Positions 1 to 64,000 of a stretch of 64,000 bases of DNA are shown in pieces. The position numbers and the translations under genes were made by a program. The stretch is from Prorocentrum cordatum (lineage: Eukaryota). The stretch lies in NCBI GenBank assembly GCA_963575745.1, contig CAUYUJ010000003.1, positions 372,001-436,000 of the forward strand. The letters are read 5' to 3'. Within the stretch, counting starts at the first letter, position 1. Each line of letters begins with the position of its first letter. Below the pieces are notes generated by a model. The model was not told the DNA's origin, did no database searches, and saw only the letters and a program-made list of their open reading frames with translations.

Positions 1-450
1 CCCCAATACACCACCCAGAGAGCCAAGACAGCCCCAAGACGCCCCAAGAGGGCGCCAAGCCGTCCCACGAGGACTCTTTGAGGTGCTCCAGACGGCCCAC
101 GATAGCCCCACGAAGGCCAAGCAAGCCTCTAGGCGGAACGGCCACAAGATATTCACAAGGTAGCCTCGAGGAGCCCCTTCGGCCCAAAGGACACCCCAAG
201 ACGACCAAAGACCCTGGGTGGCCTCAGACAAACACACAAAGAACGGCCCAGCGAATACCCCATTCGGCCTCGCAGAGATAACCCTTCACTGTGGACACCA
301 CGCGCTTCATCATTCGTCCTGCCAGCACTTCGGGAACCCAGCATTCCACCACAGACGCGCGAGCTTCACATGGACGATGGGCAACAAGTGCCTTGCGCAC
401 TTCCACGACGACAGGGGGCGGCGGTGATTCGCCATAGGCGTCCTCGATCC
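1..450. repeat. Interspersed repeat rich in CCCAAGA/GGCCCCAAGA motifs, ending in a conserved GGGGCGGCGGTGA...AGGCGTC(T/C)TC(G/T)AT terminal motif
   Basis: Degenerate (GGCCCCAAGA)-like units. The terminal motif at 414-450 recurs at 1345-1380 and 29812-29845. Confidence 0.6.
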
Positions 451-859
451 GCTGTCTTCTGGTTCATCGAAGAGGGGCCTGGCGAGCCATGCCTTGCAGA
501 ACGACGGGTTCTCTCCGAGCCATGCCTTGCAGAGCGAGCCAAGCTTCCCGCGAGCTCTTTCGGCCCATTGCGCTGCTCGCCAAGCCCAAGAAGGCTCAAG
601 ATGGACCCAAGACGGCACGAGAAGTCCCTAAAGAAGCCCCAGCTCTCCTACGAGTCGCTCACTCAACACATTCCAGCTGCGTTTGTTGTTGGGGTAGTCT
701 GTCCCCTTTGCCTCCCCCTCTTGGCATGTCAGTCCGCAGCCCATTCGAGCCCCAACATCGCGCTGAGCAGCGACAAGGGCCTGCTATCGCTGCACGCTTA
801 TCTCAAGCACTCGCTGGACCCAACTGCAATGATTTTACCCTGCTTCCGCTGTCTTGCTT

Positions 860-1380
860 CAGAATGCCCAAGACGACTCAAGATAGACCACGCACCAATA
901 AGGGCGAAACTTGCCCCAAGAGGGCTTCAAGAGAGCCCCAAGTCGGCCCAAGGCAGCCCCAAATCGTCTCAACAAGGCCCCGCCAGGGTCCCAATACGGC
1001 ACTAGAGAGCCCCACGACTCCTCAAGAGCGCCCCAAGTGGCCCCCAAGATGGCACCAAGAGCCCTCCCCCAGACAGCCTTCAGGGGCCTCTGACGGCCCA
1101 AACGGCCCAAGAACGCCCCAAGACTGTACAAAAGGGCCCAGAGGCAGCCCCAGATGGAGCTCTCCGAGAACGCCCAGGAGGGCGTCCAAAAGCTCCAGAA
1201 GAGCCCAAAAGACAGCGCTTCACATGCGTCTCCGTGTGTCCTGGCAGCCATCCCGACAAGACTTATGGAAATCCTCAATCACTCACAGTCGAGCGAGACG
1301 CTCATTGACGAACGGCCACAGGTGCCTTGCGTGCCTTAGGGGCAGGGGGGCGGCGGTGAGTTTCTGCAGGCGTCTTCGAT
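860..1380. repeat. Second copy of the CCCAAGA-rich interspersed repeat with the same terminal motif
   Basis: Same motif composition as 1-450, with GTGCCTTGCG followed by GGGGGCGGCGGTGA...AGGCGTCTTCGAT at 1322-1380. Confidence 0.6.
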
Positions 1381-1430
1381 ATGCGACTCACTGCCGTGCG
1401 CCGCCGACTCAAAAAAACAACACTCGCACC

Positions 1431-1517
1431 CTCCCGACCCTTGGCTAAAGCATCCTCGAGCTCGGCGATGCGGGCCCATGCGGTCTCGGACTCGCCTCTG
1501 TACCTCGCCACTTGCTC
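1431..1517 (-). CDS. Coiled-coil repeat gene, exon A1 (EQVARYRGESETAWARIAELEDALAKGRE)
   Basis: 87 nt, phase 0, CAG acceptor. Paralogous to five other A exons. The donor at the homologous position reads GAG|GGTGCGAGT. Confidence 0.7.
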
Positions 1518-1805
1518 CTGATAGTCAAGAGCAGCACGGTAGGAGAGCACAAGCCTCGATCGCCAAGCCCGCATCAGAATCGTCGTCGTCATACTGCAGA
1601 TCGCCCTCCACGTGCAGTTCACTGGTCCAGGCCCTCCTCGTCAGCCGCAGCCCCCTTCTCTCCCTTCTGCACCTCCTCGTCCTCTTCCTCCTCTTCCTCC
1701 GCCCCTCCTCCCCCGCCTCTCCCATGCCACCCCCATCTCCACTGCCTCTTCTATATTGGTCTGTCTCCACGGTCGCATGCAAGATAGACACGAGAAAAGC
1801 GGATC

Positions 1806-1919
1806 CTCAGATGTGGCAGCCTTGGTCCTGGCTTCTTCGGCACTTGCCGAACACAGCGATTGCGCCGATCTCAGCTTCGCGACCGCAGCCTCGTCTGCCT
1901 TTGCGGCGGTGGTGCAATG
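1806..1919 (-). CDS. Coiled-coil repeat gene, exon B1 (HCTTAAKADEAAVAKLRSAQSLCSASAEEARTKAATSE)
   Basis: 114 nt, CAG acceptor, GAG|GATCCG (GA) donor. Paralogous to four other B exons. Confidence 0.7.
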
Positions 1920-2479
1920 CTGAGGGCGATGGCGTTGGAAACACGACAACGCTGAGTTTCGTTGGCTAGGCTACCAGGGCTACCTGGCGCACTTTCAGAC
2001 GACGCGTCCCGTGTAGCACCAGCGGTTATTGCAGAGTCGGCAACGACTCAACGAGAAATGGCAACAAACTGGGAGAGCCAAACAGACAAATCCCAAAACA
2101 ATACACATTGATTCAGGGGTATACACAGGCGGCCTAGATACAGACAGAGGGAGAGCGAGAAAGAGAGAGAGAGAGAGAAGGGAAACAACGATAGAGAGAG
2201 AGAGGGAACCACAGGGGGAAACAGGCATTCGAGATACATGGTATGGCGTCAGAGGAGATCCGCCACGGTGCCTCTGGCACGAAGTGGAGTGCCCCAAGGC
2301 TCATGCAAAACGGAGAGGTAGACGCTGTACTGCTTCTACATCAAGAACTGTAAGTCTTGAAGGGCCCGGGCCAATCGTGTCCCAAACCTTCCCGGGTTTT
2401 CTCGGGCTGGTTCCCGTGCGTTCTGAAGTGTTTCCTGCGCCTCCTGTGGACGCTGTGCCCCCCCCAAAGCGACGTCCCG

Positions 2480-3050
2480 AACCCTCCAATGAGTCCAAGA
2501 GGGCCCCGAGTCGCCGAACGATCCCTCAAAGACGCCCAAGATGGCCTCAAGATGGCCCAAGAGGCGTTCAAGACGCCACAAGCGGCATCCAAGAAGCCTC
2601 CCGAGAGGGCCCCAAGAGGGACTACTTGACTAATTATTGATTGTCCTTCGGATGTTGAAGAAGTTTGGCATTCTCGCCTTTTTGTTTTTCCGACGCTCGA
2701 AGACAGCCAAAGAGGCCCCCAAGACCACTCCAATACGGCCCAGAAGGCCTCAATGAAGGCCCAAAAACGGCCTAAGAGAGCCACACGACGGCCCAAGAGG
2801 CGCCCAAAACGGCCCAAGAGGGCCCCAAGACGTCCCCAAACAATGCCCAAGAGAGGGATCACGAACCGGAAATCCGGAGAACGGAGGCGCCCAGGAGGCC
2901 CCAAGAGGCGCCCAAGAGGCCCCAAGAGGCGCCCAAGAGGCCCCAAGAGGCCCCCAAACGGCACCCAATAGGCCCCAAGAGGCCCCCAAACGGCCCCCAA
3001 GAGGCATCACAACTGCCTCCAAGAGGCCTCCGAGGGGCCCCCCCACGAGA
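2480..3050. repeat. GGCCCCAAGA-type degenerate decamer repeat
   Basis: Tandem GAGGCCCCAA/GAGGCGCCCAA units. The same family occurs inverted at about 22240-22660 and 33130-34330. Confidence 0.7.
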
Positions 3051-3399
3051 TCCCAACGAACATCCAATAGGCGTTGTACCAACACGGCCATTCGATAGTA
3101 ATGGGGAACAATCGATCAGACTGACAGAAGCCATCAGCGAAATTGGACTGCACGCTCTAAAGCAATCATCGGGCGGACAACAATTATACCCAAAACTGCT
3201 TGCAAGTAAACTCCGCTTCCACGAGCAACTCCTCGTCGCGCACACAACGTTTGCACAAGTGCAGCATACTAGCTCGCACGGTTGTTGCAAGCCTGCGCGT
3301 GCCGAACAAAATGCCAGAACCGATCACCCCCAGGCCAACCAAGGGCACACCAATGCGTGCGACGCTCTGCCGCACCCACCCAAAAGAAGCACTCCCGTC

Positions 3400-3486
3400 C
3401 TCGCGAGTCTTGACTAGCTCATCCTCGAGCTCGGCGACACGGCCCCTCGCAGTCTCGGATTCGCCCCGTAACCTCGCCAGTAGCTC
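3400..3486 (-). CDS. Coiled-coil repeat gene, exon A2 (ELLARLRGESETARGRVAELEDELVKTRE)
   Basis: 87 nt, GAG acceptor, GAG|GACGGGAGT donor. Confidence 0.7.
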
Positions 3487-3750
3487 CTCGCAGGCGCAGG
3501 CGACAGACAACACACCACAACACATGTATGCCAGCGCCGAGGCTGCTCGATCGCCAAGCCAGTATCAACGTTGCCGTTGTCCTTCTATTCCCGACGGCTC
3601 CTCACATAATTTCGGATTCAAGCCCTCATCGTCCTCATCCCTTTTCCGCTCCCCTCCTCTTCATCATCCTCTCCTCCCCGTCTCCACCGCCAAGTGTTGA
3701 TTGGCCTCCCTCCACGCATCTATGTGAGAAGCGTGCGAGGAAAGCTGGTC

Positions 3751-3864
3751 CTCCAATGCAGCAGCCATCGATGTTGATTCGTCACCATCTTCCGAAACAT
3801 ACGGCAACAACAATTTCAACTTGGCACCCTCTGCCTCGACCTTTTTTGCGGCGGGGCTGCAGTG
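3751..3864 (-). CDS. Coiled-coil repeat gene, exon B2 (HCSPAAKKVEAEGAKLKLLLPYVSEDGDESTSMAAALE); divergent, acceptor not AG
   Basis: 114 nt, colinear with other B exons, GAG|GACCAG donor. The homologous acceptor position reads GCG, so this exon may be dead. Confidence 0.5.
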
Positions 3865-4389
3865 CGCAAGGGAATGAGTATGGACATAATGGCAACGCAA
3901 GCCGTGCTGTTCGCAACACTGCCTATTGGACTTTCAGACGGCACGTCCCACTCTGCAGAAGCCGTAAAGGTAGATGAGACATTGACGGCATCGCTTATAA
4001 CATGAACAACGATTGAAAGGGAGATAACACCAGACAAACCCGAGATATCCTCAAAGGCAGCCAGGGGGACAGTCAAACACGTAGAAGTGCCTCACTTGTA
4101 GGGAACAGTCAAGGATCGAAACGATGAAGATATACCACCATATGCTGCTTACCATTTCGCAATGCACTGTGTACAAACAGCGGGCAGGCATTCCTGACAA
4201 GCAGTACTGCTTTATATGCGTGCAGGCTGTCCGACGCGCGCGCGGCATCTCTTTCAAATGCGGAACGCGATTTCGCACGGTGGTCATCAAGTGGTGGGTC
4301 ACAATCTCCCCCTACTATGCCACTGAACCGAATATAAGATGCAACTCGATGCCGTGCCCGACCACCCACCCAAAAGAAACACTCAAGTC

Positions 4390-4473
4390 CTCCCGCTTGG
4401 CTAACTCATCCTCGATCTCGGCGACGCGGCCCCTCGCAGTCTCGGACTCGCCCCGGAACCTCGCCACTTGCCC
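4390..4473 (-). CDS. Coiled-coil repeat gene, exon A3 (GQVARFRGESETARGRVAEIEDELAKRE)
   Basis: 84 nt (one in-frame codon deleted), CAG acceptor, GAG|GACTTGAGT donor. Confidence 0.7.
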
Positions 4474-4767
4474 CTGGCAGGTAAGACGCGACGGGAGCGC
4501 ATCATAACTCATAACGCAGATGTGTCAGTGCTAAAGCTTGTGGATCGTCATGCCACTCTCCTCCATAGCGTCGTTTTGCTTCCGATAGTCCTTCAAACGC
4601 TTCTTGTCCAAGTTCTCCTAGTCATCCTCATGCTCCACCTCTCTGATTCATTTCCGCATCCACGTCCGCATCCCCTCGTCGGCCCCACTGCCCCTCGTTG
4701 ACTGGTACCCCTCAACCACTGTCTCTGCCAGGCAAGGCGAAACGTGGGAGAAAAGGAAAAGCGGATC

Positions 4768-4881
4768 CTCCAATGCAGCCACTTTGGCCATCGCTTCCTC
4801 GGCGTCAGCCGAAAACCGCGACTGCGCCGACTCCAGGTTCGCACCATCAGCCACGACCGCCTTTGCAGCGGAGCTGCCGCT
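4768..4881 (-). CDS. Coiled-coil repeat gene, exon B3 (SGSSAAKAVVADGANLESAQSRFSADAEEAMAKVAALE); acceptor not AG
   Basis: 114 nt, GAG|GATCCG donor. The homologous acceptor position reads CCG. Confidence 0.55.
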
Positions 4882-5454
4882 CGGGCATGGATGGACGCGT
4901 GTAGGGTAGCAGATGACAAGATGACACACCTGTTGGCCCGCAGCGACGGAAGGCTCGCTACGGACAGAGCTACGGCGGGCTATGCGATAGCAAATTGCAC
5001 CTACGCAAGAGGCGGGTTCATGAAACCTTGAATCCAAACAAATTGTCATCTCTTGGGGGGGGCGCACCTTATGGTTCCGCGAGCTTGCCGCCGGCGGAAC
5101 AACCCCCGTTTGGGTTCCGCCAGCATTCCGTCGCCTTCCGCCGGAGAACAGGTATCAACTTTTCGAAGAAGAGGCGCTTTTTGGAACGCCTGCGGTGGCT
5201 CCGGAGAAGAAGCTGCCGCGGAGGGAAGGACCTCGCCCACTTGTTCCTCCTCGGGCACGGTGGCAGCGCCATCGTCGAGATCAAGCAGAATGAACTGCAC
5301 CCAAACCTGTGGATTAAGGGCAAACGGAGGAACTGTTGATGGGGTCCGCCTGCCGGCGTGGAGAGAAGGAAGGATGCGCCCGCAACGAGGCCTACGCACC
5401 AGACGGGGGGGACCCGGGACCAGGCGAGGCCCTCGCACCAAGCGACGGGAAACC

Positions 5455-5625
5455 GGGACCTGGGAGGCGAAAAGGTACCGATACAGGTGCTCCCCGGATC
5501 TCTCCCGGGGGGCGCGGCCTGGCCAGGATTCCGAAACGAATGCAGGGGTGGTGGCGAAGGCCTCCCCAGAGGCTCAAAATGGGGAAAACGGGGAAAGGGT
5601 AGCGGCAGTACCTTTCCCTCCTCTG
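5455..5625 (+). repeat. Dispersed repeat with an inverted paralog at about 52830-53000
   Basis: GAAAAGGTACCGATAC...CTCCCCGGATCTCTC...CCAGGATT is shared with the reverse complement of 52830-53000. Confidence 0.65.
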
Positions 5626-5880
5626 AAGACCAGACGAAGAGGTCCTCGCGCCAGGCGACGCGCCAGCACCGCGGCACTCGCCGCAGCAGACGCGATGTTC
5701 GGGGGGAGCCTCTCCGAGCTCGCGCGGCCGCCCCTCGGCCGCCGCTTCCCGGTGCTCTTCCGGAGCCTCCGCCCCCCCCTCGCCCTCCGCCCCCCCTCTC
5801 GCCCTGCTCTGGCCTCAAGTCCTCGCGTAAGACGAAGCCACGGCGGGTGAGGATCGGGCGATGGGGCGAGGAGGGGCAGA

Positions 5881-6262
5881 GGGAGGAGGGGGAGGAGGAG
5901 GAGGAAGAGGAGGAGGAGGAGGAGGAGGAGGAGGAGGAGGAGGAGGAGGAGGAGGAGGCGGTGGAGGAGAAGGAGGAGGAGGAGGAGGAGGAGGAGACGG
6001 GGGAGGAGAAGAAGGAGGAGGAGGAGGAGGAGGAGGAAGAGGAGGAGGAGGAGGAGGAGGAGGAGGAGGAGGAGGAGGAGGAGGAGGAGGGGGAGGCGGA
6101 GGAGGAGGAGGAGGGGAGGAGGAGGAGGAGGAGAAGGAAGAGGAGGAGGAGGAGGCGGAGGCGGAGGCGGAGGAGGAGGAGGAGGAGGAGGAGGAGGAGG
6201 AGGAGGAGGAGGAGGAGGAGGAGCAGCGAGGAAGAGGAGGAGGAGCAGCGAGGAAGAGGAGG
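5881..6262. repeat. (GGA)n microsatellite
   Basis: Long, slightly imperfect GGA run. Confidence 0.98.
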
Positions 6263-6459
6263 AAAAGGAGTTACTAGAGCTACCTCCCAGCCGCAATGGC
6301 TGTCGGCAAAGGCAATCCGCGGCCCCGCGGCCGCCCCCGCTCCGAGGGCCGCGCCCCTGAGGACCGCCCCCTCTCCCTGCGCGTCTCGCGGAGGCGCCGG
6401 GAGTCGCGGCGGCGCGGCCGCGGGCCGCGGTCGCTCAGAGGGCCGCGTCCCTGCGGACC

Positions 6460-7105
6460 GCCCTCCCTCCCCGCGCGTCTGGCTGAGGCGCGGAGGGCAG
6501 TGCTGAGGCCCTCGCTGGCGATCGCGACCCACCTCCGAGATCCCCAGCGCGTCGGACCCCCACGGCGCGAGCCATGGGCGCCCGACGCGACATGCCTTCC
6601 AAGGATCGCGGCAGTGCTCTGCTGCGGTCTCTGTTTCGTCGTCATCCTCCTTCCCGCAGCAGTTGTAGAAGCCGCGCCCCTGGGGGCCGCCCGCCCCTTC
6701 TCCCCGCGCGTCTGGCGAGGGCGCGGGGAGCTGCGGGGTCGGGCTCTCGCTCTGGCGCGTGGACGACCCGCCCCCGAGATCCCCAGCACGGCGCGTCGGG
6801 CCCCCGCGGCGCGAGCCATGGGCGCCCGACGCGACATGCCTTTCAAGGATGGTGGCAATACTCTGCTGCGGTCTCTGCTTCGTCGTCATCCTCCTTCTCG
6901 CAGCAGTTGCAGGGGCCGCGCCCCTAGGGCCCGCCCCTTCTCCCCGCGCGTCTGGCGGGGGCGCGGGGAGCTGCGGGGTCGGGCTCGCACCCCGGCGCGT
7001 AGACGACCCGCCTCCGAGATCCCCGGCGCCCCGCGACGACGGGCTCCCACGGCGGCTGCCGCAGGCGCCCGAAGCGGCATACCTTCCAAGGAGGGCGGCA
7101 GTGCC
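6460..7105. repeat. ~240-bp GC-rich tandem repeat, about 2.5 copies, at the 3' side of LINE-A
   Basis: The CCGAGATCCCC anchor recurs at about 6535, 6774 and 7015 with near-identical intervening sequence. Confidence 0.9.
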
Positions 7106-8325
7106 AGACGTAGTGTTGTCTCTCCTCAGCTCGCTGGTGTCGTCGTGGTACTGAGCCTGCTTGATGTCCTCGATGGGGGCGGTCAGCCTCGGCGGGCGCG
7201 GGTCTGAACGCTGACCTCCGCCCACCGCCCCCCCCCCCCCCCCTGGCCGACGCAGGTAGTGGGCGCCCTTCCCAATCAGCCCCGTTGCTCGCAACGGTTC
7301 GACTCCTGGGGTGGATATCGCAGCCCCTGTCATGTCCGAAAAACTCTGGCGACTTTGAACCTCGCTGCGCGAGGACTTTTGACGGGGCACCCCGGCAAAA
7401 CGCTGGCGACTCGCCAAACAGGTCGGTCCTCGCATCCTGCCTCTGGCGAGGCGGTGTGGCGCGTGCCTGTTGGCCCTCCTGCAAGCCGCTGTCGTCGACG
7501 CCGAGCTGGCCGCGGCTGGGCGACTGCCGTCGGCAAAACGTGGGCGACGGATCGCCAAGCAGGTCGGAGCTCACAACTGCCCTCTCTGCTGAAGGGGTGT
7601 GGCGCGCGTCAGCTGGCTGTTTTCCGAGCCGCTGTGTCCTTGTTATCATTATTCCTGCTTCGCCTCGTTGAGCCCGTGGAGTAGTTTGTACTTGGTGCTG
7701 CTGTAGCCAGGTCGTTGTTGCATTAGTTCTTCATGTTGCCCGAGATGTACTCCATCGTTGTGGCTCCACATAGCCTGCAGAATCATGTGGCTTCATCCCT
7801 GAGCAGTACCAGAGGGTGGCTTGGGTGACCTGCTGCGTCGTGCTGCATGACTTCTGCGCCGTGTCTTGGTGGCTGTCCTTTGCGCCCCTCTTTGAACCAT
7901 TCCTTTACGGCTTCAAAGTTGGTGTCTTTGCCCACTCTTCGCAGGCAGCACTTGCGTTGCCACCCTCTGCCACGTCTTGTCCTCGTCAGGTTGTGCGCGG
8001 TTGTGCGCGGTTGGTGGTCGCCCCCCCCCTCCGACTGGTCGGGCCCTTCGGCGAAGTAGTCCCGTCGACGTCGTTTTTGTGCCGTCCGTTGTCGTTCATG
8101 TCGAGTCTGGCTTCGCGCGCCCCTTATTATTTGGATGGTCGTCTATCGATGGCGTCGACTGTTGCTGCTGCTATTCTGCGACGGGCAGGTGCAGCTGTAG
8201 CGTTGGCCCAGTCGTAGCGCGGCATCTGTGTGTCGTCGGTATGATGCTCTCGCGCTGATGTCTCTGATCGCTCATCCACTTGTCCGTTGCCGCACCGTGC
8301 ATGTAAACCCTAGCGCCTGAACCTC

Positions 8326-8620
8326 CTACAACGCGAGGTGGCCGTTGATGCGGTGGACTTCGACAACTTCGTCACCACTGGGGCTTCGTGTGCTGAGCTC
8401 CGTGCTGGTAGGCACCCAGAGGTCGCCGTTGGTGCCTACCTCGCCGGCTCGCATGTATCTTTTGGTTGCGCCATCCTTTGAATGCCAGCTCGCTGTCTGT
8501 CCAATATCGTAGCGGCCCCGCTGCGTGTCGCCAGCAGTCCAGTAGCGCCCACAATTCTGCTCTATTGCAGGTCTGCCGTCCGCGTGATAATTGGCCGTAG
8601 CGTGCTGCAGCGATCTGGAA
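8326..8620 (-). pseudogene. RNase H-like remnant of LINE-A
   Basis: PLRYWTDSELAFKGW, then NGDLW, then VEVHRINGH across a frameshift. This matches the TDS / NxDLW / VxxH pattern of RNase HI. Confidence 0.65.
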
Positions 8621-9509
8621 GCTGTCGTCGACGCAAGCTGAAGCGAGCCGTGCCCAGGCCCAGCCGCGTCGTCAGCGTCGCCAGTCCGCGCTGCGCTTGC
8701 CACCTGAGACATCGCCTCATACAACGACAGGATTGTCGCCTGGGGGCTGGAAGGAGACCTCGAAACCATAATGCAAACGCGTCGCTGTGGCCCACCGCCG
8801 CTGGGGCGCGTAGCCTTTCCGTTTTCTTGAACGCTGGGCCGTCGCTCCTGCAGTGGCATCGTTCCCATATTATGTGGTAGTCGGTGCCCGTGGATCCTCA
8901 TTCGCAGACATCGCATCCGAGTCCACATGTGTCCTTCTTCTGCGTTATTGTTCATGTTCCTGCGCAAGCCGCTGTAAGAAGACCACGTTTGGTTGCCTCG
9001 TTCGCGGAGCCATTCTAGGTGTCTTTTCATGTCCGTCGCATCCGCTCCGTGGTACTCCAGGCCTTTCCCATTGTAATACTCTGCGGCGGGCTGCCACAGC
9101 CTGAGTCGTGCGTCTGCTGCGATGGCGTCCAGGATGTCTGCGTGGTCGCCACGTTCTCCGTCCCGCGGGAAATTCCAGTCGTTCTTGTCGCGGCCGATCC
9201 AATGCTCTGGCCTTCTGGAGTCCCAGCCCAGCTCCCAGAGCGCAAGGATGATGGATGCTATAGGACATCTTGTTTGCGTCCATCTTCTGTTGGCTGGTAC
9301 TCTGAGAATTCCGCAGTTGATCTTAAGCCATGCTCGTCCCCAGCAGTTGAGTCCCCAGCAGTTGGACCAGTTGGCGAACTGTGCTTTGGCTACGGTGTAG
9401 GCCGGGTCGGCGCCTTCAAAGTCCTGGTGCGTGGTCAGGCATCTTCCAAGCCATGGGCGTCGTAGAGCCCGTGCGTATTTGCGTCTCGCATGTAGCAGCG
9501 CGGTGGGAG

Positions 9510-10593
9510 CTAAGCCGTGAAACTCCGTGCCGTACTTGAGCGAGGCCATGGAGCCTTGCTGGGTGATGTTGGCTTTCGTCCTGGTCTGAATCTCGTCAGC
9601 TTCCTGCCCACTGCTCCGAGTCTGCGTCGTGCCGCTTTGAGTATGTTGGCGTGCGTCGGTCGCCTGGTTGCGCCACGTGCTGCTCTGTCCGCTTCGAGGG
9701 TGATGCCTCGGAGCTGTAGTTGATTTTGGATATGCTTGGTGTCGCTGTAGTGGGTCGGCATGAAGGTGGTCTTGCCCGCCAGCTTGAGTCCTTGCTCTTC
9801 CAAGGCGAGGAAGACCTGTTGGGTGGTGCTGACTGTGGCTGGCACGATTTGCCCCCTGCTGCCGACGATGCGCATGCTGATGTCGTCAAACCATGCTCGA
9901 AGTATGGGTCGCGTTAGTTGGCTTGTGCTCGTGAGTCTGGCAATGGCTGTGTACGCCACAGTACGTGCTATGTTAATTGAATGTCCTGACCCAGCTAGGA
10001 TGGAGCGATCAGCATACATGGGGAGTGAGTATGCACCTTGTCGGCGAAATACTATTGTGGAGATGTGTTACAGCATAACCAGGTAAAGTTGCCGCGCAGG
10101 GAACTGCATGAACAGGGCTGCGGGCAGTCTTGTCGGTCCAGGGTCTGTCGTAGCAAGTCTCGGTGTCTGCCAGCAAGATAGTCTCGACCATGTCGAACGC
10201 TACGGTGCATTCGTCTGTGATGAGGCGCCAGAGCGCTTCCCTCAAACGACTGTTGCTCGCGATGGCCGCGCCCCAGTCCCTCTCGTGTGTCTTTGCCCAG
10301 CGGCGTGCATAATCTCGGTGCAATAGCTCCCAGCAGCGAAATAGTTGAGGTAGTAAGGGGCTGGGCTCTATATCCCTTCGAGGGCTTGGGAGTGACCAGA
10401 ACAGCTGATAGCAGTAATTGCCAGGGCCACATGGGGCGCTGCGAGCCGTAAGTCGCCCAGACCGCGGTAGCCGTAAGTCGCTGCACCGTAGTATGTCTAC
10501 TCCGTTGCCTTTGTCAGGTTCTCCCTTCAGGCATCTGTCGAGGTCTTCCACTGCCCATGGCAGGTGCGGCGGCCCGTCCTCCGCGCTCGCCAT
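9510..10593 (-). pseudogene. Reverse transcriptase remnant of LINE-A
   Basis: PKPSKGYR; LLPQLFRCWE; AAIASNSRLREAL; LLADTETCYD; SILAGSGHS; WFDD catalytic motif; GLKLAGKT. Confidence 0.8.
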
Positions 10594-12032
10594 AAGCTTG
10601 GCCAGGGCGTAGGCCCGCCCGTGGTGCGCAAGACCAATTGCTGCTGACGTCGACAGCTTTGGCGTCTATGGTGTCCTTTGGGCTGCGTAGCACTTGGCCG
10701 CCACTGGCCACCTCTTGCTCTCGTCGTGGCGTTGGCACCGTGGTCTTGCGCAGCGTGCCCGTCGTCTTGATGGCCGCGGCGAGCCACGCGCAGTGCTCGC
10801 GGTTGCTGTGGCGCAGGTCTCGTCGCAGTGCGTCCCCCCTCTCCTCCTCCGCTTGAGCTCCCATGCCTCTTGAAACTTCCAGCGGAAATCGGTCCAGCTG
10901 CGTAAGCCTTTGTCGCCATAGGTCGCGGTGGAAGCGGGCTGCGTCACTTGCCTGCTTCCCAATGCGGAGATCGCCCTGCTCGCGCCAGTCGTCTTCATGC
11001 TGCGCGTAGGCCCTGTTGATGTCGATGTCCGCGCCCTCTTTGCTGGGGCTTGACAAACGTTGACAATGCATTCTCTGTCCTTCTCCACCAATCCACTCGA
11101 TGTGTCGCGAAACGTATTCGTCGTTCAGATTTCTCCTGTGGCGATGTTGTCTGAAACTCGCAGCCTTCCCCTCGCCCTCTGTAGTGTCCACGGTTTCCAA
11201 TGGGCATCTTGTACGCGATGCAGAGGCAGGTCTCCGGCATGCCGGTGAAGTGGTGGCGGCGCTCGCCCATTTGTTCTGCTTTTGCAGGGTCAGCACGGTA
11301 TGCAGCGCACTTCCCGATGCACGCCGGCGCTTGCCGAAGGGCGCCGCGGGGCAGCTGCGTCGCCGCATCCCGAGCGTCGCCCATGATTGCGATGAATATC
11401 CCCTCGGCAAGCGCCGAGATCCGATCTGCCATCGGTTGTTGTCTTCCATCCCTCTGAGAGGCCGCCCAGCCCAAGGCGTCGGTCTCTGGACCCTGGTCGT
11501 TGGGAGTGGAGTCGAAGTCATTGCGGTCAGCCTCCGCCCTCCGAGCGTCGGGGACCGCGCTGAATCTCTAGTCCAGGTCGCGCGCGCAATGCGTCGGGTC
11601 GCGGGTGGGCGCGCGGTCGCGCAGGTAGTCCATGTCTTCGTCGTCGAAGGGGTCCGCGTCTGCGATGTCCACCGCGCTGTGCCTGCAGACCGCTAGTGTG
11701 GTTAGGCTGGTCAGATCTCTACTCTCCTCCGACCTCTTGTGTTGCTGAGGTGGAGGGGTCTCGACCTGGCTGCCTGAGCTCGTTGTGTCGCTAGTGGGAT
11801 AGTAGTTCCATCCACTTATACCTGGTGCTTCCCATCTTCCCGCATCAGCTCTGTCGAGGTCGTAGGCTTCGATGTGCGCGTCTGGGTCGGGCATGGGCTT
11901 GGGCTTGTTCTTTTTGCTGCGCTTGCTGTTGGGGTTCGCCTCCTGTCGCTGAGGTAATGGCCGAGGGAACGTTTTCGGCATGTTCAGGTTCCTGCACTCG
12001 TTGGTGTCGAGGTCTGCTGCGACCGCGCTAGC

Positions 12033-12760
12033 TTATCCAACGCGTGGCTTCCAGGGTACATCGTGGACCAGTTGCGTGCCTCGCACCGTGGCCCGTCCAA
12101 CTTCGTTGACCAGCGCGAAGTCGACGTTGGTTGGTCGGATGCCCCCCAGGAACCGCGCGCGCTGGTCCCCGGGCAGGGCCGCGGCGCTGGCAGCGCCGAG
12201 GGCTTCGGGCCATCCTGTCTTCTCGAACTCGCTATGAGAAGTGTTCAGATGGCCCAGGGCGCCTTGGCGGTGTGGAGGAAAGCCGCGAGCGCAGTCGACT
12301 TCCTGGCGTTGATTCCGCTCGCGGCGGCGCGGCTCGGGTCGAGGTAGAGAGAGGCGATGAGGGGCGAGGTGCCACGCATGTGCAATGACAGTAGCGAAAT
12401 GCCGCGATGTCCAGTCGCACATGTCGATGTCATCATGTACTCGTCGAGCGCCTGATGCTGTTGCGTTCGAGACTACTCTCTGACTTCCCCTGTGGCGGAA
12501 TGAAGCAGCTTTGAGATGGCCCTTTGTCAGTGCCGCCGCGCCACCGCAGTTGCCACTCTCGCTGCGCTCGCTCGCCCCCGCCGCCGCGGGCACTGCCGAG
12601 AAGCCCACCCCCGGCAGCGCGTGCTCAGTGGCTTCGAGGAGGCGGTGGCCGAGGTGGGTCTCCTGCGGCGCGTGGACATCCCGCGGTCGTCGCAGTTCGT
12701 CGCGCCGTAACCAGCTCAAGGCCGCTGGCCCCCAGGTCGTGACGCTGGCGCTGAAGGTGC
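12033..12760 (-). pseudogene. AP-endonuclease (EEP) remnant of LINE-A
   Basis: TFSASVTTWGP...QETHL...GGAAAL...SLYL...VDFALVN, an endonuclease-like motif order with frameshifts. Confidence 0.65.
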
Positions 12761-12894
12761 GGCGGCCGCGGTGGGAGTCGTCGCCAAACTGCCGTCCCCC
12801 ACCCCACCTTGACCTTCAGCGGGCCGAGGGTGCCTCTGAGGTCGAGGCTGCCGCTGCTCGTCGCTGCTGAAAGTACGCCCCTGCCGCCTTCGCC

Positions 12895-13810
12895 TCATCC
12901 TGACTGTGGGGCTCTACCCCGTCGCCGTTCGCAGGCGTCGCCTCCTGGGGGGACATCGTCGAGCCCGACATGGTCAATCCTGCGTCGCCTGCTCTGCTTT
13001 CCTTTTCTTGTGCGCCTGGCTGATCTGCGAGTGCTGTGCTTCCGCAAGCTTCTTTGCCGCGATGAGGTGCTCTTTGAGCTGGCATGCGAACGTCCTGGCG
13101 TCCAGCTGCAGCTGGGCGAGCAACTGCTTCTTGGCCTCCTCGACCGCCTTGCGGCCGTCTGCGCCCATGTCCTCGTAGTAAGCGAACCCCCAGCGATCTG
13201 CACGTCACTGGGCGACAGCAGGTCCGTGTCCGCGTCCAGCAGCTGCTCGAAGATGCTCTTCTGGCCATGCTCCTTCGGCTCGCCCTCCTGCTGGATCGCC
13301 TCAATCTTGTTCTCCGCCGCCAGGACTGCGTCTGCTCGCTCGCGCAATGTTTCTCGTGCTCGCTCCGCCTTCTTCTGCGTGGGTCCTTCTGCTCGAAGGC
13401 CCACTTGTACTTTTTGTTGGCGCCCTCGAACTCTCTGGCGGCTTCGGTAAGTCCGGCCGCGCGCGATCTGACTGGTGTGCCCGGCGCCCCCTTCAGCGCG
13501 CCTGCCGCGCTTGCCAGCTGCTTTGCGATGGCGCCCCCATTGGCCAGCTGCAGCGACCCTATGGAGCTCGTGACAGTCTGCAGCGCGCTGGCTGGCTTGT
13601 CCATTCCAGTGTCACCACCATGGACCTTGCCGTTGTCCTTGTCCTTGCCGTTGCCTTTGTCCCTGCTGCTGCCCTTGCCCGCTTTGCCCACTGGGTCGTC
13701 GTGCCAGCTGCGACTGGCACCGCCTGCTTGTCGTTTGGGCACTGCATCTCTGGATCCGCATGTGCACCAGTAGTCCATCTCCTCGAAGTGCGTGCGCCAC
13801 CTCCACCATG
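12895..13810 (-). pseudogene. ORF1 remnant of LINE-A (degenerate Cys motif, GK-rich tract, coiled coil)
   Basis: DYWCTCGS, GKGSSRDKGNGKDKDNGK and charged helical segments upstream of the endonuclease. Confidence 0.55.
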
Positions 13811-14135
13811 TCTTACACTGCTTGCAAGTAGTCCTGGCGCATCTTTAGGCTGCGCTCGGCCTTGACGCGTCGCAGGTAGCGCCTGGCTGCTGTCCTCTGC
13901 CGCCGCAGGCGGCGGTGCCAGGCAGGTGAGCGGCCCCATCCGCTCTCGCCCCGTCTCTGGGGCTGGGGGGCCCTCGATCGCGGGCGGCCGCGCCCCGAGC
14001 CGCGGGCAGGGGGAAATGGCTGCGCCGCCCCGCCGAGGAACCACCTGGAGGAGGAGGGGGGGGGGGAGGGGGAGGAGGAGGAGGAGGAGGAGGAGGAGGA
14101 GGAGCAACCGCACCTCCCCTCAGTCCCTCAGGCGT

Positions 14136-14759
14136 CTACGGCCTCAAGGCGCGCAGCGCAGTGGCCAGGCACTCCGCGCCTGCGGTGTGCTTGGGCGCGG
14201 CGCCAGGCGCGGCGTGATTGCAAGCTCGTAGCTCGTTGTAAAAGTGAAATGAAAGGGCGGTCCGCCGCGCGGCCTCGGCGAGCGAGTGCCCAGGGGCGTC
14301 GCGCTGCCCAGCTGCCCCCAGGCCGATGCGGGCGAGGGGGTCGGGCGAGAGGAAGGCGCGGGGCAGGGCAGGGGAGTGCGGGAAGCGGGGGCAGGAGAAG
14401 CAATGGCCGAGGCGGTCTGGGCAGCCGTCGCATCCTAGCAAACAACTCCTGCGCGGGCCGAATGGGATGCGGTGGCTTGTCCACCGTGCTCCTGCCAGCG
14501 TTTTGTAAACTGCCCAGCGGATCGCGGGGGCGTTCTTGGATAGTACTGTGGCGAGTGTCTGCCGGCGCTCGTCGAGATTCGCTAAAATCTGCACTGCGGG
14601 AATCGCTGCGTGCAAGCGGCGGGCCAGGGTTTCGGCCAACTTGTCAGGCGAGAGGGGGCGTGGAGGACCGAGGTGAGCGTCCGCTGAACCCTGGCCCTCC
14701 GCTGCTCCTGAGCGGCAGACGCCAGCTCGGCTTCTGCTGCTCGCTTGGCTTGCTGCCAA
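14136..14759 (-). pseudogene. C-terminal region of LINE-B ORF2 with a CCHC-type finger
   Basis: WTSHR...CLLGCDGCPDRLGHCFSCP, resembling the C-terminal zinc knuckle of LINE ORF2 proteins. Confidence 0.75.
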
Positions 14760-15008
14760 ATGGGCAGCGGGACTTTACATGGTGGCGTCGCTTCCCCGAG
14801 TGCGTGCCATTATTCTACAATTCCGTAGCTCTTCCAAACGACAGGAGAGACAGCGGCCCGAATGCGGGCCCGGGCCAGGTCCGCGAGGGAAAGTTCTGGA
14901 TTCAGCTGGTCGTGCACACGCTGAAGGGCATGAAAGAGAGGCGGCCTTAGCGGGGGCGCTACTGCTGCCGCCCGCCAGGCTGAGGCTAGCGACAGTGCGA
15001 TTAGAGCT

Positions 15009-15047
<39 letters not shown>

Positions 15048-15049
15048 CG

Positions 15050-16247
15050 AGCGCGGCCACGAGCGAGTGCCGAGGAGGTCGACGAGGCGCCAGGAGTTGG
15101 GGGGCGCCCTCAGGATCTCGCGCAATGCGCCACGTTCGTGGCGGAGGAACGCGGCGGGGGGCGGAAGATACTGGGTGAGATAAGAAAGAACGGTTACAGC
15201 ACATGTGTTATATTGTTTGATTGCGACTGCTGGGCCTGGAGCGCTGGCGGCAAGCTGTGCAGCGCGCAGCCAGTACTTGTCGAATGCTGCTTTCCATTGG
15301 AGATCTAGTGTGGCGTCGGGGCCTATGAGGGTCCCTAGGTAGCGTGCGTATCCTGCTATCTGTACACGCTGCCACTCGGGAGTGAGAAACTCGAGAAGCC
15401 TCTGCGTGAGCTTCTCAACATCGGGCGTCAGAGGCGCCCATAGGGGCACAACCACTGTCTTCTGGATGTGAAGCTCGAGTCCTGCGGGGTCACCGATGGC
15501 CCGAAAGGGGGGGGGGGTCCCCAGGCGAGCGAGGACAAGCCCCAGATCATCTGCGCAGGCCCCGAGCTTGTTGGATCCCGGGAGGGTCCTTAAAATGCCG
15601 AGTAAATGACGGATAGGGGCGTCAAATGCGAGTGCCCATGTCGAGCCTGGCAGGGGACATCCCCGGAGAACGCCAGAACCGACTTCAGACAAGCACTGCA
15701 AGTGGCCGCCGATTCGGGCCCATGCACCAGGAGCGTCGTAAAGGGCCAGAATTACATTGAGGTAGCCTGGGGGAACTCCATGAGCTACGAGGGCTGCAAA
15801 TAGAAATCCCCATCCTAAGGATGGGAATGCAGCTTTGATGTCAAAGCTGATTAGGATTGGGAGGTCATCAGAGGCCTCTGGAGAGTGACCCACACTACGT
15901 GCTTCAGAGTCTAGCGTCAGTATGTGCTGTCCGAAATTTCTGCATTTCACGGAGCCTTGCTGCGTGTCCTCTGTGCGCTCGCGAACCATATCAACCATAC
16001 CCATGTTGACGACGTGCGCGATCAGCTTGGCATCGCAGTTCTTTAGGGGGAGTGGGCGCGTGGCCCCTGGAGAGCGAACCACTGCAAATTGATCCTGGGG
16101 GTCATCGCCTTCGGGGAGAAACGCGAAGATGAAGTCGTTGAAACGATGCGGGACGAGGCCTGTTTCGAACATCTGCATCATCAGCTCATGCGGGATCTGG
16201 GAGGAGCCTGGACTAGTGGCCCATGCTGCATAGGGCACATGATCGGG
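15050..16247 (-). pseudogene. Reverse transcriptase domain of LINE-B
   Basis: TRPLPLKNCDAKLIA; QQG; SFDIKAAFPSL; GVLRGCPLPG; CADD; GLELHIQKT; RYLG. In frame with the APE ORF across one TGA at 16248-16250 (AP*PD, expected APGPD). Confidence 0.95.
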
Positions 16248-17843
16248 TCATGGTGCTGCGCGACGAACCTTGCGGAGAGCTCGCTTGTTGTCCTTCAGAG
16301 CAGGGGCCCTGAGGTCTGCGCAGCCGAAGCCGGGGAGGCGCTTGTCGAGGCACTGCTGGACCGCGTTGGGGCCCGCGATCTTGGGCGAGAAGATGGGCTG
16401 CCAGAACTTCTGAAGACCTTCAAGAATCCCCTCTGGTGTTTTGACTGGGGAGTGAGAGGTGGTGCCTGGGGCCTCTCTTGGAATCCTGAGTCCTGATAGT
16501 ACGAGTCGACGACGGAAAGGTATCCATGCCTGGGCGCGCCGGTTGAGCTGCATGGCGACACGTCTGCTGGCTCCCTGGTCGGGGAGTCCTTCGGCCCCGT
16601 CCTGCTGGCGCTTGGTGGCAATGGCGACGCGCCTCTCGTAGTCCGCGGTGGCTGCTATGTCCATGGTCTTGATGAACTCGTCTCTGTTCGTGAGCTCGGG
16701 TCCGTCTTCGGTGATGTGTAAGTGGTAGCTGCCTAACTCCGTCGTGGCCATGAGTAATGCGGCTGTATCCTTGTCCTTCCTCCAGATCGTCCTGGCTATT
16801 GATCGTAATGTTGCGGGCCCCCCATGCGTGGCCCAGCGGCTGGGGTCTTGAAGCGAGGCGCGCTGCTGGAGGTTGCGGGTGAGTCTGGCTGCTTCCTTGA
16901 TGATGAGCTCGCGCTGCTGCCGCGCCGCTGTCGGCGTGAGGTTGGCCTTGGCGGCGTAGCTCTTCAGCATGTCGAAGTGGAGCTGGTAGGAGAGGTCGTA
17001 GAAGATGATGGGATCGACTGCCTGCTCGTCGATGCGCGATGCCGAGATGTTGCTGCGAGAGAGGTGGAGAATGGCATGATCACTGAGTCCTTGATCTGAC
17101 AGAGCCGCACCGTCCTTGTGCATCTGCAGGTGGGCGTCTACATTGAGGGGGTCGATGCCTGTGAGCGAGGCGAAGATGCGGTCGATGGCGGTCGCAGCCT
17201 GCGTGTTGGCCGAAAAGTGGGTGGGCAAGTCGTGCGTGATCTCAGTGAGCGTCGTGAAGAGCTTCCACCATCGTGCCTGCTCGCGTTGGTATTGACCATC
17301 TGGGGCCATGGGGCGCCAGCGAGCCGCAGGGTCGCGGAAGTTGAAGGACGGGGTGGCGCTCGTGTTGAAGCCGCCCATTGCAAGAAACAGACGTTGTTGC
17401 GGTAGAGTCGCAGCCCATGCTCTGGAGGCTTGCCGCGCTTCCTTGGCTTTGTCCATGGTCGTCGCATTGAAGTCAAAGTTGTGTGCATTCAGGAGCACCG
17501 TTTCGAAGCCCATCGCGTGGTTGGCGATATGCAAGGCGGCTACGCGTCCATGTATAATCGGCTGTAGGGAAATAGACGTGGTGGAGCGCGTAGGTGTCGG
17601 GACAAGAAAGGCCAGCCCACCTTTTCCTCTGCAGTGTTCGCCTGCGTCATTCTTGCAACCGCTGTAATGCATCTGGTGAGCGCACGGCAACTTCGCGAGG
17701 TGGGATTGTACATCCAGCAGTGAGCCATGAACTTCCTGAAGCACAATGATGGCCTGCTTGCGTATGAATGGGGCGAGTTGACGTATTTTGGCAAACCTTT
17801 TTCTATCGTCGTGGCATAGCAAACCGCGCGTGTTCCAGCATAT
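16248..17843 (-). pseudogene. AP endonuclease and linker of LINE-B ORF2
   Basis: ICWNTRGL; IVLQEVHG; KGGLAFL; MGGFN (GDFN degenerate); PTH; IDRIF; SDHA. Confidence 0.92.
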
Positions 17844-18220
17844 CTAGTGGCCTTTCGGGTCGAATGAGGTTGTGCGAGTTGTAATAGAGGCAACATGTGG
17901 GGCTGGGGTAGATGGCGATGAACGGCTTGTTGTGGCGCTGGGTGTCTCAGCAGAGGATGGGGTCGTGGATGCTGACGAGGATGTCGAAGTCGAGGTCGAA
18001 GAGCTGTCCGAGGGAGAGGAAGTGGGGCTCTGCGCGACATCATGCAGGAGACAGTCTTGTTCAGGAAGCATATATACGTCCTGCAGCGACGAGGTAAACT
18101 CTGGAGGGCTCTCCAGTCCCTCGGTAGCAACAGGGGGGCTCCAGCCCCCGTGAGAAGGAATATCTGGCGCGGCATGTTCATGATGTGATTCGCGAGGCAG
18201 AGGAACGCGTCTAACATCCC

Positions 18221-18472
18221 GTGGATATTGTCTGTGATGCTGTGGATATTGTCTGTCAAGCTGTGGAGATTGCCTGTGAAGCTGTGGATCATGTCTGTGA
18301 CGCTGCGGATATTGTCTGTGATGCTGTGGATCTTGTCGGTGAAGCTGTGGTTCTTGTCTGTGAAGCTGTGGATCTTGTCTGCGAGGCTGTGGATCTTGTC
18401 AGCGATGCTGAGGATCGTGTCTGACATGCGGTAGGTCTTGTCCAGCTGCGCGTGGATCTTGTCTATGCGCAG
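18221..18472 (-). repeat. Twelve 21-bp tandem units encoding heptads (DKIHSLA / DNIHSIT) inside LINE-B
   Basis: GTGGATMTTGTCTGTGAWGCT-like unit with a 21-nt period, in an open minus-strand frame starting at ATG 18598. Confidence 0.9.
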
Positions 18473-18588
18473 GTGGAGGTCGCACATGGCGTAGAGGATG
18501 TGACCGTTGGCCCAGACGCTGGCGATGTCCAGGTGGGCGAGCGTGGTCTGCGTCAGAGGTGGTCGTGCGCCGCGGCGACTACCGCTTG

Positions 18589-20065
18589 TTAAATCCATTG
18601 CGCGGTGTCCCCGGCCTTGCAGAGGGCGGCGAACTCGGCAGCAATGGTGGCCTTCTTGATGGGAACCTTGGCCAGCGCATCTTGATTCCAACGAATGACC
18701 GTTGCTGCGCCCATGCGAGTGAGCTCCAGTTTGGCGGCGGGGATGGTGTGACAAAACATGCGCCCTTGATCGCGACGCGCGCGCCAGTTGCGCGTGGGGT
18801 AGTGCTGCTGGCATAAGGCAAGTAGCTTCTTAGATTGAGTCTCCAAACGGATGCGACGGAGGTTCTTGTCTGGGTTGACATAACGCGGGACGTACTGACC
18901 TTGATTGATGACGCAGTCTGGCGGGGTCTGGACGGTGAATCTTCTGTAGCCTCCTCGTCCTGGCAGCTGAAGTGCCTTTGCCAATGTCATGGCGCGCCTT
19001 GCGTCCTCCCAACATTTGTAGCACGAAGCGACGGTTAGGACCTTCACCGTGGAGTTAATATTGCTGTGCGGCGACTTCGGCTGCGGCAATCCACTCCATG
19101 ATGGCTGTGTGAACTGCTTCACAGGAGACTGGTTGAGCGCAGGAGAGGATGAAGATGGCGGGATCAGGTTCCCGATCCCGATCGGATAACTTAGCCATGT
19201 CCAAGATGAGGGCGTCGGCGTCGGAGAGGCTGAGCTGCTGGTTGATGCGATTGATGGCGCCCCAAACTTCCTCGTGTTGAACTTCTTGTCGAGCTTGGGC
19301 GGTTTTGATGGCCATGAGGTCTTGCTCTTGTCCGTCAAGTCTCCTGGTAGTGGCAGTTTCATGTCGCTGAAGTGCGGCGAGAAATTGAGCTTGCGAGGCG
19401 CCAGTGGTGTTGCCGACGGCGTTGGTGATGTCTGTGATCTGCGCTGCCATGAGAGTACGTAGTTCTTGCTGCACGTCGCGTCCAAGCTTGGAGTCTGGCC
19501 CAAAAGCATGCGGGGGGCCACCCATGGGTGTCGCTGTTCCCCCAACAGGCGGAGGCGCAGCTGCAGGCTCTTCCATGGCTGCAGGCTGAGAGGCAGTGGT
19601 ATGAGAACTGGCTGCTGTGATACGAGAGGGTAGTCGAACTGCTTGAGCTGCTTGAGCGGCGAGCCATTCTTGCTGAGGTAGGAGCGCGGGTGATTCCGAC
19701 GTTCGCTGGGCTGCCTTGCAAGCGCGCTGTTCCTGATGTGGGAATGTGGGGGCGTTCTCCCGCTCTTCCAATAGTGGCCGCTGCCAAGCTTCCTGCTCCT
19801 CTGCTGTGCGAAATTGTGCTGAGCCCTGTTGATGTTGAGTTGGTCCTCGCGAGCGTCCGCTGTAAGCTTCAAGCGGAGCCCGCTGGTCTGAAGATGAAGA
19901 AACGGGTGGACGTCGATCACAGTCGCGGCGGCGTCCTCTATCGCGGTCCCAGTCTCGGTCTCGGTCTCGGTCTCGGCGATCACGTTCTCGGCGGCGGTCA
20001 CGTCGATCTCGATGGCTGGCTTGGCTTCTGCTTTTTTAGTCGCAGCGGTCGGTGTCGGTGTCCAT
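18589..20065 (-). pseudogene. ORF1 of LINE-B, disrupted by stops and a frameshift
   Basis: MDTDTD start, RD-rich tract, coiled-coil segment (ORF 19055-19771) and a C-terminal part YVNPDKN...AQWI* in another frame. Confidence 0.7.
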
Positions 20066-20285
20066 GCGGTAACATGGAGGTGTGTGAATCCACGAATCGC
20101 CTGTCCGACGCCAAGAGAGAGCAGAGCCACGCCAACGATATGGAGGTGCAGGATGTGAACCAATTGTTTTCTGAACGTGTGCTTCGTTCTGAGGATATGA
20201 AGCGGCACCGCAGGCAGGGCAGCCGTGGCGGGCTTGGGAAATGGAACTGCAGCTGAACGGCCAGCTGCCTTGGGAAATGGATTAA

Positions 20286-20300
20286 TTGAGCCAAAATGGC
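20286..20300 (-). other. Relict dinoflagellate spliced leader, GCCATTTTGGCTCAA
   Basis: Exact 15-nt match to positions 7-21 of DinoSL, in sense orientation at the 5' end of LINE-B. Confidence 0.85.
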
Positions 20301-20440
20301 GAACCGCATGCCGATGATAATAAAGGGACCCCCCCCCCCCTTCAGTGTTTAGAGTTGATTATCGTCGCCCTATACAAAATTCAAATTGGGCGGCGAGCGC
20401 TGAGGCCGAACTTCATTATCACCTCGAAACGCTATGTTGA

Positions 20441-20468
20441 GATAGCAACATCAAGCGATGTTGCTATC
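20441..20468. other. Perfect hairpin, 12-bp stem and 4-nt loop
   Basis: GATAGCAACATC-AAGC-GATGTTGCTATC. Confidence 0.9.
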
Positions 20469-20476
20469 CCCGCGCG

Positions 20477-21110
20477 CGCCTGAACTTTTTTTATCTCTGG
20501 GGTTGATTATCCATGGAAAGGGGAGCACATGAGCTACCCTACATGAGCACTTTAAAAAATCAATTTTCAGAAAACGCTTGTACATTAAAATTGATAGATT
20601 TGGAACTTTCCATTTTTCCGTTCTTCTTCTCTTATTATTCTTCTCTTCTTCTTCTCTTCTTATTATTTTTCTACTTTCCTCTTCTTCTTTTATATTTCTA
20701 TATGTCCTCACGCTCGCCTGAACTTGTTTATCCCTGGGGTTGATTATCCATGGAAAATGAAGCACATGAGCTACCCTACACGAGCACTTAAAAAATCAAT
20801 GTACATAAAGCGTTTGTAAATTAAAATTGATAGATTTGGAACTTTGGATTTTTCCTTTCTTCGTCCTCTTATTATTATCCTCTTCTTCTTCTTTCTTATT
20901 ATTATTATACTGTATTCTTCTTCTTTTATATTTCTCTCTGTCCCCACGCTCGCCTGAACTTTTTTATCTCTGGGGTTGATTATCCATGGAAATTGAGGCA
21001 CATGAGCTACCCTACACGAGCACTTACAACAAACAATGTTTCATAAAGCGCTTGTAAATAAAATCTAATAGATTTGAAACTCGAGATTTGTTCTTCTCTT
21101 CGTCCTTCTC
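20477..21110. repeat. AT-rich ~237-bp tandem repeat, about 2.7 copies
   Basis: CGCCTGAACTT...GGGGTTGATTATCCATGGAAA...GCACATGAGCTACCCTACA starts at 20477, 20715 and 20951. Confidence 0.92.
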
Positions 21111-22239
21111 CTCCTCCTACCATTTCTTTTATGTTATTATTTATTATTTTTATTTTTCTTTTTTATATATAGCTTCCTCCATTCCAGCGAGATAAGCCAT
21201 TGTTGAGGATATTTCTATGAAAACTAAACGCCAAGGATGTCTCAAAACGTGCTCGGCTTGGTCTCCTCTTGATCATCTCTTACTTCGAGATTATGCTGAG
21301 GTCTGCTGGGCTACTTTTATTATCTCTCCCTGAACCCCGAACTTTATTATCCCCTAGTGTTTATTCTCACGGGCATGAGGTTACGGAGGAGGAGGAGGAG
21401 GAATTGAGGAGGAGAACCCCAGTTCAGGCGAAGCCAGGGCGAGGATAAATTCGGGCGAAGATACAACGAGAAGCTCTGAGATCCGGCGGCTCTGGAACAT
21501 GTCTCGGGCGCCGCGGCCTTCTCGGAGCGTTTCGGAACGCTCCGGAAGAGCGTTCCGGAACGCTCTGGAAGGGATTTGTCCTCGTCCTAGCCCCGTCCGA
21601 CTTTGTCCTCGCACCCTCCTTGGAGCCCGGGCGTGCAGAGGCCTCCGAGATGGGGTCGGAGTAGATGGGGTCCGAGGATCACGCCTCATCGCCGATACTT
21701 CGATCGGCATACGTTACCGATGCATCGGCGATGCATCGGCGACATCGGCGATGCATCGGCGACTGCAGCGTGGAGAAAATCGGGCTCCACATCGATCCGC
21801 ATCGCTGAAGCATCGACGATGCGGTACGATCCTCCGACTCCGTCTACCTGGACCCCTTCTGGGACCCCGGGCATGGAAGGGACGCGCCCGCAGCGAGGCC
21901 TTCGCCCGCGCAACGCGCGCGCACGTGTCGCTCAGACGCGCGGCACCTCGGGCGGTCGCTGGATGCCGCTCGGGCAGCGGGCCGGGGTTGGAGGCCCCAA
22001 GGGGGAGGGCCCGGGACCAGGAAGGAGGGGCGCCAGCTCAGGAGGGGAAATTCGCCGGCCCAACGGGCCAGAGCCGTGCTGAGATCTCTGGTCACTGGAT
22101 ATGCAAATTCTAGTGTGTGCGCGCGCGGGGCCGCCACGGGGGGTCCCCGGACGAAGAGCACTCCCCGGAACCCCCGGCAATATCCCAGCACGGTTCTGGC
22201 AGACTCGGATCAGAGATGACTTCGCTTTCAGGGGCGGTT

Positions 22240-23010
22240 TTGCCCTCCTAGGGCCCCTCCGGGGCTGTCTTGGGGCTTTCTTGGGCTCCTCTTGGGCCGT
22301 CTCGGGACGATCCTGGAGGCCTCTTTGGCCATCTTGGGGGTCCAGACGGTTGAGAGCGAAAGAATCTCAGAATCCGTAGGAAACCCATGGCAAATCTACG
22401 ATTTCGGCCCCTTGCGGCCTTCTAGGGTGTCCCCATCGGAGCCGTCCTGGGGCGTTTTGGTGGCCCGTGACGCTGTCTTGGGAGCATCTTAGGCTGTCTG
22501 AGCGCGGTATTGGGCCATCTCGGGGCTGTCTCTGGTCGCCTCGGGGCCTCCTTGGGCCGTCTCGGAGCTCTTCTGGGGAGCTCCAGTGCCGTTTCGGAGC
22601 CCTCCAGGCGCCCTCCGGTGCCGTTTCGGGCTCTCGGGGGGGCTCGGGGAGCCATGGGCCTTCGCAAACCCGAAAAAATCCTTGCAGCCTTATTGAATGG
22701 ATTCGCGCCCCGGAGCCATACAATCACCCCCCAAACAATTACATAAGATTCGCGCTCCCAGGGCCATAAACCTTCGTAAATTACACTTGCGTCCTCGAGG
22801 CCACAATCTCTCGCAAATTACACCGTATTCGCGTCCCCAAGGACCCTGGTAAATTAGACAATAATTGCCCCCCCCGAGGCCATAAACCTTTATAAATTAC
22901 ACAACAGTTGCGCCCCCGAAGCCATAAACCCTTGTAAATTACATAATAACTGCGTCCCCGAAGCCATCGCGCCACCGAAGCCATGATCCCGAGTAAATTA
23001 ATATTGGCCC
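22240..23010. repeat. Inverted CCCAAGA-family repeat followed by ~45-bp GCCATAAACC...GTAAATTACAC units
   Basis: TCTTGGG-rich tract, then GTAAATTA(C)A anchors recurring about every 40-45 bp from 22700 to 23010. Confidence 0.65.
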
Positions 23011-23289
23011 TCGCGTGATGTCCCGACATTGCTTCACGTCAGCGTCAAGACATCCCAACACAGCTCTGGCAAGTCCCATTCTAAGAGAGGGGGCCGGCGG
23101 CATGGGGGCGAAGCCCTTGCGGATAAGGAACGAGGCCCCTTTTGCCCATACGTTAAACTTCGACTTCCCATAGAAAACCTTAGGACAACCGAAGACAAAC
23201 TGTAAAACAATTGAGGAGCACCGAGCCCCTCCTCAACAAAAAGGTTTCTTCGTCAGCGGCCCGACTGTACGTCGCCGATCAGTCGGCGA

Positions 23290-23370
23290 TAGGCCCCCGA
23301 CCGCGAATCCGCACCTTCCTGGGCAGGGCAGCCTACCGGGCCCCCATCGGCGATGAACGGGCGATTTAAA
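23290..23370 (+). repeat. Dispersed repeat core shared with about 44154-44230
   Basis: GGCCCCCGA.CGC.AA.CC...TTCCTGGGC...GGGCCCCCATCGGCGATGA is present at both sites. Confidence 0.6.
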
Positions 23371-25508
23371 CGCGGCCCAACACGTGCCGAGCCAACACGC
23401 GACGTGTTAGGACGGACGTTCTTACCACGGTACGTGTTGCGTTTCAATACGAGCGTATCGGGGCAGCTAGGACCCTGAGCCTATCCCCCTGTTTCGCTGC
23501 CCACGAAGGAAGCAGCACGGTCATCGTCGCGCGGAAAGCGAGGGGGCGACCTCGGGCAGGCTGGAGCCCAGACGGCACACAAGGGAGAGCCAGAGGGTCC
23601 GAGCGCTCGTCGATGCCGCCACTGCCTTCGAGGCGCCGGCGGGCTTGTCCGAGCTCGACGGCTTCCTTCCTGCCGTGGGTAGGGCGAGAACAGCTACGGA
23701 CCCCGCTCCGTGCACGCGCGCCTGAAGCAGAGGGGGAGGGGCGAGGAGGGGAGGGGCCCAGTCTTTGCTGTCTTTGAAGACGGGGCCCAGTGTAACCAGC
23801 CTCGAACGTGTCCCTGCCCCAGAAGGTGGACGAGTCAGCAGGCGAGGCCAACCTTAGGGACGCGCCCTCGGGAGCTGAGGGACTCCTGAAGGTCGGCATC
23901 GAGATGAGGCGATGCCAATGGTAGGGGTAGCGACATGTCTTCAGCTAGAAGCAGCGCCGCGGCTCCCCCCAAGCCGGGGGGCGGCCTCGGAGGCCCGCCG
24001 GGGAAGCCCGCGGGGGCGCCGCCAAGACGCGCGCTCGAGAGGGGGCGGAGCGGGCTGGGGGCGGACCGCGCCCGCGCCACGGAGGCCAAATCCGCGGGCG
24101 CGCGCCGCGGGCGGGGCCAGGCAGTAGGGGGCAAAAAGAACACCCTCACGAACCAGTCTCGAACCTGTCCTTATCACTAAGGCCGACCTCCAAGGGGCGG
24201 TGACAATCCTAGGGGTGCGCCCTCAAAGACCGAGGGGATCCTTAAGATTGGCGTAAGCTAGCAACTCACAATAAGCCCCCCAACACGCGATACCGTTTGG
24301 CAAACGCGCCCAAGGGAGGGTTCTAACAGGACAGGGCCGTCTAGCAACGGCCAATTATGGAGGTCTGGGTGTTTTTTCCTACTTTGATGCAGTGCGGCCG
24401 CGGCTGCAAGCACCCCTCGCAAGAAGCCCATCTCTGAGGGTCCGCGCGAGAGGTGTAGCAGCTGGGGGGAAAACAGGAGCTTCCTGACTGCGGAAGTGTC
24501 TTAACGCCCGCGGAACGTCACCGCGCAGCGCGCGAAACGAAGAAACCTGATTCACCCTCGCAGGAAGGATCCGGTTTCTCGATGGGAGTCCCCACTCCAC
24601 GAGCGGCAACCAGCAAGTCCAACCGAGGGGGCAACTGATGAAGAAAAGAGGCCTTGAGCAGCGCCGCGTTTTTTTTGTCTGGGCCACTATTTTGCAGTTC
24701 GCGCCCTTCGAGGTTCGACGCGCGATTACCTGCGCGCTCTCGCGGCCCCCTGGAGAGCGACCCTCGGGCCCTGGCTGTGACGCACACAGCCCGACAATCA
24801 TCGCCCCCCCTGCGGGTGATTTGGATTGTCTTCGCCGGCCCTGCTCGGGCGGGGGGTAATGGGGGGTGACCTGAACATGGGGTGGGGAAAGAACCCCGCA
24901 GAGGCCCTTTTCTTCACACCTGATTTAGTCGGCGGCGAGCCCGAGGGGGAAGTGAGAAGGAGCGGGCCTTCACAGAAGGCTCGGAAGTCCCCCAGCCTTC
25001 TGGAAAGTTGTCTGAGCCTTCCCGAAGACTCTGAAGACCTCTGAGGAGGCAAAAGGCCTTCTGGGAAGGCCCCGCCGCCTTCTGAGAAGGCCTTCTCCTT
25101 CTCATTTCCCCCCTCGCTTGCCGCCGAGTTGGGAATGTGATTGCTGCGCCACCGAAATCGCCCAGAACATAATGCGGGACATCAAGAACAACAAACACAG
25201 TTTCCTACATTTGAACTGCGCGAATGCATCGAGCGAAATAGGCACGGCGAAGTGTATGTAGGAGAGCAAGATGTCATCTCCACTCGCCGCCGATTTAGCG
25301 ATTTGGGTCACCCCCTTTACCACCCGCCCGACCTGCACTGTTTTCCACTGTGCGCGCTCCGATGTTCCACCGCCTGCCCCACTACGTTATGTGGGGCTAT
25401 GCTGGCCACCTGCGCGGGCGCCCCCCCAGGGGGGAGGGGGGGCAAGTCGCGCTGGTCCAAGCAGCCCGCGAGGCAAAGGAGTCGCTCTGCGAATCAGCCA
25501 GGGACGGA

Positions 25509-25576
<68 letters not shown>

Positions 25577-25598
25577 CCATCACCATCACCATCACCAT

Positions 25599-25630
<32 letters not shown>

Positions 25631-26012
25631 TCCTCAGCAGCATCATCAGCATCATCATCGTTACCATCATCAGCATCATCATCATCATCATCATCATTAA
25701 CTGCATCGCTCACCACTACCAATATCACTCCCACCCCCATCAGCAACAACAGCATCATCATACCATCATCCTCACCATCACCATCACCATCATCATCATC
25801 ATCATCACCATCATCATAACATGATCATCATCACCATCATTCTCAACAGCACGATCATTACGATGCCCATGCTCATCATCACCATTATCATCATAATGAT
25901 CGTCACCATCATCATCATCATCAACAGCATTAGCAGCATCATCATGATCATCATCATGATCATCACCAGCACCACCAACATCATCACCATCACCATCCAT
26001 CACCAGCACCAC

Positions 26013-26053
<41 letters not shown>

Positions 26054-26063
26054 GCATCATCAT
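25509..26063. repeat. (CAT)n/(CAC)n imperfect microsatellite
   Basis: Seen directly. Confidence 0.97.
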
Positions 26064-26511
26064 AGGCGCGCCCAAGTCAGGAGTACGCGTGTAGACCATC
26101 CTGGGGAACAAGCCAATGCAACGCTAGTCATGAAAACGAATCCACCAAAATATCGGCCCATGCAAGAAAATGATACGTACATGGACACCGGCCCGCTAAA
26201 TCACTCCTACATGTGTTTACATCGACATGCACCTATATACAGATTCCCGCCAACCTCCCCGCTTCCTCATCCTCCTTTGCCTGCTCATCATCTTCACTCT
26301 CCTCCATACTCTTGTCGTCATCGTCTGTCTCCTATGTTTCCTCTTGTCCTCACCTGCTACTCTTGAGTCTTCCAAGCTAGCTCCTGCTAGGGGCAGCTGT
26401 GGCATCAAGTCTGGGAGGAGGTCAACGAATTTGGAGGAGCCCCAACGAAATCCTACGCACGACTCATCACTGCAAGGCAGCCGACAAGAAAAAAAAAAAA
26501 ACACCCGCGTC

Positions 26512-26598
26512 CTCCCGACTCTTGGCTAACTCGTCTTCGAGCTCGGCGACGCGGCCCCTCGCAGTGTCGGACTCGCCCCGGAACTTCGCCACTTGCTC
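26512..26598 (-). CDS. Coiled-coil repeat gene, exon A4 (EQVAKFRGESDTARGRVAELEDELAKSRE)
   Basis: 87 nt, CAG acceptor, GAG|GACGCGGGT donor. Confidence 0.75.
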
Positions 26599-26882
26599 CT
26601 GGCAAACACAAGACGACGTGACAGAGGAACACAGCATAACACAAGTCTTTCAATGCTGATGCTGGTCGAAGATCATGCCTGTATCAACGTCGTGGATGTC
26701 GTTCTACTTCGGGTCATCCTGGCCTTATTCCTGATCCAAAGCATACAAAGCATCCTTGGTAGATCCCCATCACTCTACTCCTCACTGCATCTCCGCCTCC
26801 TCATCCGTTCATTCTCGTCCCCAATGTCTATTGCTTACCTGTCTCCCCCGTTGGGGTCTGCGTCAAACAAAAAGAACGAATC

Positions 26883-26996
26883 CTCCAATGCAGCAGCCTT
26901 AGCCCGTGCCTCCTCGACATCTGCTGAGAGTCGCGAGTGCAGCGATTCCAGCTTCGCACTTTCGGCCTCGTCAGCCTTGGCGGCGGAACTGCAACA
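26883..26996 (-). CDS. Coiled-coil repeat gene, exon B4 (CCSSAAKADEAESAKLESLHSRLSADVEEARAKAAALE)
   Basis: 114 nt, AAG acceptor, GAG|GATTCG donor. Confidence 0.75.
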
Positions 26997-29329
26997 CTTG
27001 TGACGGTAGAACCGTACGGCACGAAATGCACACAACCTGAACGTTAGTTAGTGGGGTACGTACCGATGTAGGTAGACAAGCAAACACATCTACATGCATA
27101 CGTGCATATGTGTACACACACATATAATGCATCGCCGGTGGACCCTAAAAGCAGTGCGATGACGGAGTAAAGGGAGTCGGTGACGGTGATGCCCCGTTTT
27201 TGGGGTGGCGCCCGGGAGGCCCTAACTCAGGGCTCCTGCGAATCCCAAGAACTTGATGACCGCCTGAGCCCAACTCGCATAAATTGTCGGGAGGTTGAGG
27301 AGGGTGCACTTCCGTATTGGCGCACGCAAGCGCCTCCTCAATGGACCGTTATAGCGGTGCGATGGCGGAAAAAAGGGGTGGAGGTGACGGTGGTAGCTCT
27401 TCTTCGGGTGGCGGTTCAGGGGGGCCTGGCTCAGGGCCCCTGCCAATCCCAGGAACGCGATGCCCCCCCATGTGAAGGCTTTGAAACGCCAAGGAGGGGG
27501 GAGGGGCAGACCCAGAGGTGACATAAGGATACCGGGGCCCCCTCTGGACGCTGCGAGCGCTAGGGGCCGTCCACTACGATGGTTTGCGGGCTTGCCACAA
27601 GACCGCATGTGTTAACATACTTATGAGCAAATACATGTACTTGGCGTCTGGTCGCGTCGACATGTAGAAAGTGTGTAGCAAGTAGTTAGCGAGTACTTAG
27701 CAAAGTAAGTTAAGCGGGAGTTAAGTGGCTGCAAGGACTTAGCAAGTACTTAACATAAGCGGTCCGACACATGTGTTGTGACATGTTGTGCTGCATATCG
27801 CTTATCATGAGACAGCTCTGTTATACCGAAAATGCATGTAAGCTGGAAGGGCACACGTGTGTTGCTGGACCATGTTGAACCACATGCCTTCATATATCTA
27901 CCTGCGCACTCGTGTTTTGTCGCGCCTTTCTTGCAGGTCCGAGAACTGGTTTTCTGATGTGGCATCTCACGAGGGCGATCTATATCTATATCTGTATCTA
28001 GATCTATACATGTATGTGTATATATATGTATACATACCAAGACATCTGGTTCAACATGATCCAATTGTTGTTTTGTTTGATCTGCACGACTTCAATGCGA
28101 AAAGAACTGCTACGGTTCCTGCCCAAGTACGCGTTCTCGGCCCACGGGCCCCCATCCTTGTCAATTTCCTATAGTGGGTTTGCTGGGGGGATCCCGGCGG
28201 GGGTTCCTGTGAAGCCTCCTATCGGGATCCCTGCGGGGTTTCTCAGGTTTTCGATGGAGTTCCCTTGTGGTTTTATATGGGGCTTCCGATTGTTATCCCA
28301 TATCTGGCGTTCCATGTTGGGCCCGAAAGTTCCGTATGGGCGCCCCTTTGGGGTAGCCTACGCGTTGTCCTTTCGATGCGTGTCCTGATTTGGCTTCCTG
28401 TCCCATATGTTGGGTCTCCTATGTGGCTTCCGATTGTGTATCCTATGGAATTGGCCACCGTTAAGGGTTAACTTTAGTTTCCAGGCTAACACGGCGACGC
28501 GTCGTTTGTGGGCATTGCAGGGATTGCCTTGCCTCTGGTTCTAGCTTCGCGCCTCCTATCTTGTCATATCTTCGCGCATCTGGCTTAGTACGGCGTTAGC
28601 TTCGCGCCTCGATGTTGTTCTTTGCGCATGTGGAGGATCGGGAAAAGGAATGATGGCGTTTGATGCCGGATGTTCCCTGGGTGCGCCACTTGTTCTAGCC
28701 GCGTCCAGGGGCGGAGCCGCGGCGACCAGCCCTGGCGTATGATACATAAATATATACATATATATATATACATATATATATATGTAGATATACACATATG
28801 TATACATACATATATATATATATATATACATACGCACATAGATAGATAGCCGCAGAACCGCGGCGACCAGCCCTGAAGTGTGACATCTGTATGTAGATAA
28901 TTGTATATTAATGTGTATATATACGCTTTTAGATGAATTGAGTGAATGTACTTGCGTAGCGTACGTGTATTGGTGGTATTACTCAAACAAGATATCTCCA
29001 CGCTCCGCGTATCGCCACCAGCGTCTCGCTTCGCTTGCCTTTCTTTTCCTGCTATCTAGTCGCGGCCCGACTAGTGTTCGGACGGCTTTCGACCCGCCTC
29101 GCGAGCCTGTTGACCAAAAAGTATCCCCACCAGCCCATTCAGAAACCCTGTCCATGAGAGCTGGTGCGAAATGGAAAAAACGCGAAACATACAGTGAACC
29201 AGAGCAGGCAACTAGAGGTGGTGCTGCTGGCGGCGCTGCTAGTAGTGCTGGTGCTGCTGGAGCTGCTGCTGCTGGCGCCGCTGCTGTTGGTGCCCCCTCG
29301 GAGTCCTCATGGGGTATGCTTGGAACTCT

Positions 29330-29845
29330 GTTGCCAGGTCTTGGGTCTTGGGGCCCTCTTTGAAGCCTCTGGGGGCCCCAGGCCTCTTGGGGCCATCTTG
29401 GGGAGCATCAACCAAAAGGAGGGAGGGCCCCAAGTCGGCCCAGAGGGGCCTCCAAGACGGCTTCCGACTGCGTCAGACGGGCCAGGAATGCCCCAAGACT
29501 GCCAACAAGACCCCCCGATATGCCCCCAAAGGCACTCAAGAGGCCCAAGGAAGCTCCCAACATGCCTCCAAAAAGCTCCCAGGAGGCTCCCAGGATGCCC
29601 CAAGACTGCTCCCAGACGCTCCCAAGATGCACCCTTTTCCTCCTCTTCCTCTTCCTCCTCTTCCTCCTCCTCCTCCCGATCTTCCCCGCAATCCTCCCCC
29701 CAAATGCTCCACGAAAGGTTTCTATAACGGTTGGGGGGGGGGCACATGGCCCGATTGTTTGGCAGAGCTCTTGCAGCAACGCTCGGACACATGGGCGATT
29801 CCAAAAGGCAAGGGGCGGCGGTGATTTACCGTAGGCGTCTTCTAT
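29330..29845. repeat. CCCAAGA-family interspersed repeat with terminal motif
   Basis: Motif composition as at 860-1380; terminal motif at 29812-29845. Confidence 0.55.
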
Positions 29846-29863
29846 ATATAGATATGTACACGT

Positions 29864-30155
29864 GTATGTATGTATGTATGTATGTATGTATGTATGTATG
29901 TATGTCTGTATGTCTGTATGTCTGTATGTATGTCTGTATGTCTGTATGTCTGTATGTCTGTATGTCTGTATGTCTGTATGTATGTATGTATGTCTGTATG
30001 TTTGTATGTATGCATGTATGTATGTATTTAGGTATGTATGTACGTATATGTGTGTATGTGTGGTTGTATGTATGTATGTATGTATGTATGCGTGTATGTA
30101 TGTGTGTATGTATGTGAGTACATATGTATATGTATGTATGTATGTATGTATGTAT
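29864..30155. repeat. (TATG)n/(TATGTCTG)n microsatellite
   Basis: Seen directly. Confidence 0.97.
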
Positions 30156-30279
30156 GGGTATACTTCTATGTTTACATTTATGTTTATATAATTTATACCA
30201 TGCTATACTATAGTATACCATGGTGTAACATATTATCATCAACCATACCTACATGCGTATGACTACTAAACAAGAAACG

Positions 30280-31403
30280 AGGCGGAGGGGGCGCGCTAGC
30301 TGGCTGGCGGGCGGGGTGATGCGGAGGGGGCGTGCGGGATGTGGGGAAGCGGCGCCGTGCCCAAATAAAAGGGTCGGGGCTGAAGGGGCGGTGCCGTGCC
30401 GAAATACAGGTGTCGGGGCGGAGGGGGCGCGTTTGCTGGTGGGTGGGGGGATGCGGAGGGGGCGCGTGCGGAGTGGCGCGTTGGCTGGTCGGTGGGGGAT
30501 GCGGCAATAAAAGGGGTCGGGGCGGACTCTGGCTGGCTGGCGGGGGGATGTGGAGGGGGCGCGTGGGATGGGGGGCGGTGCCGTGCCGAAATACAAGAGT
30601 CGGGGCGGAGGGGGCGCGCTGGCTGGTGGATGGGGCGATGGAGGTTGCGCTCGCGATGGGGGGGCGGCGCCGTGCCGAAATTAATGGGTCGCGGCGGAGG
30701 GGGCGCGCTGGCTGGTGGGTGGGGCGATGCAGAGGGGACGCTCGGGATGGCAGGGGTAATGGCATGCCGAAAGGTCGGGGCGGAGGGGGCGAACTTGATG
30801 GTGGGTGGGGGGATGCGGAGAGGGCGTGCGGGATGGGGAGTGCGGTGCCATGCCGAAGTAACAACTTCGGGGCGGAGGGGGCGCACTGGCTGGTGGGCGG
30901 GGTGATGCGGAGGTGGCGCGCGGGATTAAAGGGGGGGCGGTGCCGTGCCGAAATAAAGGGGTCGGAGCGGAGGGGGCGCGCTGGCTGGTGGGCGGAGGGA
31001 TGCGGATGAAGCGCGCGGGGTGGGAGGGGGGCGGTACCGTGCCGAAATAAAAAAGGGTCGGGGCGGAGGGGGCGCGCTGGCTGGTTAGTGGGGTGATACC
31101 AATGGGGGCGCTCGGGATGGGGGGGCGCTGCCGCGCCGAAAGAAACAAGTCGGGACGGAGGGGGCGCGCTGTCCAGTGGGTGGGCTGACGCGGAGAGGGC
31201 GCGCGGGATGGGGTGGAGGGGTGGAGGGGGCGCGCTGGTTGGCGTGTGAAGTGATGCGGAGGGGGCGTGCGGGATAGGAGGAGGAAAGGGGTGGTGGTGG
31301 TGCCGTGTCGAAATAAAAAATGGGGGCGGAGGGGGCGCGCTGGCTGGTGGGCGGGGTGGGTGGGGTGATGCGGAGGTGGCGCGCGGGATGGGGGGGCGGC
31401 GCA
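30280..31403. repeat. G-rich minisatellite, ~85-90-bp unit, about 12 copies
   Basis: Recurrent GGCGGAGGGGGCGCGCTGGCTGG...GATGCGGAG...GGGATGGGGGG...GCCGTGCCGAAA. Confidence 0.9.
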
Positions 31404-31659
31404 TGTCAACCTCAAGGTCGGCGGCACCGGCCGTAAGGCCTTCGCAATGAAGTGGTCGGAGCTCGAGACAACCCTGTGCAACAACAACAAAAAGATGTAG
31501 TACATTATATGCCACGAGCGCACAAAAGTGGAAACCCAACAACAAGGATGTGGCACACCTTGCCCAGTCAGTAGATAAAGCTCTCTGTTATATATATATA
31601 TACACCTATACGACCACCCTTCGGGTGATAAGGAGGTTCGGGGGGGGAGGAACCAACGT

Positions 31660-32370
<711 letters not shown>

Positions 32371-32503
32371 CAGGAGACTTTCTTCTCGCCCGCCCACGCA
32401 GCTTCGCCTCGCGCGCACGCACGGCACGCACGAACACGAAACCGAAATCGATTTCCCGGTAGGGGGGCTCTCCGTTCCACTTCGATATCACCCCCATCAC
32501 CTC

Positions 32504-32540
<37 letters not shown>

Positions 32541-33124
32541 TACACATATACATACACACACACACTAGAACCATCGCGCGCGCTTCGCGCGTGCTCAAGT
32601 TCTAGCTAGGCTTGGTGGGTGAAATCATAGAATATCATGTTTGTCGCTTCTTGCCACCAGGGATTCTCTTAGAGGCCCTGCGCATCCCCCTTGGGTATTC
32701 AACGATTTGGGGCCCTCAAAGGCTTCCTGGTTTCTTTTCTGGGAGCTGAGAGGGAGCCTTGATTGTGGTCTGTTGTGCAAGAGTAGACAGGGGGGCTGTG
32801 GGTCAGAAACTTTCTGGACGCAGGCCACGGTATGTTGGGATGCCTCTCGGGGTCTTCGTGGAAAAACAAGCAGGGGGCGAATTCGAAATAAATGTTTTTT
32901 GTGTAAAAAAACATGTTCGTTCAACGCATGGGATCCTGGGATCTCGATATCAGCGGTGGTTTCAGGGGCAGCCAAAAGAACGCGAAGACGATCCAAGAGA
33001 GTGCCAAGACAGCGTCAGAGAGTTCAACCATATTCCAGACAAATCTTTGCATGTGACCCCGAAGTTTTGATGGGGATCGAGGAAGAAGATGGGGAATAAG
33101 AGTCCCAGCTTGAAAAAAAAAATC

Positions 33125-34275
33125 CGGAGGCCCGTCGGAGGTCTCTGGAGGCCTCCTGCTCCCGCTCTTGGGCCCATCTAGGGTCTGTTCTGAAAGGTCT
33201 GGGGCTGACCTGGGCGCCTCTTCGGCAGTCTTGGGGCCTTCTTGGCCCGTTTTGGGGCCGTTTTGGGAGCCTCTTCAGTGGTCTTGGGGCGGTCTGGGGG
33301 GCCTCTTCGGCCGTGCTGGAGCGTTGGAAGCATGAAGTGGTGAGAAGGCCAAAACCTTCGAACAAAAACGATGAACATTTACGATTTTAGGTTCTCCAGG
33401 CGCTCTCGGGAGGCCTCCTGGAGCTCTCGTGAGGTCTCATGGAGGCCTCCTGGGAGCCTGGAGAGCCGCCCGAAAGCTATCTTGGGATGCTTGGGAGCGT
33501 CTCGTGCCTTCCGTTTACGTTCTGCAATTGTTTGGGATCGTCTTGGGCTGTCCTCAGGCGTTTTGGGGGTCGCCAGGGGCCGGATCGCGCGGTAATGGGA
33601 GCGTTCCGCAGATGTTCCCGCGAGGTGTGGGGTTCCCTGGAGGGGGGGGGGGCGTCGTTGTTGAACGTTTAAAAAGGGTATTTTTGGACTTACATGTTGT
33701 TTCAAGTTCCTCGGTCTTGGAGCGTTGGAAGCAGGAAAACGTGAGAAGGCGAATGACGTAGAAAAAGCATTGAGCATCAACGATTTTACCCTCTCCGGGC
33801 TCTCTCGGGACGGCTTTCGAAGCTCTCATGGGCTGTTTTGGGGGCCTCGTCGGAGTTTTTTGTTGGGCCTCTCCAAAGGTCTGGGGTGTGTTGGGGGCCA
33901 CTGGGAGGTTCCGGAGTCCTCTCGGAAGTCTCTGGAGGAGGGCTCCCGCTCTTGGGCGCATCTTGAGCCGGTTCTGGGATGGCCTTGGGCGCCTCTTCGG
34001 CAGTCTTGGGGCCTTCTTGGCCCGTCTTGGGGCCGTTTTGGGAGCCTCTTCAGCGGTCTTGGGGCGGTCTGGGGGGCCTCTTCGGCCGTGTTGGAGCGCT
34101 GGAAGCATCGAATGGTGGGAAGGCCAAAACCTTCGAACAAAAACAACGAAAATTTACGATTTTAGGTTCTCCAGGCGCTCTCAGGAGGCCTCCCGGTGCT
34201 CTCTTGAGGTCTCTTGGAGGCCTCCTGGAGCCTGGAGAGCCGCCCGAAAGCTATCTTGGGATGGTCGGGAGCGTT
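33125..34275. repeat. Two ~360-bp direct copies (about 33125-33500 and 33910-34275) of a CCCAAGA-family element in inverted orientation
   Basis: Near-identical blocks, for example GGGCGCCTCTTCGGCAGTCTTGGGGCCTTCTTGGCCCGT and GAAGGCCAAAACCTTCGAACAAAAAC. Confidence 0.9.
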
Positions 34276-34434
34276 TTGGGCAGTTCTTTTACGTTCTGGG
34301 GCCTTCCTGGGGTCTTCTCGTGCTGTCCGTGGGCGTTTTGGGGGCCCCCCGAGAGGCCGGGGACGCGGTGCCGCCCCGGGAGGGGGCCTGGCCTATTTGC
34401 TTATATGATATTTGCACACACACACACACACACG

Positions 34435-34494
<60 letters not shown>

Positions 34495-35295
34495 CATATT
34501 TACACACACATTGTTCCCCTCCCCCATCGTCAACGCTCTCCTGCTCTCGATCCTTCAAGTGTTTTTCAAGTGGGGCTAGGGCCCCTTGCCCAGACCAGCT
34601 CGCATTGAAACCGAGACGTGCTACACATAGCGCCACGCGTTGAAAGCAGCAGCAAGGGCAGGGAGCGGGAAGCAGGCAGCAGAGGGGAACGAGAAAGAGC
34701 AGAGAGCAACCCGGAGAGAGGCAGGAGAGCGAGCGAGAGAGGAGGCAGCAAAGCAGAAGGACGGAGACCACGGCAAGCAGCAAGCAGAGCGCAGCAGCAG
34801 GGAAGACGGGAGGCCAAGGAACTGAAGGCCAGGTGAAACCCAAGGGGTATTAGGAAGCGCGGAACCTCTGCCCCGCGGGAGAACCAGGCCAGATCCACTG
34901 TAAGTGAGCCCGTGCATCCAGGCAGCGAGGAAGGGGGCGGAGGAAGACAGAGAAAGGAGCACGAATAGATATCAGTAGGGTCGGGCACGGCTGGGCGCGC
35001 ACACCTGTGATGCGGGTGGCCTTGAAACAAATACACTGGACACGAAAAAGAAAGAACACCAAGGGGGGCGAAGAGCGCCGGCCACCCCAAGAGCTACACG
35101 CCCGGCCCCGAAGTACGTGCACGAGGGGCGATAGAGAAAAGAGGAAGAGGGAGAGGGGGAGCAGAGCATACACGAAGACGCGCTCAGAACATGTTGTGGT
35201 GTGGTCTGGTAACCGAGCCGCTTTTCGTACACGCGGTGGCCGTCGTAAGCCTGGAACTGGTCGTCGTCGTGTTCGTGCCCCTCAGCCTCGCTGAT

Positions 35296-36272
35296 GTCAC
35301 GGACTCGGTGTGCGGCGCTGCTCGGCGTTGGTGCTGTCGTAGGCGCCGGCGTTGGTGCTGGCGCCGTGGCTGACGTCGCCGCTGGTGTAAGCGCTGGAAT
35401 TGGTGCTGGCGTAGGCTCAGACGTTGATGCTGGCATTGACGCTGATTTCTGTGATGGCGTCGGCGCTGGTGAAAGCGCAAGCGTTGAGGCTGGCGCCAGT
35501 GCGCACCGGTTAGCTGGTCAGCTCACTGGTGCGCTGGCCTTGGTGCCGACGTGGACGTAAGCGTTGGTGCTGGCGTATACTGACGTCGGCGCTGGTGTGC
35601 TGGCGTTGGTCGCAGTGTAGCCGTAGGCGTCGGTGCTGTCGTAAGCGCTGGCGTTGGTGCAGGCGTAGGCGCAAACGTAGATGTCACGGACTCGGTGCGC
35701 GGCGCTGCTCGGCGTTGGTGCTGTCATTGGCGCCGGCGTTGGTGCTGTTGCAAGGGCTGACTTCGCCGCTGGTGTAGGCGCTGGCGTTGGTGCCGGCGTA
35801 GGCGCAGGCGTTGATGCTGGCATTGATGCTGACGTCTGTGATGGCGTCGGCGCTGGCGAAAGCGCAAGCGTTGAGGCTTGCGCCAGCGCGCACCGGTTAG
35901 CTGGTCAGCTCACCGGTGCGCTGGCCTTGGTGCCGACGTGGACGTAAGCGTTGGTGCTGGCGTATACTGACGTCGGCGTTGGTGTAGGCGCTGGCGTTGG
36001 TCGCAGTGTAGTCGTAGGCGTCTGTGTTGTTGCAGGCGCTGGTGTTGGTGCAGGCGTAGGCGCAAACGTTGACGTCGTCAAGTTGACGTCACGGACTCGG
36101 TGCGCGGCGCTGCTCGGCGTCGGTGCTGTCGTAGGCGCCGGCGCTGGTGCTGTTGCCAGGGCTGACGTCGCCGCTGGTGTAGGCGCTGGCGTTGGTGCCA
36201 GCGTAAGCGCAAACGTTGATGCTAGCATTGATGCTGACGTCTGTGATGGCGTCGGCGCTGACGGAGGCGCCA
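35296..36272 (-). repeat. ~390-405-bp tandem triplication encoding Thr-Pro-Ala (TPAP) mucin-like repeats; probable gene fragment
   Basis: The anchor GTCACGGACTCGGTG.GCGGCGCTGCTCGGCGT occurs at about 35296, 35683 and 36088. The minus frame reads APTPAPTPA and is interrupted by TGA. Confidence 0.75.
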
Positions 36273-36744
36273 GCGTATATATTTATATGTATATACAAAT
36301 ATATACACATGAGTGCACATGACAATAATATGCGCGTCGCCAGCAACAACAATAGCATACTTGTAATCAGCCACAGCCGTCTCCCTCTAATTGGACCCCC
36401 TCTCTGTCACAAAATGTTTCACAAATCCCCATATCCTAAGACGGGGTTCTTGTTACGTTGTCTTTTCCCCTTCCTCACTCTCATATCACTCAGACACTTA
36501 TACTCAGATCACCCACGCCCATCACGTGGTCCATCCCAGACCGTCTCTTCTTCACTGGGCCCATCACCTAACCATTCTTCCCCACGCAGACTCAGCCACA
36601 TCACCTCCTCACCCAGACTCGCTCGGGCTCAAACTCACTCATACCCCGTCGCGTCACTTCCTAACTCAAACTCACTCAGACACAGAATCATTCAGTCATT
36701 CCTTCATTCACACACACACACACACACGCGCGCAGATCGTCAGG

Positions 36745-37960
36745 ATCTCTCAGGCGAGGCGTTGGTTTCAGTACTCCCAAGAGGGGTGGGTGGGCGGGGG
36801 GGGGGGGGGCAGGGGCGGGGACACTCCAAAACTCGCGCCCACATTGTGGGGATGTCTCACGCAGTTTGCCTGTTCCTGTCCCCCCAGCATCCTTTGCTGT
36901 GAAACAGAATGCAATGATGCCTCAGGCGAGGCGCTGGCTTCAGCACTCCCAGGGGGATGTGGTGCGGCAGGGGTTGGGATACTCCGAAGCTCGCGCCCAA
37001 ATTGTGGGCATGTCTCAGGCGGTTTGCCCGCTTCTGCCCCCAACATCCTCTGCTCTCGGAACAGATTGGGGATGTCTCGTGCGAGGCGTTAGTTTCAGCA
37101 CTCCCATTGTAGGGGGGTGCGCCAGGAGTGGAGACACTCCAAAACTCAAGCCCAGATTGTGAGGATGTCGTAAGCGGTTTGCCCGTTTCTGCCCCCAAAA
37201 TCCTTTGCTCTCGGAGCACACACACACACACACTATGGGGCTGTATCGAAGCGCTGGCTTCAGCACTCACAAGGGGGGGGGGACGAATGGCGCCAGGCGG
37301 GGGGGGACCCTCCGAAACTTACGCCCAATGAGTGGTGACATCTCAAACGGTTTGCCTGTTTCTGCCCCCCCCCCCACATCCTTTGCTGTCTGAGCAGGTT
37401 GTGGGGATGTCCCAAACAAAGGACCAGCTTCAGCTCTCTCCAGGCTGGAGCCAACAGGGTGGGGGACACCGCAAAACTCGCGCCCAGACCGCGGGGATGT
37501 CTCGGGCGGTTTGTTCGTTTCTGCATCCCTACCATCCTTTGATGTTGGGGAGATTGTGCAAAAAATCAGAAAGAAGCGCTGTTTTCGGCACTTCCACTGG
37601 TGAGCCGTCATGCGCATACCTCACGGGCCCGTTCACGTTCAGGTTGTGGTGGTGTCTCAGGCGGTTTGCTTCTTTCGGCCTCATGAACTTTCTGTTGGTG
37701 ATCCAATGCGCACCGTGATATAGCAGGTGTGGCATTTGGGCACCCCAAGGGGGGCCGCCAAGGGTCAGGGCACTCCAAGATTCGCGCCGATATTGTGAGG
37801 ATGTCTCAGACGGTTTACCTGGTTCGCCCCCCCAGGCTATTTCCTTTTGGTGGTCCAAACTGCCTGCGATTTTGCAGGTGTGGCATTTGGGCAACCCACC
37901 GGGGAGCCGCCAGGGGTGGGGGCACGTTATTGTTCGCGCACTGGTTGTGAGGATGTCTCT
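36745..37960. repeat. Degenerate ~160-bp tandem repeat, about 7 copies
   Basis: GCGAGGCG.TGG.TTCAGCACTCCC...ACACTCC.AAACTCGCGCCC..ATTGTG.GGATGTCTC...CGGTTTGCC recurs. Confidence 0.85.
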
Positions 37961-39556
37961 AGCTGCTTTACTCTTTGGTGGCCTGGGTTCGTATGTGTTC
38001 TGGGCAGGTTGTGAGGGTGTCTCGAGCGAGACGCTGCTTTCATAGCAAAGCGTGGGGGTGTGCGAAATGCTGGCATGAGGAGGAGGAAGAAGAAGCGGAG
38101 GAGGAAGAGGAAGACGGAAGAAGCGGGGGGGGGTGCTGACGGAACGTGAGGTGAGACGGGAGAGGAGGATGTGCGATCAGGCAGATTGAATGGATGCCTC
38201 GAGCGAGGCGCTTGCTGCAGCACCCCAAGGGGGAGCCGCCAGAGCGGGCGTTACTTAGGCGCTTCCGCCTCACCTCCCTCCTCCCCCATCCTTTTCCTCC
38301 TTCAGACACGCACTCAGACACGCATTCACCCTCAACCACAGTCAGGCCCACTCATACCTGCATTCTTTCACATTCAGATTCACACTCGGGCTCAATCATA
38401 CTCAGACTCAATCACACTCGGACTCGCAATCAGACTCATTCCCGCTCAGGCTCATCATGCCGACATGCGCTCAAACTCGGACCCCGATCACGCTCAGACT
38501 CACACATACTCACCCCTCATCATGAGGAAGAAAGAGGTCCCTCCTTCCGCTGGTCATCATTCTCCTCCTCCTCCTCCTCCTCTTGCTCCTCCTCCTCCTC
38601 CTGCCCTCCTCCGGAGGACGAGCAGGGACAGCTGCCCCTCATCATCATCCCGCCGTGCCTCGTCTTCCCCTGCATGCCCGTGCGCCTCTTCGCTCCTTTC
38701 TCCTCCCAGGGAAGAGTGTGGGAGTGATGCGGGTCAGGTTCGTGTCGTGACGACGTGGCCGCTGGCTTTTTATGACGCAGGTCGCTGCTCCCGACTGCAC
38801 AGGTCACTCGATGTCGGCCGACCCCAGCCGACTGGCGGCGTTCAGCCCTGAACGCCTGCCATGAGGCCGCCGCCGCGTCGACAGGGCACGAGCCTACCGT
38901 ACCTCTGGCCAGCAGGGCGGAGCGGAAGGGGGGGGGGGGGGGGAAGGCCCCTCCCCTCAAGCCTCCTGCCGCTGCCCCTGCCCCCCAAACCCTGAGACAC
39001 AGAGATTGAGAAGGAAGGAGAAGAGAGGGGGGGGGGGGGGCGGCGGCCCCCCGCAGTCCAACTGCTCGTCCTGCTACTGCCCATCCTCCTTGAAGGATCG
39101 GGGGATGACCGTCATCCTCACACTACTCTTGCGCCTCATTCCCCCCCCCATTCTCAGGAGGAGGAGGAGGAGGAGGAGGAGGAGGAGGAGCAGGAGGGAA
39201 GGAGACCATGCGGGAGACCCTACGAGAGACCATATGGGAGACCATACCATACAGCAGACCGCAAGGGAGACCATATGGAAGACCATCTGGGCGACCATGC
39301 GGAAGACCATACGGGAGACCGTTCTGGGCAATCTGCCTTGGAGAAACAGACAGCAAAAGGGGGGACGTAATCACGGCCGGCTTCCAAACAATCCGAATAT
39401 CCCAAGTAGCCAGACATCCGCGCACGCAGCGTTGCCCTCATGCGAAGGATAACCTCGCACTGATGCAAGCATGTGCGTACTCAGCCGAGGTGAAAAACCG
39501 TATCACCTCCTAGCCATCCCGCAGCAGAGTCACTCACGAGAATCGGCAGTCGCAGC

Positions 39557-39643
39557 CTTCCTCCTCTTGGCCAGCTCACCCTCGAGCTCGACGACGCGGC
39601 CCCTCGCAGCCTCAGACTCGCCCCGGAACTTGGACACGTGCTC
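39557..39643 (-). CDS. Coiled-coil repeat gene, exon A5 (EHVSKFRGESEAARGRVVELEGELAKRRK)
   Basis: 87 nt, CAG acceptor, AAG|GCTGCG (GC) donor. Confidence 0.75.
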
Positions 39644-39923
39644 CTGTCACAAGCGGGGCGGCATGGCAAGGGAGCACGGCACAACACAGGCCTGTGAATA
39701 CTAAGGCTTCCCTGCCATGAAGCATATATCAGAATCGAGGTAAGCTTTCTACTTCCAATCACCCTTCAAACGCTCGAGATCCAAATTATCCTCGACACTT
39801 TCATTTACGGCATCCCCCATTTCGCTCCTGCCCCCCTCCTCCCCTCCCCGTCTCGATTGCCATTGTTTACTGTTCCCCCTCCACTGATGCATGAGACACG
39901 CAGAGCATAGAGCAAAGCTGGTC

Positions 39924-40037
39924 CTCCAATTCAGCAGCCTTGGCCCTTGCCTCCTCGGCATCTCCCGAAAGCCGAGATTGTGCCGATTCCATCTTCGCAA
40001 CCTCGGCCTCGAACGCCTTTGCAGCGGAGCTGCAAGA
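39924..40037 (-). CDS. Coiled-coil repeat gene, exon B5 (SCSSAAKAFEAEVAKMESAQSRLSGDAEEARAKAAELE)
   Basis: 114 nt, pyrimidine tract plus CAG acceptor, GAG|GACCAG donor. Confidence 0.75.
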
Positions 40038-40484
40038 CTGAGCAGAAGAGAAAGCACTAGGCTTGGGAGGGATCCAACACGACATGGAGGACATCCACAC
40101 AATTCATTTTAGTTGGCAGACGTCGTGATTGTAGGTGCAGCGTCGGCGCGATTGGCATGCTACGGGCGAGAGAGAGAGAGAGAAGAAGCGAACACAAGAC
40201 AAGTAGAGAGCGCATGACAGAGAGTGAGAAAGAGTGAGAGAGAGAGAGACAGAACGAGAACACTAATGTCATCGAGAGAACGTGAGCATAGGGAGGGAGG
40301 GAATACGAAGCAATCACCAACACATCTATTTAGCAACAGTGAGAGCTCCTCAAACAGTCAACTCGAACCGCACGCTGTAGTCTGCACTAAAACAATATGC
40401 GACATCGCACTGCTGCAATCATGCGCGTACCCACATGACAGACCGTAGCAAACCTTGGCCACCCCGCAATACATACAGTCAATC

Positions 40485-41575
40485 CGTATGATAAAAGCGC
40501 ATGGTCAGGATGCAAGGGCCTTGGAGGGCCATATCAACGTTATTCGACCGAGATTGGCCAGCGAAAGTCGCTAAGGATGGGCCGAAGGGGCAGGGATGCA
40601 AGGGCAGCCTTCGAAAACTGCTCATCCTTACTATGCGGGTTGACTGTGGATGATGACAAAGCCAAGATTAGGACAAAAGCTGGTGAGGATAAATCGAGGA
40701 TCTCTGAGATTTGGCGGTTCTGGAGGATGTCTCGAGCGCCGCGGCCTTCTCAAAGCGTTCTGGAACGCTCTGAGGGCGTTCTGGAACGGCTCTGGTACAG
40801 ATTTATCCTCGTCTTAGCCCCGCCCGATAGATGCGACTCACAGAGCTCAGCACTCGCGTCCTTCCGACTCTTGGCCAATTCGTCCTCGAGCTCGGCGACG
40901 CGCCCCCTGTCAGTGCTGGACTCTTCCCCGAACTTCGCCACCTGCTCCTGGCAGAAAAATGGACGACACTAAAAGCAAGGGCGCCTCGCGCTTCGCGATG
41001 CGCGAATAGCTTCGCACTCTCGCGCCGCTCCCCGTGGAAGAAGTGGAGGACGAGGAGGAATCGGAGGCGAATCGCTAACAAAAATCGCGCCGTCGAGGGC
41101 GCCCTTGTTCAAGGGAAGCCAACACAACTTGGGTCTGCCAGAGCTCAGGCAACTCGACCCTCAAGCCTGTATCCTCTCCGCCCTCGTCTTATCTGAGACC
41201 ACTTGCTTCCACATGCTCCAAGACAGGCGCCCCTCGTCATCCTCGTGCTTTGTACGGTTCACCCGTATAATACGGATGCGCGGCAAGGATGCAAGGGCCT
41301 TGGAGGGCCATATCAACGTTATTCGAACGAGATTGGCAAGCGAAAGTCGCTAAGGATGGGCCGAAGGGGCAGGGACGCAAGGGTAGCTTTGGAAAACTGC
41401 TCATCCTTACTATGCGGGTTGACTGTACATTAAGACGAAGCCAGGACCAGGATAACTTCGGGTGAGGATGAATCGAGGATGTCTGAGATCTGGCGGTTCT
41501 GGGGGATATCTAGGGCGCTGCGGCCTTCTCAGAGCGTTCCGGAACGCTCTGAGGGCGTTCTGGCACTTTCTGAGG
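40485..41575. repeat. ~310-bp direct duplication (about 40485-40795 and 41265-41575) flanking exon A6
   Basis: GGATGCAAGGGCCTTGGAGGGCCATATCAACGTTATTCGA...GAAAACTGCTCATCCTTACTATGCGGGTTGACTGT is in both copies. The distal part also resembles 21475-21570. Confidence 0.9.
40861..40947 (-). CDS. Coiled-coil repeat gene, exon A6 (EQVAKFGEESSTDRGRVAELEDELAKSRK)
   Basis: 87 nt, CAG acceptor, AAG|GACGCGAGT donor. Confidence 0.75.
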
Positions 41576-41599
41576 GCGTTGTGGACAGTCCAGGCGTTC

Positions 41600-41755
41600 T
41601 TAGAAAGTTGCTCATCCTTCGGCTTCGCCTCCTCCGCCCTCGCGTCCCATCCTCGCCCGCACTGTCCGCAAGCTGGTGGTGCCCCCTTGCGCGTGCGCGA
41701 CGGACGCAGCCACGAACTCACGGCCTCGACCGCCCTCGCAAGCGCCACTGCAACG
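41600..41755 (-). pseudogene. Possible degenerate B-like exon (RCSGA / ARAVEAVSS...AEEAKPK)
   Basis: CAG|CGTTGCAGT start resembles B exon starts, but it needs a 1-nt frameshift and an insertion to align. Confidence 0.3.
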
Positions 41756-44700
41756 CTGGCGTGGATGGGGAGACGAGTCCTCGCATCCTCGCCCTCATCG
41801 TCCTCCACCTCCTCCTCGTCGTCGTCCACCTCCTCGTCCTCCTCCTCTCCTCCTCTTCGTCATCCTCTTCTCGTCGTCCTCCATCTCCTCGTCCTCCTCC
41901 TCGTCCTCGTCCCTCACCTCCTCCTCCTCCTCTTCCTCCTCCTCCTCCTCCTCCTCCTCCTCCTCCTCCTCGTCCTACTCGTCCTCCTCCTCGTCGTCCT
42001 CCTCGTCCTTCTGGCCCCCGCCAATTGGGAGGCGTATGACGCGACGAGGAAAGCGGCACCGCGTATTGACAGGCACACGCGCACAGAGCCGACGGAATCC
42101 TGGGCGACGGCGCGCCCGCCCCGACGGGAGCGGCTCGCCGCGAGGGAAAGACGAAGAGGAGAGGGATCAGGAGGAGGAGGAGAAGGAGGATTGGACGCTC
42201 CTCAAGGAGGGAGACAGGGAGAGTTAGAGATCCTGGCCACGGAAAAAAACCCTGCGCAAGCACCGTCGGAGAGGAACTTGTTGTCACCATGGCTGGGGGG
42301 CGCCATCTCAGCCAGGGGCCCGCGGCAGGTGCTTGCCCAGGTAAAAACCCGTTAGACCAGATCTTCCTCGTCGAGCGGGTCGGGGTCGCGCCGCTGAGCC
42401 ACTCGGCCGAGCTGCCGAGCCCGCTCTTCGTTCAAACCAAAACATTGGCAGACAGCCTGGAGGCAGAGGACGGACTGGCCCGCAAACCTGGGAGCCCTCC
42501 AAAAACATTCCGTCGTGATTTCTGTCATGACTAAAGGAGGTCTGGGCCCGGCCAGGAGGAGGGCCCGGAGGGTCTGCCGGAGACGGGAGGAGCAGGGGGC
42601 CGCCCCCCCCCCCCCCCCCCAATGGGAGCCGACGCCGACGGGGCTCTGGGTCCTCCGCCTTCCACACCCGCGTGCTCGTCCTCGTCCTCTGTCCTTCGAC
42701 GCCTCGTCTCCTGCTCTGCACTCGTGCATTCGCCCCTGGCTGTCCTCCCCTCCCGCCCCCTTGCCTCCTCTCCCCACCCTCCCTCCACAACCTCTCTGTA
42801 CATGACACGCGTCGGCGGACAGGGAACAAATCAGCGCAGTGGGAAGATGGGTGTGAGGAGTGAAAGGTAATTATGGCGCGGGCCCACCTGGCTTGCGATG
42901 GATGCTACCACCTTCTCTCCGCTGAGGGTGGTCGCGGAAGAACCCGCGCCCCTCCGGGCACGGCTTTCCGTACCACACAAGATGTCAATCATTTGTCCTT
43001 CCTGTGGTTGTTTCAATCGGAACGTTTTCGGCGCTTCGAATCGATGTTGTCGCTGCAGCGTTGGCCGCATGCTAGGATCGGCATTTTGCTCCCACCGTTG
43101 AGAAAAGCGCTCTCGCCCGAGCGCAGGCCACTTGTCTGTATCCGAGTCACTGCTCATCGTTGTCGCTCCCATTCTTTCCCCTCCTCTGCCTCCCCCTGGT
43201 CCTTCTGTTCCTCCCGCTCCTTCTGCTCCAGCTCTTGCTGCTGCTGTTCGTCCTCTTCCTCCTCTTTCATCATCCACCTCCTTCTCCTCCTTTTGCTCAT
43301 CCACCACCTCCTCCTCCACATCCAATGTACGCTGCTCCAAAGTCCGAATGCGCAACACACGAAGGGTTCATCGTTGGAACTCCAGGTCCGCTGAGACATG
43401 CGTCGGCGGACAGAGAAAGGGGGGAGGCCCCGAGTAAAAGTACCGCTTGAGCGGGGTGGGGCACGTCGGGGGCGGCGCTGCGCTGCGATCGCCACTGTAT
43501 ACGCGCGAGCACCAGCATGGAGGGGAAGGTCCAACCCCCTCCCACTACGTTCGATGGTTTCCGTTCCAGGGGGGGGTGGGGGGGGGGGAGGCGACGGTTA
43601 CGCGCCAAATAATACAGACAAGTCAATCCCGGGGTAGGATGCCAGATTATGGCGCGAACGAACCTACGGTCGGCAACTTCTTCTTAGCGTGTCGCGGCGG
43701 CGGCCCCAGCGACACACTATGTCCTGCAAGGGGATAGCGTGTTGCTCCGCTCCGCGGGGCGGGAGGCTGGGGAATGCTCGGGGCGTTGACGCTAGAGGTC
43801 CAGGAAGTGGATAGCGTATCGCTCCGAAGCGTGGTGGGCCAGAACCCGCGTTGCGACACGCTAAGCCACGGTTCCCGACCGTAGCTTGCCTTTCACCAGG
43901 ACGAGCTTTATCCTGAGTCGTGTTCTGACAGTCCTGGGGCCCGCGGAGGGCCCTAGGAGCCCGAAAGTGGCGGAAAGCCTTCATGGCGAGCCGTCCCTCA
44001 ATGGCGGGCCTGTTCCTTCGTGGCGAGCCTCCTCTTCCAAGGCGAACCTGCAGGACCCCCTTCCTCTGGTTGAGGGGCAATGATAGGGGAGGGCTGGCAT
44101 AAGAGGGGAAACATTGACCTGGAATCGGCAATACGTTGCCAACAGGTTGGCGAAGGGCCCCCGATCGCAAACCCCGACGTTCCTGGGCTGGGTGGGGCTA
44201 TCGGGCCCCCATCGGCGATGAGTGGACGCTTGGGAATCGATGCATCCCCCCCTATGCCTGTCCCCCCCGCCCTAGCGTTACCTCTCCATTTGGACGCCTG
44301 GGTTACTCAGGATAACTGCGGTCCAGGGTAACTCTAGTTTGGGCCCCCGAGGCGCGACTCTGTAGCTACCCCTGACTACCCCCAACCCAGATGATTCGCG
44401 AATGTTGGACGCCCGAGATATCCGGGATAATTGCGGTCCGGGGTAACTCTGGATTGGGCCCCCGGGGCGCGAATTTGTAGCTATCCCTGACCACCCCCAG
44501 TCCGAATGCTTCGGAGATCTGATCCACGGCGACCCGGCGTTCAGTCGCGGCGACCCGGCATTCAGTCGGGCTGATGGACTCCGGAACGTTAGATGAAGGA
44601 CAAAAGCCCCCTCTCTGGCACCAGAGGAGAAACTGGGCGCACGAGGAAGACCAGGAGAGCAGCCACGGAATGACCTAAGGAACAGCGACCCCCTTCCGAA

Positions 44701-44769
44701 CCCAAAGAGGTCCCTGGCCCAAAGGGCGCATGCAATGCGCGTCCGCCCCGCGGCTCCGCCTTGAGCGAA

Positions 44770-45241
44770 GGGTAATCGCCTCCCCTCTGGGGGGGACAGG
44801 CTTGAACCCAAAAGGGAACCGGAGGAGGTGAGGTCCCCCCCCGATCACTCAGAGCGGTCACCATCTGAGCGTCTTGACAAAACGCGAGAATGATGATTCG
44901 AAGCTCTCGTCGTAGTCGTCGTCGTCAGTCGTCGTCGTCGTCGTCGTCCTCCTCGGAGTCCTCCGTCGTCGTAATCGTCGTCCTCGTCATCGTCGTCCGT
45001 GGTCGTCGTCGTCGTCGTCGTCCATCGTGGTCGTCGTCCGTCGTCGGCCGTCGTCGTCGTCGTCGTCGAGGTCGACGTCGTCCGTCGTCGTCGTCATCGT
45101 CGTCGCAGTCGTCGTCCTCCGTCGTCGTCGCCGACGTCGTCGTCCGTCGTCGTCGTCGTCGTCGTCCGTCGTCGTCGTCGTCCGTCGTCGTCGTCGTCGT
45201 CGTCGTCGTCCGTCGTCGTAGTCCACGGTCGTGGTTGTCGT

Positions 45242-45297
<56 letters not shown>

Positions 45298-45663
45298 CGT
45301 CGTCGTCGTCGTCGTCGTCGTAGGTCGTCGTCGTCGTCGTCGTCCATCCTCGACGTCGCCTTCGTCGTCAATCGTCCGTCGTCGCCGTCATCGTCGTGGT
45401 CATCCGTCGTCGTCGTCGTCGTCGTCGTCCGTCGACCGTCGTCCGTCGTAGTCTTCGTCGTCGTCGTCCTCATATCTCAGCGTCTTGAGCCCCTCTGGGG
45501 GGGACGTGGCTTGAGCCCAAAAGGGATACGGAGGAGGTGAGGTCCCCCCCCCGATCACCGAGAGCGGTAACTATCGCAGCGTTTTGACACGCCGCAGCCC
45601 TGATGATTGGGAGCTCTCGTCGTAGTCGTCGTCGTCCGTCGTCGTCGTCGCCGTCGTCCGTCG

Positions 45664-45719
<56 letters not shown>

Positions 45720-48440
45720 CGTGATCGTTATCGTCGTCGTCGTCCGTCGCCGCCGTCGTCGTCGTCCGTCGTCGTCGTCCGTCGTCGTCGTCGTCGTCAT
45801 CGTTAACGTCGTCGTCCGTTGTCGTTGTTGTCATCGTTGCTGTTGTTGTTTTCCGTTGTTGTCGTCGTCGTCATCGCCGTCGTTGTCATCGTCGTCGTCG
45901 TCGTCCGTCGTCGTCGGCCACGGTCGTGGTCGTCGTCGTCATCGTCCTCCGTCGTCGACGTCGTCGTCGTCTGTCGTCCTCGTCGGCGTCGTCGTCCGTC
46001 GTCATCGTCGTCGTCGTCGTCCGTTGTCATCGTCGTCGTCGTCCGTCGTCGTCGTCGTCGTCACCAGTCGTCGTCGTCGTCGTCGTCGTCGTCCGTCGTC
46101 GGCGGCGTCGTCGTCGTCTTTTATCCCCGTCGTCGTCGTTGTCGGCGTCGTCCGTCGTCGTCGACGTCGGCGTCGCCGTTGTCGTCCGTCGTCCGTCGTC
46201 ATCTTCGTCGTCGTCGTCGCCCGTCGTCGTCGTCTTTGTCCTATCTCAACGTCTTGAGCCCCTCTGGGACGGGACGTGGCTTGAGCCTAAAAGGGATACG
46301 GAAAAGGTGCGGAAACCCCCTATCACCCAGAGCGGTCACAGTCCCAGCGTCTTGACAAACCGCAGCCCTGATGATTCGAAGCTCTCGTCGTCGTCGTCGT
46401 CCGTCGTCTTCCGTCGTCGTCGTCGTCCGTCGTCCGTCGTCCGTCGTCGTCGGCGTCGCCCGTCGTCGTATGCGTCGTCGTCGACGTCGTCCGTGGTCAT
46501 CGTCGTCGTCCGTCGTCCCCGTCGTTCTCGGTCGTCGTCATCGTCGTCGTCGTCCGTCGTCCTCGTCGTCGTCCATCTTCGTCGTCGTCGTCGTCGTAGC
46601 CCATCGTCGTCGTCGTCGTCCGTCGTCGGCGGCGTCGTCGTCCGTCGTCTCCATCGTCGTCGTCGTCGTCGTCGTCGTCGGCGTCGTCGTCGTCGTCGGT
46701 CGTCCGTCGTAGTTTTCGTCGTCGCCGTCTTCGTCATCGCCGTCTTCGTCGTCGTCGTCGCCCGTTGCGTCGTCGTCCTATCTCAGCGTCTTGAGCCCCT
46801 CTGGGAAGGGACGTGGTTTGAGCCAAAAAGAGATACGGAAGAGGTGAGGTCCCCCCCCTATCACCCAGAGCGGTCACGCCATCAGCGTCTTGACAAACGG
46901 CAGCCCTAATGATTCAAAGCTCTCGTCGTCGTCGTCGTCACCGTCCGTCGTCGTCGTCATCGTCGTCCGTCGTCGTCTGTCGTCGTCGTCGCCTCCGTTG
47001 TCCGTCGTCGTAGTCATCGTCTTCGTCCGTCGTCCTCGTCGTCGTCGTTGTCGTCGTCCGTCGTCGTCGTCGTCGTCGTCGTCGTCCGCCGTCGTCGTCG
47101 TCGTCGTCTTCGTCGTCGTCGTCCGTCGACGTCGTCATCGTCGTCGTCGTCCGTCGGCGTCGTCGTCGTCCGTTATCGTCGACGTCGTCGTCGTCCTTGT
47201 CCGTCGTCGTCGTCGACGTCGTCCGTCTTCGTCCTCCGTCGTCGTCGTCGTCCTCGTCCGTCACTCTCATCGTCGCCCATCGTCGTCGTCGCGCCGTCGT
47301 CCGTCGTCGTCGTCTTCGGCGTCGTCGTCGTCGTCCGTCGTCGTCGTCGTCGTCGTCGTCGTCCGTCGTGGTCGGCGTCGTCGTCGTCATCGTCCGTCGT
47401 TTACGTCGGCAACGTCGTCAATCGTCGTCGTCCATCGTCGTCGTCCGTCTTCGTCGGCGTGGGCGTCGTCGCCCGTCGTCGTCATCGTCAGTCGTCGCCG
47501 TCGTCCGTCGTCCGTCGTCGGCGTCGTCGTCGTCGTCGGTCGTCTCCGTCAACGTCGTCGTCGCCGTCGTCGTCCATCGTCGTCGTCGTCGTTGCTGTCC
47601 GTTGTCGTCTTCGTGATCGTCGACGCCCGTCCTCGTCGCCGTGAACGCCCTATTTTTGCATCTTGAGCCCCTCGGGGGGGGGGGGGGGCGTGGCTTGAGC
47701 CGTCGTCGTCGTCGTCGTCGTCGTCCGTCGTTGTCGTCATCGTCGTCGTCGTCATCGTGGGCAGCCTCGTCGTCGGCCTCGTCCGTCGTCGTCGTCGTCG
47801 TCGTCGTCGTCCGTTGTCGTCCACGTTCGTCGTCGTCGTCGTCCTCCTCGTCCTCCGTCGTCGTCGTCGGCGTCGTCGTCGTCCGTCGCCCTCGTTGTCG
47901 TAAATCGGCGTCGTCATCGTCGTCGTCGTCGTCCGCGTCGTCATCGACGTCGTTGTCGTCCGTCGATGTCGTCGTCGTGCGTCGTCGTCCGTCGTCGTCG
48001 TCGTCATCGTCGCCCGTCGTCGTCGTCGTCGTCCGTCGTCGCCGTCGTCTACGGTCGTCGTCGTCGCCGTCCTCCTTCTCCTCCGTCGTAGTCGTCGTCG
48101 TCGTCGTCGTCCGTCACTCTCGTCGTCGCCCATCGTCGTCGTCGCGCCGTCGTCCGTCGTCGTCGTCGTCGGCGTCGTCGTCGTCGTCCGTCGTCGTCGT
48201 CGTCGTCCGTCGTGGTCGGCGTCGTCGTCGTCATCGTCCGTCGTCTCCGTCGGCAGCGTCGACGACGTCATCTGTCGTCGTCGTCGTCGTCCGCCGTCCG
48301 TCGTCGTCGTCTTCGTCGTCGTCGTCGTCGTCGTCGTCCGTCGTCCGTCGTCGTCGTCGTCGTCCGTCGTCTTCGTCGGCGTCGTCGTCGTCCGTCGTCC
48401 GTCGCCGTCTTTGTCGTCGTCGTCGCCCGTCGTCCGTCGT

Positions 48441-48481
<41 letters not shown>

Positions 48482-48889
48482 CGTCGTCCGTCGTCGTCGT
48501 CGTCGTCGTCGTCCGCCGTCTTCGTCGGCGTCGTCGTCGCCGTCGTCCGTCGTCCATCGACGTCGTCGTCACCGGTCAACGTCGTCCTCCGTCGTCTCCG
48601 TCGGCGTCGTCGTCGTCATTGTCGTCGTCCGTCGTCGTCGTCGTCGTCGTCGTCGTCCGTCGTCCGTCGCCGTTTTCGTCGTCGTACTCGTCCGTCGTCG
48701 TCGTCGTCCTATCTCAGCGTCTTGAGCCCCTCTGGGGGGGGGGGTCATGGCTTGAGCCCAAACGGGATACGTCGGAGGTGAGGTTCTCCCCCCTCTTACC
48801 CAGAGCGGTCACTATCTCAGCGTCTTGACAAACCGCAGCCCTGATGATTCGAAGCTCTCGTCGTAGTCGCCGTCGTCGTCTTCCTCGTC

Positions 48890-48922
<33 letters not shown>

Positions 48923-49716
48923 TGGTCGTCGTCGTCGTCCGTCGTCTTCCGTCGTCGTCCGTCGTCGTCGTCGTCGTCGTCGTCGTCCGTCGTCGTCGTC
49001 GTCGTCGTCCGTCGTCGTTGGCGCCGTCGCCGTCGTTCGTGGTCTCCGTCGTCTCCGTCGTCGTCGTCGTCCATCATCGTCGTCGTCGTCACCTTCCGTC
49101 GTCGTCGGCGTCGGCGTCGTCGTCGGCGTCTTCCGTCTTCCGTCTCAGTCCGCCGTCGTCGTCGTCTTCCGTTGTCGTCGGCGTCGTCGTCGTCGTCCGT
49201 CGTCGTTGTCCGTCGTCCGTCGTCTTCGTCGCCGTCGTCGCCCGTCGCCGTCGGCTTTCTATATGAGCGTCTTGAGCCCCTTTGGGGGGCTGCGGGGGGA
49301 CGTGGCTTGAGCCCAAGAAGGGTAAGGTGAGGTCCTCCATCATTAAACAGAGCGGTCACTATCCTAGCGCCTTGACAAACCGCAGCCCTGATGATCTCGT
49401 CGTAGTCGCCGTCGTCGTCTTCCTCATCCGTCGTCGTCGTCGTCGTCCGTCGTCGTAGTCGTCGTCGTCATCGTCGTCCATGGTCGTCCGTCGTCGGCGT
49501 CCGTGGTCGTCCGCCGTCGTCGTCGTCGTCGTTGTCGTCGTCGTCTCTGTCGGCGGCGTCGTCGTCGTCGTAGTCGTCCGCCCTCCGTCGTCGTCGTCGT
49601 CGTCGTCGTCGTCCGTTGTCGTCGTCGTCGTCCGCCGTCGTCGTCGTCGCCGTCCGTCGTCGTCATCGTCGTCGTCTCCGTCGGCGTCGTCGTCGTCATG
49701 TTCGTCGTCCGTCGTA

Positions 49717-49749
<33 letters not shown>

Positions 49750-50335
49750 CGTCGTCCGTCGCCGTCTTCGTCGTCGTAGTCGTCCGTCGTCGTCGTCGTC
49801 CTATCTCAGCGTCTTGAGCCCCTCTGGGGGGGGGGGCATGGCTTGAGCACAAACGGGATACGTCGGAGGTGAGGTCCTCCCCCCTCTTACCCAGAGCGGT
49901 CACTATCTCAGCGTCTTGACAAGCCGCAGCCCTGATGATTCGAAACTCTCGTCGTCGTCGTCGTCCGTCGTCGTAATCGTCGTCGTCGTCGTCGTCGTCC
50001 GTGGTCGTCGTCGTCGTCCGTCGTCTTCCGTCGTCGGCGTCGTCGTCGTCGGCGTCTTCCGTCTTCCGTCTCAGTCCGTCGTCGTCGTCGTCGTCGTCTT
50101 CCGTCGTCGTTTGATGCGTCGTCGTCCGTCGTCGTCGTCCGTCGTCCGTCGTATTCGTCGTCGTCGTCGCCCGTCGTCGTCGTCTTCCTATATGAGCGTC
50201 CTGAGCCCGGGGCAGCGGGGGGAGGTGGTTTAAGCCCAAGGGGGGTACGGAGGAGGTGAGGTCCTCCATCATTAACCAGGGCGGTCACTATCTCAGCGTC
50301 TTGACAAGTCGCAGCCCTGATGATTCGAAGCTCTC
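44770..50335 (-). repeat. Array of nine ~150-bp DinoSL-like units separated by variable (GTC)n tracts
   Basis: Units at about 44770-44908, 45471-45618, 46241-46386, 46778-46924, 47650-47701 (truncated), 48709-48858, 49259-49397, 49801-49950 and 50188-50335. Confidence 0.9.
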
Positions 50336-51200
50336 GTCGTAGTCGCCGTCGTCGTCTTCCTCGTCCGTCGTAGTCGTCGTCGTCCGTCGTCGTCGTCGTC
50401 GTCCGTCGTCGTAGTCGTCGTCGTCGTCGTCGTCCATGGTCGTCGTCGTCGTCCGTCGTCTTCCGTCGTCGTCGTCGTCGTTGTCGTTGTCGTCGTCGTC
50501 GTCGTCGTCCGTTGTCGTCGTCGTCGTCGTCGTCGTCCGTCGTCGTCGTCGGCATCGACGTCGTCGTCGTCCGTCGTCATCGTCGTCGTCGTTGTCGCCG
50601 CCCGTCGTCGTTGTCGTCGTCGTCCGCGGTCGTCGTCGTCGTCGTCCGTCGTCCTCGTCGTCGTCCGTCGTCGTCGTCGTTGTCGTCGTCGTCCGTCGTC
50701 GTCGTCCGTCGTCGCCTTCGTCGTCATGGTCGTCCGTCGTCGTCGTCGTCGTCGTGGTCGTCGTCGTCGTCGTCCGTCGTCGTCGTCGTCTACCGTCGTC
50801 GTCGTCATCGTCCGTCGTCTCCATCGGCGTCGTCGTCGTTGTCTGTCGTCGTCGTCGTCCGTCGTCCGTCGTCGTCTTCCTCGTCGTCGTCGCCCGTCAT
50901 CATCGTCGCCGTCGTCGTCGTTGTCAGTCGTCGCCGTCGTTGTCGTCGTCGCCGGCCGTCGTCGTCATCATCTTTGTTGTCATCGTCGCCGTCCGTCGTC
51001 GTCAACGTAGCCGTGTTCGTCGTCGTCGTCGTCCGTCGTCTTCGGCGTCGTCGTCGTCCGCCGTCTCCGTCGTCGTCGTCGTCGGTCGTCGTCGTCTTCG
51101 TCTTGGTCTTCGCCCGTCGTCGTCGCCAGCGTCGTCGTCGTCGTCGTCCGTCGTCGTCGTCGTCGTCGTCCGTCGTCGTCGTCGTCGTCGTCGTCGTCCA

Positions 51201-51233
<33 letters not shown>

Positions 51234-51600
51234 ATCGTCATCGTCGTTGTCGTCGTCGCCGTCCGTCGTCGTCATCATCGTTGTCGTCATCGTCGCCCGT
51301 CGTCGTCGTCGTCGTGTTCGTCGTCGTCGTCCGTCGTCGTCGTCGTGCGTCGCCGTCCGTCGTCGTCGTCGTCGTCGTCGTCCGTCGTCGTCGTCGTCGC
51401 CGTCCGTCGTCGTCGCAGTTTTCGTCGTCCGTCGTCGTCGTCGTCGTGCGTCGCTGTCTGTCGTCGTCGTCGTCGTCGTTGTCCGTCGTCGTCGTCGTCG
51501 TCGTCGTCCGTCGTCGTCGTCGTCGTCGGTGTCGTCGTCGTCGTCGTCGTCACCATCATCATCGACAGCATCATCATCGTCGTCGGCATCGTCGGCATCA
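44908..51600. repeat. Very long imperfect (GTC)n/(GAC)n microsatellite with frequent GTCC interruptions
   Basis: Seen directly. It is the source of all poly-S/V/R/D/T ORFs in this interval. Confidence 0.98.
45510..45532 (-). other. Best-preserved DinoSL-like sequence in the array, TCCGTATCCCTTTTGGGCTCAAG
   Basis: 20 of 22 positions are identical to TCCGTAGCCATTTTGGCTCAAG, with one inserted G. Confidence 0.8.
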
Positions 51601-51959
51601 TCATCAGCAGCATTATCATCAGCATGCATCTTCATCCTCATCCTCGTCCTCATCCCCATCCTCTCTCTTATGGTCGTCTTGGCCGTTGCGTCAACACCAT
51701 AGGCATCGTTGTCTCGACACACACATCGCCAATCTCATCATAGCCACCACCATCGCCATAGTCGTCGCCGTGAGCAGCAGCATCGTCATCGCCCTCCTCT
51801 TCATCATCATCGTCATCGTCGCCGTCTCTCGCCATCACCAACATCAACAGATCCACCACCACCACCGCTCACCACCACTCACCGCTCACCACTCGCTGCC
51901 ACCATTTACCATCGCTCGGACGCCCATTCCCCGTGCATGTGTCGGTTGCGTGCGTGCTC

Positions 51960-52161
51960 CTCTTGGCCAGATGATCCAGGATGCTCCTCGATGGTCCGAC
52001 GCTGCGTGGTGCGGGGCACGGGCCCTGCGCCCCTGAGGGTGATCCATAGCTCCACGAGGGCCTGCGGCGGGCTCGCGCTCCTGGCCTCCGAGTCCCGGGC
52101 TCGGGCCGACAGGCCCCGATCGCGTGAAGCGCACGAAGCCCGCGCCAGCAGAGCATGTTGC
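51960..52161 (-). CDS. Candidate exon, possibly N-terminal (MLCWRGLRALHAIG...SILDHLAK)
   Basis: Unique sequence between microsatellites with a CAG acceptor, an ATG at 52156 and an AG|GA donor-like end. No recognisable homology and the frame is uncertain. Confidence 0.2.
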
Positions 52162-52226
52162 CTGGAGGATCCCCAACCGTAGTGTCCTCGTCGTCCTCGT
52201 CGTCCTCGCTGTCGTCCTCTTCGTCG

Positions 52227-52257
<31 letters not shown>

Positions 52258-52395
52258 ACTCCTCGTCGTCCTCGCCGTCGTCGTCAACGTCTCCGCAGCC
52301 CTGCGGCCAGCCTGGGCCAGGAAGATCGACTTTCCACTGTTGAGACTGCGGCAAGTGCTCTCGACTCTCGATTGTCGCTCACTGCTGGGGCTTTA

Positions 52396-52625
52396 TCCTC
52401 CTCCTCCTCCTCCTCCTCCTCCGCCCTCCTCCTCATCCTCCTCCTCCTCCTCCTACTCCTCCTTCTCCCACATCTCTCCTCCTCCTCCTCTTCATCCTCC
52501 TCCTCCTCCTCCCCCTCCTCCTCCTCCCCCTCCTCCTCCCAAGTGATCTCGGTCTTTGTCTCCCTCCACCTCCTCCTCCTCCTCCTCCCTCATCTCTCCT
52601 CCTACTGCTGTCTCTTCTCCTCCTA
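52396..52625. repeat. (TCC)n imperfect microsatellite
   Basis: Seen directly. Confidence 0.9.
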
Positions 52626-53480
52626 AGTAGCACTCTCGGTTGTTTTCCTGTGAGCGCTCATTGTTGGACGCACGCTGCTGGTGTTCTGTCCTGACGCATG
52701 CCATAGAACCCCCTTGCGCTTTGGCGTGGGAGGAAGCCAAAAAGGACGTGCAGTCCTCCAAGCCATGCCCAACATCTCGGACAAAACGAATTTGAGCTAC
52801 GCACCCATGCTCAGAAAAGAAACAAAGAACTCGGAGGAGGAAAATTAACCGATGCCGCTACAATTGCCTCGTTTTGGCCACGTGGGGTCTCCCAGGAGGC
52901 CCTCGTCGCCAGCGCTGGATTCGAATCGAAATCCTGGTCAGAACGCACCCCGAGAGAGATCCGGGGAGTAGCGGTATCGGTACCTTTTCGTCTCCCCAGG
53001 GCCATCGCCACCGAGAACCCATCGGTGGGGTGCAGAGCCCGGGGAGATGGCACGCCCGATCGTCACCCAGTGCTGGACCACGCTCAGTCGATTCCCTCAC
53101 GAGGGGTTCGCGGTGGCCGCGGTCCATGTTTCTACCCTGACACTCAACATGCGGCGCGAGCGCACTATTGGCGTATGTAGCTAGCTGTCGAGCCCAATCT
53201 CACCGATAGAAGGGCGCGAACTCTGAACCAGCACCAGACCTGGCCGGTCGGGTGCCGTACCTAGGCTTGGTGCATGGTCTCTGGCTGCCGCTGGCAAGGC
53301 CAGTTCAGGGCCCAGGATGCGTCTGGCCAGCCCTGGTGTTGGCAGGTGGCGTCCTTTCTCGCCGAGTCTGTCTCTGCAGCTCGACGAATGCGACGGCCTT
53401 ACATGCGCTTTGCTCAAACCTTCTCACCACTGTCGCCGGCAAACTCTGGCCGGTCACCCTATGGGATAGCCCGATGCCTG

Positions 53481-53540
53481 TCAGTCGGCGTACCAGTAGA
53501 GCACGGACACGAGGCAGTAGGCGAGTGTGAGCAGGAAACC
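53481..53540 (-). CDS. CAX: Terminal coding exon of a Ca2+/H+ exchanger, CAX/Vcx1 family (GFLLTLAYCLVSVLYWYAD*)
   Basis: AG acceptor after a pyrimidine tract. Joins in phase 0 to the upstream exon to give DGKSNWLE-GFLLTLAY, the last transmembrane helix motif (DGxSNWLEG...Y) of CAX antiporters; ends in TGA. Confidence 0.88.
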   Translation of the reverse strand, partial: GFLLTLAYCLVSVLYWYAD

Positions 53541-54004
53541 CTCCAGAAAAGAGTGAGGAGGGGTGGGGAGAGGACGGGAGAAGGGAGGGAGTAGGAGAAA
53601 GGGGATGATAAGAGAGAGAGAGAGAGTGAGGAGGAGAGGGAGGAGGAAGAGGAGGAGGAGGAAGAGGCGGAGGAGGAGGAGGAGGAGGTGGTGGATAAGA
53701 AGATACGTAGGAATAGGAGGAGAGAGTCAGGCAAGAAGAGGACGAGGCGGAGAAAGGACAAGAGAGGGGAGGGAGGAGTAAAAAGAGTAGGAGGAGGGAG
53801 GCACAGAGGGAATAGGAGGAAAGGAGGGGTGGGGGAAGGGAGGGTGGGGAAGCAGGGGGGTTGAGGAGGCGGGAGGAGGGACAGGGATGATGATGAGGAG
53901 GAGGAGGAGGAGGAGGAGGAGGAGGAGGAGGAGAAGGGGGGGGGGGAGGAGGGAGGGAGTGGAAGGAGAAGGGGAGTAGAAAAGATAAAGTAAGAGAGAC
54001 GAAC

Positions 54005-54049
54005 CTCCAACCAATTGGACTTGCCGTCCATCACGATCGAGAACACCAC
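54005..54049 (-). CDS. CAX: Penultimate 45-nt exon of the CAX-family Ca2+/H+ exchanger (VVFSIVMDGKSNWLE)
   Basis: AAG acceptor, GAG|GTTCGT donor, DGKSNWLE signature. Confidence 0.88.
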
Positions 54050-55909
54050 CTTCGCAAGATCGAAAGGTGCCCCTCCCGCGCCTCCTCCCGATCCTACCCC
54101 TCCTCCTCCAACCCCTCCCTTCCTCATCCTCCTCTTCCTCCTCCTCCTCAAGATCAAGCTGTTTCTCCTTATCCCTCTCCCCTGACAGCAAAGCGCCGCA
54201 CGATCGTCAGAGCATCAGGCAGCCTCTGAACCCGCTTAATCACCTCGTCCTCCACCTCCTCCCGTTTTTCCTTTTTTTATAGAATATCGGCCCATTCCTC
54301 CTCTTCATCCTCCGCATCCGCCCTCCTTTCAAACATGTGCACATGTATACATAGATATGTGTGTGCATATTTGCGTGAATCTACATATATATACACATGA
54401 TCGGTTCGCCATCGTGGGCCCCCATGTAATTAATGTTTTTGTCTAGCAACATGTGTGGGGCGACAAGGGCATATATATATATATATATACACATTCCCAA
54501 TCAATGCTTGCACTGAAGGGGTCCTAGCGGGTATTCCCAAATCAGTGCTTGCGCTGAAATGGTCCTAGCGGATATTGAAAAATCTGGCCAACATTTCCCG
54601 CCGATTTTGGCAGCCGGCTGGTCCCGGTTCTGGATTCCCGGGTTCCTGAGTATTGGTTCCGCGCTGACTTCGGTGGGTTCTGGGTTCCCGGGTTCCCGGT
54701 CGATCTCCTTTATCGATCTCTTGATCGATCCCACGATGCATTATCGATCTCACGATGCACCTCACCCAATCGATCTCACCATCGATCTCATTATCGATTT
54801 AACCATCGATCTGACTATCGATCTCACTGCCCATCTCATTGGTGGCTGGCTGGGATCCCGGGCCCCCGATTGATAAAACAAAACCGATTTCGGTGGGCGG
54901 CGGGGTTCCGGGGTTTCCAATTTCGGGCCCCCGGGTTCCCAGTCGATCCCTCTATCGATCTCAGTATCGATTTTATTCAGTCGACACCAATATCGATCCC
55001 ACCATCCGTTTTACATGTGATATCACTGTCGATCTCTTTCATTCGACCCGGATCAATACCGATTTCAACATCGAACACACTATGTTATCGATCTCGCCAT
55101 CGTTCCCACTCCTGCGAAACGTTTCAAAATCCATTGATTATTTTTCCTGGTGTGGTCATATGGGTATATGTATTTACATATATATATATATGTAAATACA
55201 TACATACCACGTTGGCGTGTGCATTATATGCGTTGCAGTCAACGTTGTGCGATGTATGTAAGCCAGTCGGTGTGGCGGTGCAACAGTTGCTGTACAATCT
55301 ATGATTTGCAAACTATGTTGGGCAATGTTATATATACACATACATATCTATAGATGGGACATGTTTTATATGTGGTGCAATGTAGAGCGTGCAAACCACG
55401 CTGTGCATCCTATGGTGTGGCATCTGTGTTGTGCACCATATGTTGTGCAATATATGTTGGGTCAGCTGATTTCGGACAATAAAAATGGTGGCGATATATA
55501 TATATATATATACACACATGCATGTGTGAAGCGCTTTATGTAATACATCATGCGTGGTACGACCATCGTGGTACGATCAAAGTTATGTAATCTATGTGAC
55601 GCAACCCACCGCATGCTGTGTCAGATACGCGGTGCATCCTAGGCTGTGTGATATAAGGAAAGCAATCTGCGCTGTACAATATATGTGGTGCTATGGGTGT
55701 TGTGACACGTATAGTCTGCAATATATGTTGGGCAACTCATGTGGTGCAGTCTGGGTTGTGCAATCTACGGTGCAATTTATTTGCCGGACTTGAACTTGTC
55801 AACTCCACTGCTCGCGCAATCATCCCACCCACCCACCCGCAACTCGGTTTTCAAAACCCATTCGGGAGCGATTGCGATGAGTGCTGGGTGTTAGCTGGTG
55901 CATGTATGC

Positions 55910-58900
55910 GGCCGCGCTAGCCCGCGCATAATCGCGCGCGCGCAGGAGCCAACTAGTTTGGCGCGGCCGACGCGCCGACGCGAACGCGGTGGCGCTGACC
56001 GCTCGGCACATCCAGCGGGCACTTCAATGCGAGTCGGCGACTTGGGCGGGCGCGGTTTCATGGCAACGCCGACAAGGGTATACACGATGATGATGGTAAC
56101 GGTGCTGTTGACGAAGCTGATCGCGACGACGGGGCAGCCAATGACGGCGCCGATGCTGATCTCACAGGCGACGATGACGGCGTCTTCGCGTCGGTGATGA
56201 AACTGTTGGAAGGAATTCGAAATGCGCGCGCGGCAGACCCGCGAGGGTGGCTAGCATGGTATCATTCGACACGGATCGTGCCACCCCAGCACGCGCGAAA
56301 AGGCATTCGAACGATTTCGACATGCGCGCGCGAAACCCGTTTGGGAGCATGTTATGAGCATGCTGAAACACACGAACTTTGCTATAACAAACAATGCTTC
56401 AACGCGCGCACGGTGTTGTTGAAAGTCCGTGTTGCGAAACTATGTGATTTATGCTTTGTGTACACTCGATTTCGAAAACCTTCCGAACACGATAGGTTTT
56501 GAACAATTTCGTCATGCGCGCGCGACGACGCGCGCGCGTGCACTTCGTCTCATAATTTTCGCATGGGATATATGAAAACTTCCGTGTTTTGATAATACGT
56601 GTGATATGCTTGTTTGCGAGGGAAAAGAAGGGGGGCCGATGCTGGTTTGGCTGAAATAATATAAACTCATAAATCGGATGGCCACTGGGTCAGAATCATC
56701 TGCGTTTTGCATGGGTTTCCGGGGGGTCGATAAATCCAGGGGGGAAGGTGGTTTCAACTTAATTATTTGTTTTAGACAAGGGGAGTCTGGGTTGTGCGAT
56801 CTTTGTGGCGCAATCTACGCTGCGCAATCCATGTGTCTCGAACGCGAAAGATACCCGCACCCTTGCCCGGGCGGGGTGGCGAGGGACGGGGGGGGGCGAC
56901 GCGCCGCGGCTGACGCCGGTTGGGCAAGTGCAGATGCAACGGCCCATGGAACATTACAAGACGCTGTCTTCTCCGGGCATCCGCCGGCACCGAAGGCGCG
57001 CGCGTTCCAGTCGGCAGAGCGGCCGACCGCGCGTTGGTCGCTCTCGGGCTGGAGTAGGTCGTTCGGGGGCGCGCCCACGAAGGCGCGAAATCAAGCGCCC
57101 GGGGCTCGACGCGCAAAATGCGCCCTGGGTGTCCTGGGCGGGCGCCGTTGCAATCCCGCGCTCGCCCCAAACGCCCGGGGCCCCAAACGCGAGGCTCGGC
57201 CGCCAAGGGCAGCCCCCTGGAAAACCCGCCTGGCGTCGCCCCAGCTAAGTCCGAGCACGCGTCGGGGAGCGCAGTCGCCGACGCGCGTTGATGGTGTCCC
57301 CGGACGCGCGCCCGTTCCTAGTCGAGGTGGCGTTTGGTCGAAAGCGCTCTCGGGCGCGCGCGCGGCCCCCGAAGGCGCCCCCGAACGCGGCCGCAGCGGC
57401 CCACGGGGGGGCGCGAGATTGCAACGACGCTCCAGCGGGCAGGCCCGAAGCCAGCAGAGCGGTGGTGCCCGTCCCCAAATGGGACAGGCACCACCGCATG
57501 CCGCGCTAGACCCCGCGGACACCCCCGATGCCCCCATGCGCCCCTGACGCAAGCCAGGGCATGTCGCTGCAATCGAACAACCAGCCGCCCAGCATGTCGC
57601 TGCGCCCCGGCGCGCGGATGCTGAAACAGCGCGCACGAGGCAGGCTGATCGGGCGCAGTGGCCAGCGCCCAATCCAGCAGGCGGCCCTTTTTCACCCGGG
57701 CCGACCCCGGGTAAGGGCATGTAAAAAACAATGAATGCGGTGCGACCGATGCGGCGCAGTCTATGTGGCGCGATGTATGTTGAGCACCCTATTTGGCCGC
57801 GGCGGGGCGGCGACGGGGCGGCAGCGGGGCGGCGACGGCGGCGACGTAGCCGCCAGACCGCAACGCAAGCCCAACGGAGCGGCGACGGAATGGCGACGGC
57901 AACAACATAGACGCCAACCGCCACGCAGGACCAAACGATGGGGAACAACGAGGCGGCGACGGCGGCACTATAGCCGCCGGACAACCACACGTGCCCACTT
58001 GTTTGTATTCCGTAAGACATGGCACGACTTGCAAACACTGCTGGGCGAATCTGTCGCTGCCAGCGTGGGCCCCGCGCGCTGACGTGGTGCACTGTCGATG
58101 TGTACGAAGGGTGGTGTGATATCGTGGTGTAGTCCATATGGCGTGAAATTCGGTATTGGCTACCTGGCGATAAATATATATATATATGTATATATATATA
58201 CATATATATATGTATATATATATATATATTGGTGCAAAGAAGTTATGTTCGCAGCGATTGCTCAACACAGGCCGCTCGCTCAAACATCCCACCCCCCCGC
58301 CCGCAACGCGACTCGCGGAGCCCACGCGGCGGCAACTGCGATGCCTGCCCGGCGCTGGTCGGCTGATCGCTGCAGCCGCGCTGGCGCGCGCTGGCTCGCG
58401 AGCGGAGCGGCCAGCTGGTCTGGCGCGACCGACGCGACCCCGGTGGCGCTGATCGCTCGGGACTTCGCAGCGCGCCTCACAGGCCACGCTGACGCGCGGG
58501 CACTTCAATGCGAGTCGGTGGCTCGGGCGGGCGCGGCATCGTGGCGACGTCGACAACGGCGTGCGCGACGATGGTCGCAGCGACGCTGGCGGTGGCGATG
58601 TCGACGACGACGGCGCAGCAACTGCTGGTGCCGATGCTGATGAAGCCGATGACGACGATGGTGTCCACGCGTCGATGATGAAGGTTGCGGAAAGATTTCG
58701 ACGCGCGCGCGCGGTCGACGGGCGCGAACGGTCCGCATGGTATAACTGGACAAGGATCGTGCCCCCACCCCCCAAGAACGAGCGCAGGGGCGTTCGAATG
58801 GTGTCGCCATGCTCCCCCGAAAGGCAGGTTTGGTAGCATCTGCTAAACATATTGAAAAACGCATCGGTTGTTAAGACGTCGCGAAAGCGCGCCGATTTGT

Positions 58901-60300
58901 TTTGAATGCGCATGTTGCAAAACCCCATGGTTTGATTTGTTCTCGGGATGCTCAAGTTCGAAGTCCTTACGTAATCTAAAAAAATGGTTTGAAGGATTTC
59001 GGGCGGCGCTGGCTGGCCCATCGCCGCGGCCGCGCTAGCGCGCGCAGGCTCGCGAGCAGAGCGGCCAGCTGTTCTGGCGCGACCGACGCGACCCCGGCGG
59101 CGCTGACCGCTCGGGACTTCCCAGCGCGCCCCGCAGTCCGCGCTGGCGCGCGGGCACTTCAATGCGCGAGGGCGACTCGGGCGGGCGCGGTACCATGGCG
59201 ACGTCGAAAACGGCATGCGCGATGATAAGTGTAGCGATGCTGGTGGCGACGACGTCGATGGCGACGGCAAAACAACTGCCGGCGCCGACGCTGATGAAAC
59301 CGATGGCGATGATAGCGCCCACGCGTCGGCGATGAAGGTTTCGGAGAGATTTCGACGCGCGCGCGGCCGACGGGCGCGAGCGGCCCGCGCGGTATAATGC
59401 GACAGGAATCGCGCCCCGCCAGCACGCGCGCAGGGGCGTTCGAATTGTGTCGACATGCTCCTCCGAAAGGCCCGTGCGGTAACATTTCTTCAAAATGTTG
59501 AAAAACCGATTGGCTTTTCAAGATGTCACAAGAGCGCGCGCGCCGATTTGTTTTGAATGCTTATGTTGCAAAACCATGCGGTGTGATACGTTATCGGAAT
59601 GCTCAAGCTCGAAGTCCTTGCGTAATCTAAAGAGTGTTCGAATAATTTCGGCGCGCGCGCTGCGACGTCGCGACGCGCGCGCTTCGCCCAATCTGTCGCA
59701 ATGATTTCTTGACCATGGAAGCCCGTTGACAAACAGGTGCGTGCGCGCACAATTTTACGCAAAATGTGGCATGGGGGCGATGCCAGCTTGGCGGGGGCAA
59801 TGTGAATTCAAACTTAGGAGAAACGATGGGGCAAAATCACATGCAACCCGCACATCCTCAGGGCGGGCCGATACCCCCGGCCTCGGGGGGCGGCGGAATC
59901 GAATTCCTTTCTTTCCTCAGACAGGAAAACCCACCTGGCAGATCTTGGGATCGTGAATCCCGCTGCTCGCGCACATCCCGCGAGCATTTCGTTCGACGCA
60001 ATCCACGCGGCTGCATTTGGGGTGGATGTGCGGCAATAGCTGGCGCACCCCGGCGGCTGCGCCAGCGCGCAGCAACTGGCGCGCAGAGCGGCCAGCTGGT
60101 CGGGCACGAGCGACGCGGCCGCGATGGCGCTCACCGAAGGGAACTTGCCAGCGCATCTCAAGAGCCGCGGTGGCGCGCGGGCGCCCCAGCACGAGACGGC
60201 GACCCGGGCGCGACATCGCGATGCCGTCGACGACGGCGGCGACGATGATGCGAATAACGATTGCGTAGGTCATGCAATGGCGACGACGACGATGGCGACC
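55910..60300. repeat. GCGCGC-rich ~600-700-bp repeat family, about 4 copies (55910-56540, 58370-59000, 59025-59720, partial 60040-60300)
   Basis: Shared GGCCAGCT...CCGACGCG...GGCGCTGA.CGCTCGG...GGGCACTTCAATGCG blocks. Confidence 0.85.
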
Positions 60301-61229
60301 CCCATGCGTCAGCAAAGGAAGAGAGCACGGGATTTCAAAAGAACCGATGCACTTTCCCTGCGAAAAACACTTGGTCTGCACATGTTCGTGAGGAGCTTTA
60401 CTTTGAGATGCGCTGGAAACCAATGGGTTGCAAGGCTGTCGACGCGCGCGCGCGGCGGCGCGCGCGTGGCCCTCGCGGTGCCATTTGGCGCGGTGCCCCG
60501 GCATGGGCGCATGCAAATCGACGCGGAGATACCGCCGAGTGGAATGGAAATGCGGCTTCTGGATGAGATCGCTTGAAAAACATGGTTCTCCTGCGATTTC
60601 AGCAAACCTGCGCGGGCGGACCGTTCGCCAGATTTGCAATGGCAAACCGCAACATGGTTCTATGTGTTTGGCTGAAATGCCGGCCAAAACTAACGCGTTT
60701 GGAACGGTTTCGAAATTTGCGCACCCGCGCTGGCAATGTGATCTGCCGTGGGTTCTAGAATTGTTATCTTTCCGACTAAGCGAACGCGCGCGCATTGTAT
60801 CTTTGACAAGGAGGACGGGGGGGTCAATGCCTCTTGGTCCAGGGTGGTCTCGTTTCAAATTGCAAATATAACAAAGCACCGTAAACTCTGGAGGTGCGAA
60901 GGGGTATCACATTTTCCTCTGGCAAGGCGAATGTGTATGATGCGAGCTGCGTGGCGTTAGCTATGTGGCACAATCTACGTGGCTCGAAGAAGGGCGAGCC
61001 ACGCGGTGCAATCCATGTGGTTCGATTTACGTGGCGAGGGATGCGCGGTGCAATCGACGTGGTGCAATCTGTATAGTGCGCGCCATGTGGTGTGAACTAT
61101 GTGGTGACTGCTCCGATCTGCAAATTATGCGGCGTGGTGGAAACTATGTGGTCTGCGCTATCCGGTGTAGACTACGCGGTTAATCTGCGCTTTGCGAGCT
61201 GCGCATTGCGCGCGCACGGGCCTCCGCGA

Positions 61230-61890
61230 GGCGATGGCGGGCGGCTGCGCGGCGATTACCGCGGGGCCTGCCCCGCGCGCGAGGCGGCGACGAGGCGGCC
61301 GCGGGCGGCGGCGCGGCGAAACCCTGCCGGGCCCGCCCGTCGCGCGGGGCGGCCACTAGGCGGCAACGTGGCGGAACCTCGTCAAACCCACAAAACGCAC
61401 GAGGCGCCGCGAGTTGCCGCGGGCGGCAAAGCGGCGAAGCCTCGGCGACGCGCGAAGCGGCCACGAGGCGGCCGCGGAAGACAACGCGGCGAATATTCGC
61501 CGGCTCCACCTCGCGCGCGAGGCGGCCGCGAAGCGGCCGCGGGTGGCAGCGCGACGAAACCTCGCAAAACTCCCCCAGCGCACAGGGCGGCCACGAGGCG
61601 GCCATGGGCGGCAACGCGGCGAAACCTCGCTGCCCCCCCAGCGCGCGAAGCGGCCGCGCGGGGGGCAACGCGAAGAAACCTCGCCAGACCAATCCAGACA
61701 AATCAAGCGCGCGAGGCGGCCACGAGGCGGCCGCGGGCAGCAGCGCGGCAGAACCTCGCCGCGCCCGCCCAACTCGCGAGGCGGCCACGAGCAGGCCACA
61801 GGCAGCAATCGAAACCTCGCCCGACCCACCCAGCACACGAAGCGGCCACGGGGCGGCCACGGGGTGCGACTTTGAAAACCCTCGCCAGAT
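61230..61890. repeat. GC-rich ~60-bp degenerate minisatellite
   Basis: GCGAGGCGGCCACGAGGCGGCCGCGGGCGGCAACGCGGCGAAACCTCGC-like units. Confidence 0.85.
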
Positions 61891-61949
61891 CCATCCAAGT
61901 CCGTAGTGGCGCCAGTAAGACCCTCCGCGCGGATGGGGCACTGCGCTTC

Positions 61950-61965
61950 TATGTGAATATATATG

Positions 61966-62019
<54 letters not shown>

Positions 62020-62610
62020 GGTGCGTGTACGCATATGCATATGTGAATGTATAAATGTGTGTATGTATGTGTGCATGCATGTGTATATATACACGCGTGC
62101 ATTTATATCTACAAATGTATACACATCGGTATATATATATATATATATATGAGTCTGCATCTATATATATGTATGTATATGCACATGTGTACGTACATGT
62201 ATATGTATACGTGTACGTAATTGTGCATGCTTATGGTTGTACATATATACATATATATGTGTGTGTAATGTAGATGAACATACATATGTATATGAATTTG
62301 CAAGTGCATGTGTATGTGTCTATGTATGTGTATATGTAGTTGCATTTGTAAACATTAGTGTGCATGCACACGAATATGTAGGTGCATGTGAAAATGAATG
62401 TGTTCGTGTATTTTTGCGTGCGCATGCAACTACAAATGTATATGTATATGTATACGTATGTGCACATGTATGCGTATTTGTATGTGGATGGTGCCATATA
62501 TATGTGTGTATCCACATATATATATATGCATGTATATATACATATATATACAACTATATATATATATATGTATATATACATATGGATGTGTGTGTACACA
62601 TACATACATA
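61950..62610. repeat. (TA)/(TG)/(CA) low-complexity tract
   Basis: Seen directly. Confidence 0.95.
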
Positions 62611-63347
62611 ACAACCCCCCCTCCCCCCCCCCAAAAAAAAAAAAAAACGAAACCGCCGCCACCGCCACCACCTCCTTGAGGGGCCATCCGGCAGCGGGGG
62701 GGGTAGGCTTGCTGTCCCCTATTCCAGCTCCAGCTCCAAGCCTCCAATGTTACACTCCTGCCTTCTGCACCGCGCTGTAAATTGTTTTGGGCCGCGCGAG
62801 GATGGGGTGCCCGAGAGGGACTTTGTGTTGCCCTCCCCTCTGGGGGTGCACAGGATTCCAATATTTCTGGGGTGGGGTGGGGTGGGTGGGTGGGTGGGCG
62901 GGGGAGGGGGGGGGCGTTGGGCGCGTTGAAAATACATGGTATCTATGCCATCGAAGCCACAATGCCTCGCAAATCGCAGATTCCGCGCTCTCGAGGCCGC
63001 CGCCCTTGGAGAGGTCACCCATAGATGGTTCCAAGACGACCCAACAAGGGCCCCGAGAGCGATCCCATGGTCCCCCAAGAAGGGCCCAATAAACCAACAT
63101 CAACGGGTTCCATACGGTTTCTGCCAGGCGTTCGCGCGCTCGCCCTTTCCGAGCTCCCCACGGTTCAATGAACGCTCAAGAGAGCGCCCCGAAACGACCC
63201 GAAAAGCCCCCAAAACAGCCTCAAGAGTTCATTGCGTGGCAACGCTCCAGCGGATGCCACGCCCCAGGCTGGGACGCCCAAGCGCACCGAAACGTCTCCT
63301 ATCCCATTATAACAGAGAGGGGGCAGGCGGTTGGGAGCGAAACCCTT

Positions 63348-63470
63348 ACATATATGTTTGCAATATGTATGTAAAGACGTGTGCATGTGTGTTTGCATGT
63401 CCGTATGAATGTATGTTTGCATGTGTGTATGGATGCACATACGGATGCATACATGCATGCATGTATGTGC

Positions 63471-63538
<68 letters not shown>

Positions 63539-63750
63539 GCCTGCCTGTATGTGTGTACGTATGTATGCACGCATGTATGTATGTACGCATGCATGCATAA
63601 ATGCATGCAGGCATGCATGTTTGCGTGAGTGCATGTATGTATGCATGTACGCACGCACGTATGTCTGTATGTATGGGTGGATGGATGGATGCGCGTGTCT
63701 ATAAAAAGGTGTGTTTGCATGTACGTATGCATGCACGCATGTATGTACAC
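63348..63750. repeat. (TATG)/(TGCA)/(GTCT)n low-complexity tract
   Basis: Seen directly. Confidence 0.95.
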
Positions 63751-64000
63751 GCCACGCGCTTCCTCTTCGCGCAACGGGGCGTGCCGTTGGAGCGGGCCTG
63801 GCTTCTCGCTTGGAACATTGTTGTGATGCGCGATCGTAACGCGTGTCGTTTACGATACGAAACTCTCGCTTCAGCGCGGCTCGCCAGCGTCAGTCTTAAC
63901 ACATGACTGACTTCGGAATGTGTTAAACAAAATTATGTCCGTCTCTTTTTTTTATATATAAAAAAAAAAAACGCATTATTCCGCCGATCTCCCGCGAACA

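Follow-up and report, generated by a model that had tools for sequence, protein, structure and literature searches.

A non-coding compound repeat array in a dinoflagellate-type genome carries a probable spliced-leader relic

In a dinoflagellate-type genome, a non-coding block of repeats 6.8 kb long, in which a locally duplicated 147-base unit is embedded in a GTC simple repeat, raises the question of how a sequence resembling DinoSL, the 22-nt spliced leader of dinoflagellates, came to be repeated there. The block lies in a 64-kb stretch of DNA, referred to here as the window. It had originally been predicted to be either a non-coding, SL-headed (GAC)n retroposon or an SL-derived satellite amplified in tandem. 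Our analysis indicates that the block looks like ordinary repeat growth rather than a new kind of mobile element. We consider it probably a non-coding compound satellite, in which a DinoSL relic was caught in a (GTC)n array that grew by unequal exchange and slippage.

Architecture of the array

The whole compound array (44750-51551) consists of imperfect (GTC)n on the plus strand, equivalent to (GAC)n on the minus strand, in which eight full units and one truncated unit are embedded, all in minus-strand orientation; its left edge is degenerate. TRF reports a single (TCG/GTC)n array at 44907-51551 with a period of 3, 2122.7 copies and 68% matches. A period of 25 scores equally, and autocorrelation over the array is 0.546 at lag 25 versus 0.217 at lag 24. 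Scanning triplet content reveals islands of non-GTC sequence at 45473-45616, 46238-46380, 46782-46919, 47632-47696, 48713-48859, 49249-49399, 49805-49944, and 50189-50335, as well as at the left edge up to 44905. With unit 6 as the query, blastn over the 64 kb recovers eight copies that are complete or nearly so and a remnant of 44 nt (47658-47701), all on one strand. Successive spacers between units measure 567, 626, 395, 716, 1010, 407, 408, and 245 bp, and the array ends in a unit-free (GTC)n tract of 1217 bp (50335-51551), the right end of which grades into in-frame ATC/GTC-type triplets. The predicted alternation of nine units with (GTC)n tracts of 0.25-1.0 kb is therefore accurate, with eight full copies and one truncated copy of a ~147-bp unit and spacers of 245-1010 bp.

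Individual copies differ in completeness and in their distance from DinoSL. Unit 1 (44782-44907) is an edge copy whose homology to the other units begins exactly at 44782, and its SL-like 23-mer (44801-44823) is 6 edits from DinoSL. The 23-mers of unit 2 (45475-45617), which reads TCCGTATCCCTTTTGGGCTCAAG at 45510-45532, and of unit 3 (46244-46385), at 46280-46302, are each 3 edits away. That of unit 4 (46781-46923), at 46817-46839, is 4 edits away, and this unit also has the array's longest exact match to DinoSL, the 11-nt word TTTTGGCTCAA. Unit 5 (47658-47701) is a truncated remnant, 9 edits from DinoSL, that retains only the part 3' of the SL-like motif in the minus-strand sense together with a degenerate 17-mer repeat; the remainder is deleted, and the GTC tract adjoins directly. 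Motifs 5 edits from DinoSL occur in unit 6 (48712-48858; motif at 48751-48773), unit 7 (49266-49395; 49306-49328), whose 5' end is shortened by deletion, and unit 8 (49804-49949; 49842-49864). Unit 9 (50195-50334), 86% identical to unit 7, has its motif at ~50229-50251, 7 edits from DinoSL. Alignment gives 98% identity between units 6 and 8 (96.6% by blastn), unit 1 shares 68-74% identity with the other full units, and the full units apart from unit 1 and the 6/8 pair are 76-88% identical among themselves.

Units and spacers were duplicated together and preserve no reading frame

Self-matches that include both unit and spacer are found in the region 48630-49955, where 48630-48864 matches 49722-49955 at 97% over 235 nt with an offset of 1092. 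Further matches pair 48805-48920 with 50281-50397 (95.7%), 49395-49466 with 50332-50403 (95.8%), and, in pure spacer, 47238-47354 with 48091-48207 (97.4%). Overall, the duplicated segments are 72-235 nt long, are offset by 853-1476 bp, and share 95.7-97.4% identity. Different spacers have interruption patterns in common, and therefore units and flanking spacers were copied together as blocks of DNA, not repeatedly inserted. These matches, in one orientation, uphold the earlier suggestion of amplification in tandem.

Reading frame is not preserved in the array. Pure GTC runs are separated by 295 interruptions, of which 87 keep the frame, 196 move it by +1, and 12 move it by +2. Since about two-thirds of them shift the frame, the tract is non-coding, as had been proposed. 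Translations of the array cycle through runs of D, R, and T, with a reading frame that differs between units. Pfam domains were absent from the 45 long open reading frames (ORFs) scanned on both sides of the array, except for LINE endonuclease and reverse transcriptase.

The repeated motif resembles DinoSL more closely than expected by chance

The consensus of the units on the minus strand is TCCGTATCCCTTTTGGGCTCAAG, 3 edits from the 22-mer DinoSL. All four 23-mers quoted in the original prediction (units 1 to 4) match their stated minus-strand coordinates exactly. CCA comes next in each, as described, except in unit 1, where it is CCT, and (GAC)n begins ~40 nt on. Across both strands of the whole window, a full dynamic-programming scan places seven sites at no more than 5 edits from DinoSL, every one of them on the minus strand. 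The array accounts for six, with 3 edits in units 2 and 3, 4 in unit 4, and 5 in units 6, 7, and 8; the statement that most units carry a DinoSL-like motif thus holds at a loose threshold (6 of 9 within 5 edits) but not at a strict one (2 of 9 within 3 edits). The seventh site (20286-20308, 4 edits) lies at the 5' end of a LINE whose ORFs encode endonuclease and reverse transcriptase, which is the context of a genuine relic.

The chance of such a match had been left to be estimated. Only 33 of 3,600,000 random 147-mers of unit composition come within 3 edits of DinoSL on either strand (9.2e-6), and the chance expectation at this distance is roughly 0.004 per 64-kb window. So close a likeness of the 23-mer to DinoSL is not what chance would give. 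Extrapolation of the random-147-mer rate to ~130-149 windows of the genome gives ~0.5 expected matches at 3 edits, which makes a chance resemblance unlikely without excluding it in full. Outside the array, GGCTCAAG is not overrepresented (2 seen versus 2.67 expected). In our judgment, the motif very probably derives from DinoSL.

About 30 nt downstream of the motif, CCAGAGGGGCTCAAG is 4 edits from the classic 15-nt relict, which starts with CCA (P ~0.015 per random 45-mer, same strand). Stacked relicts in this order are seen in recycled transcripts, according to excerpts of two reports (PMC5585692; PMC6616646). Song et al. 2017 take an exact DinoSL word of at least 9 nt as their criterion (excerpts of PMC5585692); such a word occurs in one of the nine copies here (the 11-mer of unit 4), and an 8-mer occurs in six. 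No ORF with a start codon lies downstream of the relic, which is also away from any unit boundary, so that it falls outside the published working definition of a retrogene relict.

The motif is no better conserved than its unit

Following AAG, none of eight copies has a GT or GC donor, and CC stands there in all eight. Because of this, the motif does not represent an ordinary SL RNA gene, in agreement with the original prediction. It is also no better conserved than the rest of the unit, with a mean majority fraction of 0.859 over the 23 SL-like columns versus 0.882 over 119 other columns. Fold energies of the units do not differ from those of shuffles (z-scores of -1.10 to +2.19). The RNAalifold consensus fold (-10.2 kcal/mol; covariation term +1) has one compensatory pair among 23 and indicates no conserved RNA structure, and Rfam and ARAGORN give no matches on the array (no 5S by Rfam). 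The motif appears to have no present function.

Origin of the array

A compound satellite of this kind would have started from a complex ~147-bp founder unit within an imperfect (GTC)n/(GAC)n microsatellite of drifting reading frame. Before amplification, the minus strand of the founder would have contained a single worn, full-length spliced-leader copy in DNA form, already with 3 differences from DinoSL and no splice donor. This relic, presumably of RNA origin, might come from a trans-spliced transcript, as the 5' end of its retroposed and perhaps twice-recycled copy, or could stem from a retro-copied or decayed SL-like (pseudo-SL) locus. Unit and flanking repeat would then have been copied head to tail as blocks through unequal exchange or replication slippage, after which the microsatellite spacers would have grown and shrunk independently. 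The relic would have multiplied passively along with the block.

We considered whether each period could instead be a non-coding retroposon, with an SL head, ~40 nt, and a (GAC)n body or tail, belonging to a dispersed family and accumulated by repeated or stacked retroposition. In every full unit, a full-length SL-like motif does precede same-strand (GAC)n by ~40 nt. However, the motif starts at position 93 of the ~147-nt consensus, 92 nt inside the conserved unit. The motif's upstream flank and the sequence after the (GAC)n tract reveal no target-site duplication around the segment between them. The common interruption patterns of the spacers point to DNA-level copying of units with spacers, and no further unit copy was found in the 64-kb window (blastn) or in three public collections (metagenome, viral, and prokaryote-genome). 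The SL-headed retroposon of the original prediction is not supported by these observations, and we regard it as quite unlikely. A different role for mobile elements is suggested by unit 6, in which an exact 17-nt direct repeat, CTATCTCAGCGTCTTGA on the plus strand, occurs at 48709-48725 and 48812-48828. Its two copies, 103 nt apart, are exact in units 6 and 8 and degenerate in the remaining units; matches with at most 3 mismatches number 14 versus 0.11 expected, all within the array. Between them sits an 86-nt core with a 10-nt inverted repeat (48727-48736 and 48799-48808) adjoining the direct-repeat copies, and the homology of unit 1 stops exactly at the inverted-repeat start (44782). The unit could thus be a composite of insertions with the SL-like motif as cargo or target sequence. 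In one version, an 86-nt hairpin-ended element would have entered a 48-nt island of the tract and duplicated 17 bp of target; in the other, on the plus strand, the same 17-mer would flank a 5'-truncated retroposon whose tail is (GTC)n. Rather than heading an mRNA copy, the motif could then have come as part of a small insertion, and the second relict would span the insertion junction and be a coincidence. Yet a 10-nt inverted repeat with one mismatch in 147 nt is, by our estimate, not clearly beyond chance; its arms lack covariation, and fold energies equal those of shuffles. Moreover, the candidate differs from introners as defined in excerpts of PMC10666404, which have direct repeats of 3-5 nt; a further 86-nt core turned up neither in the window nor in the public collections, and the phase of the repeat cannot be fixed within a periodic array. 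We find such a composite unlikely.

Alternatively, the relic might belong to pseudo-SL RNA genes in tandem, decayed or still transcribed and spaced by microsatellite, comparable to the donor-less SL-like genes of Fugacium kawagutii. SL RNA genes naturally form tandem arrays (mentioned in PMC8045281), and a ~147-nt unit with 92 nt upstream of the motif and no donor recalls the F. kawagutii transcripts (excerpts of PMC6616646). Nevertheless, the 3 differences from DinoSL and the donor loss are common to most copies and therefore predate amplification, so that the array was never a working SL gene array in its present form. The motif's ordinary conservation and the lack of a conserved fold also speak against this origin, as does the weakness of the second relict here compared with the several near-perfect relicts of published SL-like genes (excerpts of PMC6616646); we judge it distinctly unlikely. 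That the unit is a mere satellite monomer resembling DinoSL by accident gains some support from the two copies of nine within 3 edits, from a longest exact common word of 8 nt in most copies, and from the expectation extrapolated to ~130-149 windows. It is very unlikely, however, given the rarity of the match for the unit itself, the extension of the match to both ends of the 22-mer, and its position upstream of, and on the same strand as, the second weak relict. Finally, the geometry of a relict ~40 nt upstream of (GAC)n would suit a decayed tandem retrogene array for an Asp-rich protein, each period comprising an SL relict, a 5' UTR, a (GAC)n ORF ending in ...DYDERASNHQGCGLSRR*, and a 3' end. 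In units 6, 7, and 9, the conserved tract end reads DEEDDDGDYDE... and then a stop in one frame, and in-frame acidic stretches occur both at 52184-52285 and where the tract ends on the right. But no unit has an ATG opening into the Asp frame, two-thirds of the interruptions shift the frame, indels between units are not multiples of three, and the open frame differs by unit, making this origin highly improbable.

Comparison with known systems

Classical satellite DNA forms higher-order repeats, and compound satellite/microsatellite arrays are also a known type. The array resembles them in its single orientation, growth by block duplication, young copies beside old ones, degenerate edge copy, and lack of coding capacity; it differs in comprising nine units at one locus so far and in having a monomer with a recognizable motif derived from a host RNA. 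Microsatellite-associated or microsatellite-tailed non-LTR retroposons are likewise a known kind. Like them, the array has a complex segment that directly adjoins a simple repeat, plus a direct repeat whose 17 nt match the size of a target duplication, whereas its spacers were co-duplicated with its units, no dispersed copies were found in the window or the public collections, and the window has no reverse transcriptase partner with the same tail.

Relict DinoSL sequences in retroposed ("recycled") dinoflagellate genes were reportedly described by Slamovits & Keeling 2008. Such relicts are also treated by Song et al. 2017 (PMC5585692). As far as excerpts of that report go, the array shares with them a DNA-encoded, slightly mutated 22-nt leader and possibly an older second relict downstream starting with CCA, but its relic lacks a recognizable ORF downstream, sits in a tandem non-coding unit inside a microsatellite, and contains the 9-nt exact word in just one copy of nine (PMC5585692). 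In F. kawagutii, SL gene transcripts of 103-292 nt include sequence upstream of the SL, and thirteen SL-like genes are expressed despite having neither donor nor Sm sites (Song et al. 2019, excerpts of PMC6616646). The unit falls within this length range and likewise has extra upstream sequence and no GU/GC donor after AAG; the F. kawagutii genes, in contrast, carry several near-perfect relicts and are transcribed (excerpts of PMC6616646), whereas the array has one 3-edit copy per unit and (GAC)n spacers. DinoSL and DinoSL-5S rRNA genes form tandem arrays as well (mentioned in PMC8045281). Although it has no canonical exon, donor, or 5S and its spacers are 0.25-1.0 kb of microsatellite, the present array resembles these in that a short SL-bearing unit is repeated head to tail (PMC8045281, as mentioned there).

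Results

The array is an imperfect (GTC)n tract on the plus strand, (GAC)n on the minus strand, with embedded units of ~147 bp that are numbered 1 to 9 from left to right. The tract runs from 44907 to 51551 (TRF period 3, 2122.7 copies, 68% matches), and a period of 25 scores equal to a period of 3. Its sequence departs from that of a plain microsatellite: lone extra C's turn up roughly every 25 nt, producing a steady +1 phase drift, and A makes up only 2 to 4% of the plus strand. In a triplet-content scan the tract is interrupted by complex-sequence islands of 138 to 151 bp and by one of 65 bp. Blastn with unit 6 as the query returned eight full or near-full copies and one 44-nt remnant (unit 5, 47658-47701), all on a single strand, and no copy outside the array within the 64-kb window. 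The alternation of units with GTC spacers of variable length holds as originally predicted, with inter-unit spacers of 245 to 1010 bp and a terminal unit-free tract of 1217 bp. All four 23-mers that had been read as SL-like motifs were recovered exactly in place on the minus strand, with (GAC)n beginning about 40 nt past the motif as proposed; the CCA said to follow the 23-mer is found in general, with CCT in unit 1. Assembly of four sequencing runs, in each of which the share of sampled window words was at most 0.13, yielded almost only short simple-repeat contigs, derived from unrelated material, and has no bearing on the whole array or its expression. The one useful piece is a 221-nt contig from run X6 that is exact over 44663-44883 and covers only the left flank and part of unit 1.

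On the plus strand, each full unit is built from a 17-mer (CTATCTCAGCGTCTTGA), an 86-nt core, a second copy of the 17-mer, a 31-nt segment (CAAACCGCAGCCCTGATGATTCGAAGCTCTC), and the GTC tract. The core is bounded by CCCCTCTGGG at its start and CCCAGAGCGG at its end, which form a 10-nt inverted repeat that by our own estimate is not clearly beyond chance when taken alone, and the SL-like motif lies mid-core in reverse complement. The 10-mer CTCAAGACGC was found only in the array in a window scan. The paired copies of the 17-mer match exactly in units 6 and 8 and are degenerate in the remaining units, and the 17-mer has 14 matches within 3 mismatches, against 0.11 expected, all inside the array. 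Since the pair recurs across the units and is confined to the array, it was a founder feature. In unit 1, the left edge copy, homology starts at 44782, precisely where the inverted repeat begins, and sequence inspection located a short imperfect piece of the 17-mer 15 nt outside that point.

Several minisatellites in the window have periods of 11, 21, or 32 nt on CCCAAGAGGCC- or CCAAGACGCC-type motifs, in the plus orientation at 23-67, 2524-3042, and 29548-29634 and in the opposite orientation at 22511-22645, 33211-33444, and 33984-34094. They resemble the CTCAAGACGC box of the unit weakly. A link between the unit and the CCCAAGAGGCC-type minisatellites was rejected at 80 to 86% identity over ~20 nt (E of 0.3 to 1 or weaker).

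We then compared the units with DinoSL, the 22-nt dinoflagellate spliced leader, as printed in the available text of PMC8045281 and PMC5585692. Across the eight full units, the majority consensus includes TCCGTATCCCTTTTGGGCTCAAG, which differs from the 22-mer by two substitutions and one inserted G; an ungapped search allowing up to 3 mismatches gave no matches because the match includes an indel. A full dynamic-programming scan of both strands detected seven sites within 5 edits of DinoSL in the window, all on the minus strand: the motifs of units 2 and 3 (3 edits), unit 4 (4 edits), and units 6, 7, and 8 (5 edits), and one site outside the array at 20286-20308 (4 edits). Units 1, 9, and 5 are 6, 7, and 9 edits away, respectively. 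Exact DinoSL words comprise an 11-mer in unit 4, the 8-mer GGCTCAAG in six units, and 6-mers in two. The three differences from DinoSL are common to most copies and thus were present already in the founder.

When 147-mers were simulated with unit composition, 33 of 3.6 million contained a match within 3 edits on either strand, which puts the chance of the originally predicted DinoSL match at 9.2e-6 per random 147-mer. The corresponding expectation is ~0.004 chance matches per window and, by extrapolation, ~0.5 over 130 to 149 windows of this genome. This background model is fair because the DinoSL 3' octamer is not overrepresented outside the array (2 seen versus 2.67 expected). Given the low chance rate, the frequency of genuine relicts (worn DNA copies of DinoSL) in the genome, and the presence of one more within the window, it is very likely that the motif descends from DinoSL. 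A second, weak relict candidate, CCAGAGGGGCTCAAG, lies ~30 nt downstream of the motif and is 4 edits from a 15-nt relict starting CCA, a match with a P of ~0.015 per random 45-mer on the same strand.

The leader-like site outside the array, CGGTTCGCCATTTTGGCTCAAT (20286-20308, minus strand), contains a 15-nt exact DinoSL word, and a G12 run lies ~22 nt upstream of it. It marks the 5' end of a series of adjoining minus strand ORFs (8326-20358) that have an apurinic-type endonuclease domain (Exo_endo_phos, 16248-17843, E = 5.7e-11) and a reverse transcriptase match (RVT_1, 14775-16247, E = 1e-05, below the Pfam cut-off). We therefore identify 8326-20358 as a LINE headed by a leader relict. Blastn between the unit and the 5' end of this LINE gave no similarity beyond a homopolymer run. 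Long-period tandem arrays occupy 20467-21106, 6547-7100, 30529-31213, and 36799-37215 (periods of 236, 244, 92, and 155 nt), the 236-nt-period array directly adjoining the LINE 5' end.

Among 45 long ORFs on both sides of the array compared with Pfam, only the two domains of the LINE gave matches. As the ORFs apart from the LINE lack Pfam domains, no host gene or "host strand" can be named, and the array sits in repeat-rich DNA without a recognizable gene. The unique-looking left flank (~43600-44450) matches many short contigs from runs X1, X2, and X6 at ~85 to 90% identity and is probably a dispersed repeat family; its ORFs contain no Pfam domains. Another dispersed repeat, with a palindromic GCGTTCCGGAACGC-type short tandem motif at 21525-21571 and 41527-41580, forms the pairs 21431-21600 with 40659-40827 (79%) and 40507-40787 with 41286-41566 (89%), and is possibly the end of a hairpin-ended element.

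In a functional SL RNA gene, a GU or GC donor comes immediately after the canonical 22-nt exon, and the intron part has a conserved stem-loop fold or an Sm-type U-rich site. The array exon is 3 or more edits away from the canonical DinoSL. A GT or GC after the AAG is absent from all eight copies, which have CC instead (AAA replaces AAG in units 4 and 9), in agreement with the original prediction that these are not ordinary SL RNA genes. No U-run was seen after the motif in the unit copies. The motif is kept no better than the rest of the unit (conservation of 0.859 over its 23 columns versus 0.882 over the other 119). A structural RNA was ruled out: single-sequence folds have no extra stability relative to shuffles (z of -1.10 to +2.19), and the RNAalifold consensus is weak (-10.2 kcal/mol, with an unfavorable covariation term of +1 and a compensatory change in 1 of 23 pairs). 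Origin from a known RNA family or a tRNA was likewise ruled out by Rfam, with no matches at the gathering score and only sub-threshold low-complexity ones at E up to 1, and by ARAGORN, with no genes. Since the donor is absent, conservation of the motif is ordinary, and neither folding nor Rfam nor ARAGORN lends support, the unit is not a working SL RNA gene, and the motif bears no sign of selection. For comparison, the known SL genes in the available text of PMC6616646 have GT or GC after the final AAG. The SL-like or pseudo-SL genes described there (Song et al. 2019) lack donor and Sm sites, as do the units with their SL-type sequence; those genes carry several full or partial SLs per locus and are transcribed.

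As defined in the available text of Song et al. 2017 (PMC5585692), a retrogene relict matches DinoSL exactly over 9 nt or more and lies no more than 500 bp upstream of a same-strand protein-coding ORF. Only unit 4 contains such a match, and the consensus is 3 edits from the 22-mer. No protein-coding ORF lies downstream of the relict, where we found frame-drifting (GAC)n whose Asp frame lacks a start codon, and a relict-DinoSL retrogene was rejected on this ground. Pure GTC runs are separated by 295 interruptions, of which 196 shift the frame by +1 (81 of these are a single extra C), 12 shift it by +2, and 87 are in frame. Base autocorrelation is highest at lag 25 (0.546), compared with 0.217 at lag 24. 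All six frames are open only because GTC/GAC repeats contain no stop codon. Translations cycle through D, R, and T runs on the minus strand and S, V, and R runs on the plus strand, and the units, which differ by indels within homopolymer runs, are crossed in different frames. Protein coding is ruled out by these drifting translations and by the interruptions that shift the frame, and the array is noncoding, as had been proposed. Adjoining the drifting array, 52184-52285 and 51528-51655 on the minus strand carry in-frame acidic D/E-rich triplets with no phase shifts; these may be what is left of an acidic coding repeat that gave rise to the tract, or merely degenerate tract edges.

Satellites with higher-order structure consist of head-to-tail copies that share one orientation and whose units and spacers have been duplicated blockwise, and the array has this organization. 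In a stringent self-comparison of the window by blast, 48630-48864 recurs at 49722-49955 (235 nt, offset of 1092), 48805-48920 at 50281-50397, and 49395-49466 at 50332-50403, and a pure spacer segment, 47238-47354, recurs at 48091-48207. The duplicated segments are 95.7 to 97.4% identical and extend into the spacers, whose particular interruptions they reproduce. Unit 6 is 98% identical to unit 8, the other full units except the edge copy are 76 to 88% identical, and unit 1 is 68 to 74% identical to those. The shared spacer interruptions and the unit identities together indicate that units and spacers were copied jointly as DNA blocks at different times. This history was not one clean duplication, since units 7 and 9 are only 86% identical versus 95.8% for their flanks. 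The tandem amplification originally predicted is thus borne out by the single orientation and the repeated unit-plus-spacer blocks, and the array very likely grew by tandem duplication.

Discussion

The array is real and carries a real decayed leader copy. Unit and spacer were copied together as blocks, repeatedly, as in higher-order satellites, while the microsatellite parts changed length, and we propose that the relict was multiplied passively within a compound satellite. On balance, we consider this whole account, of a decayed leader relict passively amplified in a compound satellite, to be probable.

The original prediction also offered a reading in which each unit is an SL-headed (GAC)n retroposon. 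SINEs and other nonautonomous retroposons occur as dispersed copies that are individually flanked by target-site duplications, and a SINE has a head from tRNA, 5S, 7SL, or snRNA or an internal pol III promoter. The unit has no copy elsewhere in the window. A unit pattern that matches 7 of the 9 local copies found no locus in contigs from metagenomes, viruses, or prokaryote genomes, and two further unit patterns gave 0 loci in viral contigs; these collections are poor in dinoflagellate DNA and weigh weakly. With neither dispersed copies in the window and these three collections nor a tRNA or Rfam head, a SINE or nonautonomous retroposon was rejected, in what is a partial test. The joint duplication of units and spacers as DNA blocks also argues against the SL-headed retroposon, which we regard as improbable. 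Introners, as defined in the available text of PMC10666404 after Farhat et al., have inverted repeats of 8 to 20 nt and direct repeats of 3 to 5 nt near both ends and lie within an intron of a gene. The unit has a 10-nt inverted repeat, but its direct repeat is 17 nt long and no recognizable gene surrounds it, and an introner or hairpin MITE was therefore rejected.

The 17-mer pair admits several readings because its phase cannot be fixed in a periodic array. If it flanks the 86-nt core, the core could be an insertion with a target duplication of 17 bp; if it flanks the 31-nt head and (GTC)n, these could be a 5'-truncated plus-strand retroposon whose tail is the simple repeat; a third possibility is that the pair arose by internal duplication. 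Its origin bears on the route by which the leader arrived, whether heading an mRNA copy or carried within a small element. More active roles seem very unlikely to us: the units could be small transcription units that produce (GAC)n RNA from a leader-derived TTTTGG promoter-like core, as proposed for DinoSL relicts, a cluster of variant, donor-less SL-like RNA genes, or a lineage-specific family of SL-headed noncoding retroposons homing to (GAC)n. If it existed, a donor-less SL-like gene cluster with microsatellite spacers would be a by-product or decoy of trans-splicing.

DinoSL relicts are the standard marker of RNA-derived DNA in dinoflagellates and are usually counted only upstream of genes. 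Under the account of passive amplification, the array would represent a relict carried into, and multiplied within, noncoding satellite DNA, and would be a concrete example of RNA-derived fragments seeding tandem repeats in very large genomes. Such arrays can inflate genome-wide counts of "DinoSL sequences" or "retrogenes".

In the literature we searched, of which our coverage was incomplete, we found no description of a DinoSL relict multiplied within a satellite or microsatellite. Nothing in our observations suggests a new mechanism or function, and the array is a further case of processes already known. Among the kinds closest to it are ordinary satellites with higher-order repeats. As far as the available parts of the following sources describe them, the relict DinoSLs of retroposed genes (PMC5585692) are likewise DNA-encoded, worn, and possibly stacked leaders, whereas the array has no gene downstream. 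Tandem arrays of SL genes (PMC8045281) share its tandem organization, but the exon of the array is not canonical and has no donor. The SL-like genes of F. kawagutii (PMC6616646) resemble the units in donor loss and in size, whereas the array has only one fair leader copy per unit.
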